Source: an uncultured Flavobacteriaceae bacterium | GTDB taxonomy: Bacteria > Bacteroidota > Bacteroidia > Flavobacteriales > Flavobacteriaceae | Direction of reading: 5' to 3' | Length of the DNA stretch: 64,000 nt | Assembly (NCBI GenBank): GCA_964453045.1 | Contig: CAYVNR010000006.1 | Coordinates: 83,747 to 147,746 of the forward strand | In this document: positions 1 to 64,000 of the stretch, piece after piece | Layout: each line of letters begins with the position of its first letter | Numbering within the stretch: position 1 is the stretch's first letter | Position numbers and translations under genes: made by a program | The notes under the pieces: model-generated | What the model saw: only the letters and a program-made list of their open reading frames with translations | The model's database searches: none | What the model was told of the DNA's origin: nothing

Positions 1-2
1 GT

Positions 3-245
3 ATTAAACGAAAATTCCCTGAACAGACCTTAGCTATTTTTGTAAAGCCACCCGACTTAAATGAACTGGTAAGGCGTCTCAAAGACCGAGGAGAGGAAAG
101 TGAAGAAAAAATAAGTATGCGTGTGGCAAAAGCACCAGCAGAATTGGCAACAGCTCCACTTTTTGATGAAATCGTTGTAAATGAAAGTTTGGAAACCGCA
201 TTAAAAAATGCTTATGATCTGGTTTCTGGGTTTGTAAATGAGTAA
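3..245 (+). CDS. gmk: Guanylate kinase, 3' part (truncated by window edge)
   Basis: Frame 3 reads ...LAIFVKPPDLNELVRRLKDRGEESEEKISMRVAKA...FDEIVVNESLE...*, a typical Gmk C-terminus; it sits directly upstream of nadD. Confidence 0.9.
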   Translation: MKRKFPEQTLAIFVKPPDLNELVRRLKDRGEESEEKISMRVAKAPAELATAPLFDEIVVNESLETALKNAYDLVSGFVNE

Positions 246-247
246 TT

Positions 248-826
248 ATGAAAATAGGCCTCTACTTCGGAACATTTAACCCCATACATGTTGGGCATTT
301 AACTATTGCCAACCATTTGGCTGAACATAGCGATTTAGATCAGGTTTGGTTTGTAGTTACCCCACAGAGTCCTTTTAAAAAGAAAAGCACATTGTTAGAT
401 GACCACCAACGGTTAGAGATGGTGTATCGTGCCACAAAAGATTATATTAAACTGAGACCCAGTGATATAGAATTTGGGTTAAAACAGCCCAACTATACCA
501 TAGATACACTCACATATCTTTTTGAAAAATTCCCAGAACACGAATTTGCATTGATTATGGGAGAGGATAATTTAAAGAGCTTTCATAAGTGGAAAAATTA
601 TGAACTTATTTTAGAAAATCATAGTATTTATGTCTATCCAAGATTATCGAAAGGCGAGGTAGAAACCCAATTTAATAATCATCCAAAAATTTTTAACATT
701 TCTGCGCCAATAATGGAGCTATCTTCTACGTTTATAAGAAAAGAGATTAAAGCTGGCAGAAATGTGAGGCCTATGTTATCCGATAATGTGTGGCATTATA
801 TAGACGAAATGAATTTTTATAGATAA
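248..826 (+). CDS. nadD: Nicotinate-nucleotide adenylyltransferase
   Basis: GTFNPIHVGH (HxGH) motif and SST motif; gmk-nadD synteny. Confidence 0.96.
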   Translation: MKIGLYFGTFNPIHVGHLTIANHLAEHSDLDQVWFVVTPQSPFKKKSTLLDDHQRLEMVYRATKDYIKLRPSDIEFGLKQPNYTIDTLTYLFEKFPEHEFALIMGEDNLKSFHKWKNYELILENHSIYVYPRLSKGEVETQFNNHPKIFNISAPIMELSSTFIRKEIKAGRNVRPMLSDNVWHYIDEMNFYR

Positions 827-907
827 TTTTAAAGTTATTGCTTACAAGTTTTTTTCTTTTTAAATAGAATATATATTTTTATAATCACCGTACTAAATTA
901 AAAAAGA

Positions 908-1246
908 ATGATTTTTACCATAGTTTTTTTAACAGCTATCATCACATTAATTACATCAAAAATCAGGACTATTGTGCTTAGAAATAATTTAGATGCAAAA
1001 AACGAAAAGCGTATCTTAATTACTGGTGTTTTAGTGGTGCTTTTTTTAATTACAAGTGCAACCTTACCTTATCCAGAATCATTGTATTGGTTCTTGGGAC
1101 TAGGAGTTGTCTTTACAAGCATTATCCTATCCTATAGTGTTGTTAAAATTGAGCTGAAGCGATTTCTTGCCCTGAAAACTAAAGATAAAGTTGTTAACGT
1201 ATTATTCTACAGCCTTTTAATCGTAGTTACAAATATCTATCTCTAG
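908..1246 (+). CDS. Small hypothetical membrane protein
   Basis: 112 aa with about 4 hydrophobic segments. Confidence 0.7.
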   Translation: MIFTIVFLTAIITLITSKIRTIVLRNNLDAKNEKRILITGVLVVLFLITSATLPYPESLYWFLGLGVVFTSIILSYSVVKIELKRFLALKTKDKVVNVLFYSLLIVVTNIYL

Positions 1247-1602
1247 AAATGGTAAAACGCATTTTCTAAATGCTCTATATCATAGCCGTTTTTTACTTTC
1301 ACAATCGCAATAATATCGAATCTCACTTCAATATTTAGACTGTTTTCTACAATATAAGCATCAACAGCTTTCACTAGGTTTTTTATTTGTTTTGGTTTTA
1401 CAAAATCTTGTGGGTTTCCAAAATCTATAGTAGAACGGGTTTTCACCTCAACAATAGCAAGAATATCATTTTTTTTGGCAATGATATCAACTTCAGCTTT
1501 CTCAAATCTATAATTGCGCTCAACAATATCATAATTATTTTTAATCAAAAAATCTACAGCTAGTGCTTCCCCTTTTTTTCCTAGTTCATTGTGTTGTGCC
1601 AT
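1243..1602 (-). CDS. yraN: YraN/UPF0102 family protein
   Basis: HNELGKKGE...ERNYR...EVDII...IVEVKTR...RFDII motifs; start moved to MAQHN at 1602. Confidence 0.92.
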   Translation of the reverse strand: MAQHNELGKKGEALAVDFLIKNNYDIVERNYRFEKAEVDIIAKKNDILAIVEVKTRSTIDFGNPQDFVKPKQIKNLVKAVDAYIVENSLNIEVRFDIIAIVKVKNGYDIEHLENAFYHF

Positions 1603-1706
1603 CGCACTAAAATAGAAAAATAGTATTACTTTTAAGTCACAAACAAATATCATAGCTCATCAACTCAGTATTTGACTTTCCTTTTAGCTTCGGACAGAAA
1701 AGTTCT

Positions 1707-2846
1707 TTGCTTTTAATATTCTTTTTTCACGGGATGGTCTTCTCATTTTTACTTCTGAGAAAAGGGCTTATTTATAATAATAGAGCAAGTAAATGGTTAA
1801 GCTTGTTGCTGTTTTTATATGCCATGTATATCGTACCTTACATGTTAGGCTATGCAAACTGGTATTCTAAAAAATTGACTAGAGAGATTCTGTTTTTTGT
1901 GCCTTTTATGCAGGTTTTGTTGATAGGACCGGTTGTATATTTTTACACCAAAAGCTTATTGAACGCAGATTTTAAGCTTTCAAAAAAAGATTATATTCAT
2001 TATATACCTGCTATATTATATGCCATTTATAGTCTGATTGTCTTTGTCACGGATAAAATCATCTTAAATGAATATTACTTCTACGCAGATGGCAGGGACA
2101 AAGATTTGGCAAATTGGTACCAAGCAACTGGCCTGGTTTCAATGAGCTTCTATTTGGTTTTGAGCCTTCGCTTATATTCTAACTATAAAAAACTACTTTT
2201 TGATAAAGTAAGTTATGCAGAAACTTTATTGTTTAAATGGATTCGTAACTTTATGATTGCTTTTTTAAGTATACTCATACTGAGAGCACTCTTTTTTATT
2301 ACTAATCCCAACTGGGGAGAATTCGGAAGCCAGTTTTGGCATTACATCGCATTTTCTTTTATCTTTTATTATATAGCTATTACAGGTTACAGCAACATTA
2401 TTAAACAGACCGCTCTATTCAACGAAAAACTAAAAACCATCAATATCTTTGATGATGAGGATTTGGTTTCAAAAAATACCATTAAACCTAGCCATACAGA
2501 TAAAGACCTCACACTCTGGAAAGACAAACTTTCTAGACTCATGACTGAAAAACATATTTTTGAAAATCCTCGCTTGACACTTTCTGATGTGGCAAAAGAA
2601 TTGGGCACAACTACAAAGACCATTTCTTCAGTGGTAAATTCTGAATTTAACATGAATTTTAATGACTTTATTAATCATTATAGGATTGAAGCTGTAAAAG
2701 ATAAGTTAGACAAAGGCGAACACAATAAATCTACACTTTTGGGTATTGCTTTAGATTGCGGGTTCAACAGCAAAGCAACTTTTAACAGAGCTTTTAAGAA
2801 AAGCACATCACTTTCACCCAAGGATTATCTAGAAAGAATCATATAG
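1707..2846 (+). CDS. Membrane-anchored AraC-family regulator
   Basis: Several N-terminal TM segments; C-terminal AraC HTH (CGFNSKATFNRAFKK). Start uncertain. Confidence 0.9.
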   Translation: MLLIFFFHGMVFSFLLLRKGLIYNNRASKWLSLLLFLYAMYIVPYMLGYANWYSKKLTREILFFVPFMQVLLIGPVVYFYTKSLLNADFKLSKKDYIHYIPAILYAIYSLIVFVTDKIILNEYYFYADGRDKDLANWYQATGLVSMSFYLVLSLRLYSNYKKLLFDKVSYAETLLFKWIRNFMIAFLSILILRALFFITNPNWGEFGSQFWHYIAFSFIFYYIAITGYSNIIKQTALFNEKLKTINIFDDEDLVSKNTIKPSHTDKDLTLWKDKLSRLMTEKHIFENPRLTLSDVAKELGTTTKTISSVVNSEFNMNFNDFINHYRIEAVKDKLDKGEHNKSTLLGIALDCGFNSKATFNRAFKKSTSLSPKDYLERII

Positions 2847-2999
2847 AAATAGGTCTCAAATCAAGATTTGAAGCGTTTGGCTTTACTATTACCCAGACTT
2901 TTACATCAAAATAAATGAACACGAAACGTCAGTAACTAACTTACAATTGTATTGAAAGGTGTTAACTGGGATGCTTCATAAGACCAAAGATTACAAAAG

Positions 3000-4625
3000 A
3001 TGAAAACAATAGTTACACTGAGCTTTCTGCTCATCTCAACTTTAATACATTCACAGAGGCAAATAAAAATGGTTGATTCTGTAGTCAACTCAAAACTATC
3101 AGATAATGATCCAGGAATATTTGTTGGTATCATAAAAGAAGGCAAAATCATTTATGAAGGTTATAAAGGCTTAGCTAATTTGCAGCATAAAGTAAGTATC
3201 AATGCTGATTCTCGCTCAAATATAGCATCAACAGCGAAGCAATTTACAGCATTGATAACGTTGAGTTTAGCCATGGATGGGAGACTTAGCTTAGAAGATG
3301 ATATTAGAAAGTACATACCCAACTTATATCCTAAAGTAACCGACAAAATTAAAATAAGACACTTAATAAACCATACTAGTGGCATTAGGGATTATGCAGA
3401 TTTAATGAGCATTCAAAGAAATCCTTGGTGGAAACGCATAGCCATGGATAATGATGATGTTATTGAAAAATTACTTGTAAAACAGGAAGATTTGGCTTTT
3501 AAGCCTGGGACAAGATACATGTACAGCAATTCTGGTTATATTTTATTGACTAAGATTATTGAAGTGGTGTCAGGAGAGAAATTCCATAACTACTCAGAAG
3601 AATTCTTCAAAAACTTAGGAATGAACAACACTTCATTTCTAAAAAATTATATGTACGTTATTCCTAATCAAGTATTGCCTTACTCAGACTGGGGAGATGG
3701 GGTCTGGCAACAATATCCCATGTTAACCAATCTGTATGGTGATGGCTTCTTATTTACCACATTAAAAGACCAGTTAATCTTTGAGGTAGCCATACAAAAT
3801 GCAAAAGACAACAACAATAGATTATTGATAGAAAGTCAAAAACCAATACCTAACAGTGAGATAACAAGTTATGGTTTTGGGTTAGATCTAAAAAATAGGT
3901 TGAATTTTAAATCAGTTCATCATTCTGGTAGCACGGGATCTTACCATGCTCAAACCATTAGATTTCCAGAGGAAAAGTTGACTGTTTTTGTTATGAGCAA
4001 CAATAGTAGGCTATGGAGTGGCACCATTGCAGATGAAATCGCTTTATTGTTCCTTCCCAAAAGAGAGACAAATATTGTATATGACGAACGATTGAACACT
4101 ATTTTGAATGATTTGGACAAAACACAACTGATAGGACAATATTTGTCGTCTAACGATAATATTATCTGCATTGGTGAAAAGAATGGAACATTAACATGGA
4201 GAAGCGGAAACAACAATCCAATTGAGCTCGAAAAGGAACAACAGAATCTGTACACTACAACGTATGATTCAAAAACAAAAGTAGCATTTTATAAAAATGA
4301 ACTTATCGTATTCCATCCTTCGGGTAAAGCAGATGTATATAAGAAAATACCTGTAGAAAAACCTACCATTGCAGATTTTGAAAGCTATGTTGGTCAATAT
4401 TACAGCAGGGAATTAGATGTCGGCTTTTCTATAAATTATGAAAATGAAAGACTAACTTTTAGGTTGAATGGTTGGGATAAAGCTCAAAATTTAGAAGTGT
4501 TAAACAGAGATAGACTAATGGTTTTTGATTACATTTTAAAAATAGACCGCAACCCATTTAATAGAGTTACTGGGATTCTTCTAACAACAAATCGTGTGCT
4601 CAATAATAAATTTATAAAAAAATAA
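3000..4625 (+). CDS. Secreted serine hydrolase, beta-lactamase/AmpC-like family
   Basis: Signal peptide, SxxK (STAK), YSN and HSG motifs. Confidence 0.88.
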   Translation: MKTIVTLSFLLISTLIHSQRQIKMVDSVVNSKLSDNDPGIFVGIIKEGKIIYEGYKGLANLQHKVSINADSRSNIASTAKQFTALITLSLAMDGRLSLEDDIRKYIPNLYPKVTDKIKIRHLINHTSGIRDYADLMSIQRNPWWKRIAMDNDDVIEKLLVKQEDLAFKPGTRYMYSNSGYILLTKIIEVVSGEKFHNYSEEFFKNLGMNNTSFLKNYMYVIPNQVLPYSDWGDGVWQQYPMLTNLYGDGFLFTTLKDQLIFEVAIQNAKDNNNRLLIESQKPIPNSEITSYGFGLDLKNRLNFKSVHHSGSTGSYHAQTIRFPEEKLTVFVMSNNSRLWSGTIADEIALLFLPKRETNIVYDERLNTILNDLDKTQLIGQYLSSNDNIICIGEKNGTLTWRSGNNNPIELEKEQQNLYTTTYDSKTKVAFYKNELIVFHPSGKADVYKKIPVEKPTIADFESYVGQYYSRELDVGFSINYENERLTFRLNGWDKAQNLEVLNRDRLMVFDYILKIDRNPFNRVTGILLTTNRVLNNKFIKK

Positions 4626-4692
4626 ACTTAAAGTTTGAGCAACCACATTAGTGATAAAAAACCACAAAAGCTTTTATTAGAGAACCTTGTAA

Positions 4693-5718
4693 TTACTTTT
4701 TAAAATTAATTAAAGTCTTATCGCTCTCAACCTTTAGCTCAACGGTCATCCCTAAAGTCATGGCCAAATTTTTCTTTTCGTGACCTGCAGGCATGCCAAA
4801 TGCGATTGGAAAATCGTAATCCGCTAAAGCATCTAAAATCAATTGCTCTACAGAAGTTCCCCAAAGCGTTGTATTTTTCCTTAACCGAGACATATCGCCG
4901 ACAATAAGTCCGTTTAAATTGTCAAAATAGCCAGCGCGTTTCATACTTTGCAACATACGGTCTATATGATATTTGTATTCCCCTATTTCCTCGATAAACA
5001 AAATCTTTCCAGACGTATCTATACTCTCTTTAGAGCCCAACATAGTATGTAACATCGTAAGGTTTCCACCAACTAATTCACCAGAAGCCTCACCTGTTCT
5101 ATTGTATTGGGTAGGCTCTAAATCGAAGTTGGTCGGGTTACCAAACAACGCCATTTTAAATGTTTCAATCGTATACTCAATCTCGCTCAAATCTTTAGTA
5201 AGACTTACACACATTAATGCATGTATAGACATAAAGCCATTGTTGTGCAACTGATTATGCAATGCCGTTATATCGCTATAACCTACAATCCACTTTGGGT
5301 TTTTCCTAAACTTGGTATAATCTAACTTATCTAAAATACGTACGGTTCCGTAACCGCCTCTGGCACACCATATAGCACTTATTTTTGGATCATCCATAGC
5401 TTTTTGTAAATCCTCACAGCGTTCATCATCAGTACCGGCAAAATGATTGGCTTTACTAAATACATGCTTACCTATAACTACATGCAATCCCCAGCTTTTT
5501 AATAAACCTACGGCTTGTTGTACCTCCCGTTCTCGATTTTTTAATATTCCTGATGGTGCTACAATAGCAACTGTATCGCCTGCTTTTAGATATGGGGGTC
5601 TTATTAATTCTGATGTCATCTCTATGGAATTATCAGTTTCATTTTGAGCATATATCGCTTCGTTAAAAACCAAAACAATGGCAAAAAAAGATACTATGAT
5701 AACTTGTCTCAAAATCAT
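4693..5718 (-). CDS. LD-carboxypeptidase (peptidase S66)
   Basis: RGGYG, GYSDIT and GGNL motifs, EEIGE; probable start MILRQ at 5718 with a signal-like N-terminus. Confidence 0.9.
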   Translation of the reverse strand: MILRQVIIVSFFAIVLVFNEAIYAQNETDNSIEMTSELIRPPYLKAGDTVAIVAPSGILKNREREVQQAVGLLKSWGLHVVIGKHVFSKANHFAGTDDERCEDLQKAMDDPKISAIWCARGGYGTVRILDKLDYTKFRKNPKWIVGYSDITALHNQLHNNGFMSIHALMCVSLTKDLSEIEYTIETFKMALFGNPTNFDLEPTQYNRTGEASGELVGGNLTMLHTMLGSKESIDTSGKILFIEEIGEYKYHIDRMLQSMKRAGYFDNLNGLIVGDMSRLRKNTTLWGTSVEQLILDALADYDFPIAFGMPAGHEKKNLAMTLGMTVELKVESDKTLINFKK

Positions 5719-5802
5719 AAAAACTGCTTTTTGTAAATGTACATTTTTTTTCTTACTCGCCTTTATATTATGTACTTTTGTGCCTTTCAACATATTGAAA
5801 TT

Positions 5803-7893
5803 ATGGCAAAAAGATATACCATTACAGCAGCACTACCCTACACTAACGGACCAATACATATTGGCCATTTGGCAGGTGTGTATGTTCCTGCTGATATATA
5901 TTCAAGATACTTAAGACTAACTGGTAATGATGTTGCCTTTATTTGCGGTAGTGATGAGCATGGTGTGCCAATTACAATCAAAGCAAAAAAAGAAGGGGTA
6001 ACACCTCAAGATATTGTAGATAAATACCATGCCATAATTAAAGCATCGTTTGAAGATTTTGGTATTTCCTTTGATAATTACTCGCGCACCTCAGCGAAAA
6101 TCCATCATAGTACGGCTTCAGATTTTTTTAAAACCTTATATGAAAAAAACGAATTTGTAGAGGAAACTTCTGAGCAACTTTACGATGCCGAAGCCAACCA
6201 GTTTTTAGCAGATAGATTTGTTGTGGGGACTTGCCCTAAATGTGGTTATGAGGAAGCTTACGGGGATCAGTGCGAAAACTGTGGAAGTAGTCTCAATGCT
6301 ACAGATTTAATTAACCCAAAATCTGCCATTACAGGAAACAAGCCATCACTTAAAGAAACCAAACATTGGTTTTTACCTTTAAATAAATATGAAACTTTTT
6401 TAACAGATTGGATACTAAAAGGACACAAAAAAGATTGGAAACCCAATGTATATGGGCAAGTAAAATCTTGGGTGGATGATGGGCTACGACCTAGAGCAGT
6501 AACGCGTGATTTAGATTGGGGAATTCCAGTGCCTGTAGAAGGTGGAGAGGGCAAAGTGCTCTACGTATGGTTTGATGCACCAATAGGTTATATTTCAGCA
6601 ACCAAAGAATGGGCAGAACGCGAAGGCAAAAACTGGGAGGATTATTGGAAAGATGACAACACAACTTTGGTTCACTTTATTGGTAAGGACAATATTGTTT
6701 TTCACTGCATTATTTTTCCTTGTATGCTAAAAGCTGAAGGCTCTTATATCTTACCAGAAAACGTACCAGCTAACGAGTTTTTGAATCTTGAAGGCAATAA
6801 ACTATCAACCTCTAAAAACTGGGCAGTTTGGCTACCAGATTATTTAGAGGACTTTCCTAATCAGCAAGACGTGCTGCGTTATGCTTTAACTGCCAACGCC
6901 CCAGAAACCAAGGACAATGATTTTACCTGGAAAGATTTTCAAGCAAGAAACAATAATGAATTGGTTGCCATATTTGGAAATTTTATAAATCGTGTTGTGG
7001 TACTAACCAATAAGTATTATGATGGTATTGTTCCAGAACCGTCGACATACAAACAGATTGATGAAGATACTTTAGCTGCACTAAGAGCATATCCAGATGT
7101 GATTGCAAGTTCTATTGAGCGTTACCGTTTTAGAGAAGGAAGCCAAGAATTGATGAATTTAGCACGTTTAGGTAACAAATACTTAGCAGACGAAGAGCCT
7201 TGGAAAACTATTAAAACTGACGAAGAGCGTACAAAAACCGTAATGTTTATTGCATTGCAAATAGCATCTGCCCTAGCCGTTCTGTGCGAACCTTTTTTGC
7301 CGTTTACGTCAAAAAAGTTAAAACAAATTCTATGTCATGCTGAACTTGACTCAGAATTAGAATGGGGCAATGTTTCAAACGAAGCAATTTTACTGCCGGT
7401 TAACCATTCAATCCGAAAGGGAAAACCTGAGCTATTATTCTCTAAAATTGAAGATATAGAAATACAGAAGCAGCTCGATAAACTCGAGGCCAGTAAAAAA
7501 GCCAATGCGGCTGCGAAAAAAACTGTAGAACCTCAAAAAGAAGAAATTACCTTTGATGATTTTACAAAACTAGACCTTAGGGTAGGTACTATTTTAGAGG
7601 CTGAAAAAATGCCAAAAACCAAAAAACTATTAGTTTTAAAAGTAGATACGGGGATTGACACACGCACCATCGTATCGGGTATAGCTGAGAGTTTTACACC
7701 AGAAGAGGTGGTCGGTAAGCGTGTTACCGTTTTAGTAAATCTGGCACCAAGGGCATTGCGTGGTGTAGAAAGTCAAGGTATGATTTTAATGACCGAAGAT
7801 GAGAACGGTAATTTGGTGTTTGTCAATCCTGATAGTTCCGCTATGCTAGGCAATAATGACATTAAGGTATCTAATGGGTTAAAGATTAGTTAA
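5803..7893 (+). CDS. metG: Methionine--tRNA ligase
   Basis: [13 protein letters not shown] (HIGH), KLSTS (KMSKS-like), Zn knuckle, C-terminal tRNA-binding domain; start moved to MAKRY. Confidence 0.97.
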
Positions 7894-7949
7894 TTGCCCA
7901 TAATGAGTATAGTTTTTGTGTTATCTTTATTAGATAAACCTCACGAATT

Positions 7950-10340
7950 ATGAAAACTATCTTTACAATATTTGTATGTGTTTTTGCTTTATCCAGTACC
8001 GTGATAAACTCACAGACCAGTGCCAAGTTTGATGATGTAGCTGTCACCTTCGAAAACTACTCCTCACCTTACAGAGAAGTCGTGTATACACATGTCAATA
8101 AATCCATCTATATTAAAGGTGAAATGCTGGGGTTCAATAGTTATGTACTAGAAAAGGATACTCAACGTTTATCCAAATCTTCCAAGAACCTATATTGCGT
8201 CATTACGGATAGTAACGACAATATCATTAAAAGTAAATTAGTTAAAGTGACCAATGGATTTGCAAATAATGTATTTGATATTGATAGTTCTTTCTCCTCA
8301 GGTTATTACACATTTAAGACCTACACTAACTGGATGCGGAATTTTGATGAGAAAAATGCTTACATCCAGAGTTTTAGGGTTATAGATCCTGAAAAAGAAA
8401 CACGAGACGAAATTCGAAGAATTGATAACGAACTTGATGTTCAGTTTTTACCCGAAGGAGGGCATTTTATAGATCAAGTTAAGACAAATGTTGGTGTTAT
8501 AATAAAAAATAAATTAGGCTTTGGAGTGCCAAATGTTAACGGTATCGTATACGATAAAAACGACAATGTAATTACGCATTTTAAGACCAACGCCATGGGC
8601 ATAGGTAGACTAGAGCTTAAACCAGATATGACCAACAATTTTAAGGCAAAGCTAAATTATGCCAATAGGGATTTTACGTTTAATTTAGGCCCTATTAAAC
8701 CCCAAGGCGTTTCAATAACCGTAAACAACTTTAGAAATAAGGAAGTTTTTTTAATGCTGTCCACCAATGACAAAACATTAAATTTCATTAAAAATAAAAC
8801 CTACAAACTATCCATACATAATGGCAAATCCCTAAAAGTAATGGATGTTAATTTCGAGGACAACGATGTATTAGTGCAGTTCGATCCTAAAAACCTCTAC
8901 AGAGGTATAAACATTTTTACACTTTTTGATGAGCAAAACCAACCTATTTTAGAGCGTATGGTTTTTAATTACCAGGGTATGGAATTATCTAAACTGGGTA
9001 CTCCAAGTATTGGCAAGATTAAAGATTCTGTTCATATCAGTATGAGAATTGACAAACAGATAAAAGATTTAGAAAATGTGAACGTTAGCATTTCTGCATT
9101 GCCAAAAGGTACAAAATCCTATAATGGACACCACAATATAATATCGCAAACGTATCTTCAACCTTATGTTAACGGCTATATAGAAAATGCCTCCTATTAT
9201 TTTAGTGACACAAATGAGAAAAAAGCCTTCGAATTAGACAATTTACTTATAACCCAAGGCTGGAGCAGCTACGATTGGAATATCATTACCAACAATGAAA
9301 TGAAAACCAATCACGTATTTGAAGATGGTATAGTAGTACAAGTAAACAATAACAATCCCAAAGATTCTGATTTCTTAATACACTCAATGGGTGAAGATGA
9401 TGGTTTTGTCGCTAGTGTTGACAAAGACAATAACAGCTTTATACAGCAAGGGTTTTTCCCAACTGAGACCGAAAATTTAACCATCTCTGCCTTAGGCAAC
9501 AATGGTAAGCTTAAGGTGCCTAATATTTATGTGCAATATGCACCTTCCAAGATACCTAATTTCAGAAATAATTATGAAGTTTTAAATCCAAAAGAACCAA
9601 CAATAACAGAATTTACCCTAAACACATACCTAACGTTAGACAAGCCCAATTTATCCAAAAATGTACTCGATGAAGTGGTCATTAAAGCCAAAACTGATAG
9701 AGAAAGGAAGATAGAAGGATTTACTAACAGCGCCTTTTATAACGTAACAGATGTTTTTGACGAAAATAGCCCTTACAGGAATCTGACACTAGCCAATTAC
9801 CTCCTCAGCAGAGGGTTTAGAGCTTACGAACAATTAGGTCAGCTTGTTGTCCAAATTCCACAATCTACATCTTTCGGTGCCAGTAATTTGGGTGTAGTTT
9901 TCTATGTGGATGATGTTCGCTATACTGAAACAGATCATCTCATTAATTTTGATATGAGAACCGTAGACTACATAGCCATAAATCGTTATGGAATGGGCAA
10001 TGGTTTATTGGATGGAATTTCTCCCGTAATTAGAATTTACACAAAAATAGGGGATCAACCGACTAAACCCATAAAGCGTTACAAAGCCCATAAGTTTCCA
10101 TTAAGTTTCTCTAAATCTAAAAAGTTCTACACCCCAAAATATAGCAGTTACAATAGTGATTTTTATTATAGCTTCGGCGTAATAGATTGGTTGCCCAACT
10201 GTAAAATTGATGAAAACGGATACCTAACATTCAAATTAAGTGATTTAACCAGTGATGTGACCCTATTTATAGAAGGAGTTGCTGGTGATGGGCGTTTTTT
10301 GTCAACTACAAAGACTCTAAATCTTGGGGATTTTAATTAA
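7950..10340 (+). CDS. Large secreted Bacteroidota protein (MG2-like N-terminus, plug-like C-terminal region)
   Basis: Signal peptide, AYTNWMRNF-like and FLPEGG motifs, LDNLLITQGW and LDEVVIKA motifs typical of this conserved family. Confidence 0.6.
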   Translation: MKTIFTIFVCVFALSSTVINSQTSAKFDDVAVTFENYSSPYREVVYTHVNKSIYIKGEMLGFNSYVLEKDTQRLSKSSKNLYCVITDSNDNIIKSKLVKVTNGFANNVFDIDSSFSSGYYTFKTYTNWMRNFDEKNAYIQSFRVIDPEKETRDEIRRIDNELDVQFLPEGGHFIDQVKTNVGVIIKNKLGFGVPNVNGIVYDKNDNVITHFKTNAMGIGRLELKPDMTNNFKAKLNYANRDFTFNLGPIKPQGVSITVNNFRNKEVFLMLSTNDKTLNFIKNKTYKLSIHNGKSLKVMDVNFEDNDVLVQFDPKNLYRGINIFTLFDEQNQPILERMVFNYQGMELSKLGTPSIGKIKDSVHISMRIDKQIKDLENVNVSISALPKGTKSYNGHHNIISQTYLQPYVNGYIENASYYFSDTNEKKAFELDNLLITQGWSSYDWNIITNNEMKTNHVFEDGIVVQVNNNNPKDSDFLIHSMGEDDGFVASVDKDNNSFIQQGFFPTETENLTISALGNNGKLKVPNIYVQYAPSKIPNFRNNYEVLNPKEPTITEFTLNTYLTLDKPNLSKNVLDEVVIKAKTDRERKIEGFTNSAFYNVTDVFDENSPYRNLTLANYLLSRGFRAYEQLGQLVVQIPQSTSFGASNLGVVFYVDDVRYTETDHLINFDMRTVDYIAINRYGMGNGLLDGISPVIRIYTKIGDQPTKPIKRYKAHKFPLSFSKSKKFYTPKYSSYNSDFYYSFGVIDWLPNCKIDENGYLTFKLSDLTSDVTLFIEGVAGDGRFLSTTKTLNLGDFN

Positions 10341-11243
10341 ATGCTGAAAATAGCAAACCATTCAATTTATAAACACCCATTACCAAAAGGACATCGTTTT
10401 CCAATGGAAAAATATGAGTTATTGCCACAGCAACTCCTCTACGAAGGTACCTGCAATAGCAATAATTTTTTTGAACCCACCAAACCAAATGATAAACATA
10501 TTTTGGCGGTTCATGAGCCAGAGTATTATTACGACTTGGTCAACATCACTTTAAACCAGCGAGCTGCGCGAAAACTGGGTTTCCCCTTAAGCGAAAGCCT
10601 AGTTGAACGTGAAGTGTTTATTGCAGATGGCACAATAAAAGCTAGTGAATTTGCTTTAAAACACGGTATCGCCATGAATGTAGCGGGAGGTACGCACCAT
10701 GCCTACACCAATCGTGGCGAAGCGTTTTGTCTATTAAATGACCAAGCCATTGGCACACGCTATCTTCAATACAGAAAGCTTGCGGAAAAAGTTCTAATCG
10801 TAGACTTAGATGTGCATCAAGGCAACGGAACGGCTGAAATTTTTCAAAATGACCGTTCCGTTTTTACATTTTCCATGCATGGTAAAGGCAATTATCCTTT
10901 TAAAAAAGAACAAAGCGATTTAGACATCGCATTAGAAAATAACACTGACGATGACACTTACCTCACTATTTTAAAAGACACCTTACCAAAACTCATTAAT
11001 CAATACCAACCAGATTTTATATATTACCTCTGCGGTGTTGATGTTATAGCAACTGATAAGTTAGGAAAATTGGGGCTTTCCGTGCAAGGCTGCAAAGAAA
11101 GAGACCGTTTTGTTTTACAACAGTGTAGAATGAATAATATTCCCGTTATGTGTAGTATGGGCGGAGGTTATTCCCCAGACATAAAAACTATAGTTGATGC
11201 GCATGCCAATACATTTAGATTGGCTCAAGAGATTTTCTTTTAA
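10341..11243 (+). CDS. Histone deacetylase-family protein
   Basis: GGTHHA, DLDVHQGNGT and GGGY motifs. Confidence 0.93.
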   Translation: MLKIANHSIYKHPLPKGHRFPMEKYELLPQQLLYEGTCNSNNFFEPTKPNDKHILAVHEPEYYYDLVNITLNQRAARKLGFPLSESLVEREVFIADGTIKASEFALKHGIAMNVAGGTHHAYTNRGEAFCLLNDQAIGTRYLQYRKLAEKVLIVDLDVHQGNGTAEIFQNDRSVFTFSMHGKGNYPFKKEQSDLDIALENNTDDDTYLTILKDTLPKLINQYQPDFIYYLCGVDVIATDKLGKLGLSVQGCKERDRFVLQQCRMNNIPVMCSMGGGYSPDIKTIVDAHANTFRLAQEIFF

Positions 11244-11265
11244 ATGTATCACAGTCAAATTTTCC

Positions 11266-12105
11266 TTAAAACTTTGTATCCAGACCAATGGCTTTCCAAG
11301 TTTCAAGCTCATTTAATAGATCTTCTGCATGACCTTTAACAGCCTCGATAGAGTCTTCCCCCAATTGTAAACGTAAAGGTGTATGCTCTGCATTTATAGC
11401 TATATCAATAGCTTCTGCAGCTTTAGCAGGATTACCTTCTTGAGAACCATCCATGCCTTTGGCAAAATCTCTTGTGCCACCAACAATAGCATCATAAGCT
11501 TCGATTTTTGGCATATGTTTTAACGCTGTTCCTGCAAATTCAGTTCGGAAAGCACCCGGCTCCACAATCATGGTTTTAATTCCAAAAGGTGCAATTTCTT
11601 GCGCTAGTGCTTCTGATGCACCTTCTAATGCAAACTTACTCGCCGAATACGCGCTAAAGCCCCCAAAGCTCATATTTCCTCCCATACTGCTCATGTTTAC
11701 AATTGCACCTTTACCTTTTTTGCGCATGTGTGGCAAAGCTTCTTGTGTAACATTTATGGCACCGAAAAAATTGGTCTCCATTTGGTTACGGAATTCCTTT
11801 TGTGGTGTCTCTTCCAATGCCCCTACGATACCGTAACCAGCATTGTTAATCAGTGTATCTATATGACCTAATTCTGAAATGGTTTTTTCTATGGCCAACT
11901 TTACTTCGTCTCGATTGGTGACATCCATTTTTATAGGCAGAATCTGTTCTGGAAATTCATTTGCCAGTGCTTTCAATTTTGCCTGACGCCTCGCCGTGGC
12001 CACAACATAATAACCTTTGCTTACAGCATATTCAGTCAATGCTTTTCCAAATCCCGAGGATGCGCCTGTAATAAACCATACCGTTTTGTTGTTTTGTGTT
12101 TTCAT
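11266..12105 (-). CDS. Short-chain dehydrogenase/reductase
   Basis: TGASSGFG, NNAG and YSASK motifs. Confidence 0.93.
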   Translation of the reverse strand: MKTQNNKTVWFITGASSGFGKALTEYAVSKGYYVVATARRQAKLKALANEFPEQILPIKMDVTNRDEVKLAIEKTISELGHIDTLINNAGYGIVGALEETPQKEFRNQMETNFFGAINVTQEALPHMRKKGKGAIVNMSSMGGNMSFGGFSAYSASKFALEGASEALAQEIAPFGIKTMIVEPGAFRTEFAGTALKHMPKIEAYDAIVGGTRDFAKGMDGSQEGNPAKAAEAIDIAINAEHTPLRLQLGEDSIEAVKGHAEDLLNELETWKAIGLDTKF

Positions 12106-12168
12106 CTTTTTAGTATTTATTGAGATTACGCCTTTAGGCAGATATTCTAGTTAATCTTAAATTTTATT

Positions 12169-13143
12169 TTATTTTAAATGCTTTTTGAAGAAATTAATCG
12201 CTTCTGCACTGGCTTCAGCAACTTTGTCTTCTTGATCGTAAAAATCAAAATGATTGCCTTCTAACCAAACCAATTCTTTTTCACCTTGCAATTGTTGATA
12301 TACTTTTTTTGCATTATCTGGTAGTGCACTGTTATCTGAATGTATAATCATGGTAGGTGTAGTAATGCTTTCTGCCTTTGCAATCGGATCGAAACTTAAC
12401 CAAGGCTCCCAACTCATTAATGAAAATTCATTTTTCCATTCGGCTATTCCACCACCACGCTTATTATCCATGTAATATTCCATTGGCCCAAAATGTGATG
12501 CTGTTTTATCTGTATTGCTGTAGGCTAAAACAACAGTGTTCTCACCCGTTTCTGCATAATGCTTTTTTGCCTCTTGCCCACTTTTTATTAAGTGGTCTAT
12601 ATTTTCTTGACTTCCATATAACAATGGTAATGTCTCTTCATCCGGAAACCAACCTGCAACAGTTGCTGTAGCTTTGAGACGCTTGTCTTCTGATGCCAAA
12701 TTCATCATATTTCCTGCTGAAGCGCATATCCCAAATCCGCCAACGTTGCTTACGTAAGGTAGAGTCAATAAATAGCTTACAGCACTTTTCAAATCTCTGA
12801 GTTTGTTTTCTGGATCTTCATATTGTCTGGGTTGACCTTCACTTTCTCCAAAATGGCTGTAATCAAAAGCTAAAGCGATAATATTGTTTTCTGCTAATTT
12901 TTTTGCATAACCACTGGCCATTTGCTCTTTTACTGAAGTTAACGACCCGCCAACGATAACCGCTGGATAAGTTTGTGACTCCTCCAAGTTTTTGGGTAAG
13001 TACAAGTTGCCTGCAAGGTTTAACCCTCCTGAATTAAATGTTATGGTTTTCATAGTTGCTGTTTTTAAGTTAATATTCTGCGATTGCATTACTATAAATG
13101 CGAAAAGTAATGCGATACTCATTAGTGTTTTTAAAGTTTTCAT
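12169..13143 (-). CDS. Alpha/beta hydrolase
   Basis: GICASA nucleophile-elbow region and FDYSHFGESEG; probable start MKTLK at 13143. Confidence 0.85.
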   Translation of the reverse strand: MKTLKTLMSIALLFAFIVMQSQNINLKTATMKTITFNSGGLNLAGNLYLPKNLEESQTYPAVIVGGSLTSVKEQMASGYAKKLAENNIIALAFDYSHFGESEGQPRQYEDPENKLRDLKSAVSYLLTLPYVSNVGGFGICASAGNMMNLASEDKRLKATATVAGWFPDEETLPLLYGSQENIDHLIKSGQEAKKHYAETGENTVVLAYSNTDKTASHFGPMEYYMDNKRGGGIAEWKNEFSLMSWEPWLSFDPIAKAESITTPTMIIHSDNSALPDNAKKVYQQLQGEKELVWLEGNHFDFYDQEDKVAEASAEAINFFKKHLK

Positions 13144-13196
13144 ACCTATTTTGTTTTTGTCTGATACAAAAGTATACACACATTAAGGCCGCCGAA

Positions 13197-13232
13197 CTAC
13201 AGAATTCAAAGCAAGGCCTACAGAATTCAAAG
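13197..13232. promoter_or_regulatory. Tandem 15-bp direct repeat, probable AraC operator
   Basis: CTACAGAATTCAAAG at 13197-13211 and 13218-13232 (21-bp period), between an AraC gene and the hydrolase/SDR genes. Confidence 0.65.
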
Positions 13233-13290
13233 ACCGTTTAAAATTTTAGTTATAAAACATTTTGACTGCACTCAGTACAGCGTCAAAATT

Positions 13291-14199
13291 TTAACGATTT
13301 CTAAACTGGTTAGGTGTTAATTCTGTTTGCTTTTTGAAAAAATTAGTGAAGTGATTTGGGTAGTTGTAATGTAACTGGAAAGCGATTTCTTTTACTGAAG
13401 CTGACGTATTTTTTAGTTTTGATTTTGCCAAAAAAAGCATATGCTTATAGATTAACTCTGAAGCAGAATAATCCGTGATACGTTTTACAACGGCATTTAA
13501 ATGGTTAGGATGAATGGCCAGTTTACTGGCATAATACTGAACTTTATGGGGTTCGGCATTATCAAAAAACGTATCTGGATAAAAACTGATCTCTATTAAA
13601 TTTTTAAAGCGACTTACTAAGGCAACGTCATTGTCGCGTTGTTGAAAAGTCTGTTCGGTCTTGGTAATGTTCTGCTGAAATAAACGCGCTACTTTGTGCA
13701 GTAAAATCTGTGTATGGTGGTAAACCACTTGTTGGGCATCCGAATGATTTGCCCTGTGTTCTGTAATAATAGATTCAAACGTCTTTACAAAGGTTTCCAC
13801 ATCCTGTTTATCCAATTCCAATGGAATTGTATTATCAATAAGTAGAAATGGAAAATCTATACTAATCTTTTTGTTTTTATTTTCACTACGGTAAAACTCT
13901 TCAGAAAAAATGATGTAAAACCCCTCCCAATCTGGTGCAATATCCCACTGTAAAATTTGATATGGCGAATTAAAAAATACGGTTGCCTTTAAGTTTTGGG
14001 TAGAAAAATTACCTGTTTTTGCATAACCACTGCCATCAAGTTTTAATGCAATGGCATAGAACTCGTGCTTAAAAGTTGGCATGTTGTGCCTAACCGTTTT
14101 CATATTATCTTGAAACGAACGTACATCAAAATGTTGCCATTTAGGTTCGGATATTCCAATACCCAGACAATAGTCTTTTAATGTAGTAAAGTGTTGCAT
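13291..14199 (-). CDS. AraC-family transcriptional regulator
   Basis: C-terminal HTH: YYASKLAIHPNHL...VKEIAFQLHYNYPNHFTNFFKK. Confidence 0.92.
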   Translation of the reverse strand: MQHFTTLKDYCLGIGISEPKWQHFDVRSFQDNMKTVRHNMPTFKHEFYAIALKLDGSGYAKTGNFSTQNLKATVFFNSPYQILQWDIAPDWEGFYIIFSEEFYRSENKNKKISIDFPFLLIDNTIPLELDKQDVETFVKTFESIITEHRANHSDAQQVVYHHTQILLHKVARLFQQNITKTEQTFQQRDNDVALVSRFKNLIEISFYPDTFFDNAEPHKVQYYASKLAIHPNHLNAVVKRITDYSASELIYKHMLFLAKSKLKNTSASVKEIAFQLHYNYPNHFTNFFKKQTELTPNQFRNR

Positions 14200-14216
14200 C
14201 CCTTTTAAATAGAGGA

Positions 14217-16796
14217 TTATGCCGAATTGCGACTTGCGTTAATATTACCAAACATAGCACGTGTTACCATTTTTGAAAATATTTCGAGCTGTGCTTCATC
14301 TTTAATTTCTGCTTTTTCAAGCTCTTGTATTTTTCTCAATGCATATTGCTGAATTGTCAACAATGGCAATACAATAGATTCTCTTACCTCTATAGATGCT
14401 TTTCCTACAGGTTCGTTCTCCATTAAGGTCTCAAAACCAGCGAGTTTTAAAATGAGGCGTTTGGAAGTTTTGTACTCTTCAAAAATAAGGTTCCAAAAAT
14501 CCCCGTACTCTTCATCCTCGGACATGTACTTTGTAAGGTCAAAGAACGACTTGGTTAAGGACATCATACTGTTACTGATCAGTGCATTAAAAAACTTTGA
14601 TTCATTATACAGCTTTTGAACCTTTTCAAACTCACCGTTATCTTCGTAAACTTTAAGTGCTGTACCTACACCAAAAAAACCAGGTACGTTTTGTTTCAGC
14701 TGCGTCCAACTGCCCACAAAAGGAATTGCTCTTAAATCTGAAAACACCAACTCTGTAGATTTTCCTCTTTTGGATGGACGACTACCAATATTAGTTTTTG
14801 CATAATACTTAAGCGTACTCATATTTTGAAGATAGCTCAGAAACTTAGGATGCTTTTTAAAATCTACATAAGCTTGATAACTCAAATCTGCCAAATGATT
14901 CATAACCACCTTGTTTTCAGCAGACATTTCTTTGTTCTTGTCATTTAAGCGGTTAGAAATCCCAGAACTTATAAGTTGTTCCATATTATATTGTGAAGAA
15001 TCCAACGTTCCAAAATTAGAGCTTATCGTTTGTCCTTGAATGGTCAGTTGAATTTCTTTGTCTTCAATAGTTGGACCCAAAGAGGAATAAAACTGATGGG
15101 TTTTTCCTCCTCCTCGTGCTGGTGGCCCACCACGTCCATCAAAAAATATGACGTCAATATCATATTGTCTTGATAATGTTGTTAAAGCCTCTTTTGCTTT
15201 AAAAATCGCCCAATTAGCCATAAGGTAACCGCCATCTTTTGTACCGTCACTGAAGCCTAACATAATGGTTTGTCTATTACCTCGTGCTTTAAGATGGTCT
15301 CTATAATTTGGGTTGGTGTATAAGTCCTCCATCACTTGAGGTGCATTCTCCAAGTCTGGAACTGTTTCAAACAAAGGCACAACATCGGCTGTAAGACTAT
15401 CATGAAATGCTACAACCTTAAGCATAGCAAACAACTGTAGTACGTTTAATGTCGTTTGGTTATTGCTTATAATGTAGCGGTTACAAGCAATTTCACCATT
15501 TTCGTCTTGTATGGATTTCATCACCTTTATGGTGTTTACAATATCTTTAGCCAATTCATCTTTAAGTTCAATATCACCTATCGGCCCTTTAACTTCGGAT
15601 AAATGCTGAAGTTGTGCCTCTAAGCTTAAATCAAAGAAATTTTTTGGAAATAGGTCGCTACCATTTACGATCAGTTCCCCTATCAAAGCTCTAAACATAG
15701 CATCGTGTACACGACTGTCTTGTCTTATATCTAAACTCGCAAAATGATAGCCAAATAAAGTCGTTTTATTAATTAAGCTCGTTACCTTATCCACGTAAAG
15801 CGATTGGTGCTGTGAAACAAGAAGCGTCCTAATAGTTTTTAATTCTTGAATAAATTCTTCTAATGGTAATTGGTTGTCCGCTTTTAATAAAATGTTATGC
15901 AATCTATGGTTTACATCTATAATGCGTTCTCTAATCCCTTTAAAGGTTAAGCGTCTACGAAGATACTTAACATCTTTAATGTACTTTTTTACAATAGATT
16001 CCTTGAGCTTTTTTGCTACACTACTTGTAATTTCTGGTGTTACAAAAGGATTACCATCACGGTCACCACCAGGCCAAAATCCTATATTGAGTATTGGGTT
16101 TTCTATTTCGCGATCGTCAAAAATATTTTGCTGTGCGTAGTCGTAAATATTTCCAAACGAATGATAGAACACATTCTTTAGATACCACACCAAGTTTATT
16201 GCTTCGTCATAAGGTGTAGGCTTTCTGTCCTTAAAAAATGGTGTCTTCCCCAACTGGGCAAGTAAGCTGTTGATCTCCTGTAGATTATCGACTTTTACCG
16301 CTTTAGCTAAATCTGTAATTATACCAAGTACAGCACCAGGATAAAACTGTGTTGGGTGTGCAGTGAGTACAATTCTAACTTTAAAATGCTCGAGATATTC
16401 TTGAAGCAACTCCTTTTTGTTCTCCGCCTGGGCATTCTCCTTTAAGCTTCTTAAAGAGCCTATTCCGTCCATATTGTTGACCGTAGAAAAGGAAGCATCT
16501 TCAACAGCATCGAATAAAACTACTTGGCGTTCTATATACTGAATAAAACGAAATAACAAGTTAACTTGACTTTGGGGCGAGCGCCTTGCTTGGTATTTTT
16601 TAAAGAATGTATCTACAATTTCAGTAGGATTATCACCCGCTTGGAACCCATGTTTACAGGTTTCAAAAAATAGTGGCAACAGTGCTACGGTCTTGGATAT
16701 AGTATCGAAAGGTAGGTTCATAAAAATCCCATTATAGATTTGGTATTTTTGAAGAACTTCAGTGTTGAATCGTTTTAATTTAGGCTTTACAGACAT
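14217..16796 (-). CDS. ppc: Phosphoenolpyruvate carboxylase
   Basis: VLTAHPT, WPGGDRDGNP, MLGFSDGTKDGG, GRGGPPARGG and LRAIPF motifs. Confidence 0.96.
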   Translation of the reverse strand: MSVKPKLKRFNTEVLQKYQIYNGIFMNLPFDTISKTVALLPLFFETCKHGFQAGDNPTEIVDTFFKKYQARRSPQSQVNLLFRFIQYIERQVVLFDAVEDASFSTVNNMDGIGSLRSLKENAQAENKKELLQEYLEHFKVRIVLTAHPTQFYPGAVLGIITDLAKAVKVDNLQEINSLLAQLGKTPFFKDRKPTPYDEAINLVWYLKNVFYHSFGNIYDYAQQNIFDDREIENPILNIGFWPGGDRDGNPFVTPEITSSVAKKLKESIVKKYIKDVKYLRRRLTFKGIRERIIDVNHRLHNILLKADNQLPLEEFIQELKTIRTLLVSQHQSLYVDKVTSLINKTTLFGYHFASLDIRQDSRVHDAMFRALIGELIVNGSDLFPKNFFDLSLEAQLQHLSEVKGPIGDIELKDELAKDIVNTIKVMKSIQDENGEIACNRYIISNNQTTLNVLQLFAMLKVVAFHDSLTADVVPLFETVPDLENAPQVMEDLYTNPNYRDHLKARGNRQTIMLGFSDGTKDGGYLMANWAIFKAKEALTTLSRQYDIDVIFFDGRGGPPARGGGKTHQFYSSLGPTIEDKEIQLTIQGQTISSNFGTLDSSQYNMEQLISSGISNRLNDKNKEMSAENKVVMNHLADLSYQAYVDFKKHPKFLSYLQNMSTLKYYAKTNIGSRPSKRGKSTELVFSDLRAIPFVGSWTQLKQNVPGFFGVGTALKVYEDNGEFEKVQKLYNESKFFNALISNSMMSLTKSFFDLTKYMSEDEEYGDFWNLIFEEYKTSKRLILKLAGFETLMENEPVGKASIEVRESIVLPLLTIQQYALRKIQELEKAEIKDEAQLEIFSKMVTRAMFGNINASRNSA

Positions 16797-16933
16797 TTCA
16801 TAAAATTTAAACTTAAAAATACTAAAGCTAACTTAGATTAAATATGAATTAATGGTTAAATTTTAATACCATGTTAAAGCGTCCTAAAAATGAAATAATT
16901 ACTTATTATCTTTGATAAAAATTTAGACATATT

Positions 16934-17452
16934 ATGTTATCAAAAACAATTGAAGCAGCATTAAACAAACAAATACGAATAGAAGCTGAATCTTCTCAGG
17001 TCTATTTAGCAATGGCCGTTTGGGCAGAAGTAAAAGGCCTAGAAGGTATTTCTAACTTTATGTACGACCAATCTGATGAGGAGCGCGAACATATGTTAAA
17101 GTTGGTAAAGTTTGTAAACGAACGTGGCGGACATGCACATATATCAGAACTTAATGCACCAAACGTAACCTTTAATTCTTTCAAGGAAATGTTTGAAAAA
17201 CTTTTAGAGCACGAAATTTTTGTGTCCGAAAGCATTAATGAATTGGTACACATTTCGCTACAGGAAAAAGATTATGCGTCGCACAATTTCTTACAATGGT
17301 ATGTTGCTGAGCAAATCGAAGAAGAAGCTGTTGCAAGAACCATCTTAGACAAGGTAAATATGATTGGTGATGATAAAGGCGGATTGTATTTATTTGATCG
17401 CGACATACAACAACTCACGGTTAGTTCTGCTGCAGATACACCAGCCGAATAA
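16934..17452 (+). CDS. ftnA: Non-heme ferritin
   Basis: Ferroxidase residues EAESSQVY, EEREH and QWYVAEQIEEE. Confidence 0.93.
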   Translation: MLSKTIEAALNKQIRIEAESSQVYLAMAVWAEVKGLEGISNFMYDQSDEEREHMLKLVKFVNERGGHAHISELNAPNVTFNSFKEMFEKLLEHEIFVSESINELVHISLQEKDYASHNFLQWYVAEQIEEEAVARTILDKVNMIGDDKGGLYLFDRDIQQLTVSSAADTPAE

Positions 17453-17476
17453 AAGATTCATAAAAGTTAAATAACT

Positions 17477-17514
17477 AAAAACCGGTATTTTCAAAATTGA
17501 TTTACCGGTTTTTT
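17477..17514 (+). terminator. Intrinsic terminator after ferritin
   Basis: AAAAACCGGTA-15 nt-TACCGGTTTTTT. Confidence 0.7.
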
Positions 17515-17596
17515 CATTTTTCTGAACTTATCTAAATGTTAAATTTTATTTAGAACAAATAAAAATAATTATTTTTGCACGACAGTTTAATAAACT

Positions 17597-17773
17597 ATGG
17601 GCAAAAAAAAGAAAGACAAGAAGCTAAAGAAAGAACGTATAAAAGTTCTTAAAACTTCTGGTGAGGACGCTTTAGGTAAAGTTAAGTCTAAGTGCTGTAA
17701 GAAGTATAAAAAGGCTGAACATAAACGCTGCAAGAAATGCCCATGTTTTGATCTTCTAAAAAAGGTGGCTTAA
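17597..17773 (+). CDS. Small basic Cys-rich protein (58 aa, absent from ORF track)
   Basis: MGKKKKDKKLKKERIKVLKTSGEDALGKVKSKCCKKYKKAEHKRCKKCPCFDLLKKVA*; fills the gap between ferritin and the AraC gene. Confidence 0.6.
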   Translation: MGKKKKDKKLKKERIKVLKTSGEDALGKVKSKCCKKYKKAEHKRCKKCPCFDLLKKVA

Positions 17774-17824
17774 TATTTTCTGGTTATTTGTAATGTTTGC
17801 CTTAGTAACTAGACTTAGTTGAAC

Positions 17825-18667
17825 ATGACACGTACTTTCAAGGAATTTTCTACTGATGCCCTTTTTAAAATTGGTTACGATACGGATTTAAAATCTTTTT
17901 TAAAACCACAGCAGGTCGAGTTTTATACATTTATCTGGTCGAGTTCTGAACCCATAGAACTTATAATTGACAGTGTTCCTTTAACGCTACAGCCCAATAG
18001 TATTTTGGCTTTAACTCCAATTCAATATTTACAATATATAAAGGGTGAAGATGTAATCGTTTATCAATTTAACAGAGAGTTTTATTGTATTAAAGACCAT
18101 GACCAGGAAGTCAGTTGTGTTGGTATTTTATTCTTTGGAAATACTAATATTCCGGTAATACATCTCGATGCTAAAGAACAACAAAAGTTTAAAACATTAC
18201 ATGAAGTATTTATAGATGAACTAGAAACCGAAGATAACATACAAGCCGAAATGCTCCGTATGTTAATGGCTAGGTTTATCATTAAAAGCACACGGCTTTT
18301 AAAAGCCAAAGAAGGTGTTGCTGAAACACCAAAAAGCTCTAAAGTCGATTTATTGAGGTCTTTCAATTTTTTGGTAGAGCAACATTTTAAAAAAGAACAT
18401 AGCGTTTCCTTTTACGCAGATCAATTGTTTAAATCACCTAAAACCCTATCCAATAATTTTGCAAAGCTTAACAGAAGCCCGCTACAAATCATCCATCAGC
18501 GTATTGTACTAGAAGCTAAGCGACTTTTAACCTATACAGACAAAACTGCTAAGGAGATTGCATACGAAATCGGTTTTGATGATGCTTCTCACCTCAGCCG
18601 ATTATTCAAAAAATATACGTCGCAGTCACCTTCTGAGTTTAAAAAAGGAATAAAATCTCTCGGTTAG
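17825..18667 (+). CDS. AraC-family transcriptional regulator
   Basis: C-terminal HTH: FYADQLFKSPKTL...KEIAYEIGFDDASHLSRLFKK. Confidence 0.92.
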   Translation: MTRTFKEFSTDALFKIGYDTDLKSFLKPQQVEFYTFIWSSSEPIELIIDSVPLTLQPNSILALTPIQYLQYIKGEDVIVYQFNREFYCIKDHDQEVSCVGILFFGNTNIPVIHLDAKEQQKFKTLHEVFIDELETEDNIQAEMLRMLMARFIIKSTRLLKAKEGVAETPKSSKVDLLRSFNFLVEQHFKKEHSVSFYADQLFKSPKTLSNNFAKLNRSPLQIIHQRIVLEAKRLLTYTDKTAKEIAYEIGFDDASHLSRLFKKYTSQSPSEFKKGIKSLG

Positions 18668-18934
18668 GAAAAATTGACAAGCCTTAGGGTAATTTCTTCA
18701 TTTTACGGCATCTACTTCCACTCCATCTTTGCACTGTAATACTAAAATAGTTAAAGATGACATTAAAAAACAAATCGATATTCAATCTTATTGAAATATT
18801 CAGAAGTAGTCCAAAACGTATCATAAATACGGTTATTCCAAAAACGCATTGTGAGCATAAGCATATTCACGATTATTATTGCGATGCTGAAAAACCTCAT
18901 ATCGGTTAAAAGGAAAAAATGACAAGCCTTAGGG
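18667..18934 (+). promoter_or_regulatory. Duplicated 23-bp operator-like motif
   Basis: GGAAAAATTGACAAGCCTTAGGG (18667-18689) and GGAAAAAATGACAAGCCTTAGGG (18912-18934), 22/23 identical; each is followed by a nnnnTTTG resembling the Bacteroidota -7 element. Confidence 0.65.
18757..18909 (+). CDS. Small His/Cys-rich peptide (50 aa, absent from ORF track)
   Basis: MTLKNKSIFNLIEIFRSSPKRIINTVIPKTHCEHKHIHDYYCDAEKPHIG*, lying between the two operator copies. Confidence 0.5.
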   Translation: MTLKNKSIFNLIEIFRSSPKRIINTVIPKTHCEHKHIHDYYCDAEKPHIG

Positions 18935-19067
18935 AATTATAATCATTTTATAGAACCCTGATCGGTCGCAACTTTGTACCAACAAAATTCATGCTGAATC
19001 CATTTCAGTAATTCAAATAAATAATAACAAAACTCTGAAATCAAATTCAGAATAAAAACTAAAAATT

Positions 19068-19616
19068 ATGAACACATTTAATGTACCAACAAGAGAAGAC
19101 GTAAGTGAAAACAATCAAGCTATTTTTGATAACCTAAACAAAGGTTTGGGTTTTGTGCCAAACTTATACGCAACATATGCGCATAGTGATACTGCATTAG
19201 AAAACTACTTAAACTTTGCCAATGCCAAGACATCATTATCTGCCAAGGAAAAAGAGGTGGTGAACTTAGCCGTGAGTCAAGTAAACGATTGTATCTATTG
19301 TTTGTCAGCACATACTGCAATAGGAAAAATGAATGGCTTTACAGATGAACAGATCTTAGAATTAAGAGCTGGATATTCTTCAGTAAATACCAAACTGGAT
19401 GCTTTGGCGAAACTGGCCAAAAACATTACTGAAAATAGAGGAAGAACGGACAAAGCCGTTTTAGAAAACTTCTTCAATGCAGGCTATACCAAAGGCAACT
19501 TAATTGATACTATTTCTTTAGTAGGAGACAAAACCATATCTAACTATATACATAGCACAACACAAGTTCCTGTTGATTTCCCAATAGCACAACCCTTAGA
19601 ATTAGAAACTGTGTAA
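19068..19616 (+). CDS. Carboxymuconolactone decarboxylase/AhpD-like protein
   Basis: EVVNLAVSQVNDCIYCLSAH (CxxC...H) motif. Confidence 0.88.
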   Translation: MNTFNVPTREDVSENNQAIFDNLNKGLGFVPNLYATYAHSDTALENYLNFANAKTSLSAKEKEVVNLAVSQVNDCIYCLSAHTAIGKMNGFTDEQILELRAGYSSVNTKLDALAKLAKNITENRGRTDKAVLENFFNAGYTKGNLIDTISLVGDKTISNYIHSTTQVPVDFPIAQPLELETV

Positions 19617-19648
19617 ACAATAATTAACAAACCATAAATTTTAAAATC

Positions 19649-20041
19649 ATGAAAAGAATCATTTCAATATTGGTAATCGCATTATCCTTTACGCTAACCG
19701 GTAATGCCCAAGATAGCATGAAAAAGGATGCTATGATGAAAGATACAAAAACAACCGTTGTTTCTCTAGAGCAGACTAAAGGTGAATTTACCCAGAAGGA
19801 AATCACTCTAAAAGAAGGCAATTACATCTTTGAGATCGCCAATAACAATGTAGGGCATCAGGTAGGATTTGTCCTGGCACCAAAATCTAACCCAGATGCA
19901 CATATTAAAACAGCCTATGTTACAAAAGCTGTGGACAATAACTCAAAGGAAAAATCTAATGTAACGACATTGGCCAAAGGCGAGTATGTGTACTTCTGCC
20001 CTATGAACCCAACACCTCAATATACCTTGATTGTTGAGTAG
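19649..20041 (+). CDS. Secreted cupredoxin-like protein
   Basis: Signal peptide and GEYVYFCPMNPTP cupredoxin-type motif. Confidence 0.75.
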   Translation: MKRIISILVIALSFTLTGNAQDSMKKDAMMKDTKTTVVSLEQTKGEFTQKEITLKEGNYIFEIANNNVGHQVGFVLAPKSNPDAHIKTAYVTKAVDNNSKEKSNVTTLAKGEYVYFCPMNPTPQYTLIVE

Positions 20042-20062
20042 ATTTAAATAAAATTCTATATA

Positions 20063-20100
20063 ATTGGCTCTAAAATACAGAATCGTATTTTAGAGCCAAT
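20063..20100. terminator. Bidirectional terminator-like hairpin
   Basis: Perfect 16-bp arms ATTGGCTCTAAAATAC / GTATTTTAGAGCCAAT with a 6-nt loop, between the convergent cupredoxin gene and ssb 3' end. Confidence 0.7.
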
Positions 20101-20116
20101 ATGTATTTATGTTGGG

Positions 20117-20299
20117 TTATTTGCCCAACATTAAAAGTTCGCTGCAAACCACTTCGGTTGTGTAACGCTTTATTCCATCCTTGTCTTCCCAAGTGCGTGT
20201 TGTAAGCTTGCCTTCTATCGCCACTTCTTTGCCTTTGCCTACAAATTTCTCTACAATTTGGGCCGTTTTTCCCCAAGCTACAATATTGTGCCATTGTGT
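20117..20299 (-). pseudogene. ssb: 3' half of single-stranded DNA-binding protein gene, interrupted by island insertion
   Basis: Minus strand reads TQWHNIVAWGKTAQIVEKFVGKGKEVAIEGKLTTRTWEDKDGIKRYTTEVVCSELLMLGK*, hallmark SSB OB-fold motifs. Upstream in this frame there is no ATG before a stop inside the recombinase gene. Confidence 0.9.
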
Positions 20300-21762
20300 T
20301 GACCATTCTGACCTAATTCTAAAGCAGATAGCGGTGCTATCTGTTTTAATTTGAAGTTTATGGTTTTACCATCAAACACAATACGCTCTGTAACTGATTG
20401 AATGATAAATCGTTTTTCTGGTCTACTTAAGCTATTCCAATTTTGGTAGAGGTCTTTTGATTTATCGAGCACTAAAGACAGTGAGCCTTTAGCCCGTTGT
20501 ATCTCTTCTAGCTCTTTATTTAGAGTACTTAAATTAGCTTCCAATTGAAGCTTTTGTTCAAATAATGGCTCATAGTGATGCTTAAATCCTTCTGTTGGTA
20601 TTTGTCCTTCGATATTCAGAGTAATGAGCCTATCCATTTTCACTTGAACCTCTTCTATACTACTCTCTGCAAATGTAATTTCTTCCTTTTTTAGTTTAAT
20701 CTCATTGTCTGAAGATTGAGTATACTGATTAATTTCTTCTTCTGAAATGATAAACTTTTCTATCCGAGTTTTGAAAACATCTTCTAAATCATCTTTATCA
20801 ATCCTCAGTCTACACTTTGGACACGAATACTTATTTGTTTTACTCTGAACTGACATCTTATGCCCGTTGATACAGTACAAGTAGCTTGTGAAAAGATGCA
20901 CCCTCTGATTTAGAGGTTTCGTCTGACTACTATTTTCTTCTTGTTCTCTTATAATTGCATTACAAGCTTCCCATGTTTCATCTGAGACAATTCTTGGGCA
21001 GGGACTAAAAATCCATTCAGATTTTGGTTTTATTCCTGTAGGATTGTCTTCGCTAGGCTTTCCTTTGTAATTTGATTTTCTTATCCCTTTGGCATCTGTA
21101 TTTTTAAGCAAACGTGACACCGACACATCTGACCACTTGCTGTTATTTCGAGTACGGTACCCTCGCTCATTGAGTATTCGCGCAACTGTACTTCTCCTTT
21201 TGTGTTGAAGGAACAGATCATACATAAGTTTTCTAATTGGTGCTTCTTCTTCGTTAATTACTAAACGGGCATTTTGTATTTTGAAACCATACGAGGCTTT
21301 TCCACCAGTCATCTTTCCCATAGCTCTTCGAGTTTCAATTGACGCCATCATCCGCTCTAGGTTGTTCTCACGCTCCCACTCTGCCATCCCTGCAATCATC
21401 GTATAGAAAAACCTTCCACTTGACGTGGATGTATCGATTGATTCACTCAAGGAAATCATATTGGCGTTGTACTTTCTGAAGTGTTTTGAGTAAAAGAGAA
21501 GCTCATCAGTGTTTCGAGCAAGTCTAGCAAGTTTGCTAAAAATGAGTCCTTGTATCTTTCCTGTTTTCACATCCTCGAGCATTTCTTGGGTCTCTTTGAG
21601 ATGAAGCGTAGACTTTCCCGATATTCCAGGAAGGGTGTACACCTTAACAACGTTCCACTGCTTTGAGGCTGCGTACATCCTTCCTCTTCTTTCGTGGGTT
21701 TCTGGACTCTCCTTATTTTTCTCATCGATAACGCTCACGCGAACAAATATTCCAACATTCAT
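20278..21762 (-). CDS. Large serine recombinase (integrase 1)
   Basis: IFVRVS catalytic motif, SKLARLAR, recombinase domain, Zn ribbon (CINGH...CPKC), coiled coil. Confidence 0.94.
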   Translation of the reverse strand: MNVGIFVRVSVIDEKNKESPETHERRGRMYAASKQWNVVKVYTLPGISGKSTLHLKETQEMLEDVKTGKIQGLIFSKLARLARNTDELLFYSKHFRKYNANMISLSESIDTSTSSGRFFYTMIAGMAEWERENNLERMMASIETRRAMGKMTGGKASYGFKIQNARLVINEEEAPIRKLMYDLFLQHKRRSTVARILNERGYRTRNNSKWSDVSVSRLLKNTDAKGIRKSNYKGKPSEDNPTGIKPKSEWIFSPCPRIVSDETWEACNAIIREQEENSSQTKPLNQRVHLFTSYLYCINGHKMSVQSKTNKYSCPKCRLRIDKDDLEDVFKTRIEKFIISEEEINQYTQSSDNEIKLKKEEITFAESSIEEVQVKMDRLITLNIEGQIPTEGFKHHYEPLFEQKLQLEANLSTLNKELEEIQRAKGSLSLVLDKSKDLYQNWNSLSRPEKRFIIQSVTERIVFDGKTINFKLKQIAPLSALELGQNGQHNGTIL

Positions 21763-21828
21763 GTTTTCAGTGTTTTACATCTAAGTTACTTCATTTATAG
21801 GTTAGTTAAAAGTTAAAATTGGTAATAT

Positions 21829-24800
21829 TCATTTGCGCTTAAAAAGCATTTTTGCAATCTGTTCTCGAATATTCTTAGAGTTTGAAATTGTCTTGCTTTC
21901 AAACTCTGTTGTTATACGAAATCCTTTGACAACTTCACCTCTTATCTGAGGCTCCTCACTTATAGTATCTAGTACCTCAGCCACTTCATGTGGTTGAATG
22001 TATGTAGTAAGGCTAAAATCTTTTTCCGATAGTTGTTTTTGGGCTAAATTCTGTATTGCGTTAAGATGGCTTCTATTTTTTGAAACCATTACAACAGGAA
22101 TATATCCGTTAGCCAAGCACTTCTTGATGTTTTTTACTTCGTAGTGGGGCGTATTGGTAACCGAAATCTCAAAAGCTATCCTTACAACACCTCGCTCTAA
22201 TGCGATATCAATTCTGCCACCATCACTCGTTTCTTTTTCCACCGTAGCTAGGAAGCCTCTTTGTTGACCCAACTTTTTGATCTTTGTTTGCAAGTACTTA
22301 TGGTCTCTTATCACAGTTGAACTTTCTTCTTGTTCAATCAGTCCCTGCCTTTGTTCTTCGGAAATTCTTACGCTATCATCATTATTTGTTCTAACCTCTT
22401 CCTCATTCTGAAGCTTAATATTCTCTTGAGAAACTAAAGGCTTTTTCTCTTCAACAACTTTTTCTAGACGCGTCTCTTTTTTTGTAACGCTCTTTTGTTT
22501 GGGGAGTAAATCAACGATGATGTTATTTAAATCGGATTTCTTTTGAGCATATTTCTCTCTCGTGTTTTTGATAATGTAATTTCTTGTATCCTCTCCGCCT
22601 TGTTGAATATCACTTAACCTACGTGTGGTTATATTAAAATCATTTTTCGCTGAACCTACTCTCACAATAGCCTCACCAACTCCAAGATTCTGTAAATCTG
22701 ACTGATCAAAGTATGAAAAACCAGATTCCAGACGTTTTGCATCATTGTCACCAAGCCTAAAGCAGATGCGGATATATGGGTTTGAAATAACTGAATTTAA
22801 AGTTTTGGTATCATCTATTTGAGCTAGTTCTTGATGGGCTAAGATTAGCCCAAGTCCATACTTCCTCGCTCCTGAAAGTATTCTGGTAATACTAGGCGTG
22901 ATGAAATTTTGAAATTCATCAAGGTAAATGTAATATGGGTGTCTTTGTGATTTGGGAAGTGACTGCCGACCTTGTGCCACTTGGTTAAATTTTGAAAGGA
23001 ATAGTGACCCCAAGAGAAAGCTGTTTTCCTCACCGATTAAGCCTTGTGATAGTTTGATAAGCACAATCTTTTTTTCTTCAATACAGGCTCTAAAATCAAT
23101 ACCCTTGGTTTGAGCCAACATATATCGAACAACTTTTGGACGAAGAAACGTATCGATGCGTGTAAGTAATGGAGCGATGCCTTTACGTACCATAGCGTAC
23201 TCGTTGTTCCAATAGTAGTGAATGGACGGGTCTTCTACTGAGGTTAGAAACTCGTTTCTGAATTTTTCTTCTAATAAAAAACGTTTTAGTTCAATGAGTG
23301 TCCCGTCTCGACTACTTTCTAAAAAAGTATTAATGGCATTTGATAACACGGCCGACATGTTATCACCCCATGCGGTGGCGTGGCGCTTGAATGATGATAC
23401 CAGGTCCGAACCTAAGACTATCTTCTCAGTATCAGTTGTTGCGCCTAGTAAGTTAAAACCAATAGCGTACTCACTATCTGAAGGGTCTATGAGGATTACA
23501 TCTTGTATCCTATGTTCTGGTACACGGGCCAACACATCTTCTACAATGTCACCGTGGGGGTCGAATAATGCACAGCCATTTCCGTTTTTCATGTCTTCAA
23601 TGAGCATGTTGGCAATCAAAGTTGATTTTCCGACTCCAGTGGCTCCAATAATATGGGTGTGTCTCAACCTCATCTCATCATTTAAGGTCACCTCTGTTTC
23701 TCTTGCACTATGTTCATTGGCACCCAATACATACCTTTGATTCAGAACCGATGGTGGTGCTTTCTTGGTCTTACCACTTTGCAAGCCCAACTTTTGTGAT
23801 ACTACGGTTTTGTTTGGATAGTGAACAAAGGTATTGAGTTCATCTGCATTGAGAATAAATCCCAACCGGTTACTTAAACGGTGATGCAAATTATACTCAT
23901 GAAAATTGTAATCATATCCATGGTTCGATAACGGGATAAGCTTGTTATGTTCTGATGTTGAAGTAATGGAAACGCTTCGCATTAATTCATTTGCCAGATA
24001 CTCACTTCTGAAATCATTTTCTCCTTGTGCGGCAACTCTCATTATTACTGAAAATAGAGGTTTTGAAATCTTGCTTTTTGCAGAACCCGTCATATATGGT
24101 GCATCAGAAAAAAAAGAACCTCCAGCCCCATCGGAAACAGATGCCGTTATATCTTTTGCCAAGGGCGAAGAAACTCCTTTAAATAGTACTTGAAATACCG
24201 CAATATCATCTTGGACAAGTGCATCCATTGTTGCAATGATAGAGGTGAGAGGATCAATGCTCAGTGAATCAACGGTAGCAATGGGAAGCATGAACTCACA
24301 GTTTATACCAAAGTCGGCAATCGCAATGGTACTCTCGTTACTGAAACCAAAGTTACCTACCTCAATCTCTCGTATAATTACCGATGGATAATATGCCTTA
24401 AAAAGAGATATAACGTGGTTCCTATCACGCTCACTGCATACTATTTGAATAACAATGTTTTCTTTGCCACCTATTATTTCAAACGAAAGAGCATGCTCTG
24501 AAAACGATAGCATACTGAGAAACTCAACATTTCTATTTGAAAATATCTCAGTTCCTTTAGGAAAAGAAATTGATAATCCAATCAAATGAGGTTGGTCATC
24601 AAAGACTAAATAATCTGGATTCAGTTCCGATTGTTCTAATTCAATCTCTTTTTGCTTGTCCGATGGAGATAAAAGGTTGCTGAATCTATCTAGTAAGGAA
24701 GGTACTCTGCCATCATCAAAGTCGTATTGAAAGTCGGTTAAATGCTTAAAAGGAATGTGTGGTGGTTCTATATACACAGGGGTTTCAAAGTGATAATAAC

Positions 24801-24864
24801 CTCGATACTTATATTCCCACTGATAGAAGTTTAACGTCGCTTCATCACTAGCAGACAAACCCAT
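21829..24864 (-). CDS. TraD/VirD4-like (HerA/FtsK superfamily) ATPase with C-terminal PD-(D/E)XK-like extension
   Basis: Walker A GATGVGKS, Walker B YIYLDEFQNF, ARKYGL; C-terminal HKYLQ...GRIDIAL...IAFEISV. Confidence 0.82.
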   Translation of the reverse strand: MGLSASDEATLNFYQWEYKYRGYYHFETPVYIEPPHIPFKHLTDFQYDFDDGRVPSLLDRFSNLLSPSDKQKEIELEQSELNPDYLVFDDQPHLIGLSISFPKGTEIFSNRNVEFLSMLSFSEHALSFEIIGGKENIVIQIVCSERDRNHVISLFKAYYPSVIIREIEVGNFGFSNESTIAIADFGINCEFMLPIATVDSLSIDPLTSIIATMDALVQDDIAVFQVLFKGVSSPLAKDITASVSDGAGGSFFSDAPYMTGSAKSKISKPLFSVIMRVAAQGENDFRSEYLANELMRSVSITSTSEHNKLIPLSNHGYDYNFHEYNLHHRLSNRLGFILNADELNTFVHYPNKTVVSQKLGLQSGKTKKAPPSVLNQRYVLGANEHSARETEVTLNDEMRLRHTHIIGATGVGKSTLIANMLIEDMKNGNGCALFDPHGDIVEDVLARVPEHRIQDVILIDPSDSEYAIGFNLLGATTDTEKIVLGSDLVSSFKRHATAWGDNMSAVLSNAINTFLESSRDGTLIELKRFLLEEKFRNEFLTSVEDPSIHYYWNNEYAMVRKGIAPLLTRIDTFLRPKVVRYMLAQTKGIDFRACIEEKKIVLIKLSQGLIGEENSFLLGSLFLSKFNQVAQGRQSLPKSQRHPYYIYLDEFQNFITPSITRILSGARKYGLGLILAHQELAQIDDTKTLNSVISNPYIRICFRLGDNDAKRLESGFSYFDQSDLQNLGVGEAIVRVGSAKNDFNITTRRLSDIQQGGEDTRNYIIKNTREKYAQKKSDLNNIIVDLLPKQKSVTKKETRLEKVVEEKKPLVSQENIKLQNEEEVRTNNDDSVRISEEQRQGLIEQEESSTVIRDHKYLQTKIKKLGQQRGFLATVEKETSDGGRIDIALERGVVRIAFEISVTNTPHYEVKNIKKCLANGYIPVVMVSKNRSHLNAIQNLAQKQLSEKDFSLTTYIQPHEVAEVLDTISEEPQIRGEVVKGFRITTEFESKTISNSKNIREQIAKMLFKRK

Positions 24865-24870
24865 ACCCCA

Positions 24871-25413
24871 TTAGTTTCTTTTGAAAATATCGTTCAAAAC
24901 TGGCTTAGGTATCTCCTCATCCAATTTAATTCCTGATGTTTCAGTTATGTGATTTAATTTCGACAACATTATTTCATGACAATACTTCATGAACATACTT
25001 GAGGTATCTATTCTGTACATGGTAATAGGAAATAGCTTACGCATAAGGTATGATCCGATAAAAGGAATACTTCCAACTAAAATCTCTCTTTTACGCTGTT
25101 TATAAAATAAATGCCAACTGAGAAAAAAACCATTGCCAAACGGAGCTGCACACATGTAGAAATTATATTCTCTCCAATTTATTTTAAAATATTTACGAGA
25201 TAAGGAAAATACACCTCCCTCTTTTTCAATTACTTCCCCTGAACCACATTCTCTAATTTTATTGTCTGTAACACCTTGTTTTAAATGCCCATAAAACTCT
25301 TGGGAAGAGTAATTGAAATTATCTATCAGGTGTGACCAGTGAGAGTGAAAAGTACCTTTATTATTTGCGAATGCAATTATTGTTAGTACTATAAATATCA
25401 ATATGAATAACAT
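24871..25413 (-). CDS. Membrane-anchored hypothetical protein
   Basis: N-terminal TM segment (MLFILIFIVLTIIAFA), directly upstream of the ATPase gene; start moved to 25413. Confidence 0.7.
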   Translation of the reverse strand: MLFILIFIVLTIIAFANNKGTFHSHWSHLIDNFNYSSQEFYGHLKQGVTDNKIRECGSGEVIEKEGGVFSLSRKYFKINWREYNFYMCAAPFGNGFFLSWHLFYKQRKREILVGSIPFIGSYLMRKLFPITMYRIDTSSMFMKYCHEIMLSKLNHITETSGIKLDEEIPKPVLNDIFKRN

Positions 25414-25417
25414 AACT

Positions 25418-25879
25418 CTATTTTTTAATAAATAATTTTGACCAACTTTTTTCTTCGCTCTTGAGATGTAATAAATAGACTCCATTTGAAAGTTTACCTA
25501 CGTCTATTACAACTTCACTATTCTCAATACTTGTACTATAGCTTTCCATGGTTCGTCCATTGACGTCATATATTGTAATCTTAACATCTTGAGTGCTAAA
25601 GTCAGAAGGAAGCTTAATGTTTAAACAATTTTCTGTTGGGTTTGGATAAACCGTAATAACATCTTTTAGTGTTTCTTCATCTATGCTGAGTGTCTCGATA
25701 TTCAACTGCGTGCGGTTACCTAAATTATCATACACATAGTTATGTGTCGAACCATCATTAAAAACAACCTGAACCAAACGGTTCAAGTTATCGTAAGAGT
25801 ATGTTGTCGTCTCTTGTTGGATTTGGGCATTTGCTGAAAAACAAATAAATAATAATAAATACGTTATTTTTATTCTCAT
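25418..25879 (-). CDS. Small YD-repeat + T9SS type A CTD protein
   Basis: Signal peptide, YSYDNLNRL...YVYDNLGNR, then YPNPT...LSNGVYLLHL...KLFIKK CTD; start moved to MRIKI. Confidence 0.85.
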   Translation of the reverse strand: MRIKITYLLLFICFSANAQIQQETTTYSYDNLNRLVQVVFNDGSTHNYVYDNLGNRTQLNIETLSIDEETLKDVITVYPNPTENCLNIKLPSDFSTQDVKITIYDVNGRTMESYSTSIENSEVVIDVGKLSNGVYLLHLKSEEKSWSKLFIKK

Positions 25880-25883
25880 AAGT

Positions 25884-26228
25884 TTATGATTTATATGAAC
25901 CAAGACACTTTTTTGCATGATTCGTTATTCTTATCCAATTTTGATCCTCAAGTATATCACTATCAGATTTATACTTATTCTCAGCTAAATATTTTGAAAG
26001 TATGATATCTAAATGAGATAGATCTTCATATAATTCCTTACCAATATTTTCTTTTTCTTTTTTTAAAAAAAAATCAAAACAAAAATCGTCATACAAAAAA
26101 GCTATATCCTCATCAAATGAAGAAACAGTTTCACTATTTTTAACTAACCAACTCTTCTTTTGTTTATCTATATTTGCTATATTTTTTATAGACCAATAGA
26201 TATTGTAATACCAATTTAATTTGTTCAT
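25884..26228 (-). CDS. Probable immunity protein of Rhs toxin 1
   Basis: 114 aa, very AT-rich, begins 11 bp after the Rhs stop. Confidence 0.7.
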   Translation of the reverse strand: MNKLNWYYNIYWSIKNIANIDKQKKSWLVKNSETVSSFDEDIAFLYDDFCFDFFLKKEKENIGKELYEDLSHLDIILSKYLAENKYKSDSDILEDQNWIRITNHAKKCLGSYKS

Positions 26229-26239
26229 AATTCTTTTAG

Positions 26240-29200
26240 TTAAAAGTCATTAATTGGGATATGCGCTTCAGGGACATTACCACTTGGCAAAGGATTTCCA
26301 TTAATATCCACAAAAACACCATCAACACTACGCTTCATATATGCATTCCTTTGGTAAGAATTCGGTGAGTTTGGGTTGCCTGGCATCAATCTAATATGGT
26401 TTCCTGTAGGATTATTAGGATCAAAGTACTTAACACCATTACCTTTTTTTGTTGGTCTTGATATCCAACCATTAGGGATTAAGCCCCCTACTTTTTTTCC
26501 GTATTTCCCTACTGTAGCACCCCAACCAAAAATAGGAATCATAGCTGCACTACTCAAAGCAGCATTTAAACCATCACCTTTTATTGCATATAATATAGCA
26601 TTATATCCGTCAGCAAATTCTCCAATACCTGGAACTAAGCCTAATATATCAGCACCGATATGATAAACATCAACAGTAGTTTCAAGTACAGGAATAACTC
26701 TATTGTCAATAAATTCATCTGACAACTTTCCTCTTGGATCAAACCTACTGATTGGATTATTATCCGCGTAAGGATATAAATTAGTATGCCAAATAGGGTC
26801 TTCAGACAAGAACCTGCCAATTGATGGCTTGTAGTAACGAGCTCGCATGTAGTATAAATCATCTGTTTCATACTCTACGCCATAGATGCCTACATATCGA
26901 AATCGGTTAGTATCGTTTTCAGGTTCTAAAGCTCTAGTCACCTTTCCAAAATCATCATAGCGGTATTGGTGCGTTATGTTACCCAACTCATCTGTCATCA
27001 TAACCGTACTTCCCCTTATATCACCATGGTAGTAGTGCAAATCCCCATCGGGTTGCATTCTCGCAAGAACCATTCCATTGGAACTGTATATATAATATTT
27101 TTTAGTGTTGTTATTGCTATCCAATTCAACGAGTATATTATCCAATCTTACATCTCTAACATACTTTGTAGTTTCTCCATTTCTGACTGACTCTACACGT
27201 TGATTGTACGGATTATAATCAAAATTAAAAGTATTGTCAACATCTGTACAACTCGCTAATCGATCATCAATATCAAAGGTATAAGATACTTCAGAGCCTT
27301 CGCTAATGGTGTTGCCATCATCATCCAAGTCGTAATTCACACCACCAGCGAAGGTAATTTGATTATTATCATCATAGCTGTATGAGACGTTAGTGGAATT
27401 AGTAGAGTTTCCAGGATTAAAGCCTGGTGGAATCGGAGAAAACCATTCATAGGTTTGAGTTATATTTCCACGACTATCAAATTCATGGTGACTTGTATAT
27501 AATGCAGAATTGTCACTTAGATCTTCATGCTGTATAAAATCTAATCTGCCAGCATCATCGTATTCATAGTTAATGCGTATGCCATTACCTAAATCGATCC
27601 ACCTGACCCTGTCGTCATCATGATATTCGTATTCAGCTATAGTGGTATCACCGCTTCCGACATTTCGGTTGAGGGTTATTAACCATATCCTGTTTTTATT
27701 ATCATACTGATAATCCACCTCTACATCTATTCCGTTTATACTCGGATACAACAACTCCTCAACTTGACTGGTATCTGTATAGTCGTACTCTACATCAAAA
27801 CCATGTACCGTAGTTACTCTCTCTAATTGATTTAGATTATCATAATCAAACTCCATTGTTCCATAATCATTGGTAATATCTTCAACAAGGTTTCTGTCAT
27901 TATAGTCGATATAAGTTATTGTCCCTGTTTCCTCCAATCGTCCATCATTATCATATTCGTAATCAATGTCCAAGCCTGATGGTTTGGTGATTTCTTCCAA
28001 ATACCCTTCGTCTCCATAGTCATATTGGGTTACCAGATTTCCAAACTGCTCCTCGATTACCCTGTCTTCATCATCGTAGGTAAATGACGTAGCAACATTA
28101 TTTGCGTTGATGATTTCAGTTAAGTTATCATTCTCGTCATAATCATACGCTGTTACAAAACCCCCAGAGTTTATCATTTGGGTAATGTTATCATTGTCGT
28201 CATATTGATATGAAGAAATAAGCCCATTGTCATCTCTTTCAAGGAGGCGATTTACTCCATCGTAAGTAAATGTACTGCTGATACTTTCAGGTGCATCCAT
28301 CGTGGCTACTGCACCATCATTTTCATATGTATAGTTTATGGTGATCCCGTCTTGATTCGTTTGGGATAACAGTTGACCATACGTATCATAAGTGAACAGT
28401 ATAGAATTATTGTAGGCATCTATAATCTCAATGAGATTCTCATCATTGTCGTAAACAAATTCAGTAATATTACCCTCTGGGTCAATATATTCCACAAGAT
28501 TATTATCGTTGTCATATTCAAATTCTTCAACCACATCTCCATTTTCTTTATCAATTCTAGTAATATTTCCATCACTATCATATTCATATTCAACATAGAC
28601 TCCGTTTAAGTTTGCATCAGTTGGACGTAAAACGTTGACCCCTGAAGAAGGATAATTGACTACAATCTCGTCCGTATCGCTTGAATAATTCGTAACCAAT
28701 CCCTTATCATTGAACGTATAGTTTTCATGAAACATCCCACCACTTGGTAATGGTGTTTGTACTCCGGAAGTCAGAGCATTATTTTCAAAATCAAACTCAA
28801 CATTGACTTCGATAGGATCATCACCATCAATCTGGTATTGGCGTAGTTTTCCATTGTTGTCGTACTCAGCTTCAATTTGATTCCCCCTAGGAAGATCAAT
28901 TCGGAACAGCAAGTATTGTCCATAGCTGCTATCTTGATAGTATTGGTAAACCGTTAGATTGTCCTTTGCATCTTCAAAGCTTATCAAAATTGGGTAGTCG
29001 AAAGCTGAGCCTGAAGAGGTTCCCGAATATTCAAAACGTATATCCCTGTCAATAGGATCCTCAATTTTATCAACAAGATCAGTGCCATCTAGATATTCAA
29101 ATTCTAATCGTTTCCCAGATGGTGCAATGACTTCTTCAATACGTCTAGTATCGTCCTCTTCTGCACTTTCATATTCTATGTTGATTTCGTTACCATTGGG

Positions 29201-30226
29201 ATCCTCAATCTCAACGAGATAAAAAATATCTCTAGCGTTATCCAATTGCTCAAATCGATAACGTACCTGGTTCTTTTTAGTAATGTCAATCTCGTCCCCT
29301 TCAGAATCATCAAAGTTATCATAGACACCCAAGGTTTCGTATTCGTTTTCATCTTCGTTATATATATCAATTGTTCCATCTGGCCAAATGATGTAGTAAT
29401 AGCTAACAGAATCTTCACCGACATTGTTCTTTCTGACGATGTAGGCATTATAGGTATGTGACCAACCTCTTCCAAGCGGTTGGATAGAGTAAAAAGATTG
29501 GGGCATTTCCACCATTTGTGTGCTGTAGAAATGAGAAAAGTTTAAGTTCATTTTTCTGTCAGGAATCACAAAGCTGTTCTTTGCGTAATGGTTGAACACA
29601 CCCTGTTCGATCCCTCTGGAAAAGCCCAATGTATCGTATGCATACGTTCCTATTGTGAAGTAATTGTCAATATCCAATAACTCATTTTGAGTTGGGGCGG
29701 TTACATTGGCTTCAAGAAAATTGATGTAATCTGAAGTACCGCTAAAAGAAAGTCCTGACTCTGGTTGCAGTTGAGATGTATTTGGAAGCATTCCCAAAAC
29801 ATAGGCAGTGACTATGTGGTCATAATAGATGGTATTTTGGTTCACGTCACTATATGGTTCAGAACCATTGGTTATCAAGGGTACGTTAAACGCCTCGATT
29901 AGTGTTTTGATGATACTGGCATGAAACGGAATTTGGCCTATATCAAAATTTGGATCTTCTCTCCTCAATACGGAAATGCCATCTTGAAATTCAAGATAGC
30001 TCAATAACCTAGCCTTTTTGCTAAAGTCCGAATCATCATCCATATCCACAAAAATATTTGGGAAAGATGCTGCTGGATAATCATCAGGATCGGCACCGTT
30101 ACCATATATAGAGTTGAATATAGCATTTGTCAGTTCAAACTTTGTGGTTTGGGAATGTATTTGGTTACCAATAAAAAGGTAGCACAAAAACAATAGGTAT
30201 AGATGGTAATTTTTTTTCACGATCAA
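26240..30226 (-). CDS. Rhs/YD-repeat polymorphic toxin 1 (SLH-like region, PT-TG-like pre-toxin, Ntox30-like tip)
   Basis: Signal peptide, many YD repeats, RYYKPSIGRFLSEDP...PISRFDPRG core, DILGLVPGIGEFADG pre-toxin motif, C-terminal RLMPGNPNSP...EAHIP. Confidence 0.9.
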   Translation of the reverse strand: MIVKKNYHLYLLFLCYLFIGNQIHSQTTKFELTNAIFNSIYGNGADPDDYPAASFPNIFVDMDDDSDFSKKARLLSYLEFQDGISVLRREDPNFDIGQIPFHASIIKTLIEAFNVPLITNGSEPYSDVNQNTIYYDHIVTAYVLGMLPNTSQLQPESGLSFSGTSDYINFLEANVTAPTQNELLDIDNYFTIGTYAYDTLGFSRGIEQGVFNHYAKNSFVIPDRKMNLNFSHFYSTQMVEMPQSFYSIQPLGRGWSHTYNAYIVRKNNVGEDSVSYYYIIWPDGTIDIYNEDENEYETLGVYDNFDDSEGDEIDITKKNQVRYRFEQLDNARDIFYLVEIEDPNGNEINIEYESAEEDDTRRIEEVIAPSGKRLEFEYLDGTDLVDKIEDPIDRDIRFEYSGTSSGSAFDYPILISFEDAKDNLTVYQYYQDSSYGQYLLFRIDLPRGNQIEAEYDNNGKLRQYQIDGDDPIEVNVEFDFENNALTSGVQTPLPSGGMFHENYTFNDKGLVTNYSSDTDEIVVNYPSSGVNVLRPTDANLNGVYVEYEYDSDGNITRIDKENGDVVEEFEYDNDNNLVEYIDPEGNITEFVYDNDENLIEIIDAYNNSILFTYDTYGQLLSQTNQDGITINYTYENDGAVATMDAPESISSTFTYDGVNRLLERDDNGLISSYQYDDNDNITQMINSGGFVTAYDYDENDNLTEIINANNVATSFTYDDEDRVIEEQFGNLVTQYDYGDEGYLEEITKPSGLDIDYEYDNDGRLEETGTITYIDYNDRNLVEDITNDYGTMEFDYDNLNQLERVTTVHGFDVEYDYTDTSQVEELLYPSINGIDVEVDYQYDNKNRIWLITLNRNVGSGDTTIAEYEYHDDDRVRWIDLGNGIRINYEYDDAGRLDFIQHEDLSDNSALYTSHHEFDSRGNITQTYEWFSPIPPGFNPGNSTNSTNVSYSYDDNNQITFAGGVNYDLDDDGNTISEGSEVSYTFDIDDRLASCTDVDNTFNFDYNPYNQRVESVRNGETTKYVRDVRLDNILVELDSNNNTKKYYIYSSNGMVLARMQPDGDLHYYHGDIRGSTVMMTDELGNITHQYRYDDFGKVTRALEPENDTNRFRYVGIYGVEYETDDLYYMRARYYKPSIGRFLSEDPIWHTNLYPYADNNPISRFDPRGKLSDEFIDNRVIPVLETTVDVYHIGADILGLVPGIGEFADGYNAILYAIKGDGLNAALSSAAMIPIFGWGATVGKYGKKVGGLIPNGWISRPTKKGNGVKYFDPNNPTGNHIRLMPGNPNSPNSYQRNAYMKRSVDGVFVDINGNPLPSGNVPEAHIPINDF

Positions 30227-30319
30227 CTTGATTTAATGTTAATTTCTGAATCAATATTAGAAAAAAATGATGCTGATGTGAGTGTATATTTAGCTGTTTT
30301 TTAGTATAAAAGTACATTA

Positions 30320-30335
30320 TTACCCCTAGGGGTAA
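30320..30335. promoter_or_regulatory. Perfect 16-bp palindrome upstream of Rhs 1
   Basis: TTACCCCTAGGGGTAA, 94 bp upstream of the Rhs 1 start. Confidence 0.55.
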
Positions 30336-30371
30336 CATCCCCACTAAGAAAGTTCATACGAAATGGGGACA

Positions 30372-32078
30372 CTACTCCTTTGAAAGTGTTTTTTGGAATG
30401 TCAAAAACTCTTTTTGATATATGGAAACCGAGACAAGCTTATCAATTCTATCCAAACTGTTGTCATAAGCTTTGAGCTTTTTATATAGTTTGTTGCGTCG
30501 TTTTTTTATGGCGCCTTCTGTAACCGACTTTAGTTTTTCCGCAATCTCAGCCTCTGAAAACCCTTGGGATTGCATAGTCCAAAACTCAATTAAACTATCT
30601 GTTAAGTTGTACTTCTGCTTTAATTTGGCATTGAACCGCTCCCTATAATTTTGCCCAAGACTCGGTTCACGAATGCTGAAAACCTCTTTTTGAGATTCTT
30701 TAAGTGTATCTATAATGTGAATAAGCTCACTCTCCCTTCTTCTTTTTTTGTTCATGAAAAGAAGATAGGCAAACAATAGAACCAGAGCAAAAACCGAAAG
30801 TGCCAAAATAACATAGAGACGTTTCCGATTGTTCACACGCTGTTCACTGATAATATCATCCTTTTCGTTGAGTTCATATTTTATCCTGATGAAATCTTCT
30901 TTGTAGCGTCTATCCACGAGATCCAAGCTATCTCTTACGGCAATATACTCTTTGAATTTATCTTTTATTCTGTTATCAGGGTAAAGCTCGGCCATAAATT
31001 CCAATGACACGAGATAATCTCGGTACTTCTTGGTCTTGTGTGCAATTCGTTCAGCCCGTTCTATGTATGCCACAGATGTGTCAATGCTAATATCCTTATA
31101 GTATTCTGCTAGATGAATGTAACTCATGATGATACCGTGATCATCAGATTCTCGTTCTCGAATATTAAGTGCCTGCTCAAGGTTGGTTAACACACTATCT
31201 AATCGGTTGGTTCTAAAATGGGCATGGGCCATGTTGTCTATCAACGCTGCTTTGGTTTCTGGATAAGAGCTCAAAATACTGTCATTTTCAGAAAGCCCTA
31301 AATTAAAGTACCTTATGGCTTTTTGATAGTTTTGAGCGTCCTTGTACGACTTACCGATATTGTTCAACGACTGAATAGCATAAATTGGTTTATCCTTAAT
31401 TTCTATACGCAATCTGTATGCCTTTTCATGGTATTCTATTGCTTTATCATAGTTTTTCAGATTATTGTATATAATCCCCAAATTGTTATAAACAGAGGAT
31501 ATACGCCTTGTGTTTTTTGTATTCTTTAAGAAATCCAATGCTCTGAAGGAAGAAATTTCGGCACCTGAATAATCATGCACATTTTTCTGGAGGATGGCAG
31601 TATTGAGCATTATTTTTCCTGCGCTCAGTGAATCACCGATGGCTTCATAGAGTTTAAAGCTCTTGTAATAATAATAAAACGTACTATCGACTGCATGGTG
31701 CCTTTTGTAGAATGCCGACTTGTACTCAAGAACCTTGGCAACAGATGCCGTATCAAATCTGCGCTGAGAAAATTCTAAACGTTGTTGAGCATACTTTTGA
31801 AAGTTTAGTGAATCTTTAGATTTATAATGCAGGTTTACAAATTTTTTAAGTGCAAAACCCATCAGGGAATCATCATGAAACTGTTTTGCATACAGGTACA
31901 GTTTATGGTTGCTTATTATCCTGTGCCGCAAGTCCAATTTAGAATTGTTGACTCTTTGTACAAGATTATGTATTGAGTCAATCTCTCGTACGCTTCCCTC
32001 ATTTTGTGAAAGAAGATTTGAAAAAGGGCTAATTAAAATAAAAAGGAAAATTAAACTAGACCTCATACGTAAATACAC
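30372..32078 (-). CDS. TPR-TM-HTH (LuxR-like) one-component regulator
   Basis: Signal-like N-terminus, TPR repeats (YNNLGIIYNNLKNYDKAIEYH), TM segment LYVILALSVFALVLLFAYLLF, C-terminal GFSEAEIAEKL..VTEGAIKKRRNKLYKKL. Confidence 0.82.
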   Translation of the reverse strand: MYLRMRSSLIFLFILISPFSNLLSQNEGSVREIDSIHNLVQRVNNSKLDLRHRIISNHKLYLYAKQFHDDSLMGFALKKFVNLHYKSKDSLNFQKYAQQRLEFSQRRFDTASVAKVLEYKSAFYKRHHAVDSTFYYYYKSFKLYEAIGDSLSAGKIMLNTAILQKNVHDYSGAEISSFRALDFLKNTKNTRRISSVYNNLGIIYNNLKNYDKAIEYHEKAYRLRIEIKDKPIYAIQSLNNIGKSYKDAQNYQKAIRYFNLGLSENDSILSSYPETKAALIDNMAHAHFRTNRLDSVLTNLEQALNIRERESDDHGIIMSYIHLAEYYKDISIDTSVAYIERAERIAHKTKKYRDYLVSLEFMAELYPDNRIKDKFKEYIAVRDSLDLVDRRYKEDFIRIKYELNEKDDIISEQRVNNRKRLYVILALSVFALVLLFAYLLFMNKKRRRESELIHIIDTLKESQKEVFSIREPSLGQNYRERFNAKLKQKYNLTDSLIEFWTMQSQGFSEAEIAEKLKSVTEGAIKKRRNKLYKKLKAYDNSLDRIDKLVSVSIYQKEFLTFQKTLSKE

Positions 32079-32134
32079 GATTTTATCTTGTTGGTAGTCT
32101 CAAATATAAAAAATATTGTAGCTTTATAAAGTAA

Positions 32135-32162
32135 AAATCCCTGACGAATCAGGGATTTAAAT
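32135..32162 (-). terminator. Intrinsic terminator after the small peptide gene
   Basis: Minus strand AAATCCCTGA-TTCG-TCAGGGATTT followed by a T-run. Confidence 0.7.
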
Positions 32163-32176
32163 TTGAGGATGATTAG

Positions 32177-32326
32177 TTATTGATCCTCATCTGGTTCAGC
32201 GGGATCATCCACCTCATCTCCACCTGTCGCATACGTTGGAGTTTCGATGTGATCATCGTCTGGACTACATGACATTATTCCCATTGTAAAGCACATAAGA
32301 ATAATGAAGATTCCTTTTTTAATCAT
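32177..32326 (-). CDS. Small lipoprotein-type peptide (49 aa, absent from ORF track)
   Basis: MIKKGIFIILMCFTMGIMSC-SPDDDHIETPTYATGGDEVDDPAEPDEDQ*: basic N-terminus, hydrophobic core, lipobox-like Cys20, acidic tail, own terminator. Confidence 0.72.
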   Translation of the reverse strand: MIKKGIFIILMCFTMGIMSCSPDDDHIETPTYATGGDEVDDPAEPDEDQ

Positions 32327-32460
32327 AGTAATCAGATTTAAATCTGATCCGGATCAATTTGGATCGCCTTCCAAACTAGGCGTGTTAAACAATAACTTGT
32401 CCAAGTTCATTTAGATATCTGATACAAAGAAGGGCAAAAGAATAAAGGGTATTGCAAAAC

Positions 32461-32495
32461 ATTCCGGAAGATTCCGAAAGGTTCCAGAATGTTCC
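32461..32495. repeat. Four helically phased RTTCC repeats
   Basis: ATTCCGGAAG ATTCCGAAAG GTTCCAGAAT GTTCC with a 10-bp period, in the divergent promoter region. Confidence 0.55.
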
Positions 32496-32527
32496 ATTTT
32501 CAACTATAAAATTCAAATATTACAGGT

Positions 32528-33775
32528 ATGAATAAGGGTTTTAAAGAGCTTTATGAGTTATATAATCAAGCTAAATCCAATGCTCTGTTAATAACTTTAG
32601 ATAATCCGACAACGGGAAACATAAAGAAGTGTTTGATAGATGCTGTTAACGATAATGAATTATCAGAAAAACACAAAAAGGCTATCTTTTATTTTTTGTC
32701 TGACCCTCATAAAGCAAACCATCTGGATAAATTGACTAATCTGGATCTCATTCAACTGATTTTAGAAAGTAAATTAGACGTATACAGACCCATATCAGGT
32801 TTTTTTAAGGGCAAGCCAAAGAAAATAGACAAGCATGGTGGGCGTACCATCCTTAATCTAATTCTAGAATCAGATTTAAAGAAAACCGCAGAACCTCATT
32901 TAAAAGAAAGTGTAGTGCAAAATCAACCATCAGAAAAAGAAGATAAAGCTTTTGCTGAAAAGAGCCGCGATTCTGGTAAGTTTTACATCACAGTTACTGG
33001 AACTGTTGTTGCCCTTGGGTTGGTCCTGTTCTTTACATACTTGGCAATAAATAAAAATGATAGTTCAACAAAAGCGGACACCAATAATTATCATATTGAA
33101 AACTACGTGGTTTCACAGAAGGATAGAATACCCGAAAACCAATTGATCGATCATTTCAGTTATCAGGACAAACCAGAACTTTGGTATATCTCATACAAGG
33201 GACAAACAGAATTCTATTCAAAACCAGGCATTCATAAAATAACTAAAAGACCCCTTAAGCCTGTTAGCAAAGAAATAATCTCGGCATATAAAGATCAAAG
33301 TGATGCAAATAACCCTAAAACAAAAATTGAAGAAGGCAAACATAGAAGCCCTGTCGACGATAACTCAACGGTTAAAGAATTAGCTGTCATCATTTTTAAT
33401 AATGAAAGTAAATTGGATATTGAAGCCCAAAATCATTTAAAGAAACTCCTTAAAAATGATTACACCTTTAGGGCGATTGATTACTTGAGCAATGGTTTGT
33501 CAGCCCAAATTGTTGACCAGATAAAGTCATTCAATTTTAATTCTCTTGATATTAATGAGGGTGAATCAGAGTTTATTCTTATTGGAGAAATTGATTATAG
33601 CTTCTCGCAAAGCGATATTCAGAAAGATATGACAGTATGTAGACTATCTCTAAACTACTCAATTATTTCTTACAATAATAAAAAAGAAATGGACAGTAAT
33701 TCCATATCAGTATCGGGAATCGGATTTTCAGAATCCAATGCAAAACAAAACACCATTAAAAAAATCACATTATGA
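32528..33775 (+). CDS. Single-pass membrane hypothetical protein
   Basis: Cytoplasmic N-terminus, TM at about residues 155-175, periplasmic WY...EFY...GIH..T.RPLKP motif. Confidence 0.7.
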   Translation: MNKGFKELYELYNQAKSNALLITLDNPTTGNIKKCLIDAVNDNELSEKHKKAIFYFLSDPHKANHLDKLTNLDLIQLILESKLDVYRPISGFFKGKPKKIDKHGGRTILNLILESDLKKTAEPHLKESVVQNQPSEKEDKAFAEKSRDSGKFYITVTGTVVALGLVLFFTYLAINKNDSSTKADTNNYHIENYVVSQKDRIPENQLIDHFSYQDKPELWYISYKGQTEFYSKPGIHKITKRPLKPVSKEIISAYKDQSDANNPKTKIEEGKHRSPVDDNSTVKELAVIIFNNESKLDIEAQNHLKKLLKNDYTFRAIDYLSNGLSAQIVDQIKSFNFNSLDINEGESEFILIGEIDYSFSQSDIQKDMTVCRLSLNYSIISYNNKKEMDSNSISVSGIGFSESNAKQNTIKKITL

Positions 33776-34695
33776 AGACACAGTTTCTACCTCTACTGCT
33801 GTTAATTACAGTAACCATAAATGCTAACCTTTTTGCCCAAAGTGACTATTCCGATTTTGATAGAAAAATGATTTCATTGGCTGAAGAAGTAGCAAACCGC
33901 ATTCAGTCTAAAAATAAAATAAAAGTAGCCCTTGGGGATTTTACCGATAGCTTTAAAGAAAAAAACACTCTCGGAGACTATATAGCTGATGACTTTTCCA
34001 TTCACTTTACCAATGCAAGTGACAATCTCGAGGTAACCGATAGGCATAACTTAAAACAGTTAATGAAAGAGCACAAGTTAAATGCGGAAGGGTATATTGA
34101 CCCCAGCACCGCAAAACGAATAGGAATGTTAATTGCTGCCGATGCGATTGTAACGGGGACCGTGGATATTGGGTTACATTCTTTAAGGATTAGGATAAAG
34201 ATCATTGATACTGAAACGGGGCTGCACTTTGCCGCTGCCTTGAGGAATTTGCCCATCGATGAAAACATAAAGGTCATTTTGAAAGACGCGGGCTTTGAAA
34301 GCTCGGTTAAACCAGAGGGAAAGCGCATCAATACAAATGAGGAAAGTAACAATAAACGTACGACGAATAAAAAATGTGAATCTTTGAAAACTGGAGATTA
34401 TTATTTTGAAAACAAGTCCCAATATAGCTACCTCATAGATATTAAAAGTTCAATTAACAGTTATAAAAAGACCATTACCGTCAGCAAAGGCCAAACAACA
34501 GCTTTACAGGACCTACCCTCGGGAACCTATACGTTCAAAATGTATAAAAATAACCTACGAACCACAGCCGGGCCGACTCAACAAGGTAGTTTTAGACTAA
34601 AATCCTGCCAATCTATCACTTATTCTATCCTCAAATCAAAAGAGTATGATATAACCGACGATTTCTATAAAGCAGTAAAGAAAAAACGTAATTGA
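33772..34695 (+). CDS. FlgO/CsgG-like domain secreted protein
   Basis: Signal peptide; VALGDF...LEVTDRHNLKQLMKEHKL...AKRIGMLIAADAIVTGTV pattern. Confidence 0.68.
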   Translation: MKTQFLPLLLLITVTINANLFAQSDYSDFDRKMISLAEEVANRIQSKNKIKVALGDFTDSFKEKNTLGDYIADDFSIHFTNASDNLEVTDRHNLKQLMKEHKLNAEGYIDPSTAKRIGMLIAADAIVTGTVDIGLHSLRIRIKIIDTETGLHFAAALRNLPIDENIKVILKDAGFESSVKPEGKRINTNEESNNKRTTNKKCESLKTGDYYFENKSQYSYLIDIKSSINSYKKTITVSKGQTTALQDLPSGTYTFKMYKNNLRTTAGPTQQGSFRLKSCQSITYSILKSKEYDITDDFYKAVKKKRN

Positions 34696-34884
34696 CTTTT
34701 GTATTTATTCTACAATTACTTAAAATGAAAAACCTGATAACCAAATTTTATAATCTGTGTTAAATAATCATTAACTTAGATTTTTAACACCGTTTTCTTA
34801 AAAACTTTCTTACCTTGTGGGTAGTCTTAACCTTAAAGACTCTTAGTTAATTAATTCCTGTTTGACGAGAACTAAATTGAAATT

Positions 34885-34900
34885 CCCCTAGTGGGTTAAC
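34885..34900. promoter_or_regulatory. Motif related to the 30320 palindrome, upstream of the Rhs 2 operon
   Basis: CCCCTAGTGGGTTAAC versus CCCCTAGGGGTAAC. Confidence 0.4.
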
Positions 34901-34927
34901 TATATTAATCAATTTTGATAATTAACT

Positions 34928-36046
34928 ATGAATTACAAATCACTGTTTAGGTGCCTCTCCTATGCCCTCTGTTTGCTATGTGCAAATGTGTCAACTTCTC
35001 AAAATTTATTGGACACCTCTACTTGGACAGTCGGTCAAGGTAGTGTAAGTGGTTTTTCTGTTAATGGTAGTGCTTCGGAAAACATAAGAGAAAATGGCTT
35101 TAATCATATAGGTGAATCCGTAATACTCTGGAAAGCTGTTCCTGATTCTAACAGTAATGCTGATGGGGGCTGGAACTCAAATTACATATCCATTGACAAC
35201 TCCAAAACATACAGGCTATCGGTATGGATAAAAAAAACTAATTCAAACACAGGTTCCACATATTTTGGTCTAGCAAGTTATACTGGTGGATCTCAAGTAC
35301 TGAATCTCGATGGGACAACAAACTCCAATCCGTACTTTTGGTTTGGTGACTTACCGCAATTAGATAGATGGTATCTCCTAGTTGGTTTTGTACATGAAAA
35401 AAACTACATGTCAACAATAAGTGAGGGGAAAATTTATGATGGAGTTACAGGACTAACTGTTATGAATACGATTGACTTTAGATTCAGTAATAACGCTACA
35501 AATTTGAGACACAGAGCTTATCTTTACTGGGACACTAACACACAAGACAGGCAGTATTTTTGGGAGCCAAGAATTGACTTGATTGATGGAAGTGAACCAA
35601 CCATTGAAGAATTATTGAAAATAAATCCCGATTCAAAACTATTATTCTCCCATGATAATGCTGGAAATCAAAAACAACGTTTTTATTGTGATTCCCCAGG
35701 ATGCCCCGTGCCAAATCCCCCAGCTGGTCGTCCTGCTCCTAATAGCACAAATGAATTAGCAGGGGTCGAAAATCAAGAAATCGATGATGCCATTAAAGAC
35801 AAAATCAAAATTTCCCCTAACCCTACTAATGGAAAATTTATTATCAGTCTATTGAGGGATGATCAAGTTATGGAAAATCAAGTTGTAATTTATGACACTA
35901 ATGGGGCCTTGTTGAGGAAAGTAAAAATTAGTGAATCCTCTAGTAAGCTAGAATTAGATATAAGTGACAAGCCCTCTGGTGTGTACTTTGTCCATGTACA
36001 CTTCTCAAATGGCACTTCATCAACAAAAAAAATAATTAAAAATTAA
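34928..36046 (+). CDS. T9SS type A CTD protein with a YD-like repeat
   Basis: Signal peptide, beta-sandwich-like domain, FSHDNAGNQKQR, then ISPNPT...PSGVYFVHV...KKIIKN CTD. Confidence 0.85.
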   Translation: MNYKSLFRCLSYALCLLCANVSTSQNLLDTSTWTVGQGSVSGFSVNGSASENIRENGFNHIGESVILWKAVPDSNSNADGGWNSNYISIDNSKTYRLSVWIKKTNSNTGSTYFGLASYTGGSQVLNLDGTTNSNPYFWFGDLPQLDRWYLLVGFVHEKNYMSTISEGKIYDGVTGLTVMNTIDFRFSNNATNLRHRAYLYWDTNTQDRQYFWEPRIDLIDGSEPTIEELLKINPDSKLLFSHDNAGNQKQRFYCDSPGCPVPNPPAGRPAPNSTNELAGVENQEIDDAIKDKIKISPNPTNGKFIISLLRDDQVMENQVVIYDTNGALLRKVKISESSSKLELDISDKPSGVYFVHVHFSNGTSSTKKIIKN

Positions 36047-36050
36047 TTCA

Positions 36051-39000
36051 ATGATCATTACTAGATATATAACCGCTATTTTCTGCACTTTAACTCTTGG
36101 CCTCTTTTTAAATAGTCAAGAGAATAAAGAAACTTTTCAATCAGCTAGTCAAAATTTCACCTCAAAGCCAATAATAAGTAACAATAGAAGTATAAAAAAG
36201 GGGGCTGAATCTTCAAAAATCAAGCCCTCTGCATCACAAAAGTCATCTTCTGAAGTAGGCACAACTCCAGCAAGTTTTGATGTGTCTCTTTCTGGTTCAG
36301 CCATCTATAATATTCCCATATATGGCCCCCCAGGTATAAAAGATGTGATGCCACAAATCAGCCTAAGCTATAATAGTCAAGCATCAAATGGTCTTGCTGG
36401 TTGGGGATGGTCAATATCTGGTTTGTCATCAATAAGAAAAGTTTCCTCAACGAAATTTCATGATGGATTTATAGATGGTGTTGATTTTGATTCGGACGAT
36501 CGTTTCTCTTTGGATGGCCAAAGACTATTATTAAAATCTGGCAATTATGGAGAAAATGACTCCGAATATCAAACTGAAACATATTCAAATATTAAAATAA
36601 AAGCCATAGGAACTTCACCACATGGCGCAGGATATGGCCCAAATTCTTTTCAAGTTTTTTATCCTGATGGCAGGATATCCTATTATGGTCAATCCATTTA
36701 TTCCGATACAAGAATGGAATGGGCTCTTACCAAAACAGTTGACCCACAACAAAACTTCATAGAATACAAGTATTCGATATCAGGTAATTTATTGAGAATT
36801 GAAGAGATAAAATATGGTGCACATTCTTTTAGTACAAGTGCGCCCAATACAATTAAGTTTTATTACAAAGATAGAACTAGACCTGAAGTATCATATGTAG
36901 AAGGAATAACATTCAAAAGAACTAAAATTCTTGACAGAATTGAGACTTATGGACTAGGTAAATTGTTCAGGAAGTATGTTCTAAGTCACGATCAAACATC
37001 TTTGGATTACGACATACTGACATCAGTTACAGAGTACAATAAACTAAATGAAAACCTAACACCGATAGTCTTTAATTATGATAGCTCACCTGTAAATCCC
37101 AATCCAGGCACATATACATCTTCCATTAGTCCAATTTACGATTATCAAAATGATGTTATTCTATCTGGCGAGTTTAGTGGTGATGGAAAACTTGACTTTA
37201 TTATCTATGATGAAAATGTGAGAAATAATTTAAATGTATTCGATAATATCAATTCTACATCTTCCAATATAGGAACAAGCATCAATGTCTCAAAATTTGA
37301 TGACATAATTTCAAACGATATGCTTGATGCAAGTGGAAAGAAGATTGCTAAGCAGGGTCTCACTATGATAGAAGAAAATATGGCAGGAGGTGTATCCACG
37401 GTCAGTTTTAAGAGTTACTATTATAATGGTTCAGGGTTAAATCACGAATATACTAAGCAATGGGATGCCCCAACGAATCCTTTTGAGACGTCTTGTTCGT
37501 CTACAGTGCAAAAAATTATTCCAAAAGAATATCTATCAGGCGATTTCAATGGTGATGGTTTAACAGATGTATTGGCAATAGGGAAACCACACGACCAGCA
37601 ATATTGCTTTGAAATATTAGGCTGTACTGGTAAAAATTGTTGCTTTTGTGACCCCTTGGGCAACTTTCCGTACAAATATGTTCATTTTATAGACCTAAAT
37701 AGAAACCTGACCAGCAATTTTGCATATGGATCAGGTAATCTTTTACAAACTTTAAGTGATAGCGATAGATTATTAGCTGCTGACTTTAACGGAGATGGAA
37801 AAACAGACTTATTTCATTTTAAGGATGGAAGAGTTGATATTTATGGATTAGACAGCAATAATCAGCTGTTTCTTATCCATACAGAAACAGACAGTTTCAT
37901 TGAGTTGGATCGTCCTATTTTATTAGGAGATTACAATGGCGATGGGAAAGTAGAATTTATAACACCTACTGTTGATAGTAGTGAAGATTGGCGTTTTTTT
38001 ATCTCAAGAGGTAATTCAATAGAAAAATATACAAAGTTTGTTCCCGATTTTAACTACAAAGAAGCTGAAACTGGTCTTTTTTCTTTTAGTGAAGATCCAG
38101 GATGGGGCGGAAGATATGCTTTAGTAGAAAGCAGGTATGCCGCCCAAGATATGAACGGTGATGGCAAAACAGATTTAATAAAAAATATTATTGCAACCTC
38201 AAATAGTACCTCACCATATCGCACAGACGAAATTGTAAGAGTTTTTACTAACCATTATGATAATGCAGATGGCAGACCAAAGTTTCTAAATCCCACTCTT
38301 TTTTACGAAGCAAACACTGATGTATCTAGATATGGCACCCCCATTTTCTTGGAAAGTAATTTTGGATCTTCCAATTTTGATTACGTATACTTAAGTGAGG
38401 GACAGATTACTGCTTATGAATTTAGTCCCGATCATCAAAAAGATGTGACACTATTACAAATAAATAACAATGGAATAATCCACGATATAGAGTATTACGA
38501 TTTGGATGATAGTAACCAAATTTACTCTGGCAATAATCAAGAAGCATATCCCTATGTAAATATTAATTATGCCCCAAACATGAAGCTTGTTGGACAGGTC
38601 AGAGAATCTGTTGGTGGATATGAACGATTTCAAGACTTTAGATACACTGGAGCCGTTTCAAATTATGAAGGGTTAGGTTTTCAAGGGTTTAAACAGATTA
38701 AGAGGACAAATATATATGGAACTGATGTTCAAAGAATCTGGAGTATTACTGATTATGATATTCAAAAAAGAGGGGCCACTACCAGAAGTTGGACATCTTT
38801 AATGGAGTCAAGTACACCAAATGCCATTATAAGTAGAACGGACAATACATATACAACACAGTTGTTGCCAAACAAGGTTTTTGTTAATGTTAAAGCATCG
38901 TCTAGCTCTCAAGACGGACTGACCGGAGTTAACACCTCTCAATCATTTACTTACGATACATATTATAATCCCACAAATATAACATCAACCTATCCAGGTG

Positions 39001-42000
39001 GCTCAGAGGTCGTCATTCAACAATTCGTAAACAATCCGACCCCGTTTAATTCTACCTATACGATTGGAAGATTAAATGATGTTACTACAACAAAAACACT
39101 GAATGGTGAGACCTTTAGTTCTCAAACTAAATACATTTTCAATAATAACTTAACTATAGAAACACACACAAAAGGTAATGGCACACCATGGCTAATAAAA
39201 AAGTATTTTTATGATGCCTTTGGAAACATCATAGAAAAGAGAACTACTGGAAGTGGTATTTCCGACAGATTAGAATCTTATGAATACGACAGTTCAGGAA
39301 GGTTTATGGAAAAATCAATCGATACCGAAAATTTGGAAACAACTTATAGCTATAATTACGAAACAGGTAACCCCATAAGGGTAACAAGTGCTTATGGCTT
39401 AACGATTGACTATACCTATGACGACTGGGGAAGAGTTATTATAGAAACAGATTATTTGGGTAAGGATACTGTCATTACATACGCAAACGATACATCATAT
39501 GGCTCAGGAGGCTCAATGAAAATGATCAATTATGATCAGGGCGAAGATGAAAAAGTATATTTTAATGCTTTAGGTTGGACTATGGAGGAAAGTATCTTAT
39601 CCCTGAATAATAACTGGATAAACAAAAAATACGAGTACGATAGTTCAGGAAAAACATTAAGAGAGAGCGAACCCTACTTTAGTGGCTCATCACCTACACA
39701 ATGGAACGTATTTGGTTATGATGAATATGGTCGAACAATCACTCAACAACTATTTACGGGGAAGATTATTTCAACAACATACAATGGCTTGTCAGCTACT
39801 GTAAATGATGGGGTCAAGACTGTTACGACAACCAAGGATGCCCTGGGGAATATTGTTACCTTACAAGATGACGGAGGTACCATTACCTATACATATTTTG
39901 CTAACAACGAGATGAAATCTGCCAACTATGACGGAAATATAGTCAATGTTGGTATAGACGGCTGGGGGAGAAAAATTGCCTTAAGCGACCCATCAGCTGG
40001 CAATTATTCATATGAATATAATTTACTTGGTGAAATAACAAAAGAGAGAACCCCGAAAGGAGAGACCACCTATACCTATAGCTCTATAGGAAAATTAATT
40101 TCCAAATCAATTACAGGTGACAATACTGATGTTGTTACCGATTATGAATACGATCCCAGCACAAAGCTTTTAAGTGAAATCACAGCAACTGATAACAAAA
40201 ACAATATTGATTATTATTACACTTATAATTACGACTCGTATGGGCGTTTGGATAAGATTACTGAAAATAATGGGTCTGCATTCTTTGAGAAAACAAATTT
40301 GTATGACACATATGGAAGGGTTTATAGAGAAATATATAGCTCTGAAAACAGTCTGACAGGAGTTTCAAATATAGTTCAGATAAAAAATATATATGACAAT
40401 GCAGGGATTTTAACGAGTATTGAGGATTTTACATCAGGAAATAGGCTGTGGCATATTCTTTCAGAAAATGCACGAGGACAAGCTTTAGATATTAGTTTAG
40501 GGAATAATCTCAACAAAACCAAACAGTACGATCAGTATGGCTTTCTCACAGAAATTAAAGATTATAAGATAGGGACATCAGTAACAGCACTGAGGATAAC
40601 CTATAGCTTTAACGCACAGAGAGGTATATTAAACAGTAGGCAGAATTTTGGGTTCACTAATTGGAGTGAAGTGTTTACTCACGATGACCAAGACAGGCTT
40701 ACCCAAATAAACGGAGCAGTAAATCATCAACAAGATTATGATCTCAAAGGTAGAATAACGGATAATTCCTTTGTTGGGGAATATAATTATAGTAGTTCAG
40801 CCGCCTATCAACTTGAGGATATTGATTTAAACAATCAGGGAGACCTTTATTATCAACAAAATAAGTTGCAACAGATTACGTACAATGCATTTAAAAAACC
40901 TGTTGAAATCTATCAAGAGGATAAAGAAAGGGTAAGTTTTTATTACGGTCCTTTCAATAACAGGACTCAAGCATTTTACGGTGATCTCAATACTGATATT
41001 GCAGACAGGCACTACCACAAACAATACTCCAGTATTATACCCGTAGAAATGATACATGACAGAAAACTCGGCACTAATAAAATAGTTACCTATATTGGTG
41101 GAGATGCCTATTCTGCTCCAATAGCATACATTTTTGAAGAAAAGAATAACGAAACACTCATTGACCAATACCATTATCTTCATCGTGATTACTTGGGAAG
41201 TATATTGGCTATTACAGATTCAAGTACAACTATTGTTGAACAACGCCAATTTGGTGCCTGGGGCATTACGGATAAGTTTATTGACAAAAATGGAAATACT
41301 ACGTTTTCTTATGATTCTTTAATTGGGAGAGGATTTACAGGCCATGAACATTTCTTTGACGTGTCGTTGATACATATGAACGGTCGTATGTATGATGCTC
41401 AGTTAGGTAAATTCTTGTCCCCAGATAATTTTGTACAAGACCCATACAATACGCAGAGTTTTAACCGTTATAGTTATGTATGGAACAATCCATTATCCTA
41501 CAACGATATAAGTGGAGAATGGTTCTGGGCAGCTGCATTGGTAGGAGCAGTTTTTGGTGCTCTTGCAGGTGCTTCAGCATATATTGGACAGGCAATACAA
41601 ACTGGTGATTGGAACATTGAGAGTTTTAGCCTCGCTGTTTTAGGGGGAGCCATAGTCGGCGGTATAACGGGAGGCTTTGCAAGTTATGCCTCCTGTATGT
41701 CCATAGGAAATATTGCGTCTGCTCTAGCTGGAGGTATCGTTGGTGCGTTTTTACCTTCATTTAATATCCCAATTGGGGATTGGAATATCAGTGTTTCTGC
41801 CACTGTAGCATTTGGCAATTCTTTTGGAATAGGGAGTAGCTTGAGTGTAGGGTATAGTGATGGAAATTGGAATTTTTCTGCTGGTATAGGTCATACAAGT
41901 TATGGCAACTTCAATGGTTTTGGTAATGGTATTGAATTGAGAAAATCCATTTTGGCTGCTTTTGATGATGGGAAGACAGGATTTACATATGGCACTAATT

Positions 42001-42542
42001 TCTGGACGGGAAAAAATGGAATGAAAGGTTTTAAGCAGCAAACAGGAATAGTAGGTGTAAGAATTGGAGATTTTAATATAAGATATGAAAATGATGGTTC
42101 TATTGGCCCAGCTGGTGACGGTGGAGATAGCTTTAGAAGTGCTTCTTTGCAATTATCAATAAATGATTATTCTATGGGCTTTCAGTTATTTACTGGTTAT
42201 AGAAATCTAGACGAGGAAAAGCTGACACCAGAGGGCTACAAAGGTACACCAGGCACTAATCTCAAAGACTCTTTTGGAAGGAATTTACCAAATGGAGCTG
42301 TATTGGAAGAAGGGGAACCATATCGATTGGGAGCTTTAAGTTTTGGATATAAAGGTTACAGAATCGGAGTTAATTCTGAAAAGGTTAGACATGCAATACA
42401 AAATCATGCAGTGCATAATTTCAGACTAAAAGTTTTTGGTGTCACTTTAATAGACAAAAGACAAAGAGGGTTTGAAAATCAGTCCTGGGATGTCAAACAA
42501 TATTTTGAATATAAAACTAATAATAACTATACATCATGGTAA
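36051..42542 (+). CDS. Rhs polymorphic toxin 2 (SpvB/TcB-like N-terminus, FG-GAP repeats, Ntox23-like tip)
   Basis: Signal peptide, LSLSYNSQ...GWGWSI, GDFNGDG repeats, HMNGRMYD...RYSYVWNNPLSYNDISG core, tip with YENDG / DSFR / RHAIQN. Confidence 0.9.
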   Translation: MIITRYITAIFCTLTLGLFLNSQENKETFQSASQNFTSKPIISNNRSIKKGAESSKIKPSASQKSSSEVGTTPASFDVSLSGSAIYNIPIYGPPGIKDVMPQISLSYNSQASNGLAGWGWSISGLSSIRKVSSTKFHDGFIDGVDFDSDDRFSLDGQRLLLKSGNYGENDSEYQTETYSNIKIKAIGTSPHGAGYGPNSFQVFYPDGRISYYGQSIYSDTRMEWALTKTVDPQQNFIEYKYSISGNLLRIEEIKYGAHSFSTSAPNTIKFYYKDRTRPEVSYVEGITFKRTKILDRIETYGLGKLFRKYVLSHDQTSLDYDILTSVTEYNKLNENLTPIVFNYDSSPVNPNPGTYTSSISPIYDYQNDVILSGEFSGDGKLDFIIYDENVRNNLNVFDNINSTSSNIGTSINVSKFDDIISNDMLDASGKKIAKQGLTMIEENMAGGVSTVSFKSYYYNGSGLNHEYTKQWDAPTNPFETSCSSTVQKIIPKEYLSGDFNGDGLTDVLAIGKPHDQQYCFEILGCTGKNCCFCDPLGNFPYKYVHFIDLNRNLTSNFAYGSGNLLQTLSDSDRLLAADFNGDGKTDLFHFKDGRVDIYGLDSNNQLFLIHTETDSFIELDRPILLGDYNGDGKVEFITPTVDSSEDWRFFISRGNSIEKYTKFVPDFNYKEAETGLFSFSEDPGWGGRYALVESRYAAQDMNGDGKTDLIKNIIATSNSTSPYRTDEIVRVFTNHYDNADGRPKFLNPTLFYEANTDVSRYGTPIFLESNFGSSNFDYVYLSEGQITAYEFSPDHQKDVTLLQINNNGIIHDIEYYDLDDSNQIYSGNNQEAYPYVNINYAPNMKLVGQVRESVGGYERFQDFRYTGAVSNYEGLGFQGFKQIKRTNIYGTDVQRIWSITDYDIQKRGATTRSWTSLMESSTPNAIISRTDNTYTTQLLPNKVFVNVKASSSSQDGLTGVNTSQSFTYDTYYNPTNITSTYPGGSEVVIQQFVNNPTPFNSTYTIGRLNDVTTTKTLNGETFSSQTKYIFNNNLTIETHTKGNGTPWLIKKYFYDAFGNIIEKRTTGSGISDRLESYEYDSSGRFMEKSIDTENLETTYSYNYETGNPIRVTSAYGLTIDYTYDDWGRVIIETDYLGKDTVITYANDTSYGSGGSMKMINYDQGEDEKVYFNALGWTMEESILSLNNNWINKKYEYDSSGKTLRESEPYFSGSSPTQWNVFGYDEYGRTITQQLFTGKIISTTYNGLSATVNDGVKTVTTTKDALGNIVTLQDDGGTITYTYFANNEMKSANYDGNIVNVGIDGWGRKIALSDPSAGNYSYEYNLLGEITKERTPKGETTYTYSSIGKLISKSITGDNTDVVTDYEYDPSTKLLSEITATDNKNNIDYYYTYNYDSYGRLDKITENNGSAFFEKTNLYDTYGRVYREIYSSENSLTGVSNIVQIKNIYDNAGILTSIEDFTSGNRLWHILSENARGQALDISLGNNLNKTKQYDQYGFLTEIKDYKIGTSVTALRITYSFNAQRGILNSRQNFGFTNWSEVFTHDDQDRLTQINGAVNHQQDYDLKGRITDNSFVGEYNYSSSAAYQLEDIDLNNQGDLYYQQNKLQQITYNAFKKPVEIYQEDKERVSFYYGPFNNRTQAFYGDLNTDIADRHYHKQYSSIIPVEMIHDRKLGTNKIVTYIGGDAYSAPIAYIFEEKNNETLIDQYHYLHRDYLGSILAITDSSTTIVEQRQFGAWGITDKFIDKNGNTTFSYDSLIGRGFTGHEHFFDVSLIHMNGRMYDAQLGKFLSPDNFVQDPYNTQSFNRYSYVWNNPLSYNDISGEWFWAAALVGAVFGALAGASAYIGQAIQTGDWNIESFSLAVLGGAIVGGITGGFASYASCMSIGNIASALAGGIVGAFLPSFNIPIGDWNISVSATVAFGNSFGIGSSLSVGYSDGNWNFSAGIGHTSYGNFNGFGNGIELRKSILAAFDDGKTGFTYGTNFWTGKNGMKGFKQQTGIVGVRIGDFNIRYENDGSIGPAGDGGDSFRSASLQLSINDYSMGFQLFTGYRNLDEEKLTPEGYKGTPGTNLKDSFGRNLPNGAVLEEGEPYRLGALSFGYKGYRIGVNSEKVRHAIQNHAVHNFRLKVFGVTLIDKRQRGFENQSWDVKQYFEYKTNNNYTSW

Positions 42543-43225
42543 GAATGTTTCTTGGTTTTTTGATTGCGTTAAATCTATGTTCTTGTATCGCCGTAGTACA
42601 TCATAAAGAAAAATTAATTGATGTTGAGTCCATTGACACCAATAAAAATATTTTAAAAACAGAAGGTTTTTATTATCATGAATATGAATATGATAATCAG
42701 AATCATTTTGTTAAAATGAAAGATGCCGAAGGTAATTATTACAATAATATTAAATATATAAAAACTTTTATATTAAATAAAGATGGCCTAGTAATTAAAG
42801 GTGGGGAATTTAATGGCGTCTCTGATTATTTTTGTACCGAATCAAACTTACCAAAAAAAAACACATATATTAATGCCATTAAAAAGTATAAGTCAATCTT
42901 ATCTTTTATGAATGAAAATAATAGCACTAAACCACCTAGGACTTGTAGAATTTTAGAAAATGATATTGATGGTAAGGGACTTTTTAAAATAGAAAACGGT
43001 AATATAACTATTCAATATTACAAAGCCGAAAGTAAGATCGAAGATAAGGATTCCTCAAATTCTTATTATTTATATGAACTAAGGGGTGAGGTAATTAGCA
43101 GTGAGAGCTTTAAAATTAATCAAATAATTAATCATCGTAAAAGCTCAAACGAGGATGTTAATATGGTTTTTATCTTCGAGGAAGATAAAAACATCCCAAA
43201 GATTTCAAATTATTTTAAAAACTAA
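42536..43225 (+). CDS. Lipoprotein, probable immunity protein of Rhs toxin 2
   Basis: Overlaps the toxin stop codon; lipobox-like LCSC. Confidence 0.62.
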   Translation: MVRMFLGFLIALNLCSCIAVVHHKEKLIDVESIDTNKNILKTEGFYYHEYEYDNQNHFVKMKDAEGNYYNNIKYIKTFILNKDGLVIKGGEFNGVSDYFCTESNLPKKNTYINAIKKYKSILSFMNENNSTKPPRTCRILENDIDGKGLFKIENGNITIQYYKAESKIEDKDSSNSYYLYELRGEVISSESFKINQIINHRKSSNEDVNMVFIFEEDKNIPKISNYFKN

Positions 43226-43229
43226 TTTT

Positions 43230-44006
43230 ATGAAAAAAATATCTTTATTAATTGGTCTTATAATTATGGTTAGTTGCGGTTCAGATGATGACAGCAATAG
43301 CTCAAATTTTGAAATTACATTGAATACAGATTCAAATGTAATTGGAATTGATGAACTTGTGGAGATTCAGGTAACCGCCTCGGATTCCATTAAACGATTG
43401 GATATCTCAAAAGACAATTGGGAAACTGCACACAATTTGCAAACGGCATCTTTTGCCACCCAAACAAGCATCTATTTTGATTTTTGGGATATTGGTAGTA
43501 AAACGATTTCTGTAATTGCAACTGATTATAACAATAATACAGCTGAGTCAACAATCGATGTAACGGTAGAAAGAGGAAGTGCCGTTAAAATTAATTCTTT
43601 GGTTTTAAACTCATTTTATAATATCAATGAAACTTGGGATGATGAGTTTAACGATACTGACCCTGAACGTCTTGCGGATGTTTTATTTAGACTCTCCAAA
43701 CCAAGATTAAATCCGTTTGAAGGTGTAAGAGAGGGTACTATTGAATGGTATGAATCAGAGATAAAGTTTAACCAAGGGGATTTAAACTGGGATGTTGAAA
43801 GTAATGACTTATACATTAATCCTAATTTGTCATTTCACACTTTCTTTACAGATTATGATGGCGAAGGCTTTTCAAGTAGTTTAATACTCTCATCACCCTA
43901 TACAAGAGTATTAAATATTTCTGATTTTATGGATACACAACCAAACCCGATAAATTACCAAGATAACAGTGTAGAGTTGGACTATGACTTGTATGTAGAA
44001 TGGTAA
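43230..44006 (+). CDS. Hypothetical lipoprotein
   Basis: MKKISLLIGLIIMVSC-GSDDD lipoprotein signal; start moved to 43230. Confidence 0.75.
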   Translation: MKKISLLIGLIIMVSCGSDDDSNSSNFEITLNTDSNVIGIDELVEIQVTASDSIKRLDISKDNWETAHNLQTASFATQTSIYFDFWDIGSKTISVIATDYNNNTAESTIDVTVERGSAVKINSLVLNSFYNINETWDDEFNDTDPERLADVLFRLSKPRLNPFEGVREGTIEWYESEIKFNQGDLNWDVESNDLYINPNLSFHTFFTDYDGEGFSSSLILSSPYTRVLNISDFMDTQPNPINYQDNSVELDYDLYVEW

Positions 44007-44033
44007 TAAACAGTATATCTCAACTCCATTATT

Positions 44034-47000
44034 TTGAAGCACTTATTTACCATAGTAATATTACTTTTTTGTTCGCTTTGTTTTTCCCAAAACGAAGCAA
44101 ACATTTGGTATTTCGGAAATAATGCAGGTCTAGATTTTAATTCTGGTAGTCCTGTTGCTCTTACTGATGGACAATTATCAACACTAGAGGGATGTTCTAC
44201 AATTTCCGATAGCGGAGGAAATTTGCTCTTCTACTCTGATGGAGTAACTGTATGGAGCAAGAATCATACTATCATGGTAAACGGCACTGGATTAAACGGA
44301 CATCCTTCAAGCACTCATTCTGCCCTTATAGTGCCTAAACCTAATGACCCCAATATTTATTATATCTTCACGGTAGACCAAGGGTTTAACGATGCTAATG
44401 GTATTCAATACTCTGAGGTTGACATGACAATGGATGGAGGGCTAGGTGCTATTACCAATAATAAAAATATTCTTTTACACTCCCCCACAACTGAAAAATT
44501 AACAGCTATAAAAAATTTTTCTGGTAATGGATATTGGATACTGAGTCATAAGCTAAATAGCAATGAATTTATTTCCTATGAGATAACTTCTTCAGGGATA
44601 AATACTACACCAATAGTAAGTGCTGTTGGGACTTCTGTGAACAACTCAGAAGATGCGATTGGTCAAATTAAGATCTCCCCAGACGGCAGCAAAGTTGCCG
44701 TTGCAAGAAGAGGAGACCTCAAAGAAGTCCAGTTATTTGATTTTAATACTTCTACAGGTGAGGTTTCTAACCCCATTACACTCTTTAACCCCACAGGGTC
44801 TGTTTCGATATATGGAGTTGAGTTTTCACCAAATAGTGAAGTCCTATATGCAAGTGCTTTGAGTGGCCGTGTATATCAATTTGATTTAAATGCTGGGAAT
44901 AACACACAAATTATTGATTCTCGAATCGTCATACAAGATGATAGTGAAAGTAATTATTCTGCACTTCAGCTTGGTCCAGATAGTAAAATATATATTACAA
45001 AGATTGAAGGCTACTTGGATGTAATTAATGACCCAGATGTAGTTGGTTTAGGTTGTAACTATATTTCCAATGGTGTTTATTTAAATGGTCGAGAATCCCA
45101 ATTAGGCCTTCCGCCATTCATACAATCTTTTTTTCAAATTGGTTTCCAGGCCAATGATGCATGTGACGGAGATGAAATTACCTTTAACGCTAATATTTCG
45201 CAAGCATATGACTTTTTAATATGGGATTTTGGGGATGGTAATACCTCTACAGACGAAAATCCAACTCATACCTATGTAAATGCAGGAGACTATGACGTTT
45301 CACTATCCGTAACAGCAGGTTCAGAAAGCTCAACGGATACCAAGACCATTTCAGTATATGAAGTACCTCTTGTAGCACCAATAGTTGAGTTAAGACAATG
45401 TGACGATGATATGGATGGATTTAGTGCATTTAACTTAACACAAGTCGATGCAGAAGTTTCAGTCAATTACCTAAATGAGGATATTACCTATTATGAGACT
45501 CAACTAGATGCAGAGAACAATGAAAATCTAATTACGAATGACACTGACTATATCAACCAAATAGCTAGTAATGATATTATTTGGGCAAGAGTAGAAAACA
45601 ACTTAGGTTGTTATGCTACCTCTCAAATCAATCTTGTGGTTTCTACAAACCAAATTCCAGATACGTTTATGAGAAACTTTTACCAGTGCGATGATGGTGT
45701 AAATACTACAGATGGTGTTGCAACTTTTGATTTTAGTTCTGTAAATTCTGAAATTGAAGCTTTATTTCCTTTTGGGCAGCAGTTGGAAATCAATTATTAC
45801 AGAAACGAAATAGATGCCTTACTGGAATCTGACCCAATAAATGATATAAGTAATTACGAAAATACGGGATACTCTAACGTACATAATATTTATGTGCGTG
45901 TAGAAAATGAATTGGATAATGACTGTATAGGCTTAGGACATCACATTACACTATATGTAGAACCTTTGCCTTTAGTGACAGGGCCAGTGATTATTGAACA
46001 GTGTGATGAAGGTAATGATGGTATTGAACTTTTTGACACCTCTGACATAGAGAATGAATTATCAATCGGCCAGACCCAAAACATCACGTTTACTTATGAG
46101 GACGAGCTTGGTAATCCTTTGCCTAGCCCCTTACCAAATCCGCTTGAGGTATCAGTACCTATCTATAATATCTTAGCGACCATCACAGCCACAGGCACTA
46201 ATGGCAATTGTAGTGTACAAGCATCTGTAGCCCTAAGTATTAATAGTTCGGTAAATATCAATCCAGTAAATTCATTCATAGCTTGTGATACAGATTGGGA
46301 TGGACAACATACATTTGATACTTCGACATTAGAAATTGATTTATTTGGCACACCAGGACCTAATACCAAAATTTCTTATATTGATGGTAGTGGAAACCCA
46401 ATTTCAAGTCCTTTTCCCAATAGTTTTACAACGGGTACACAAACCATAACAGTTTACATTGAAAACATACTAAACCCCGATTGTTTTGCTAGTTATGATG
46501 TAGACTTCGTCGTACATCCGCAGCCATTGGCTAACCCAATTGAAAATGATTTTGTATGTGATGACGTTTCTAATGATGGTTATCACCTATTTACCCTATC
46601 TGATTATAATTCACAGATTTTAGCTGATCAGTCACCTTCAATGTTTGAGGTTCTTTATTTTGAGAGTGAAGCTGATGCAGTTTCTAATGTAAATGTGCTT
46701 CCCGACTCTTATTTAGTCAGCTCAGCATCTCAGATCTTATACGCAAAAATTCAAAACCAGAGTAATACGTTATGCTACGATATGATCTCGTTTCAAGTTG
46801 GGGTCAATTATTTGCCAACAGCCCATCAACCTGAAAATATAAATTTATGTGACCAAGGTAATGATGGTACTGAATCCTTAGATCTAACAATTCAAAATGC
46901 ATTTATTCTAAATGGCCAACCTATAACAGATAATAGTATAAGCTACTATTTAAGCATGGAGGATGCTGAAACGAGAACCAACCCTCAGCCAAGTAACTTT

Positions 47001-47789
47001 ACAAACACCTCAAACCCACAAACTCTTTATGCACGTATCGAGAATAACAATTCGTCTAACTGTTATGCAATAACATCTTTTGAAATAAGGCTTTACGAAC
47101 AACCCGTATTATCAATGGGAAGTATATGGTCTATGTGCGAAGGCAGTGACGTAGAAGTTTTTGCAGACGAAGGTTATGATTATTACAATTGGTCAACTGG
47201 CGAAACTACAAGGGTAATTACTCTTGATACCCCCGGACAATACACCGTTACAGCCACAAATGTATATGCTGATTTTATTTGTAGCACTGAAAAAACCATA
47301 ACAGTTGGCATCTCAGATATTGCCACAATTATCAGCATTGAAACTAGGGACTGGTCCCAAAGTAATAACTCCATATCTATATTTGTTGATGGCAACGGTG
47401 ATTACGAATATTCTATTGATGGAATAAACTATCAAAATGATAATATGTTTTCAAGTCTGAGGGCTGATGAATATACCGTATATATTAGAGACAAGAACGG
47501 CTGTGGCATTGTCAGCGAAGATGTTTATCTTTTATATTACCCTAGGTTTTTTACACCAAATGGGGATGGAAATAACGATTTTTGGCAGATCAAAAATTCA
47601 GGAAGAGAACCATTTAATAAACTTTATATTTACGATCGTTATGGTAAGTTGATAACCATGCTGCAACCAGATAGTTTTGGTTGGGATGGTACATTTAATA
47701 GCAATGAACTACCAAGTAGTGATTATTGGTTTGTGCTAGAACGACAGAACGGCAAGACATATTCTGGGCATTTTTCTTTAAGAAGATGA
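44034..47789 (+). CDS. T9SS type B CTD (CHU_C) surface protein with beta-propeller and PKD domain
   Basis: NIWYFGNNAGLDF, WDFGDG (PKD), FTPNGDGNNDFW...GHFSLRR. Confidence 0.92.
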   Translation: MKHLFTIVILLFCSLCFSQNEANIWYFGNNAGLDFNSGSPVALTDGQLSTLEGCSTISDSGGNLLFYSDGVTVWSKNHTIMVNGTGLNGHPSSTHSALIVPKPNDPNIYYIFTVDQGFNDANGIQYSEVDMTMDGGLGAITNNKNILLHSPTTEKLTAIKNFSGNGYWILSHKLNSNEFISYEITSSGINTTPIVSAVGTSVNNSEDAIGQIKISPDGSKVAVARRGDLKEVQLFDFNTSTGEVSNPITLFNPTGSVSIYGVEFSPNSEVLYASALSGRVYQFDLNAGNNTQIIDSRIVIQDDSESNYSALQLGPDSKIYITKIEGYLDVINDPDVVGLGCNYISNGVYLNGRESQLGLPPFIQSFFQIGFQANDACDGDEITFNANISQAYDFLIWDFGDGNTSTDENPTHTYVNAGDYDVSLSVTAGSESSTDTKTISVYEVPLVAPIVELRQCDDDMDGFSAFNLTQVDAEVSVNYLNEDITYYETQLDAENNENLITNDTDYINQIASNDIIWARVENNLGCYATSQINLVVSTNQIPDTFMRNFYQCDDGVNTTDGVATFDFSSVNSEIEALFPFGQQLEINYYRNEIDALLESDPINDISNYENTGYSNVHNIYVRVENELDNDCIGLGHHITLYVEPLPLVTGPVIIEQCDEGNDGIELFDTSDIENELSIGQTQNITFTYEDELGNPLPSPLPNPLEVSVPIYNILATITATGTNGNCSVQASVALSINSSVNINPVNSFIACDTDWDGQHTFDTSTLEIDLFGTPGPNTKISYIDGSGNPISSPFPNSFTTGTQTITVYIENILNPDCFASYDVDFVVHPQPLANPIENDFVCDDVSNDGYHLFTLSDYNSQILADQSPSMFEVLYFESEADAVSNVNVLPDSYLVSSASQILYAKIQNQSNTLCYDMISFQVGVNYLPTAHQPENINLCDQGNDGTESLDLTIQNAFILNGQPITDNSISYYLSMEDAETRTNPQPSNFTNTSNPQTLYARIENNNSSNCYAITSFEIRLYEQPVLSMGSIWSMCEGSDVEVFADEGYDYYNWSTGETTRVITLDTPGQYTVTATNVYADFICSTEKTITVGISDIATIISIETRDWSQSNNSISIFVDGNGDYEYSIDGINYQNDNMFSSLRADEYTVYIRDKNGCGIVSEDVYLLYYPRFFTPNGDGNNDFWQIKNSGREPFNKLYIYDRYGKLITMLQPDSFGWDGTFNSNELPSSDYWFVLERQNGKTYSGHFSLRR

Positions 47790-48167
47790 AATAAAGATAG
47801 TATTAAAACTTACTGTAAAACAAATACTGTAAGTCTTCAAAGAATATTTACCAATTAGGTTTATATGTTAATTCTACAACAAATCATGAGCCACAAATAT
47901 AGTTTGCGGGCCTGGCAACCATATTCAATTATGTTTTCTTTTGGCTCCCAGATTTTATCTTGGGAGCTTTGTTTGGACTTAATAGTTCTTCAACCAATTA
48001 TCTACTTTTTTACTGTATACCACCATTTTTTATAAGTAAAAAATAATGTCAGGTATAGAATGACAGACACCGAAAAACTAATGAGGAAGTTGACAATTAA
48101 ACATCCAAATGGAGCGATTTAATTCGTAACTTGTAAAGACGTTTTTAATTTTTGAAACAATACGAAC

Positions 48168-48770
48168 ATGGATATATTAGAACGTATAATTATTGACGGC
48201 TCGATACTTGCGATTTTAGTTGCAGTATTAGGCTATTTTCTCAAAACTTCTTTAACCAAAGTTCTGGACTATAAGATTGACCAAAAAATGGAAGAAAGGA
48301 AAATGAATATTGCACTTCAGAAAGAAATGGAAATGAGCAAGTTAAGAAACACCATTGCTCTTTATCCATCGATTTTGGAAGTGACTTATAAATTGAGAAA
48401 TAACATACGTGATATTGTTGAGCACTGTAATTCAAATGATTTTAAGACAGATACATTTATGAGGAAGGGATGGAGTAAAGAACAACGAAAGAGAATTGCT
48501 GAAATGATGGAAAACCTACATCAGATGGAAGAACTGGTTATTACATCAAAAGCTTTTGCAGATAATGAGACACATTTTAATTTTCACGAGTTTAAAAAAT
48601 TCACCATCCATATTGTTAATATGGTAAGTTGTCATATCGATAGGAAATCAAATCTAAGTGAGGACGAAATGAAGGAGTTTTTAGAAAAACTCAATACAAG
48701 AAGAGAAATATCAGAAGAGCATTTTTTAAAGATCACTAGAAATGTTAAATCCAAACTCAGAACAAATTAA
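48168..48770 (+). CDS. Hypothetical protein with N-terminal TM segment
   Basis: 200-aa ORF, hydrophobic residues 8-25 followed by a helical charged domain. Confidence 0.7.
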   Translation: MDILERIIIDGSILAILVAVLGYFLKTSLTKVLDYKIDQKMEERKMNIALQKEMEMSKLRNTIALYPSILEVTYKLRNNIRDIVEHCNSNDFKTDTFMRKGWSKEQRKRIAEMMENLHQMEELVITSKAFADNETHFNFHEFKKFTIHIVNMVSCHIDRKSNLSEDEMKEFLEKLNTRREISEEHFLKITRNVKSKLRTN

Positions 48771-48781
48771 GAAGTTTATAC

Positions 48782-49258
48782 ATGGATAGAGTAGTTGAAA
48801 ATTGTAGGAAATTATATCAGGAAACCTTTACTAAATTGTATGTTGCAATGATGGATTTAAGAGAAATTATGCAATTAATTTTTTCTAAAAAAGGCGAAAA
48901 TTACCCTATAAGTTTTTCTGGTTATGATTATGATTTGGAGCGTTTTAGCCCTGATTGTAAAGAGTGGCAATTCGAATTGCGTTTTCAGTTAAAATGGCTC
49001 CAGAGATTTTATTCAGTAAAGGGCGATATTAATTCCTATAACCTATGTCATTGGTTTGCTCCTGAAGTAGAATTATTACGAGGGTTGGAATATGATATTA
49101 TAAATCCATCTTATACTGGAGGCCTTGGAGGTGGTGATAAAGAAATTATTGAAGATATCTTGGAGCGATACAACGAAGAAGATTCGCGAATGAATATATT
49201 CATCGAAGAATTACCGAGAATTCTAAATGACTTGAAGGACTATTCAAAAACATTATAA
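48782..49258 (+). CDS. Hypothetical protein
   Basis: 158-aa ORF 11 bp after the previous gene. Confidence 0.7.
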   Translation: MDRVVENCRKLYQETFTKLYVAMMDLREIMQLIFSKKGENYPISFSGYDYDLERFSPDCKEWQFELRFQLKWLQRFYSVKGDINSYNLCHWFAPEVELLRGLEYDIINPSYTGGLGGGDKEIIEDILERYNEEDSRMNIFIEELPRILNDLKDYSKTL

Positions 49259-49402
49259 AAAAATTAAAAAGAGATATTGAAAAAGATAATGTCCCAATTA
49301 GAACATAGTTTAAAAGTGTAAGTCTTCAAAGAATGAAGTACTAATTCTCGGGTTATTAGCTGATTTCCAATAGCCATATCCCAAGCTTTGACAATGGTAT
49401 AG

Positions 49403-49558
49403 ATATTGCAATATAGAATAGAAAAAGGGATTACTATGAATCAATTAGCAAAGAAGCTAAGAATTAATTGGCACCCCATTGAACATTTAGAAAAGAATGA
49501 GAATTTATTATCAAACAAAAAGGTAAATAGAATTATGATGTTAGTTAAACTTGAGTGA
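49403..49558 (+). pseudogene. Degenerate XRE-type HTH fragment
   Basis: ILQYRIEKGITMNQLAKKLRINWHPIEHLEKNE, preceded by an in-frame stop. Confidence 0.4.
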
Positions 49559-49586
49559 GAATTAAAGTCATTCTTTAATAAAAGTA

Positions 49587-59996: not shown

Positions 59997-60135
59997 TAAC
60001 ATGATAGATAAAGTCGAACTTTCTGAAGACGTTACGGCATAACAAATGAGCCAATTTAACCAAAGAATACTGGATTATCCTTGTATATCAACGTAATACA
60101 AAAACCGCTGAAAACATTAGCGATTTTTGTAAAAA

Positions 60136-60151
60136 TTGTCCATATGGACAA
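60136..60151. promoter_or_regulatory. Perfect 16-bp palindrome TTGTCCATATGGACAA (also 60899-60914)
   Basis: Ends 3 bp before each unit junction; near-identical to 62186-62201. Confidence 0.65.
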
Positions 60152-60411
60152 GTTTGTGGTGTTAATCAAGAGACCAGCCGAACAATGAACCGCATAATTG
60201 TCTATTCGGATAAAAATACCTCCCCCATCATGCCCAAACCTATGAACGCGAAACAGATTAAAGAGTTCTATCACTTCTTGTATGGATGTTCTGAGTCACT
60301 ATCCAAGATAGTTTTGACTCAAGAGCACTTCAATACTGTTGATAGCTAGTTTCTTTTCTCGGTAAATAGTGTTTGCATTAAGGGATTATCCACTTATAAC
60401 GCAAACACACC

Positions 60412-60720
60412 ATGTATACACACCACCACCATAATCAACAAGGCAACCTAATCTTCCGTACCGGGACAGATAAAAAGGGGTACTCTTGCGAAGTGTACGA
60501 ACACATTCCATCACCCCAAGAGATCCACTATGCCAAACACCTCAAGACAGAACCTCTTGAGTTTATTACAGAACTTATGCCAACCAATTCATACTGTGAA
60601 CAGATATTGGCATCTGAAAAGCTTACCAACCTCGTTAGCCTGATGAACAAGATTAGTGCAAGGTTAACATCAGAGGAGAATGATGGGCAAGGAGAACCTA
60701 AGCAGATGCAGCTATTTTAA
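60412..60720 (+). CDS. 102-aa protein (copy 2, identical)
   Basis: Identical translation; lies inside repeat unit 2. Confidence 0.7.
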   Translation: MYTHHHHNQQGNLIFRTGTDKKGYSCEVYEHIPSPQEIHYAKHLKTEPLEFITELMPTNSYCEQILASEKLTNLVSLMNKISARLTSEENDGQGEPKQMQLF

Positions 60721-60917
60721 TGGTTCCATAACAACATCTATCTGACATGGTTATCCACATAACATGATAGATAAAGTCGAACTTTCTGAAGACGTTACGG
60801 CATAACAAATGAGCCAATTTAACCAAAGAATACTGGATTATCCTTGTATATCAACGTAATACAAAAACCGCTGAAAACATTAGCGATTTTTGTAAAAATT
60901 GTCCATATGGACAAGTT

Positions 60918-61124
60918 TGTGGTGTTAATCAAGAGACCAGCCGAACTATGAACCGCATAATTGTCTATTCGGACAAGAATACCTCTCCCATTATTCCTAA
61001 GCCAATGAATGAGGAGCAGATCAAAGCATTCTATCATTTTCTCTACAGATGCTCTGAATCTTTATTATTAATTAATTCTCTCCAAAATCTCTATGAACTA
61101 CCAACAGACAACCCAAATACCTAA
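60918..61124 (+). pseudogene. Diverged orphan 3' tail of a serine recombinase
   Basis: CGVNQETSRTMNRIIVYSDKNTSPIIPKPMNEEQIKAFYHFLYRCSESL..., 44/49 aa identical to the integrase 2 tail with about 18 synonymous changes. Confidence 0.8.
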
Positions 61125-61590
61125 CATTATCTTTGACACCTACCTCACTCAACTGTCGTTCTCAGAGCTAAAAATTCTGCTGTACATTGTTCGCCAAACC
61201 TACGGATGGAAACAAAAAAATGGCAAGAGAAAAAACCGTGACAGAATTACTTACGGCCAATTTCGATCCAAAACAGGGCTGTCCCGCAGAATCATTTCCC
61301 AGACGATTCAGTCGCTAATTGTCAAGCACCTTATCTCTGCTACCGATTACTACGGAAACAAGCTTCATACACCCCAAAAGCGCAAAGGAAAGGTAAGCAT
61401 TTACTACGCGCCCTCTATACAGACCTGCGCAAAACGAAGCACTAACCTGGGCAATCAGAAGCACATACCTATGCAGAATATGGTACATAACAAAACTAAC
61501 AGTACAAAACTAACAAGACAAAAGTCTTTTGAAAAAGTTACGAGACAATCAGATTACGAACGAGTCCAAGAACTGCTACAGGCTCGTTAG
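61093..61590 (+). CDS. Replication-initiator-like wHTH protein (phage O-like N-terminal family)
   Basis: TTQIPN...LSFSELKILLYIVRQTYGW...DRIT..QF..KTGLSR pattern. Confidence 0.72.
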   Translation: MNYQQTTQIPNIIFDTYLTQLSFSELKILLYIVRQTYGWKQKNGKRKNRDRITYGQFRSKTGLSRRIISQTIQSLIVKHLISATDYYGNKLHTPQKRKGKVSIYYAPSIQTCAKRSTNLGNQKHIPMQNMVHNKTNSTKLTRQKSFEKVTRQSDYERVQELLQAR

Positions 61591-62078
61591 GTTGTGCTTA
61601 TTGCAGTTCCACGTTCCTGATTATTCTCCTTTCCCATGAGATTTTTCAATGCTGTCAACCAATCAAAAAGATCCCCATTTGTCACTTGCAGATATGCTTC
61701 TTGTGCGACCGAACTCAAATCTGGAAAGTACGGTCGATTGACCACAAAGAGCTTTGGGTCGTCAATGGTCAACAAGTATGGTGGCGAGTTGAGCGCTTTG
61801 TAATAGTGCGCTTTTCCAAGCGCAACAACCCAATTTACAAACCCCTCAAATGCGGTGTCGTTGTCACCATACTTCATCATGTATGCTATTTCTCTCATGA
61901 ACGGTGACTTGAGCTGTTCCCTTAGTACCAGCATACGAGCATGAAACTCTGCGATATGCTTTACCGGTAAAGTCTGAAGAACGAAAAAAAGACTATCGCC
62001 CTGCCCGTTCATATCAATACTGTTCTTTTCTCTCCGTGATTGCTCAATAACGTTCCAAAACCTTTCCTCATTCATCAT
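61587..62078 (-). CDS. DUF4240-like protein
   Basis: MNEERFWNVIEQSR...F..W.VALGK..Y pattern. Confidence 0.7.
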   Translation of the reverse strand: MMNEERFWNVIEQSRREKNSIDMNGQGDSLFFVLQTLPVKHIAEFHARMLVLREQLKSPFMREIAYMMKYGDNDTAFEGFVNWVVALGKAHYYKALNSPPYLLTIDDPKLFVVNRPYFPDLSSVAQEAYLQVTNGDLFDWLTALKNLMGKENNQERGTAISTT

Positions 62079-62181
62079 AGTGAGTTCAGTATACCACTAT
62101 TAGCATTGAATTTCCCAAACCCATACTGTACGTGCCACCATTTCCACACCTTAATCACAGAACGTGGCACGACCACAAAAA

Positions 62182-62205
62182 AAAATTGTCCGTATGGACA
62201 ATTTT
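62182..62205. promoter_or_regulatory. Operator-like palindrome upstream of the XRE gene
   Basis: AAAATTGTCCGTATGGACAATTTT; 15/16 core identity to the unit-junction palindromes. Confidence 0.65.
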
Positions 62206-62298
62206 GCTATGCATAACAACGTCTTGGGATTCAGTTTTTGATTTCCTACAATTGAATGTGGCGATGAGAGCATAACCCTCATCGCCACAAACTTTACT

Positions 62299-62643
62299 AT
62301 GACCACAACACATACCCTAAGGCAGGTTCGCACCGATGCCGAAGTTACGCAACAGGATATCGCCTTCTTGCTCAACATGGATACAGGAAACCTCGCTCGG
62401 TACGAGCGAGAAAAACGAACGCCGACCCCACAGATACTATTGATGTACCATATCCTCTTTGGTGTGCCCATCTCAGAACTGCTGGCACCCCTGTTAAAAG
62501 AAGTGAAACAGTCACTGATTGAGCGAAGCTCTTTACTTCTTGCTGAACGTGATGTACAGCTAACACCAAAGAGTGTCCAGAGTACAGCATATATCAATGC
62601 CATTGTCAACGACTTAAAGAACACAAAAACGTATGACATCTAA
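62299..62643 (+). CDS. XRE-family HTH regulator
   Basis: LRQVR....VTQQDIAFLL.MDTGNLARYEREKRTP. Confidence 0.85.
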   Translation: MTTTHTLRQVRTDAEVTQQDIAFLLNMDTGNLARYEREKRTPTPQILLMYHILFGVPISELLAPLLKEVKQSLIERSSLLLAERDVQLTPKSVQSTAYINAIVNDLKNTKTYDI

Positions 62644-63145
62644 GCCTATCGAAAAGAAGAAGGAACAGTTGGTACTGGCACTGTACCCAAATGCCATTGG
62701 CTTTGGGTATGCCGTGATGACCAACGCACTGAATGTACTGGTGTCCCAGGTGGTAAACATACGTCCCATATCGAACAAGCAATCACTGAAGCGGATCAAG
62801 GAGATTATCAACTACTACGAACCAGAGATCATTGTCATTGAGGACTACCGAGGCATTGGCTCACGTAAGTCAAAGCGTATTCAGAAAGTGCTTGATAGCA
62901 TATATCTCTATGCTCAAAAGAAGCATTTGAAGGTTCGCAGATACTCACGTAATGATATACGCTATGTCTTTAGCAACTTCAATGCACATACCAAACACGA
63001 GATTGCCTGTGTGATTGCGGGCAATGTCAAGAACATGGAGCGTAAGTTACGGGAACCTCGCAAAATCAATGAATCTGAAAAGTACGTAGCTGGAGCCTTC
63101 GATGCCGTATCACTTGGTGTGACCCACTTTTATATGGATAACTAA
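62633..63145 (+). CDS. RNase H/RuvC-like fold protein
   Basis: LVLALYPNAIGFGYAVM, IIVIED and AFDAVSLG resemble RuvC motifs; overlaps the XRE stop. Confidence 0.55.
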   Translation: MTSKPIEKKKEQLVLALYPNAIGFGYAVMTNALNVLVSQVVNIRPISNKQSLKRIKEIINYYEPEIIVIEDYRGIGSRKSKRIQKVLDSIYLYAQKKHLKVRRYSRNDIRYVFSNFNAHTKHEIACVIAGNVKNMERKLREPRKINESEKYVAGAFDAVSLGVTHFYMDN

Positions 63146-63427
63146 AGCACCTTTAGGTGTTTTTATTAATCATTTTTACGTGAAATACCTGTTTTAAAAA
63201 AACATCAAAAATTTAAATAAAGAAGGGACATTGTAAAAACAGTCCAGTGTGATAGTAAAAGAAGGTATTGCTCATAAAATTATTCCTTACGAATTGTCTA
63301 TCATAGTTATAAGAATTCCACCTCAATTAAAAAACAAAAACAAAGTAGAATAAAAACACCTCAAAACATACATAGATATTAAGAGGTGCCATCAATTTAA
63401 AACATAAAAGAATTACATTTTAATGTT

Positions 63428-63922
63428 TTATATCTTAAAGGACATGCCAACCTTTAATAAGGCCAGTCCATAGCCCAGTTCAGCGAATGCACCTAAATTT
63501 TCTGACAGTTGATATCGCCCACCTGCGTGAAGTTCAAAATATATGGAGCTATCTACATATGGACCATCGTGACCGTCATAGCCCAAACCTGCACCGGTAT
63601 AAAAATTGAAACTCTCACTTTCCGTCCAGTAATAATTGGCAAAGCCTCCTATGGTTAGTCCATCGGTTTCAGTATTCTCGTCTGTAAAACTGACCTCTGG
63701 GGTAACGGTACTGTATGTTACGATTGCCCCTACAGAAAATGTCTCGTCCAAAAAGAATTCCGCTGTGGCACCAAACGAAGGCGTCTCTATATTATCGGAT
63801 CCCCTTGTCCCAGCTACGCCCAAAAAAGGGTTGAGTAGGGTTCCGCTCTTCTGTGCATAGCTCTGAATAGACATGAGTAGTGTAAGTACAAACGTTAGAT
63901 AATAAACTGTTTTTGTTTTCAT
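63428..63922 (-). CDS. Small outer-membrane beta-barrel protein
   Basis: Signal peptide, alternating aromatic strands, C-terminal KVGMSFKI. Confidence 0.82.
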   Translation of the reverse strand: MKTKTVYYLTFVLTLLMSIQSYAQKSGTLLNPFLGVAGTRGSDNIETPSFGATAEFFLDETFSVGAIVTYSTVTPEVSFTDENTETDGLTIGGFANYYWTESESFNFYTGAGLGYDGHDGPYVDSSIYFELHAGGRYQLSENLGAFAELGYGLALLKVGMSFKI

Positions 63923-64000
63923 TGGATTATATGGTTTTAGTTAATATGACTTCCTACCAATCATCTTTCTCGAGTGATATCTTTATGATTTTGTCTTCAA

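Follow-up and report, generated by a model that had tools for sequence, protein, structure and literature searches.

Does an integrase that takes its stop codon from the gene it has interrupted remain the same protein once its element is excised? The question is raised by the 64,000-nt stretch of contig C6 analyzed here (the window), in which a large serine recombinase (LSR) abuts the 3' part of an ssb gene. The host of the island is probably a Winogradskyella. In the reading we favor, at a probability of about three in four, the element was inserted into ssb by its own LSR, its attP lies inside a composite frame encoding integrase, linker and helix-turn-helix (HTH), and integration splits that frame, a change which would act as a state-dependent switch.

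The interrupted ssb and its empty site

The first-pass annotation had placed the island inside ssb and looked to island-free relatives to define the empty site, and on both counts the relatives agree. Five same-genus relatives carry an uninterrupted 110-aa ssb at the matching locus, adjoined by a cupredoxin-like gene as it is here. By blastn, the relatives' locus aligns to C6 up to C6:104045 (window 20299) and then resumes on a second contig (C15:1150-1441), with a 14-nt overlap between the two alignments. The ssb features involved are as follows.

20118..20299, minus strand: host ssb 3' part, on the chromosomal side of attR, from codon T51 to the stop (translation TQWHNIVAWGKTAQIVEKFVGKGKEVAIEGKLTTRTWEDKDGIKRYTTEVVCSELLMLGK*, read 20299->20118; Pfam SSB positions 43-103; the relatives' homology stops at 20299)
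C15:1149-1313, minus strand: host ssb 5' half, beyond the island's far end
About C15:548-880, minus strand: island-borne intact ssb, just inside attL

The 5' half had been expected past 64 kb on the same contig and was found instead on C15, in the same assembly. It covers positions 2-51 of the Pfam SSB model (PF00436), and joining the two halves yields a 110-aa protein with an OB-fold SSB domain, identical to the ssb of the relatives. The insertion falls where the OB fold has its conserved Trp-His codons. Genome-wide there is a single 5' half and a single 3' half of ssb, and the 14-nt shared core occurs twice. The far end, which was to be checked for a restored ssb, does not supply one: island sequence adds 15 codons to the 5' half before a stop. 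The target is, as annotated, a protein-coding gene rather than a tRNA; protein-coding target genes are usual for LSRs.

In SSB proteins, an acidic C-terminal tail (..DDLPF) recruits replication and repair partners. The target ssb lacks this tail, its OB fold being followed at once by the end ..ELLMLGK*, and it is therefore an accessory paralog rather than the canonical replication SSB. A second ssb elsewhere in the genome, whose presence was to be checked, does exist: the canonical copy on contig C37 is untouched and ends ..DGDDDLPF*, and the island carries a further intact ssb. A replacement ssb of this kind is present in 11 of the 11 genomes examined. The element has broken this accessory ssb at the codons most conserved in it and would substitute its own copy under the host promoter, an arrangement giving it a landing site that may be stable across genera and cost the host little.

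An alternative is that the ssb pieces are island-borne partial duplications, or products of homologous recombination between paralogs, with no site-specific crossover in the integrase ORF. The island-borne ssb is 78% identical to the rebuilt host gene, and several ssb copies occur per genome, which speaks for such a history. The relatives' single intact ssb, however, lies exactly at the joining point with flanking synteny on the 3' side, and in 11 genomes from different genera one and the same codon is broken. On its island side the break has inverted arms of the type found in attP sites of serine integrases, and at the attB arm positions the sequence of the island-borne ssb departs from that of the host gene. 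This alternative is already contradicted, and we give it almost no weight.

An attachment core within the integrase frame

The following features make up the island ends, as annotated in the window and on C15.

20278..21762, minus strand: large serine recombinase in its integrated-state form, 494 aa (Pfam Resolvase and Recombinase)
20278..20285, minus strand: purely target-derived integrase nucleotides, ..TA TTG TAG (attR compared with attL)
20286..20299, minus strand: 14-bp core ACACAATGGCACAA (14-nt alignment overlap; two copies in the genome)
20298..20307, minus strand: P arm of attP, AATGGTCAAC (sequence; inverted-repeat search on the rebuilt attP)
C15:~1136-1145: inverted partner arm GTTGACCATT, encoding L-T-I of the HTH frame
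C15:884-1150, minus strand: HTH frame, XRE-type, directly behind the truncated ssb 5' half

The enzyme has a resolvase-type catalytic domain (Resolvase, PF00239, 6.9e-29, residues 5-150) whose R8-V9-S10, including the nucleophilic serine, is invariant in 18 homologs, followed by a Recombinase domain (PF07508, 1.6e-18, residues 171-273). A zinc ribbon falls short of E 0.001 with PF13408; the alignment shows C297, C314 and C317 to be invariant.

The integrase ends ..GQNGQHNGTIL*, and the earlier observation that this end lies in ssb-like sequence read in another frame is confirmed by alignment, as the last 22 nt (20278-20299) match the relatives' ssb in the +1 frame. Fourteen of these 22 nt are the core common to the far end, and the remaining 8 nt are derived purely from the target. 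The final two residues and the stop (I-L-*) are read from ssb sequence, which upholds the proposal that the integrase takes its stop codon from the target gene. The core is identical at attR and at attL (C15:1150-1163) and covers ssb codons T51-Q-W-H-N55 as well as integrase codons 488-493, so that the crossover would lie inside the integrase ORF, as first suggested, and the gene spans its own attP. Exactly two copies of the core are found in the 3.6-Mb assembly (C6:104032 and C15:1150), one per island end, where we estimate that chance would give about 0.03 occurrences. With the core at these codons, the C-terminus of the integrase must differ between the integrated and the excised states.

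Joining the island ends rebuilds an attP of the form AATGGTCAAC-16 nt-GTTGACCATT, in which an inverted-repeat search recovers 10-bp inverted arms. The left arm AATGGTCAA encodes N-G-Q of the integrase, and the right arm TTGACCATT encodes L-T-I in the HTH frame. The same arms are kept in 10 ssb-type elements, in keeping with the short attP with inverted arms that characterizes serine integrases. The crossover dinucleotide is predicted to be the CA of GGCACAA, at the symmetry center of the rebuilt attP. An AATGG repeat had also been pointed out across the junction. Both copies are present, one in the arm AATGGTCAAC and the other in the core, but they form no feature of their own: the second copy reads CGTGG or CTGTGG in family members. 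An arm-like GTGTTGACCATTTG at C4:27698 was discarded as a chance match inside an ordinary membrane-protein gene.

Within the rebuilt attP, the integrase frame is open into an 89-codon frame for an XRE-type HTH, for a total of ~581 codons. The junction is predicted to read ..AATGGTCAACACAATGGCACAACAGCGTTGACCATT.. from the 3' end of the integrase to the HTH; in the excised circle, CA GCG TTG ACC.. would replace ..TA TTG TAG and lead into the HTH frame, which contains an HTH_3 domain (5.6e-10) and has no ATG of its own. The state dependence first claimed for the integrase C-terminus is therefore larger than had been supposed, with 89 further codons through HTH_3. An open integrase-HTH frame is found in 10/10 ssb-targeting elements of other Flavobacteriaceae genera, spanning 570-595 codons from stop to stop. 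Two elements with non-ssb targets and integrases 41-42% identical to this one (G152, and G284 in comM) are likewise open across the rebuilt attP.

The integrase has 2914 homologs, and the C-termini of ~90 of them are conserved to ..NGQ(H/Q)(N/R)G, after which ssb follows in the +1 frame. Such a shared truncation point is expected of the integrated state and not of random damage, and it bears on whether the truncated integrase might be simply a damaged gene in a decayed, immobile remnant whose layout serves no present function in this genome. Fossils of the family do exist, as G301 has lost its integrase and there are stops in the 3' part of ssb in G196. In the present island, by contrast, the integrase ORF is undamaged and has the invariant catalytic residues, the att junction is exact at each end, and the backbone genes are intact and colinear with those of three other islands, and we regard decay as highly improbable.

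Possible consequences of splitting the frame

In the favored reading, the excised circle would contain a single ~581-codon ORF encoding a complete LSR and then the XRE-type HTH. In the integrated state, the integrase retains all recognized LSR domains and ends after two ssb-derived codons (494 aa), and the HTH frame lies at the far end behind the ssb 5' half, followed by the island ssb in the same orientation. Because the HTH and the island ssb stand in line behind the truncated ssb, the host ssb promoter would read both. The circle would then make a tethered integrase-HTH protein, which we take to be the integration-competent form, while the integrated copy would make the integrase without its HTH and possibly also a free HTH started at the TTG of the arm. 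This change of protein with state may act as a switch: a free HTH could be a regulator made only when integrated, or a tethered HTH could be needed only for integration. A functional switch of this kind is suggested by the arrangement of the frames. A stronger version is that only the circle encodes the HTH-tethered integrating form and that the inserted copy makes untethered integrase plus a free HTH through the captured ssb promoter, setting direction or silencing without a separate directionality factor or repressor. We advance this version tentatively, as a possibility that we do not favor.

The split may instead have no consequence, if the integrase is already whole ahead of the att site and the HTH is a separate, TTG-started gene in both states, with the open frame a by-product of frozen geometry and no switch at all. 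All recognized LSR domains do lie upstream of the core, and in 10/10 ssb-type elements, as in comM-type ones, the arm contains a TTG in the frame, complementary to CAA (Gln) in the other arm; independent translation of the HTH from this TTG is possible. The 18 nt between the 9-mer arms are fixed by att geometry, from which the in-frame relation follows, so that a conserved open frame is no independent sign that a fusion has been selected; the few codons from the conserved end of the integrase to the arm lie inside attP. The integrase-less G301, and probably also G196, retain an intact HTH frame and ssb, which suggests that the HTH also works alone. Against this account, TTG is rare as a start codon, no Shine-Dalgarno-like sequence was seen by eye before the TTG in the L078 element, and G152 has TTA in place of TTG with no ATG, GTG or TTG at or upstream of its arm. 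A linker of ~20 residues between the arm and the HTH is conserved as protein, and translation must therefore start at or before the arm.

Naturally continuous genes also weigh against a split without consequence. Continuous integrase-HTH ORFs of 603-740 codons, with 1-3 HTH domains and no stop between integrase and HTH, persist in many phyla. Related elements outside this phylum have one such ORF of 603-659 aa that contains intact inverted arms. Continuous ORFs are found in elements L064, L078, L097, L106, L123 and L088; alignment of the first four of these to the rebuilt junction shows them to be colinear with it and essentially gapless across the att region. Inverted arms of 14 bp lie inside the continuous ORF, matched at 14/14 positions in L123 and 13/14 in L078. 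Taking both sides together, we consider an inconsequential split unlikely, less so than decay of the element.

The state of comM in genomes with a continuous ORF is mixed. In three such genomes comM is intact, and in at least two others (G349 and G356) comM is split at the position used by comM elements; the G349 assembly also holds a second LSR, in split form. Among split-integrase controls, comM is split at the expected place in 3/3. In L106, the continuous ORF and an intact comM share one 840-kb contig, a poor fit to a free circle.

Free forms were searched for directly. The attP pattern AAYGGNCARCNNAAYGGN(9)GTTGACCATTTG gave 0 matches in viral, metagenome and genome contigs; it is perhaps too strict, and some family members have CCATATG in the arm. 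To look for a fused form in close relatives, the in-silico fusion (residues 455-581) was queried against a 5.8-billion-protein set, and only split integrases were returned. Plasmid and phage records yielded nothing above about 32% identity, and the family is absent from sequenced plasmids and cultured phages.

Related systems and the body of the island

Serine integrases are generally regarded as one and the same protein whether free or integrated, a separate factor setting the direction, and our literature search found no description of a serine integrase ORF spanning attP or of such ssb/comM islands. Well-known LSR elements that interrupt genes are SPbeta (SprA, in spsM), skin (SpoIVCA, in sigK), Listeria A118 (in comK) and SCCmec (CcrAB). 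The island resembles these in having an LSR at the element end, an integrase gene adjoining a short att site with inverted arms, and a conserved coding gene as its target. Those elements, however, have their attP beyond the recombinase ORF, and integration leaves the enzyme unchanged, whereas here attP lies inside and the HTH is separated. Nor is the target ssb rebuilt for development here; the island supplies a whole replacement.

Closer parallels in gene architecture come from tyrosine recombinases. The integrase gene of Myxococcus phage Mx8 (IntP/IntX) reportedly contains attP in its 3' part, such that the prophage enzyme has a changed C-terminus (Tojo et al. 1996; Magrini et al. 1999), and in SSV1-type archaeal integrases attP lies inside the integrase ORF, the gene is split by integration and full protein comes from the free circle only. 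The island shares with Mx8 the position of attP and the altered C-terminus, and with the SSV1 type a gene that is split by integration and would give full protein only from the circle. The enzyme here is nevertheless a serine recombinase. Where Mx8 Int swaps a C-terminal tail, this integrase would lose a folded DNA-binding domain; where the SSV1-type split falls inside the enzyme and inactivates it, all catalytic and DNA-binding LSR domains here stay together. By analogy, the island integrase would work like the Mx8 IntP/SSV1 kind without being a member of it.

In mycobacteriophages BPs, Brujita and cluster P, integration splits the repressor ORF and removes a C-terminal degradation tag, which leaves a stable, active repressor, and a separate tyrosine integrase is used; integration itself sets this genetic switch. 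The likeness is that attP lies inside a frame encoding an HTH regulator and that the two states give different forms of a DNA-binding protein. There, however, it is the repressor gene that is split. Here the free state would join the HTH to a serine integrase, with attP in the stretch between the two, upstream of the HTH; the HTH itself stays whole. Engineered fusions of integrases to recombination directionality factors (RDFs) are another point of reference, as a C-terminal tether is said to change which att pair is recombined (work attributed to Olorunniji et al. 2017). Here too a serine integrase would carry a small protein at its C-terminal end. Those fusions are artificial and their tethered protein is a known directionality factor, a role that our observations do not give to the HTH, and a tethered RDF would favor excision, the wrong direction for a free circle.

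Two published observations are of interest for comparison. Competence genes are enriched among LSR targets (Durrant et al. 2022, PMC10083194). Wolbachia phage WO of the sr1WO type is inserted in the magnesium chelatase (comM-like) gene, with a serine recombinase at one prophage end and single-domain HTH_XRE genes at the other; its recombinase and HTH are treated as separate genes, and no attP inside an ORF is reported (PMC9203015). This layout resembles that of the island and, compared by description, serves as a lead only.

If the favored reading is true, this widespread family, with attP lying within the integrase gene, would represent a new, self-contained coupling of integration state to protein form, with a DNA-binding domain tethered to the integrase only in the free state. 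Catalogs of serine integrases come mostly from integrated copies and would therefore list the truncated enzyme for this family. Should the stronger version set out above hold, many integrases mined from integrated copies for genome engineering would be truncated versions of the natural integrating enzyme.

The island is at least ~57.7 kb long, with an assembly gap between C6 and C15, whose contig ends do not overlap. Its body is organized as follows.

20300..64000: island body in the window, continuing for 12.7 kb to the end of C6, then the gap, then C15:1-1149
21829..25485, minus strand: right-end backbone, conserved in the element family, directly upstream of the integrase gene on the same strand
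21829-24864, minus strand: TrwB/TraD-like ATPase, 1011 aa (Pfam TrwB_AAD_bind, DUF87, TraG-D_C)
24871-25485, minus strand: 204-aa ORF of the right-end backbone
25486..54024: variable cargo (Pfam; no orthologs in the Zhouia, Polaribacter and G340 islands)
26240-30226: RHS-repeat protein, cargo
34928-36046 and 44034-47789: T9SS-sorted proteins, cargo
36051-42542: SpvB/FG-GAP/RHS protein with an Ntox23 toxin end, cargo
54025..57700, minus strand: left-side backbone, including 164-aa and 176-aa ORFs on the same strand (Pfam; conserved, with three related islands keeping the gene order of the orthologs)
55111-55899, minus strand: Dam-type methyltransferase, left-side backbone
55915-56475, minus strand: RadC-like JAB protein, left-side backbone
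56450-57700, minus strand: second TrwB-like ATPase, left-side backbone
61093..61590, plus strand: phage replication protein O-like gene, also belonging to the conserved backbone (Pfam Phage_rep_O 1.3e-8; orthologs in three related islands)

The Zhouia, Polaribacter and G340 islands have orthologs of the right-end backbone, 54-67% identical, at the corresponding place. Versions of the element of 30 and 73 kb occur in Zhouia amylolytica CGMCC 1.6114 and Psychroserpens luteus SM1212. The island encodes two TrwB/TraD-like ATPases, which bears on whether the island is an ICE; among the ORFs scanned with Pfam, a set that ends before the C6 tail and the assembly gap, no relaxase or T4SS families were found. 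The recombinase at 57973-59586 was rejected as a partner or duplicate of the integrase, as it is 21% identical and absent from the related islands. The cargo also includes a TPR protein and several ORFs without a family. In related islands, the Phage_rep_O-like gene adjoins the island-borne ssb.

Insertion of the island into a short ssb gene

The 3′ half of ssb abuts a recombinase gene in the window, an arrangement that the first-pass annotation had read from the sequence and that translation and a Pfam SSB match bear out. This gene, integrase 1 (int), encodes both a resolvase catalytic domain and a recombinase domain (Pfam), which identify its product as a large serine recombinase (LSR). Its C-terminus is ..GQNGQHNGTIL* (asterisk, stop codon), and, as had been proposed, the gene ends within ssb read in another frame: the final 22 nt are ssb-derived sequence in the +1 frame. 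A profile search of the studied genome returned exactly four SSB matches, including a canonical second ssb whose existence had been left as a question.

Integrase 1 and ssb genes of the studied genome
Window 21762->20278, minus strand: integrase 1, 494-aa ORF directly upstream of the ssb fragment on the same strand
Window 20299->20118, minus strand: ssb 3′ part, TQWHNIVAWGK...ELLMLGK*, the C-terminal 60 residues of the SSB OB fold (Pfam SSB positions 43-103)
C15:1149-1298: ssb 5′ fragment, SSB match
C15:548-853: intact short ssb, island-borne, SSB match
C37: canonical ssb, ending ..DDDLPF

With the left flank as query against 40 relatives, an uninterrupted 110-aa ssb was found beside the same cupredoxin-like gene in five same-genus genomes (loci L006-L008, L011 and L012), in keeping with the earlier claim of an island inside ssb. 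The alignment of these loci to C6, the contig of the window, breaks off at base 104045 (window 20299) and resumes on C15 from 1150 to ~1441-1460, with an overlap of 14 nt. The 14-mer ACACAATGGCACAA has exactly two copies in 3.6 Mb, one per island junction. Together, the split alignment, the inventory of SSB matches and the two-copy 14-mer set the island limits at window 20300 and C15:1149. As reconstructed from these sequences, the island starts at window 20300, takes up the rest of C6 and, beyond an assembly gap, ends at C15:1149. It is at least 57.7 kb long; no contig-end overlaps closing the C6-C15 gap were found. The ssb 5′ half, sought beyond the 64 kb, was thus located, on a separate contig. 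The host is probably a Winogradskyella, an assignment based solely on the names carried by proteins that cluster with the neighbouring ferritin at 90% identity or more.

Following the orientation of ssb, C15 has first the 5′ half of that gene (M1 to N55) and the core, next GTTGACCATT and an HTH frame of 89 codons without ATG (HTH_3 domain, 5.6e-10), and then the intact 110-aa ssb, which is 78% identical to the rebuilt host protein. Whether the far end restores the host gene had been left to check; it does not, for the 5′ half of ssb enters 15 island codons and then a stop. Because the host ssb is broken and the island holds an intact copy, the island replaces the gene that its insertion disrupts. 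The HTH frame and new ssb are positioned downstream of the host ssb promoter, which would read through into both.

The canonical ssb (C37:~20450-20900, minus strand) has ..NTEWHNVVV.. at the position homologous to attB, the target-gene site, yet is intact; the element discriminates between the two ssb paralogues. Same-genus relatives share the downstream flank of the host ssb but not the sequence upstream of it (C15:1460 onward), so that the short ssb borders a variable region; in one relative (G007) the corresponding stretch matches contig C50 of the studied genome.

An integrase-HTH frame across the rebuilt attP

Joining the island sides of the two junctions in silico (attR in the window, attL on C15) rebuilds attP as ..AGAATGGTCAAC ACAATGGCACAACAGC GTTGACCATTTG.., with perfect 10-bp inverted arms flanking 16 nt. 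Its symmetry centre is the CA of GGCACAA, within the shared core, where the 2-bp crossover of a serine integrase would be expected. In this rebuilt site no stop interrupts the integrase frame, which reads ..GQNGQHNGT-TALTICALELTAPVPLKKGYPHHPSTYGEYLKQIRLDNGL.. and on through the whole HTH frame, giving 581 codons counted from the int start. The first-pass annotation had placed the crossover inside the integrase ORF, with a state-dependent C-terminus; this is supported, and the difference is larger, since the two states differ by a whole DNA-binding domain and not by a few residues. The att arms are complementary: where one has the Gln codon CAA the other has TTG, which gives nearly every element an in-frame TTG at the start of its HTH frame. 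Because the arm spacing is divisible by three, the shared reading frame comes with the geometry of the att site and does not count as independent evidence of selection.

Neither an attP form of a close ssb-type relative (attP-pattern scans of viral, metagenome and genome contigs, and plasmid/phage records) nor a fused integrase-HTH protein of one (protein search with the in-silico fusion) was found. Real read-through is argued for by an integrase-HTH element (G152) in which no ATG, GTG or TTG is available to the HTH frame up to and including the arm, by a linker conserved as protein up to the arm, and by long continuous integrase-HTH ORFs that persist in distant phyla. Function of the HTH alone is argued from int-less remnants that keep an intact HTH frame and ssb (G301; probably G196). 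We read these sequences as indicating that both forms exist, the HTH being tethered in the circle and free, or silent, upon integration; the functional meaning of the tethered versus the free state is inferred.

Related elements and continuous genes in other phyla

The protein collection holds 2914 homologues of integrase 1. The best ~90 are 50-82% identical, with named members from Flavobacteriaceae (Kordia, Psychroserpens, Polaribacter, Flavivirga, Gaetbulibacter), and are conserved up to ..KLKQIAPLSSLELGQNGQ(H/Q)(N/R)G before diverging into short tails (TIL*, IM*, TT*, TILWHGEKQLR.., TILLLGEKLLK..) that are ssb in the +1 frame. All 11 further genomes examined share one layout: the ssb 5′ half, an intact short ssb ~300 nt downstream, and the 3′ half, which is 30-73 kb away on the same contig in six, on another contig in four, and merely 2.8 kb from the 5′ half in G301. 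The integrase-HTH frame is uninterrupted (570-595 codons, stop to stop) in 10/10 rebuilt attPs, the elements with both ends recovered. G152 and G284 (the latter targeting comM) have integrases only 41-42% identical and other targets, with the same behaviour on rebuilding. In G347 (C47:4624-5792) the disrupted 5′ half is immediately preceded by an extra intact short ssb, so that a full ssb stands both before the 5′ half and after the HTH; the extra copy may be a trace of serial insertions or of tandem duplication.

Among 80 loci from many phyla examined, most have split integrases, a large class with tails such as ..GQHNFRDSW.., which is comM on the opposite strand. In six loci (L064, L078, L088, L097, L106, L123) integrase and HTH are encoded by one uninterrupted ORF. 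These ORFs span from 603 to at least 740 codons, and the integrase part is followed by between one and three HTH domains. Two others are incomplete: L063 shows the same junction in an ORF interrupted by the contig end, and L083 is terminated by a stop not far into the HTH domain. The junctions of L064, L078, L097 and L106 align essentially gap-free to the rebuilt junction of the studied island (for example ..KGQHNVTPALPFCDLVLRTPKPIDRAYPTELRSIGDH..). Inverted 14-bp arms lie inside the ORF in L123 (14/14 matched) and L078 (13/14), which by sequence are the unrecombined form. The comM states of these genomes agree with this reading: comM is intact in G351, G352 and G354, and split in G349 and G356 at the position used by comM-type elements, G349 also having a second LSR of split form (L073); the state differs or is not clear-cut in G350, G353 and G355. 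In three control genomes with split integrases comM is broken at model position ~155-165. L106 (G352; contig CBFHKH010000001.1, 840 kb) has poorly matched arms (7/8) and lies 500 kb from the intact comM on the same contig, which does not fit a free circle; another target, an inactive or domesticated copy, or a MAG mis-join may be involved.

LSR elements that insert into conserved genes are well known. Tyrosine recombinases offer known cases of an att site within the integrase gene (Mx8 IntP/IntX, SSV1), and the repressor of BPs-type mycobacteriophages one of an integration-set switch. The full-text literature searched yielded no description of a serine integrase ORF that spans attP and sheds an HTH domain. 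The design is a variation on known kinds that is itself new, as is the ssb-targeting Flavobacteriaceae subfamily with its replacement-ssb arrangement; its function is not proven. Competence genes are enriched as LSR targets (Durrant et al., PMC10083194). In phage WO sr1WO (PMC9203015) the layout is suggestively similar: the target is a Mg-chelatase gene, and the recombinase and HTH_XRE genes occupy opposite ends.

Backbone, cargo and remnants

Three related islands (Zhouia amylolytica, 30 kb; a Polaribacter MAG, 37 kb; G340, 33 kb) share a colinear backbone with the studied element: HTH, ssb, a replication-protein-O-like gene, a TrwB-like ATPase, RadC, Dam methyltransferase, two small ORFs, variable cargo, a 204-aa ORF, a 1011-aa TrwB/TraD-like ATPase and Int. 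No relaxase, type IV secretion, capsid or terminase families were detected by Pfam among the ORFs scanned, and the element could be a mobilisable island or satellite-like. Its cargo includes two RHS-type polymorphic toxins and T9SS-sorted proteins; small ORFs downstream of the toxins could be immunity genes.

Cargo toxins and second recombinase in the window
26240-30226, minus strand: RHS-repeat protein with RHS core, polymorphic-toxin type, variable cargo
36051-42542, plus strand: SpvB + FG-GAP + RHS protein with an Ntox23 toxin domain at its end, polymorphic-toxin type, variable cargo
57973-59586, plus strand: second LSR, 537 aa, with Resolvase, Recombinase and Zn_ribbon_recom domains

The second LSR, which may represent a nested element or an additional recombinase, is unrelated to integrase 1 (21% identical); it sits between conserved backbone genes and is missing from the three related islands. 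An element fossil (L169, G301:C1:47500-51000) has lost int. Between its two ssb halves, reading from the 5′ half, remain the HTH frame, the island ssb and a Fic/DOC-like gene accompanied by an HTH partner; the intact HTH frame hints that the HTH functions alone. Past the window end, C6:147745-160486 was read by eye as further cargo: a C5-cytosine methyltransferase-like gene, two large ATPase-like ORFs of 769 and 510 aa, and additional ORFs of defence type. In related islands the island ssb and the RepO-like gene, which flank this block, are separated by only ~0.5 to 9 kb.

Follow-up and report, generated by a model that had tools for sequence, protein, structure and literature searches.

Two Rhs toxins encoded in the window, the 64,000-nucleotide stretch of a contig from an uncultured Flavobacteriaceae bacterium analyzed here, are each accompanied by a smaller protein, designated small1 and small2, in which a YD hairpin is joined to a type A CTD, a T9SS sorting domain. 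On balance, we think it probable that small1 and small2 belong to a large and as yet unnamed family in the Bacteroidota, defined by a YD hairpin and a type A CTD, whose members are dedicated partners of Sec-exported Rhs proteins lacking a CTD; for these Rhs proteins we propose an export route in trans.

Rhs1 (positions 26240..30226, minus strand) is a 1328-aa protein consisting of an N-terminal region without a family match, a YD shell, an Rhs core and a tip. Profile searches detected RHS repeats (PF05593, 8e-27) and the Rhs core (TIGR03696, 58.3 bits against a cut-off of 32.5), and the tip of approximately 160 aa had no family match. Of the labels given to Rhs1 in the preliminary description, SLH was unsupported and DUF6531 was sub-threshold (19 bits vs. 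24.1). The N-terminus, MIVKKNYHLYLLFLCYLFIGNQIHSQ, is signal-peptide-like as judged by eye, and searches for PF18962 and TIGR04183 found no T9SS CTD. An ORF of 114 aa (25884..26228, minus strand), which begins 11 nt past the Rhs1 stop codon, was assigned by position as the putative immunity gene; its match to the SCO4402 family is weak (38 bits vs. a cut-off of 50), and the ORFs at this position vary from 84 to 152 aa across Rhs1-type loci. Directly upstream of Rhs1 lies the gene for a TPR protein (30372..32078, minus strand; TPR_12, 4e-20) whose N-terminus is signal-peptide-like; the protein also has a single hydrophobic stretch of membrane type, and its C-terminal tail is basic. The same position is held by TPR genes of 500–582 aa in loci L001–L004 and L169, and the TPR protein ahead of Rhs1-type genes is possibly a regulator. 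An ATPase and a serine recombinase also accompany the Rhs1 cassette.

The small1 gene (25418..25879, minus strand; 153 aa) starts 4 nt past the 114-aa immunity candidate, its start having been set at 25879 by alignment with 30 homologues. The product, small1, is composed of a putative signal peptide (25823–25879), two YD repeats (25700–25810), a linker (25652–25699) and a type A CTD (25421–25651); the YD repeats and the CTD of the first description were borne out by profile matches. The CTD matched Por_Secre_tail (PF18962) at 1.8e-17 and 63.8 bits (cut-off 27) and TIGR04183 at 48.8 bits (cut-off 23), and the YD region matched RHS_repeat at 1.8e-5 and TIGR01643 at 20.8 bits (cut-off 15.8). The small1 family comprises 54 homologues of 117–166 aa, nearly all of about 153 aa. 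Among 31 family sequences, Y27, Y29, D30-L35, Y50, D51 and G54-R56 are invariant while the CTD varies, the YD hairpin being the best-conserved part of the protein, above the CTD.

Rhs2 (36051..42542, plus strand; 2163 aa) carries an SpvB region, an FG-GAP propeller, a YD shell, an Rhs core and an Ntox23 tip. Profile matches were obtained to SpvB (4.6e-7), FG-GAP (2e-11), RHS_repeat and the Rhs core (TIGR03696, 46.7 bits; cut-off 32.5), and the toxin tip matched Ntox23 (PF15528) at 1e-28. The Rhs2 N-terminus, MIITRYITAIFCTLTLGLFLNSQ, is also signal-peptide-like by eye, and the PF18962/TIGR04183 profile search detected no CTD; the earlier observation that both Rhs proteins bear such N-termini and that neither carries a T9SS CTD was thus upheld. 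A 229-aa ORF (42536..43225, plus strand), which overlaps the end of Rhs2 by 7 nt, is the putative immunity gene by position only; its N-terminus resembles a lipoprotein signal, it gave no family match, and BLAST against other loci with an Ntox23 tip found no homologue. Judged from its sequence, the architecture of Rhs2 is that of a fused TcB/TcC-like protein. Although its domains are those expected of a Tc toxin BC subunit, no TcA-size ORF adjoins it at this locus, where the neighbours are 372, 229, 283 and 1251 aa, and Rhs2 was not classed as a Tc toxin; a phmmer search with its first 1000 residues found no solved relative. Neither were Rhs1 and Rhs2 classed as T6SS Rhs effectors, because they have no PAAR match and carry signal-peptide-like N-termini instead, and because TssC was not detected in the genome to which the window belongs. 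The same genome encodes SprA (TIGR04189, 2776 bits), indicating that a T9SS is present.

The small2 gene (34928..36046, plus strand; 372 aa) ends 4 nt before the Rhs2 start codon. Its product contains a putative signal peptide (34928–34999), a CBM4-like jelly-roll (35000–35632), a YD hairpin (35633–35689), a Pro-rich linker (35690–35803) and a type A CTD (35804–36043), the last of which matched Por_Secre_tail (2.5e-14, 53.8 bits) and TIGR04183 (47.5 bits). Pfam gives no YD repeat for small2; its sequence FSHDNAGNQKQR is the local version of the motif L-x-F-x-[YH]-D-x-[AS]-G-[NS]-Q-x-x-R-x-Y-C, in which D243, G246 and C254 are invariant among 22 homologues. The preliminary description of small2 as a short YD and CTD protein stands as regards the CTD and one conserved YD hairpin, and its N-terminus is signal-peptide-like, but the protein is not merely short, since about 210 residues form a separate jelly-roll. 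This 210-aa domain ahead of the hairpin makes small2 atypical among the mini-proteins.

The hydrophobic N-termini of small1 and small2, which end in ...SANAQ and ...ANVSTSQ, respectively, are kept in homologues, and the conserved element common to both proteins is the YD hairpin. In AlphaFold2 models of both, the CTDs were confident (pLDDT approximately 80), and the YD strands were predicted but packed against nothing (pLDDT below approximately 55), as would be expected of an element that requires a partner. The genome contains two Rhs cores, those of Rhs1 and Rhs2, and 72 type A CTD matches. With a CTD model of our own, 67 ORFs with a CTD were found, of which three carried a YD-type motif: small1, small2 and a protein of 2138 aa with one match deep within it. 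On these features, small1 and small2 appear to fit an unnamed family of YD-hairpin and CTD mini-proteins located beside signal-peptide-bearing Rhs proteins that lack a CTD.

The claim that the two pairings are not due to chance was supported by a survey of relatives, in which the mini-proteins proved to be conserved operon partners across the Flavobacteriales and beyond. For the first pair, an Rhs gene lies upstream of the small1-type gene in all six contexts with visible upstream DNA; homologues of both genes stand in this order in L001, L002, L003/4, L169 and L168, and the Rhs1-type tips and downstream ORFs differ between loci. The six contexts include one genome (G065) in which a small1-type/Rhs pair is found at 31–36% identity, the remainder of the cassette being missing. 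For the second pair, a gene with the small2 N-domain, the YD hairpin and the CTD is present in 38 species loci. An SpvB/FG-GAP/Rhs gene of 2050–2280 aa lies directly downstream, starting at -37 to +207 bp, in 36 of the 37 evaluable loci, the exception being L036, where no Rhs gene is found beside the small2-type gene; the outer flanks differ between loci. Paralogues with the small2 N-domain but without hairpin or CTD occur in 41 loci, and none of these has an SpvB-type Rhs gene directly downstream. The Rhs-related ORFs nearest to such paralogues are 1 kb away in L081 and 4.4 kb away in L077.

Co-occurrence held equally well when the survey was started from the toxin. In 301 Flavobacteriales genomes, 51 SpvB-Rhs genes were found (38 genomes, 16 genera), every one of which has a YD mini-protein in its operon. 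The mini-protein carries a CTD in 49 of these 51 cases (45 upstream and 4 downstream of the Rhs gene), which, to judge from the sequences, argues for selection on the CTD. Outside the Flavobacteriales, a CTD-bearing YD mini-protein is present at 13 of 15 evaluable loci, and of 114 Rhs ORFs inspected, not one had a CTD in cis. The two mini-proteins without a CTD both belong to G206, the sole genome among those checked in which neither SprA nor any CTD match was found. Both Rhs genes of G206 lack signal peptides, and their partners are 75-aa YD proteins with neither signal peptide nor CTD. This joint loss, a correlation drawn from one genome and two loci, suggests that both proteins depend on one route. 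The YD proteins adjoining Rhs genes in G641, a genome with a T9SS, carry other C-terminal domains and no recognisable type A CTD.

As the pairing is kept in almost all relatives sampled, the untagged Rhs toxin is probably coupled to the T9SS through the small protein. A reading as an in-trans adaptor or anchor, with binding and export as its proposed steps, is well motivated. The Rhs protein and the mini-protein would each cross the inner membrane via Sec. Once both are periplasmic, the exposed YD hairpin of the mini-protein (one for the SpvB-type Rhs2, two for Rhs1) would add to the YD β-sheet of the Rhs shell. The proposed addition would resemble Tc toxin BC complexes, in which TcB and TcC together form one continuous YD sheet, and these complexes offer a structural precedent for taking a hairpin from a second polypeptide. 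Rhs2 shares with the BC cocoon the order of SpvB, FG-GAP propeller, YD shell and Rhs core, and differs from it in being one fused polypeptide with a putative Sec signal and in having as its partner a CTD protein of 15–40 kDa. The CTD on its flexible linker would then be recognised by the T9SS, and the complex would either cross the outer membrane or be anchored at the surface after sortase cleavage, leaving the Rhs C-terminus free for a self-cleaving, swappable toxin tip. The fold of the CBM4-like jelly-roll of small2 suggests that it may recognise glycans on the surface of target or producer cells. With a diameter of roughly 70 Å, the SprA lumen is about equal in width to a folded Rhs or BC-type cocoon, and it is therefore not assured that the complex could pass in folded form. 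More tentatively, and with some doubt on our part, the T9SS could move or mount a large untagged protein because a detachable strand of its cocoon, the YD hairpin, bears the CTD in trans; after sortase action, the hairpin would tie the loaded cocoon covalently to the surface, making the T9SS a contact-dependent antibacterial weapon, with target recognition added by the CBM4-like head of small2 and elsewhere maybe by a separate tail-fibre-like protein.

The present data fit an export adaptor, a surface tether and a structural shell subunit, and these three cannot be separated by them. As a tether, the mini-protein would be an ordinary T9SS cargo on the surface, perhaps LPS-anchored after CTD removal, that captures Rhs protein leaving the periplasm otherwise, in outer-membrane vesicles or by lysis, and so positions the toxin without exporting it. 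This would account equally well for the CTD, the YD hairpin and the conservation of the pairing; a CBM-like head such as that of small2 is in keeping with surface exposure, and a "YD repeat protein" appears in an outer-membrane vesicle proteome list of Riemerella (PMC11180376). However, we consider a tether rather unlikely, as no alternative export route is evident for a periplasmic protein of approximately 150–240 kDa in a genome without TssC, and as the joint loss in G206 points to a common route.

The partners retained in G206 and those with other C-terminal domains in G641, together with the stronger conservation of the hairpin than of the CTD, are what would be seen if the hairpin were a strand split off from the Rhs shell and required for folding, sealing or cocoon stability, with the CTD serving a secondary purpose such as disposal or display of the free subunit. 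Retention of the hairpin in the T9SS-less genome may indeed mean that the primary role is structural and export secondary. That the mini-protein is a subunit or chaperone of this kind is nevertheless unlikely in view of the complete type A CTD on a linker in nearly all Flavobacteriales partners; moreover, it is compatible with the adaptor reading, since a structural strand that also bears the tag is the model originally put forward. A regulatory mini-cargo that reports T9SS status or controls expression without binding Rhs would have a parallel in the small CTD protein PorA of P. gingivalis (PMC7712824), and a TPR/transmembrane regulator-like gene does precede Rhs1-type genes; this is improbable, because it leaves unexplained why all that is conserved of the passenger is a YD hairpin, the repeat type of the partner itself, why the coupling is as tight as 4 nt and why hairpin-less paralogues never lie beside SpvB-type Rhs genes. 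It is very unlikely that the small genes are functionless conserved flanks of mobile Rhs cassettes, as the ATPase and serine recombinase travelling with the Rhs1 cassette might suggest, because the pairing persists amid entirely different flanks and, at 31–36% identity, without the mobile module, in both gene orders and with two unrelated Rhs classes.

Accessory proteins are familiar from other secretion pathways: type B CTD cargo has adjacent PorP/SprF-like partners, T6SS Rhs proteins have adaptors of the Eag/DUF4123 type, and Tat "hitch-hiker" proteins are co-exported. In each, an accessory couples cargo to a machine, or a signal-less protein leaves bound to a signal-bearing partner; in contrast to the adaptor proposed here, the cargo bears its own T9SS signal or another machine is used, and none is known to supply a T9SS CTD in trans, for which we found no published precedent. 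PorA and the 145-aa P. gingivalis protein PGN_1817, a listed CTD protein without an assigned function, are likewise small and consist of a short passenger between a signal peptide and a type A CTD, although PorA acts in PorXY-SigP signalling (PMC7712824). The TANFOR polymorphic toxins of Bacteroidetes (Jana, Salomon & Bosis 2020; PMC7073777) bear signal peptides and, like Rhs1 and Rhs2 with their signal-peptide-like N-termini, have no CTD; their neighbourhoods are rich in CTD proteins, and they are hypothesised T9SS substrates. However, their N-terminal domain is TANFOR and not Rhs, the proteins encoded nearby are large and of the SprB/Fn3/PKD kind, and neither a dedicated mini-partner nor a common structural motif has been described. 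In Apibacter, SpvB/TcdB-type rhs genes, also with an SpvB N-terminus and no PAAR, adjoin type A sorting-domain genes, and a link to the T9SS was suggested (Steele & Moran 2021; PMC8125069). The adjacency and the suggested T9SS link are therefore not new; that report covers adjacency only, and the YD hairpin, the mini-protein family, the non-SpvB downstream arrangement and the mechanism are not described in it, nor did we find the hairpin or mechanism elsewhere in the literature.

These findings bear on the exit route of Sec-exported Rhs and TcB/TcC-like toxins of Bacteroidota, and the role of the T9SS in interbacterial antagonism has been explicitly posed as a question (PMC7073777, PMC8125069). 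In the window, the two gene orders and the two Rhs classes occur together in a single genome, and small2 adds a partner variant with a fused glycan-binding-type head. If true, a trans-acting CTD partner would be a new mode of T9SS substrate recruitment and would explain how a toxin with a free, swappable C-terminus can use a C-terminal-signal system, and a gene of approximately 150 aa would offer a simple genetic handle on both points.

The genome of the uncultured Flavobacteriaceae bacterium (3.6 Mb in 50 contigs) contains exactly two Rhs-core genes, both inside the window, separated by approximately 6 kb and encoded on opposite strands. Rhs1 (26240–30226, minus strand) encodes a 1328-aa protein whose hydrophobic N-terminus resembles a signal peptide; YD repeats and an Rhs core follow, and the tip is without a family match. 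Rhs2 (36051–42542, plus strand) encodes a 2163-aa protein that also has a signal-peptide-like N-terminus and combines SpvB, FG-GAP, YD repeats and an Rhs core with an Ntox23 tip. A family-profile search found no T9SS C-terminal sorting domain (CTD) in either. The small partner gene of Rhs1, small1, starts at 25879 on the minus strand (a start set by homologue alignment), 4 nt past the candidate immunity gene downstream of Rhs1; its product comprises a putative signal peptide, the segment TTTYSYDNLNRLVQVVFNDGSTHNYVYDNLGNRTQLN, a 16-residue linker and a type A CTD. The partner of Rhs2, small2, stops 4 nt short of the Rhs2 start codon and encodes a putative signal peptide, a 210-residue domain, the segment SKLLFSHDNAGNQKQRFYC, a proline-rich linker and a type A CTD. 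The architecture of all four genes confirms the preliminary description, in which two Rhs proteins with signal-peptide-like N-termini but no CTD were each paired with a small YD + CTD gene. Its attribution of YD repeats to both small proteins held in that each carries a YD-type motif, although Pfam calls no YD repeat in small2. Its SLH/DUF6531-like assignment of Rhs1 did not stand: a Pfam-type search found no SLH domain, which was dropped, and the DUF6531 match fell below threshold. Elsewhere in the window, a type B T9SS sorting domain (TIGR04131, 3e-32) occurs in a protein of 1251 aa encoded two genes downstream of Rhs2 (44034–47789, plus strand). The interval between the two Rhs loci (32528–34695, plus strand) encodes a 415-aa protein of no known family and a 307-aa FlgO/CsgG-like lipoprotein, a pair that also adjoins a small1-type cassette in another context (L003/L004).

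Type A CTD matches numbered 72 in this genome. With a profile built from the small1 and small2 families, 67 CTD ORFs were recovered, only three of which also carried a YD-type motif: small1, small2 and one match deep within a 2138-aa protein. The background rate of the motif was 23 in 3476 ORFs of at least 100 aa. Because two of the three lie beside the only two Rhs genes, the pairing exceeds chance, as had been claimed. The T9SS marker SprA and many CTD proteins are present in the genome, and a profile search detected no TssC, the T6SS marker. Given their Sec-type N-termini, Rhs1 and Rhs2 should reach the periplasm, and we infer that neither has an evident outer-membrane route other than T9SS. 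Outside the window, contig C10 (42804–45616) may hold a further "split CTD" pair. Its first gene encodes a 789-aa protein of pectate-lyase fold (PF12708, 1e-11) that has a signal peptide and no CTD; 12 nt further on, the second encodes a 143-aa protein in which a short segment (..HFAYDLNNVLV..) separates a signal peptide from a type A CTD (2.8e-14).

Co-occurrence was surveyed in 301 Flavobacteriales genomes from 92 genera, with the first 1000 residues of Rhs2 as the query and 15–20 kb examined around each gene found. This search yielded 51 SpvB-Rhs genes in 38 genomes and 16 genera, and every one of them had a YD mini-protein within its operon. At 43 loci the mini-protein was directly upstream, 145–190 aa long (383–403 aa in a few cases), and consisted of a signal peptide, the motif "F-x-Y-D-x-A-G-N-Q..R..C..C", a linker and a type A CTD. 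One locus (L165) had a variant motif, and at another (L157) the mini-protein was 1.8 kb upstream, separated from Rhs by one tail-fibre-like and one outer-membrane-like gene. At four loci it followed the Rhs gene and its presumed immunity gene, which is the layout of small1. The two remaining loci, both of genome G206, had a 75-aa ORF with the hairpin at its end and neither signal peptide nor CTD. Outside Flavobacteriales, a YD + CTD protein stood beside Rhs in 13 of 15 evaluable loci, the other two belonging to genome G641. A CTD in cis was found in none of the 114 Rhs ORFs of at least 1000 aa across all fetched loci. A displaced-tip arrangement was seen in a Polaribacter MAG (L027, L028), where SpvB-Rhs genes have orphan Rhs tip fragments (Ntox23-like, 126–241 aa, plus a 153-aa core fragment) downstream of them.

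The association was also recovered starting from the small gene. Homologues of small2 fell into size classes of about 372 and 590 aa, all with a CTD, and their alignment showed a conserved "L-x-F-x-Y-D-x-A-G-N-Q-x-x-R-x-Y-C" between N-domain and linker. In three contexts from different genera, a small2-type gene lay 8–110 bp upstream of a 2095–2172-aa SpvB/FG-GAP/Rhs gene, with unrelated outer flanks. A scan limited to one genome per species returned 79 loci. Thirty-eight had a gene with N-domain, hairpin and CTD, and an SpvB-type Rhs began −37 to +207 bp downstream in 36 of the 37 that could be evaluated (the exception being L036), which, with the survey from Rhs, bears out the expected co-occurrence. 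The other 41 loci held paralogues in which the N-domain is followed by a tail-fibre-like coiled-coil C-terminus without hairpin or CTD; none had an SpvB-type Rhs directly downstream, the nearest Rhs-related ORFs being 1 kb (L081) and 4.4 kb (L077) away. This difference indicates that it is the hairpin plus CTD, not the N-domain, that tracks Rhs. Tail-fibre-like proteins of 290–450 aa adjoin the adaptor/Rhs pair in about 20 loci (L121, L123, L125, L126, L128, L137, L144, L148–L154, L157, L163, L164, L199, L200, L205). They have a conserved C-terminus (..AKEVKV..WPDYVF..GHLPNIPSA..KLLEKIEELTLY..) with a coiled coil and no Pfam match, and one subfamily has the same CBM4-like N-domain as is fused to the adaptor in small2. 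A Rosetta-stone (fusion) test was not upheld: many adaptors are preceded by tail-fibre-like genes whose similarity to the small2 paralogues is confined to the C-terminal domain, with no BLAST match to the small2 N-domain, so that a fusion argument is indirect.

A search for small1 relatives returned 54 proteins of 117–166 aa, almost all of them close to 153 aa; identity to small1 was 47–100% among the 52 closest. In an alignment of 31 family members the YD segment was near-invariant and the CTD was variable beyond its usual motifs. Every context with upstream DNA (L001, L002, L003/L004, L169) had the order TPR protein, Rhs (about 1310–1360 aa), variable small ORF and small1 homologue. As in the window, the small1 homologue in L001, L003/L004 and L170 was followed by genes for a protein of about 200 aa, a DUF87/TrwB-type ATPase of about 1010 aa and a serine recombinase; in L169 the module was present through the ATPase, just past which the contig ends. 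Among the 301 genomes, only G065 shares the Rhs1-type N-terminus with the window genome. The Rhs of G065 is 1602 aa long (31% identical), and 210 bp further on lies a 150-aa gene (36% identical) whose product combines a signal peptide with two YD repeats and a CTD. The module did not directly adjoin the pair in L002, and none of it accompanied the pair in G065; its three members were accordingly rejected as core components, and retention of the pair in both cases indicates that the Rhs–small1 link is older and tighter than the surrounding mobile cassette. In the window (20278–25485, minus strand) these three genes, for a membrane protein of about 200 aa, a 1011-aa ATPase and a large serine recombinase, follow small1 without gaps. 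The ATPase (DUF87/TrwB_AAD_bind/TraG-D_C; PADLOC mad8-like, 1.7e-21) resembles a defence or mobile-element HerA/mad8-type protein, and the module is probably a mobile-island or defence module that carries the Rhs1 cassette. Near the small1-type cassette of L003/L004, a 785-aa FG-GAP/TcdB_toxin_midN protein (1–671) with a weak Por_Secre_tail match in cis is a TcB-like fragment that may have its own CTD.

In the predicted structure of small2 (mean pLDDT 78.6), a beta-sandwich at about residues 25–230 and the CTD were confident, and two short strands (238–242 and 248–253) lay within a segment of pLDDT <50 (residues 234–289). Foldseek matched the N-domain to carbohydrate-binding jelly-rolls, including CBM4-2 chains 2y64_A and 3jxs_A (TM 0.58 on target) and the porphyran-binding CBM 8xmz_A (TM 0.60), at about 10–14% identity. 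The small1 model had four strands (26–59) at pLDDT ~50 and a CTD at ~80–88. The hairpins of both proteins were thus predicted as such and unpacked in these single-chain models, which do not address docking; such a picture is compatible with a partner-dependent element but is no proof of one. Matching the small1 hairpins to one particular Rhs repeat was dropped, as their alignments fall on ordinary YD repeats of Rhs1 without favouring any one site. As to whether Rhs2 is missing the N-terminal hairpin of solved BC cocoons, phmmer with Rhs2 residues 1–1000 against PDB sequences returned nothing at E ≤ 0.001.

These comparisons establish that CTD-less, apparently Sec-exported Rhs proteins have small proteins as dedicated and ancient partners. 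The small proteins have as their conserved passenger a hairpin of the same repeat type as the Rhs shell, and carry a T9SS sorting domain at the other end. Most economically, the mechanism would be that of the preliminary description, with the hairpin added to the Rhs sheet and the CTD working in trans in export, surface anchoring or both. That description is partly supported: the case for functional coupling is strong, and the trans-CTD mechanism is proposed. We lean towards the mini-protein being a trans-acting export/anchor subunit of Rhs; a tether-only or structural-only role accounts for most of the remaining probability. In genome G206 (99% complete), profile searches found neither SprA nor a CTD match, in contrast to the SprA-bearing window genome, G134 and G065. 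Its two Rhs proteins are the only intact ones without a signal-peptide-like N-terminus (inspection by eye included), and each SpvB-Rhs (L129, L141) is preceded by the 75-aa YD-only ORF and a 518–581-aa protein (with a PKD match in the 518-aa one). This genome supports the views that the hairpin partner belongs to Rhs whatever the route and that signal peptide and CTD go with T9SS. A weak point of the export/anchor reading is that T9SS loss is represented by this single genome, SprA being present in all six further genomes with atypical partners. The SprA-bearing genome G641 also weighs against it: directly downstream of its Rhs genes (L203, L208) are encoded signal-peptide and YD-hairpin proteins (201 and 278 aa) that have other C-terminal domains, with no recognisable type A CTD. 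A further weak point is that a cocoon is a tight match in size to the SprA lumen.

Most SpvB/TcdB-type rhs genes of Apibacter adjoin type A sorting-domain genes and were thought to be T9SS-associated (Steele & Moran 2021, PMC8125069), and a parallel T9SS proposal was made for TANFOR toxins from neighbourhood enrichment (Jana et al. 2020, PMC7073777). A table in the PorA paper (PMC7712824) lists an uncharacterised 145-aa CTD protein, PGN_1817, of P. gingivalis ATCC 33277. A full-text literature search found no description of the YD hairpin, the mini-protein family, the trans-CTD mechanism or T9SS-dependent Rhs export. Particular to the window are the occurrence of both gene orders and both Rhs classes side by side, a non-SpvB class (Rhs1) with a two-repeat partner, and an Rhs2 partner with a fused CBM4-like head. 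The pairing would be a variant of both Rhs toxin delivery and T9SS cargo recognition, and it is of particular interest in lending itself to direct tests.

Follow-up and report, generated by a model that had tools for sequence, protein, structure and literature searches.

A small lipoprotein-type gene precedes a membrane-anchored regulator and an Rhs gene

The window (the whole stretch of 64,000 nucleotides from an uncultured Flavobacteriaceae bacterium that was analyzed here) carries on its minus strand a gene for a 49-aa lipoprotein-type pre-peptide (positions 32177-32326), a gene for a membrane-anchored one-component regulator (30372-32078), and an Rhs toxin gene, Rhs1 (26240-30226). The pre-peptide gene was recognized from the list of open reading frames and from its homologues 5' of orthologous regulators. 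Its predicted product, MIKKGIFIILMCFTMGIMSC followed directly by SPDDDHIETPTYATGGDEVDDPAEPDEDQ, comprises a signal peptide (32270-32326, minus strand), a lipobox Cys-20 (codon at 32267-32269), and a conserved acidic tail, ATGGDEVDDPAEPDEDQ (32180-32230, minus strand). An earlier note on this DNA had described a small open reading frame with a lipobox-like Cys, an acidic tail, and its own UUCG terminator, co-oriented with and upstream of the regulator gene, which in turn precedes Rhs1 on a mobile island; we find all of these features on the minus strand, and the island setting is taken up below.

The pre-peptide begins with MIKK as the positively charged n-region, continues with GIFIILMCFTMGI as the hydrophobic h-region, and reaches the Cys of the lipobox through M-S-C, as is typical of an SPase II lipoprotein; it is predicted to be lipidated. 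Among the 56 peptides of the family, the residue at -1 relative to the Cys is Ser in 45 and Ala in 10, and that at -3 is mostly Leu or Phe. The tail motif in orthologous loci of the HTH type reads TG(G)DE[VI]DDPxEPDxD; Ser-19, Cys-20, Thr-34, Gly-36, Glu-38, Asp-40, Asp-41, and Pro-45 are invariant in the peptide alignment, as is an E/D-P-D core in the tail. Two other kinds of processing were considered for the tails. Processing of a double-glycine leader was judged unlikely because the GG is not conserved, T-G-D being the form seen in most tails. The general O-glycosylation motif, D-[ST]-[ALVIMT], was rejected, as it is not conserved in the tails.

As for the segment between the two genes, the peptide gene is followed by an intrinsic terminator (32135-32158, minus strand) with a 10-bp stem, a UUCG loop, and a T run; the hairpin, read from 32158 to 32135, is AAATCCCTGA-TTCG-TCAGGGATTT and was scored as terminator-like in a hairpin scan. 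Of 10 orthologous loci, 9 have a hairpin of other sequence at this position, and 45 of 56 peptide-sensor pairs have a terminator 3' of the peptide gene, which indicates that the structure is conserved and the sequence is not. The promoters of Bacteroidota contain a -7-type box with the consensus TAnnTTTG, and such a box, TATATTTG (32101-32108, minus strand), can be read from the intergenic sequence 3' of the terminator as the candidate promoter box of the regulator gene. TAnnTTTG is found at the equivalent place in L023, L025, L026, L027, L029, and L030. We propose that the peptide gene would form a transcription unit of its own with a strong terminator and that the regulator would be transcribed from its own promoter, so that the levels of peptide and receptor could be set independently.

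The peptide gene is conserved and paired with periplasmic TPR sensors

A search of 5.8 billion public proteins by words with the peptide returned only the peptide itself, as a truncated call of 35 aa, and its relatives were therefore traced through synteny. The peptide matched nothing in Pfam or NCBIfam, and its homologues are labeled "hypothetical protein" in RefSeq. The earlier note had named a lack of conservation as a finding that would speak against the peptide and had suggested looking for small lipoprotein-like genes beside TPR-TM-HTH homologues. Such a gene, encoding 47-59 aa, is kept with conserved position and sequence in 10 of the 11 genome loci with an orthologous regulator and in 5 further metagenome loci, and the pairing turned out to extend to kinases as well (see below). 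The pN/pS of the peptide gene ranges from 0.15 to 0.75 (0.3 in comparison with L023 and L024), with synonymous sites near saturation and all length differences in frame.

We considered whether the 49-codon frame could be a chance open reading frame, or a leader acting in cis, with no functional product. The frame is short, the genome is AT-rich, and public gene callers give only the 35-aa version. However, signal peptide, Cys, and tail are kept in at least 15 loci of the HTH type and in dozens of the kinase type, insertions and deletions stay in frame with pN/pS below 1, and homologues are annotated as genes in RefSeq. These conservation data effectively refute this reading, to which we give next to no weight. 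They support the view that the small frame is a genuine gene for an exported peptide that is genetically tied to a periplasmic TPR sensor.

An acidic lipopeptide gene, mostly with a terminator, is also located 5' of paralogous TPR histidine kinases. When the search started from the sensors, a small acidic open reading frame with a lipoprotein signal was present in approximately 26 of 29 genome loci of the HTH and kinase types and in 38 of 55 metagenome loci; the same filter accepted 11 of 1445 large open reading frames in the window's own genome (0.76%), and among these 11 only the two beside TPR sensors look genuine. Further, a loose pattern of a lipoprotein signal, [ST]G, and an acidic tail fits only four small open reading frames in the whole 3.6-Mb genome, and two of these precede the genes of the two TPR sensors that are most closely related by at most 100 nt. 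When the search started from the peptide instead, with a peptide HMM run over 400 genomes of the family, the output was swamped by generic lipoprotein signal peptides, and only the full-length top matches were informative; among the 15 that were examined, 13 immediately precede a TPR sensor gene, one is cut off by the end of its contig, and the last is an orphan (L095). All 10 sensors next to these matches that were scanned with Pfam contain TPR_12.

The output domain of the paired sensors varies, being a probable LuxR-type HTH in the window and a HisKA_3 or HisKA_2 kinase in paralogues. A tree restricted to the periplasmic domains places the HTH-type sensors in a single clade (98/93 support) that is nested within the kinases, and the tail motifs of the peptides follow the sensor clades. 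The pairing persists across genera between sensors that are only 25-55% identical and, in a class-wide sample, is mostly confined to the Flavobacteriaceae. These comparisons suggest that the peptide and the periplasmic TPR domain are the constant partners and that the output domain is the variable one; the cassette in the window would then represent a one-component, island-borne branch of a large, uncharacterized, and usually kinase-fused Flavobacteriaceae family. We also note that a different small exported open reading frame, rich in Gly, Pro, and Asp, precedes related kinases in the family f62.

The same comparisons bear on whether the small lipoprotein is a ligand at all. It could be an independent acidic lipoprotein of the surface or periplasm, with a cation-binding role or a stabilizing role like that of ToxS, that is co-regulated with the sensor or inherited with it as a block. 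That the peptide gene has its own promoter and terminator would fit this, as would the sensor clades that have no peptide gene, the Polaribacter locus L031, where regulator and palindrome are kept and the peptide gene is missing, and the orphan copy in L095. Against this, adjacency and orientation survive the deep divergence of the sensors, at which synonymous sites are saturated, and the pairing survives replacement of the output domain; the tail motifs track the clades of the periplasmic domain, and that domain has a fold of the peptide-binding type. We consider a role other than that of a ligand very unlikely.

The regulator combines a TPR domain of peptide-binding fold with a probable LuxR-type HTH

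The regulator is 568 aa long when read from a GTG start and 564 aa when read from the ATG at 32066, which is the start used by public gene calls. Pfam, NCBIfam, an AF2 model, and profile searches against the PDB resolve it, along the minus strand, into a signal peptide (32007-32066), about nine TPR-like repeats (30984-31973; TPR_12, Pfam E 3.8e-20), a stalk helix with a TM segment (30678-30971, with the TM at 30756-30818), and the core of a probable LuxR/GerE-type HTH (30474-30605). Because the signal peptide and the TPRs are followed by a single TM helix (residues 421-441), then KKRRR, and only then the HTH, the TPR domain is predicted to be periplasmic. The C terminus consists of an HTH of approximately 100 aa, and no kinase domain (HisKA or HATPase_c) was found in the regulator. 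As a single sequence, the HTH matches Pfam weakly (Sigma70_r4_2, E 1.5e-3; GerE, E 0.098; both below the cut-offs). Nearly all PDB matches of the HTH family profile, each of them weak, are LuxR/GerE/NarL DNA-binding domains (4wsz, 2.4e-3; GerE 1fse, 5.5e-3; NarL, VpsT, SdiA, EvgA, and VraR). The AF2 model places its helices at residues 472-486, 490-500, 505-511, and 517-534.

The AF2 model of the TPR regulator has a pLDDT of 89.1. Its best fold matches in the PDB are the TPRs of LGN/Pins, solved with bound peptides (E 2e-9, TM 0.62-0.72); the Rap-Phr receptors are also matched significantly but lower, at ranks 30-47. In 63 sensor sequences, Asn-239, Asn-240, and Asn-282 are invariant and Asp-281, Arg-307, His-322, and Glu-325 nearly so; the conserved residues recur at a spacing of approximately 40 residues on successive A helices and form a ladder. 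We conclude, with support from the structural matches, that the modeled domain shares its fold and its invariant ladder of Asn residues with TPR solenoids that bind peptides. The Asn ladder was rejected as a correlate of the peptide gene; it is equally invariant in 16 related sensors for which no upstream peptide was detected and for this reason does not by itself link the domain to the peptide. The periplasmic domains of the HTH clade have net charges of +4 to +28 and the peptides of -8 to -12, and this complementarity is not decisive, since the kinase-type sensors are near neutral.

A palindrome between the regulator gene and Rhs1 is a candidate operator

The first gene after the regulator, Rhs1, encodes a protein with a Sec signal peptide, RHS repeats (RHS_repeat, 8e-27), and an Rhs-associated core domain. 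In the window, as in 6 of 10 orthologous loci, the regulator gene is followed by a gene for an Rhs protein of approximately 1310 aa. The rest of the co-oriented array (20278-26228, minus strand) contains a 114-aa candidate immunity gene, a 166-aa protein with YD repeats and a T9SS CTD, a 204-aa membrane protein, a 1011-aa TrwB/TraG-like ATPase, and a large serine recombinase. Of 9 further loci tested, 8 carry an ATPase of this type (54-62% identity) at a distance of 3-7 kb downstream of the regulator gene, and L023 has one as well. The serine recombinase and the ATPase, which resembles a T4SS coupling protein, support the assignment of the cassette to an integrative island, in line with the setting proposed in the earlier note.

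A 12-bp palindrome, ACCCCTAGGGGT (30322-30333), lies 39 bp after the regulator stop and approximately 95 bp before the start of Rhs1. The 3.6-Mb genome contains no second copy, against an expectation of 0.03 copies. Of 14 HTH-type loci, 9 have the same or a nearly identical palindrome at 20-90 bp 3' of the regulator stop, compared with a background of 0.006 per kb, and its sequence is conserved beside regulators that are only 33-54% identical. Among the HTH-type loci compared, the two from Kordia lack it, and two more have a degenerate copy. DNA-binding domains of the LuxR/GerE/NarL type typically bind inverted repeats as dimers. We conclude from the conservation of ACCCCTAGGGGT that it is probably an operator of the regulator. 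No copy of the palindrome occurs upstream of the peptide gene in the window, and weak look-alikes are present at that place in L027, L028, and L032 only; we thus see no evidence for an autoinduction loop. A look-alike also occurs in the window at 34886-34899.

A different reading of the palindrome, as the terminator of the regulator gene or as a boundary of the element, would make Rhs1 independent and place the true target of the regulator elsewhere, for example in the transfer functions of the island only. In agreement with this, the palindrome in the window can also fold as a weak hairpin, which the hairpin scan calls terminator-like; the gene that follows it is not an Rhs gene in L024, L025, L028, and L031, it is missing in Kordia though an Rhs gene comes next, and in the intergenic sequences of orthologous loci it has no consistent spacing to a -7 box. 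However, its sequence is kept across genera, whereas the terminators of the peptide genes vary freely, and in L025, L026, and L028 it forms only a 5-bp stem with no T run. That it occurs once in the genome and that a 12-bp inverted repeat would suit a dimeric LuxR-type HTH also argue for an operator. We regard a regulator that leaves Rhs1 alone as unlikely, although it deserves serious weight.

A model for lipopeptide sensing and the destination of the peptide

Overall, the comparative sequence data indicate that the peptide and the adjoining regulator are a conserved pair in marine flavobacteria, which most likely works as a switch of peptide and receptor on a mobile island that carries a toxin gene. 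The explanation that accounts best for the whole is that the acidic tail of the lipopeptide is the cognate ligand of the TPR domain and that the HTH, acting at the palindrome, sets transcription of the array; we hold it to be probable, if by some way short of secure. According to this model, export by the Sec pathway and lipidation at Cys-20 would yield a strongly acidic lipopeptide of approximately 30 residues with a net charge of -12, and its conserved C-terminal 14-16 residues, TG(G)DEVDDPxEPDED, would be the part recognized by the periplasmic TPR solenoid of the adjoining regulator. The tail would occupy the inner groove in extended form, with its backbone held by the Asn/Asp/His ladder and its acidic side chains by conserved Arg and Lys residues. 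Occupancy of the groove would be passed through the long stalk and TM helix to the cytoplasmic LuxR-type HTH, which would then bind or release ACCCCTAGGGGT just 3' of its own gene and thereby set transcription of Rhs1, the 114-aa gene, the YD-CTD protein, the 204-aa membrane protein, and the ATPase that resembles a T4SS coupling protein. We infer peptide-TPR binding, the location of the peptide, and control of Rhs1 from the arrangement and conservation described above; the sign of the binding, the place where peptide and sensor would meet, the action of the peptide on its own cell or on neighboring cells, and the set of target genes likewise belong to the proposed model.

The destination of the mature lipopeptide bears on where that meeting could occur. 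Published lipoprotein export signals of Flavobacteriaceae and Bacteroides combine a polar or positive residue at +2/+3 with two acidic ones near +4/+5 after the Cys and include C-X-K-(D/E)2, SDDDD, and SDDFE (PMC5080379). In the window, the lipid-modified Cys is followed by S-P-D-D-D, the family consensus is C-[TSED]-P-[DE]-[DE], and Asp or Glu stands at +4 in 40 and at +5 in 36 of the 56 family peptides (about 70%). Because these residues resemble the surface lipoprotein export signal of Bacteroidota, the mature lipopeptide may be destined for the cell surface and would then not stay in the periplasm.

This raises the alternative that peptide and sensor are binding partners as in the model but that the lipopeptide, instead of signaling between cells, reports on export in its own cell: a surface-destined lipopeptide would be met by the TPR sensor only in transit, or when the sorting or export of lipoproteins is disturbed, and the module would report the state of the envelope. 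The acidic positions +4 and +5 agree with the published position rule, and PorA, a surface-destined protein of the same phylum, activates the kinase PorY in the periplasm (PMC12152298); RcsF/IgaA and NlpE/CpxA are further parallels. The tail in the HTH clade is conserved across genera and shows no pheromone-type (pherotype-like) variation, which would also suit a reporter. On the other hand, the residue at +3 is Pro, outside the tested variants, which have Lys or another polar residue there (PMC5080379), surface exposure is for all members a prediction from sequence, and the strong separate terminator and the independent promoter would equally fit a secreted signal that is made in excess. We consider an export reporter distinctly unlikely.

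The preferred model, in which the tail is the cognate ligand of the TPR domain, can be extended. The lipopeptides could represent a widespread and undescribed class of ribosomal lipopeptide signals in Flavobacteriaceae, each encoded, with a terminator of its own, 5' of its cognate periplasmic TPR receptor, whose released or surface-displayed tail would act as a signal from cell to cell or from island to island that times the Rhs toxin and the transfer-type ATPase. We offer this extension tentatively and hold it to be more doubtful than the model itself.

Comparison with known sensory systems

The earlier note had proposed a diderm analogue of the RRNPP systems, and this claim holds in part: a gene for an exported pre-peptide does adjoin a TPR receptor, but, judged by domain order and topology, the system is not a member of the RRNPP family (Rap/NprR/PlcR/PrgX/AimR), and the regulator matched no RRNPP model in Pfam or NCBIfam. 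As in Rap-Phr, PlcR-PapR, NprR-NprX, and AimR-AimP, a TPR receptor is encoded beside a pre-peptide that measures 40-50 aa, begins with an export signal, and is conserved toward its C terminus, here presumably the active part. Several RRNPP pairs control the behavior of mobile elements; the cassette here is likewise island-borne, together with a recombinase and an ATPase of the coupling-protein type. In contrast, the RRNPP receptor is cytoplasmic and its peptide is re-imported (Opp), whereas the receptor here, with its signal peptide and TM helix, is extracytoplasmic, which would make re-import through the inner membrane unnecessary. RRNPP receptors have an N-terminal XRE-type HTH (or a phosphatase/3-helix domain) followed by TPRs; here the order is TPR-TM-HTH and the HTH is probably of the LuxR type. 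Further, the peptide here carries a lipobox, its gene lies upstream with its own terminator, its tail is conserved across genera, and TPRs of the LGN type are closer structural matches than Rap.

In architecture, the sensor resembles FimS of the FimS/FimR system of Porphyromonas gingivalis, in which a periplasmic multi-TPR sensor is followed by a TM helix; the paralogues in the window's genome and most relatives are kinases of this kind, and the homologues P0029-P0042 consist of TPRs, HisKA_3, and HATPase_c. The NCBIfam FimS model NF053520 matches residues 179-469 of the regulator at 2e-15, with 56 bits against an equivalog cut-off of 600, and the output here is a DNA-binding domain instead of a kinase. 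The signal of FimS has been reported as unknown (PMC11053733), and no partner peptide has been described for it. LGN/Pins, which binds NuMA, Inscuteable, and Frmpd peptides, shares with the sensor, besides the fold, repeated N-x-LG or LGN-type Asn residues in the A helices. LGN holds extended acidic E-P-E peptides through the Asn of the LGN triplets and an invariant Arg (PMC3438535), and the E-P-E core compares with the E/D-P-D of the lipopeptide tail. The analogy concerns the proposed mode of binding only, as LGN, which shares 13-16% identity with the sensor, is a scaffold of the eukaryotic cytoplasm.

Other systems share single traits with the proposed one. ToxR, CadC, and TcpP join a periplasmic sensor and a cytoplasmic DNA-binding domain in one polypeptide across the inner membrane, with the opposite topology: their N-terminal winged helix is inside, whereas the N-terminal sensor here is outside and the C-terminal LuxR-type HTH inside. 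In MgrB-PhoQ, RcsF-IgaA, and NlpE-CpxA, the activity of a sensor is set by a small envelope-anchored protein that binds to its periplasmic part. MgrB, RcsF, and NlpE are unrelated to the lipopeptide in sequence and form no conserved cassette with their sensors, which are not TPR proteins. In P. gingivalis, a self-made, surface-destined protein, PorA, is the periplasmic ligand of an inner-membrane sensor, PorY (PMC12152298); PorA, however, carries a T9SS CTD, PorY lacks a TPR sensor, and their genes are not such an adjacent pair.

Our literature searches found no description of a pairing of lipopeptides with TPR sensors and nothing comparable for Bacteroidota; signaling by peptides that act on TPR receptors is characteristic of the Firmicutes and of mobile elements in them. 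If the extended reading, with a signal between cells or islands, is correct, the cassette would be the counterpart, in a diderm and outside the cytoplasm, of Rap-Phr or of the arbitrium control of mobile elements, and the lipopeptides would be the first candidate class of ligands for FimS-type sensors. The comparative data give a concrete and synthesizable candidate ligand for a large family of TPR sensors, with a 150-bp gene as the genetic handle. Since peptide, receptor, DNA-binding output, and candidate operator all lie within 2.1 kb, the whole path could be tested with one reporter construct; confirmation would tie peptide sensing to the expression of interbacterial Rhs toxins and to the behavior of mobile islands in marine flavobacteria.

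Finally, a divergent pair of genes lies beyond the peptide gene on the plus strand (32528-34695), encoding a 415-aa single-TM protein and a 307-aa exported protein similar to CsgG/FlgO. The 415-aa protein matched nothing in Pfam or NCBIfam, and its AF2 model (pLDDT 53) was too poor for a fold search. A jackhmmer search recovered its family in 12 loci, of the HTH as well as the kinase type, in divergent orientation to the peptide gene; the divergent pair is a possible third partner of the module.

The small ORF upstream of the TPR regulator

The genes of the peptide-regulator locus are all encoded on the minus strand. The product of the small ORF (32177-32326), MIKKGIFIILMCFTMGIMSCSPDDDHIETPTYATGGDEVDDPAEPDEDQ, opens with a positively charged N terminus and a hydrophobic core, after which come a lipobox-like M-S-C and a tail of 29 residues, 12 of them acidic and none basic. 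A 10-bp stem capped by a UUCG loop and followed by a T run (32158..32135), terminator-like in our scan, lies 18 bases 3' of the stop codon, and a TATATTTG box (32101-32108, minus strand) separates it from the regulator gene (30372-32078; public calls begin at the ATG at 32066), after which the next gene is Rhs1 (26240-30226). The earlier note had described a small ORF with a lipobox-like Cys, an acidic tail and its own UUCG terminator, upstream of and co-oriented with a TPR-HTH gene that precedes Rhs1, and this observation is confirmed as a whole.

To define homologous loci, we aligned 24 regulator homologues and then scanned loci with one genome per species, which yielded 10 full-length loci with an orthologous HTH regulator (HTH-type), from Flavivirga, Aequorivita, Psychroserpens, Patiriisocius, Kordia (two), Tenacibaculum, Polaribacter and two uncultured lineages. 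A 47-59-aa ORF on the same strand, 21-122 nt upstream of the regulator, was found in nine of the 10, each product ending in the motif [YFQ][AS]TG(G)DE[VI]DDPxEPDxD; the Polaribacter locus has a transposase-like gene in its place. Five more HTH-type metagenome loci also carry the peptide ORF. In a same-genus relative, the whole gene arrangement is kept at 54% regulator identity, and its 54-aa peptide, with the tail YATGGDEIDDHTEPDEDN, shares this tail, the Cys and the signal peptide with that of the window. Length changes among homologues, labeled hypothetical proteins in RefSeq, are in frame, and pN/pS was 0.30 against the two nearest homologues, at nearly saturated synonymous sites, and 0.15-0.75 across 18 pairs. 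For the window contig, the public collection has only a 35-aa call, which would be without a signal peptide; because the N terminus is conserved, we favor the 49-aa form. Judged by this conservation, we conclude that the small ORF is a gene.

We also note that, at the HTH-type metagenome locus L118 (TARA_B110000285_G_scaffold48687_1, peptide ORF upstream of 3001), the tail motif occurs twice in tandem (…YATGDDADDPAEPDEEN…ATGDDADDPAEPDDVD), as if one precursor held two ligand copies.

Peptide genes accompany TPR sensors with different output domains

Among 20 loci of paralogous TPR-TM-histidine kinases (kinase-type) from the same scan, 16 have a directly upstream 50-64-aa ORF whose product bears a lipoprotein signal, is acidic after the Cys and has a tail of [AST]TG followed by acidic residues. 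With start codons handled more loosely, the peptide ORF was present at about 26 of the 29 HTH- and kinase-type genome loci, and in metagenome contigs at 38 of 55 assessable sensors, one kinase clade being consistently without it. The same filter applied to all ORFs of at least 300 aa in the window's genome gave a background of 11/1445 (0.76%), of which only the two matches adjoining TPR sensors looked genuine; a stricter pattern left four candidates genome-wide, and two of these precede the two closest TPR sensors. Conversely, when 400 family genomes were searched with a peptide HMM and 15 full-length hits were examined, 13 directly preceded a TPR sensor gene, whereas one sat at a contig end and one was an orphan. 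A Pfam scan of 10 sensors found in this way detected TPR_12 in all 10, and their outputs were kinase in nine (HisKA_3 or HisKA_2 and/or an HATPase_c-type ATPase domain), with no recognized output domain in one.

When only the periplasmic domains were used for a tree, the HTH-type sensors formed one clade (98/93 support) nested among the kinases, and the peptide tail motifs tracked the sensor clades. This indicates that the output domain was swapped, with the peptide gene and the TPR domain remaining paired, which we regard as the best argument for a joint function of these two. The earlier note had proposed an exported peptide sensed in the periplasm by a one-component TPR receptor; this interpretation is supported in part, in that comparative genomics makes the functional coupling of peptide and sensor well supported, and we infer direct binding, its sign and the location of the peptide. 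Further, a long hairpin and T run follow the peptide stop codon in 45 of 56 pairs, at a kept position and with differing sequence, implying that the peptide gene forms a unit of its own, probably strongly expressed, and that the sensor uses its own promoter.

Other pairings were seen in passing. A second pair in the window's genome (contig C10, minus strand) comprises a 674-aa TPR histidine kinase, matched at G000:C10:39781-41187, and, 83 nt upstream, a 51-aa lipopeptide, MKILKLSIILLSISLISFSCTPEVLEDNLNNNVEDVQATGDDDKVEDGSKD. Kinase-type locus L085 (G395:C1:50000-66000, 1884-10903) holds a LytTR protein, a small acidic peptide, a TPR kinase and a NarL-type regulator beside an ABC transporter that, by the look of its N-terminal sequence, is of the C39-peptidase type, the kind of exporter found in bacteriocin and pheromone loci. 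In another family of the class (loci L177, L178 and L189), related TPR kinases of 554-564 aa follow a small exported ORF of a different kind, rich in Gly, Pro and Asp (…DPGDPGTDPGNGDPGDDGTGGDTG…), so that an analogous peptide partner may exist beyond Flavobacteriaceae.

Regulator architecture and the possible encounter with the peptide

The regulator has a signal peptide, TPR repeats (TPR_12, E 3.8e-20) and a single TM helix (residues 421-441), after which come KKRRR and ~100 C-terminal residues. The signal-TPR-TM architecture described in the earlier note is present, and the "LuxR-like" label for the HTH is reasonable but not proven: as a single sequence the C-terminal domain gave weak scores, and as a 19-sequence profile it matched almost exclusively LuxR/GerE/NarL DNA-binding domains in the PDB. 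The NCBIfam model of FimS, a Porphyromonas gingivalis kinase, matches residues 179-469, the sensor and TM part, at 2e-15, far below the model cut-off. By its input domain the regulator is thus a member of a FimS-like sensor family, but without the kinase; the signal of FimS is stated to be unknown (PMC11053733). The RRNPP analogy drawn in the earlier note holds for a peptide paired with a TPR receptor but not for the cytoplasmic receptor or the HTH-then-TPR order with an XRE-type HTH that define RRNPP systems. Our literature searches found no description of the peptide-TPR sensor pairing, and we rate the window cassette as the one-component variant, carried on an island, of an undescribed lipopeptide-TPR sensor family.

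An AlphaFold2 model with the regulator alignment as input (pLDDT 89.1, pTM 0.70) has 18 helices forming ~9 TPR-like repeats over residues 32-361 (564-aa form), then one 98-residue helix that makes up the periplasmic stalk, TM and cytoplasmic extension, and a helical C-terminal domain. Its top PDB matches are LGN/Pins TPR domains, all peptide-bound structures (E 2e-9, target TM 0.62-0.72), and Rap proteins with Phr peptides rank 30-47. In LGN, the ligands bind in extended form along the inner groove, with acidic E-P-E peptides held by Asn of the LGN triplets and invariant Arg (PMC3438535). The sensor's most conserved residues recur at ~40-residue spacing on successive A helices (N159, N198/N199, N239/N240, D281/N282 and H322, 568-aa numbering), with N239, N240 and N282 invariant in 63 sensors, and the peptide tail has an invariant E/D-P-D. 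An association of this Asn ladder with the E/D-P-D tail would resemble the LGN binding mode, and the ladder is equally conserved in sensors without a detected peptide gene.

The consensus after the Cys in 56 family peptides is C-[TSED]-P-[DE]-[DE]. Bacteroidota surface lipoprotein export signals have two acidic residues at about +4/+5, as in C-X-K-(D/E)2 of Capnocytophaga, SDDDD of Bacteroides and SDDFE of Flavobacterium (PMC5080379), and this resemblance suggests that the lipopeptide may be surface-exposed. If so, its encounter with the periplasmic sensor would take place in transit, as for surface-destined PorA and PorY (PMC12152298), or after release and re-entry. The peptide's location decides between a cell-to-cell signal and an envelope or export reporter.

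A candidate operator ahead of the island genes

A palindrome, ACCCCTAGGGGT (30322-30333), lies 39 bases after the regulator stop codon and occurs once in the 3.6-Mb genome, against 0.03 expected copies. In nine of 14 HTH-type loci compared, the 12-mer recurs in identical or near-identical form 20-90 bp past the regulator stop (background, 0.006 per kb), the Polaribacter locus that lacks the peptide gene among them; two more loci have degenerate versions, and both Kordia loci lack it. We retain a terminator as an alternative reading of the palindrome. Its sequence is conserved across genera at 33-54% regulator identity, in contrast to the freely drifting peptide terminators nearby. For this reason we take it to be a protein-binding site, the simplest candidate being the operator of the adjacent dimeric HTH, ahead of the downstream array.

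Beyond Rhs1, the same strand carries a 114-aa gene, a YD and T9SS-CTD protein, a 204-aa membrane protein, a TrwB/TraG-like ATPase and a large serine recombinase, which bears out the mobile-island setting proposed before. The array after the palindrome starts with an Rhs gene in the window and in six of 10 loci, and the ATPase lies 3-7 kb downstream in the window, at the homologous locus L023 and in eight of nine further genomes tested. With Rhs in most loci and the ATPase in nearly all, the regulator may govern island functions as well as the toxin; control of Rhs1 itself, the toxin expression invoked in the earlier note, is what we infer.

The ATPase (1011 aa with a C-terminal extension, 21829-24864, minus strand) and the 204-aa membrane protein are kept downstream of nearly all HTH-type cassettes (window; loci L024-L030 and L032), and the genes between them and the regulator differ (Rhs, immunity and YD-CTD, or others), looking like the cargo slot of a mobile-element backbone.

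A palindrome look-alike with one extra central base, TCCCCTAGTGGGTT (34886-34899, plus strand), lies ~30 bp upstream of the T9SS-CTD gene preceding a second Rhs gene (2163 aa) and may be a second site of the same regulator. The divergent intergenic region beside the peptide gene contains a fourfold direct repeat whose period is exactly 10 bp (TTCCGGAA, TTCCGAAA, TTCCAGAA and TTCCATTT; 32462-32499, plus strand) and which looks like a binding-site array for another regulator, with no obvious counterpart in L023. On its other side, a 415-aa single-TM protein gene without a Pfam match (32528-33775, plus strand) is directly followed by one for a CsgG/FlgO-like exported protein (33772-34695, plus strand). 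The 415-aa protein carries L-x-N-P-T-P close to its N terminus and W-Y-x-x-Y-x-G-x-x-E-F-Y-N-x-x-G-x-H-P-x-T-x-x-x-L-x-P outside the membrane; because members of its family are found in divergent orientation to the peptide gene at 12 loci, both HTH- and kinase-type, it may be a third partner of the peptide and sensor.
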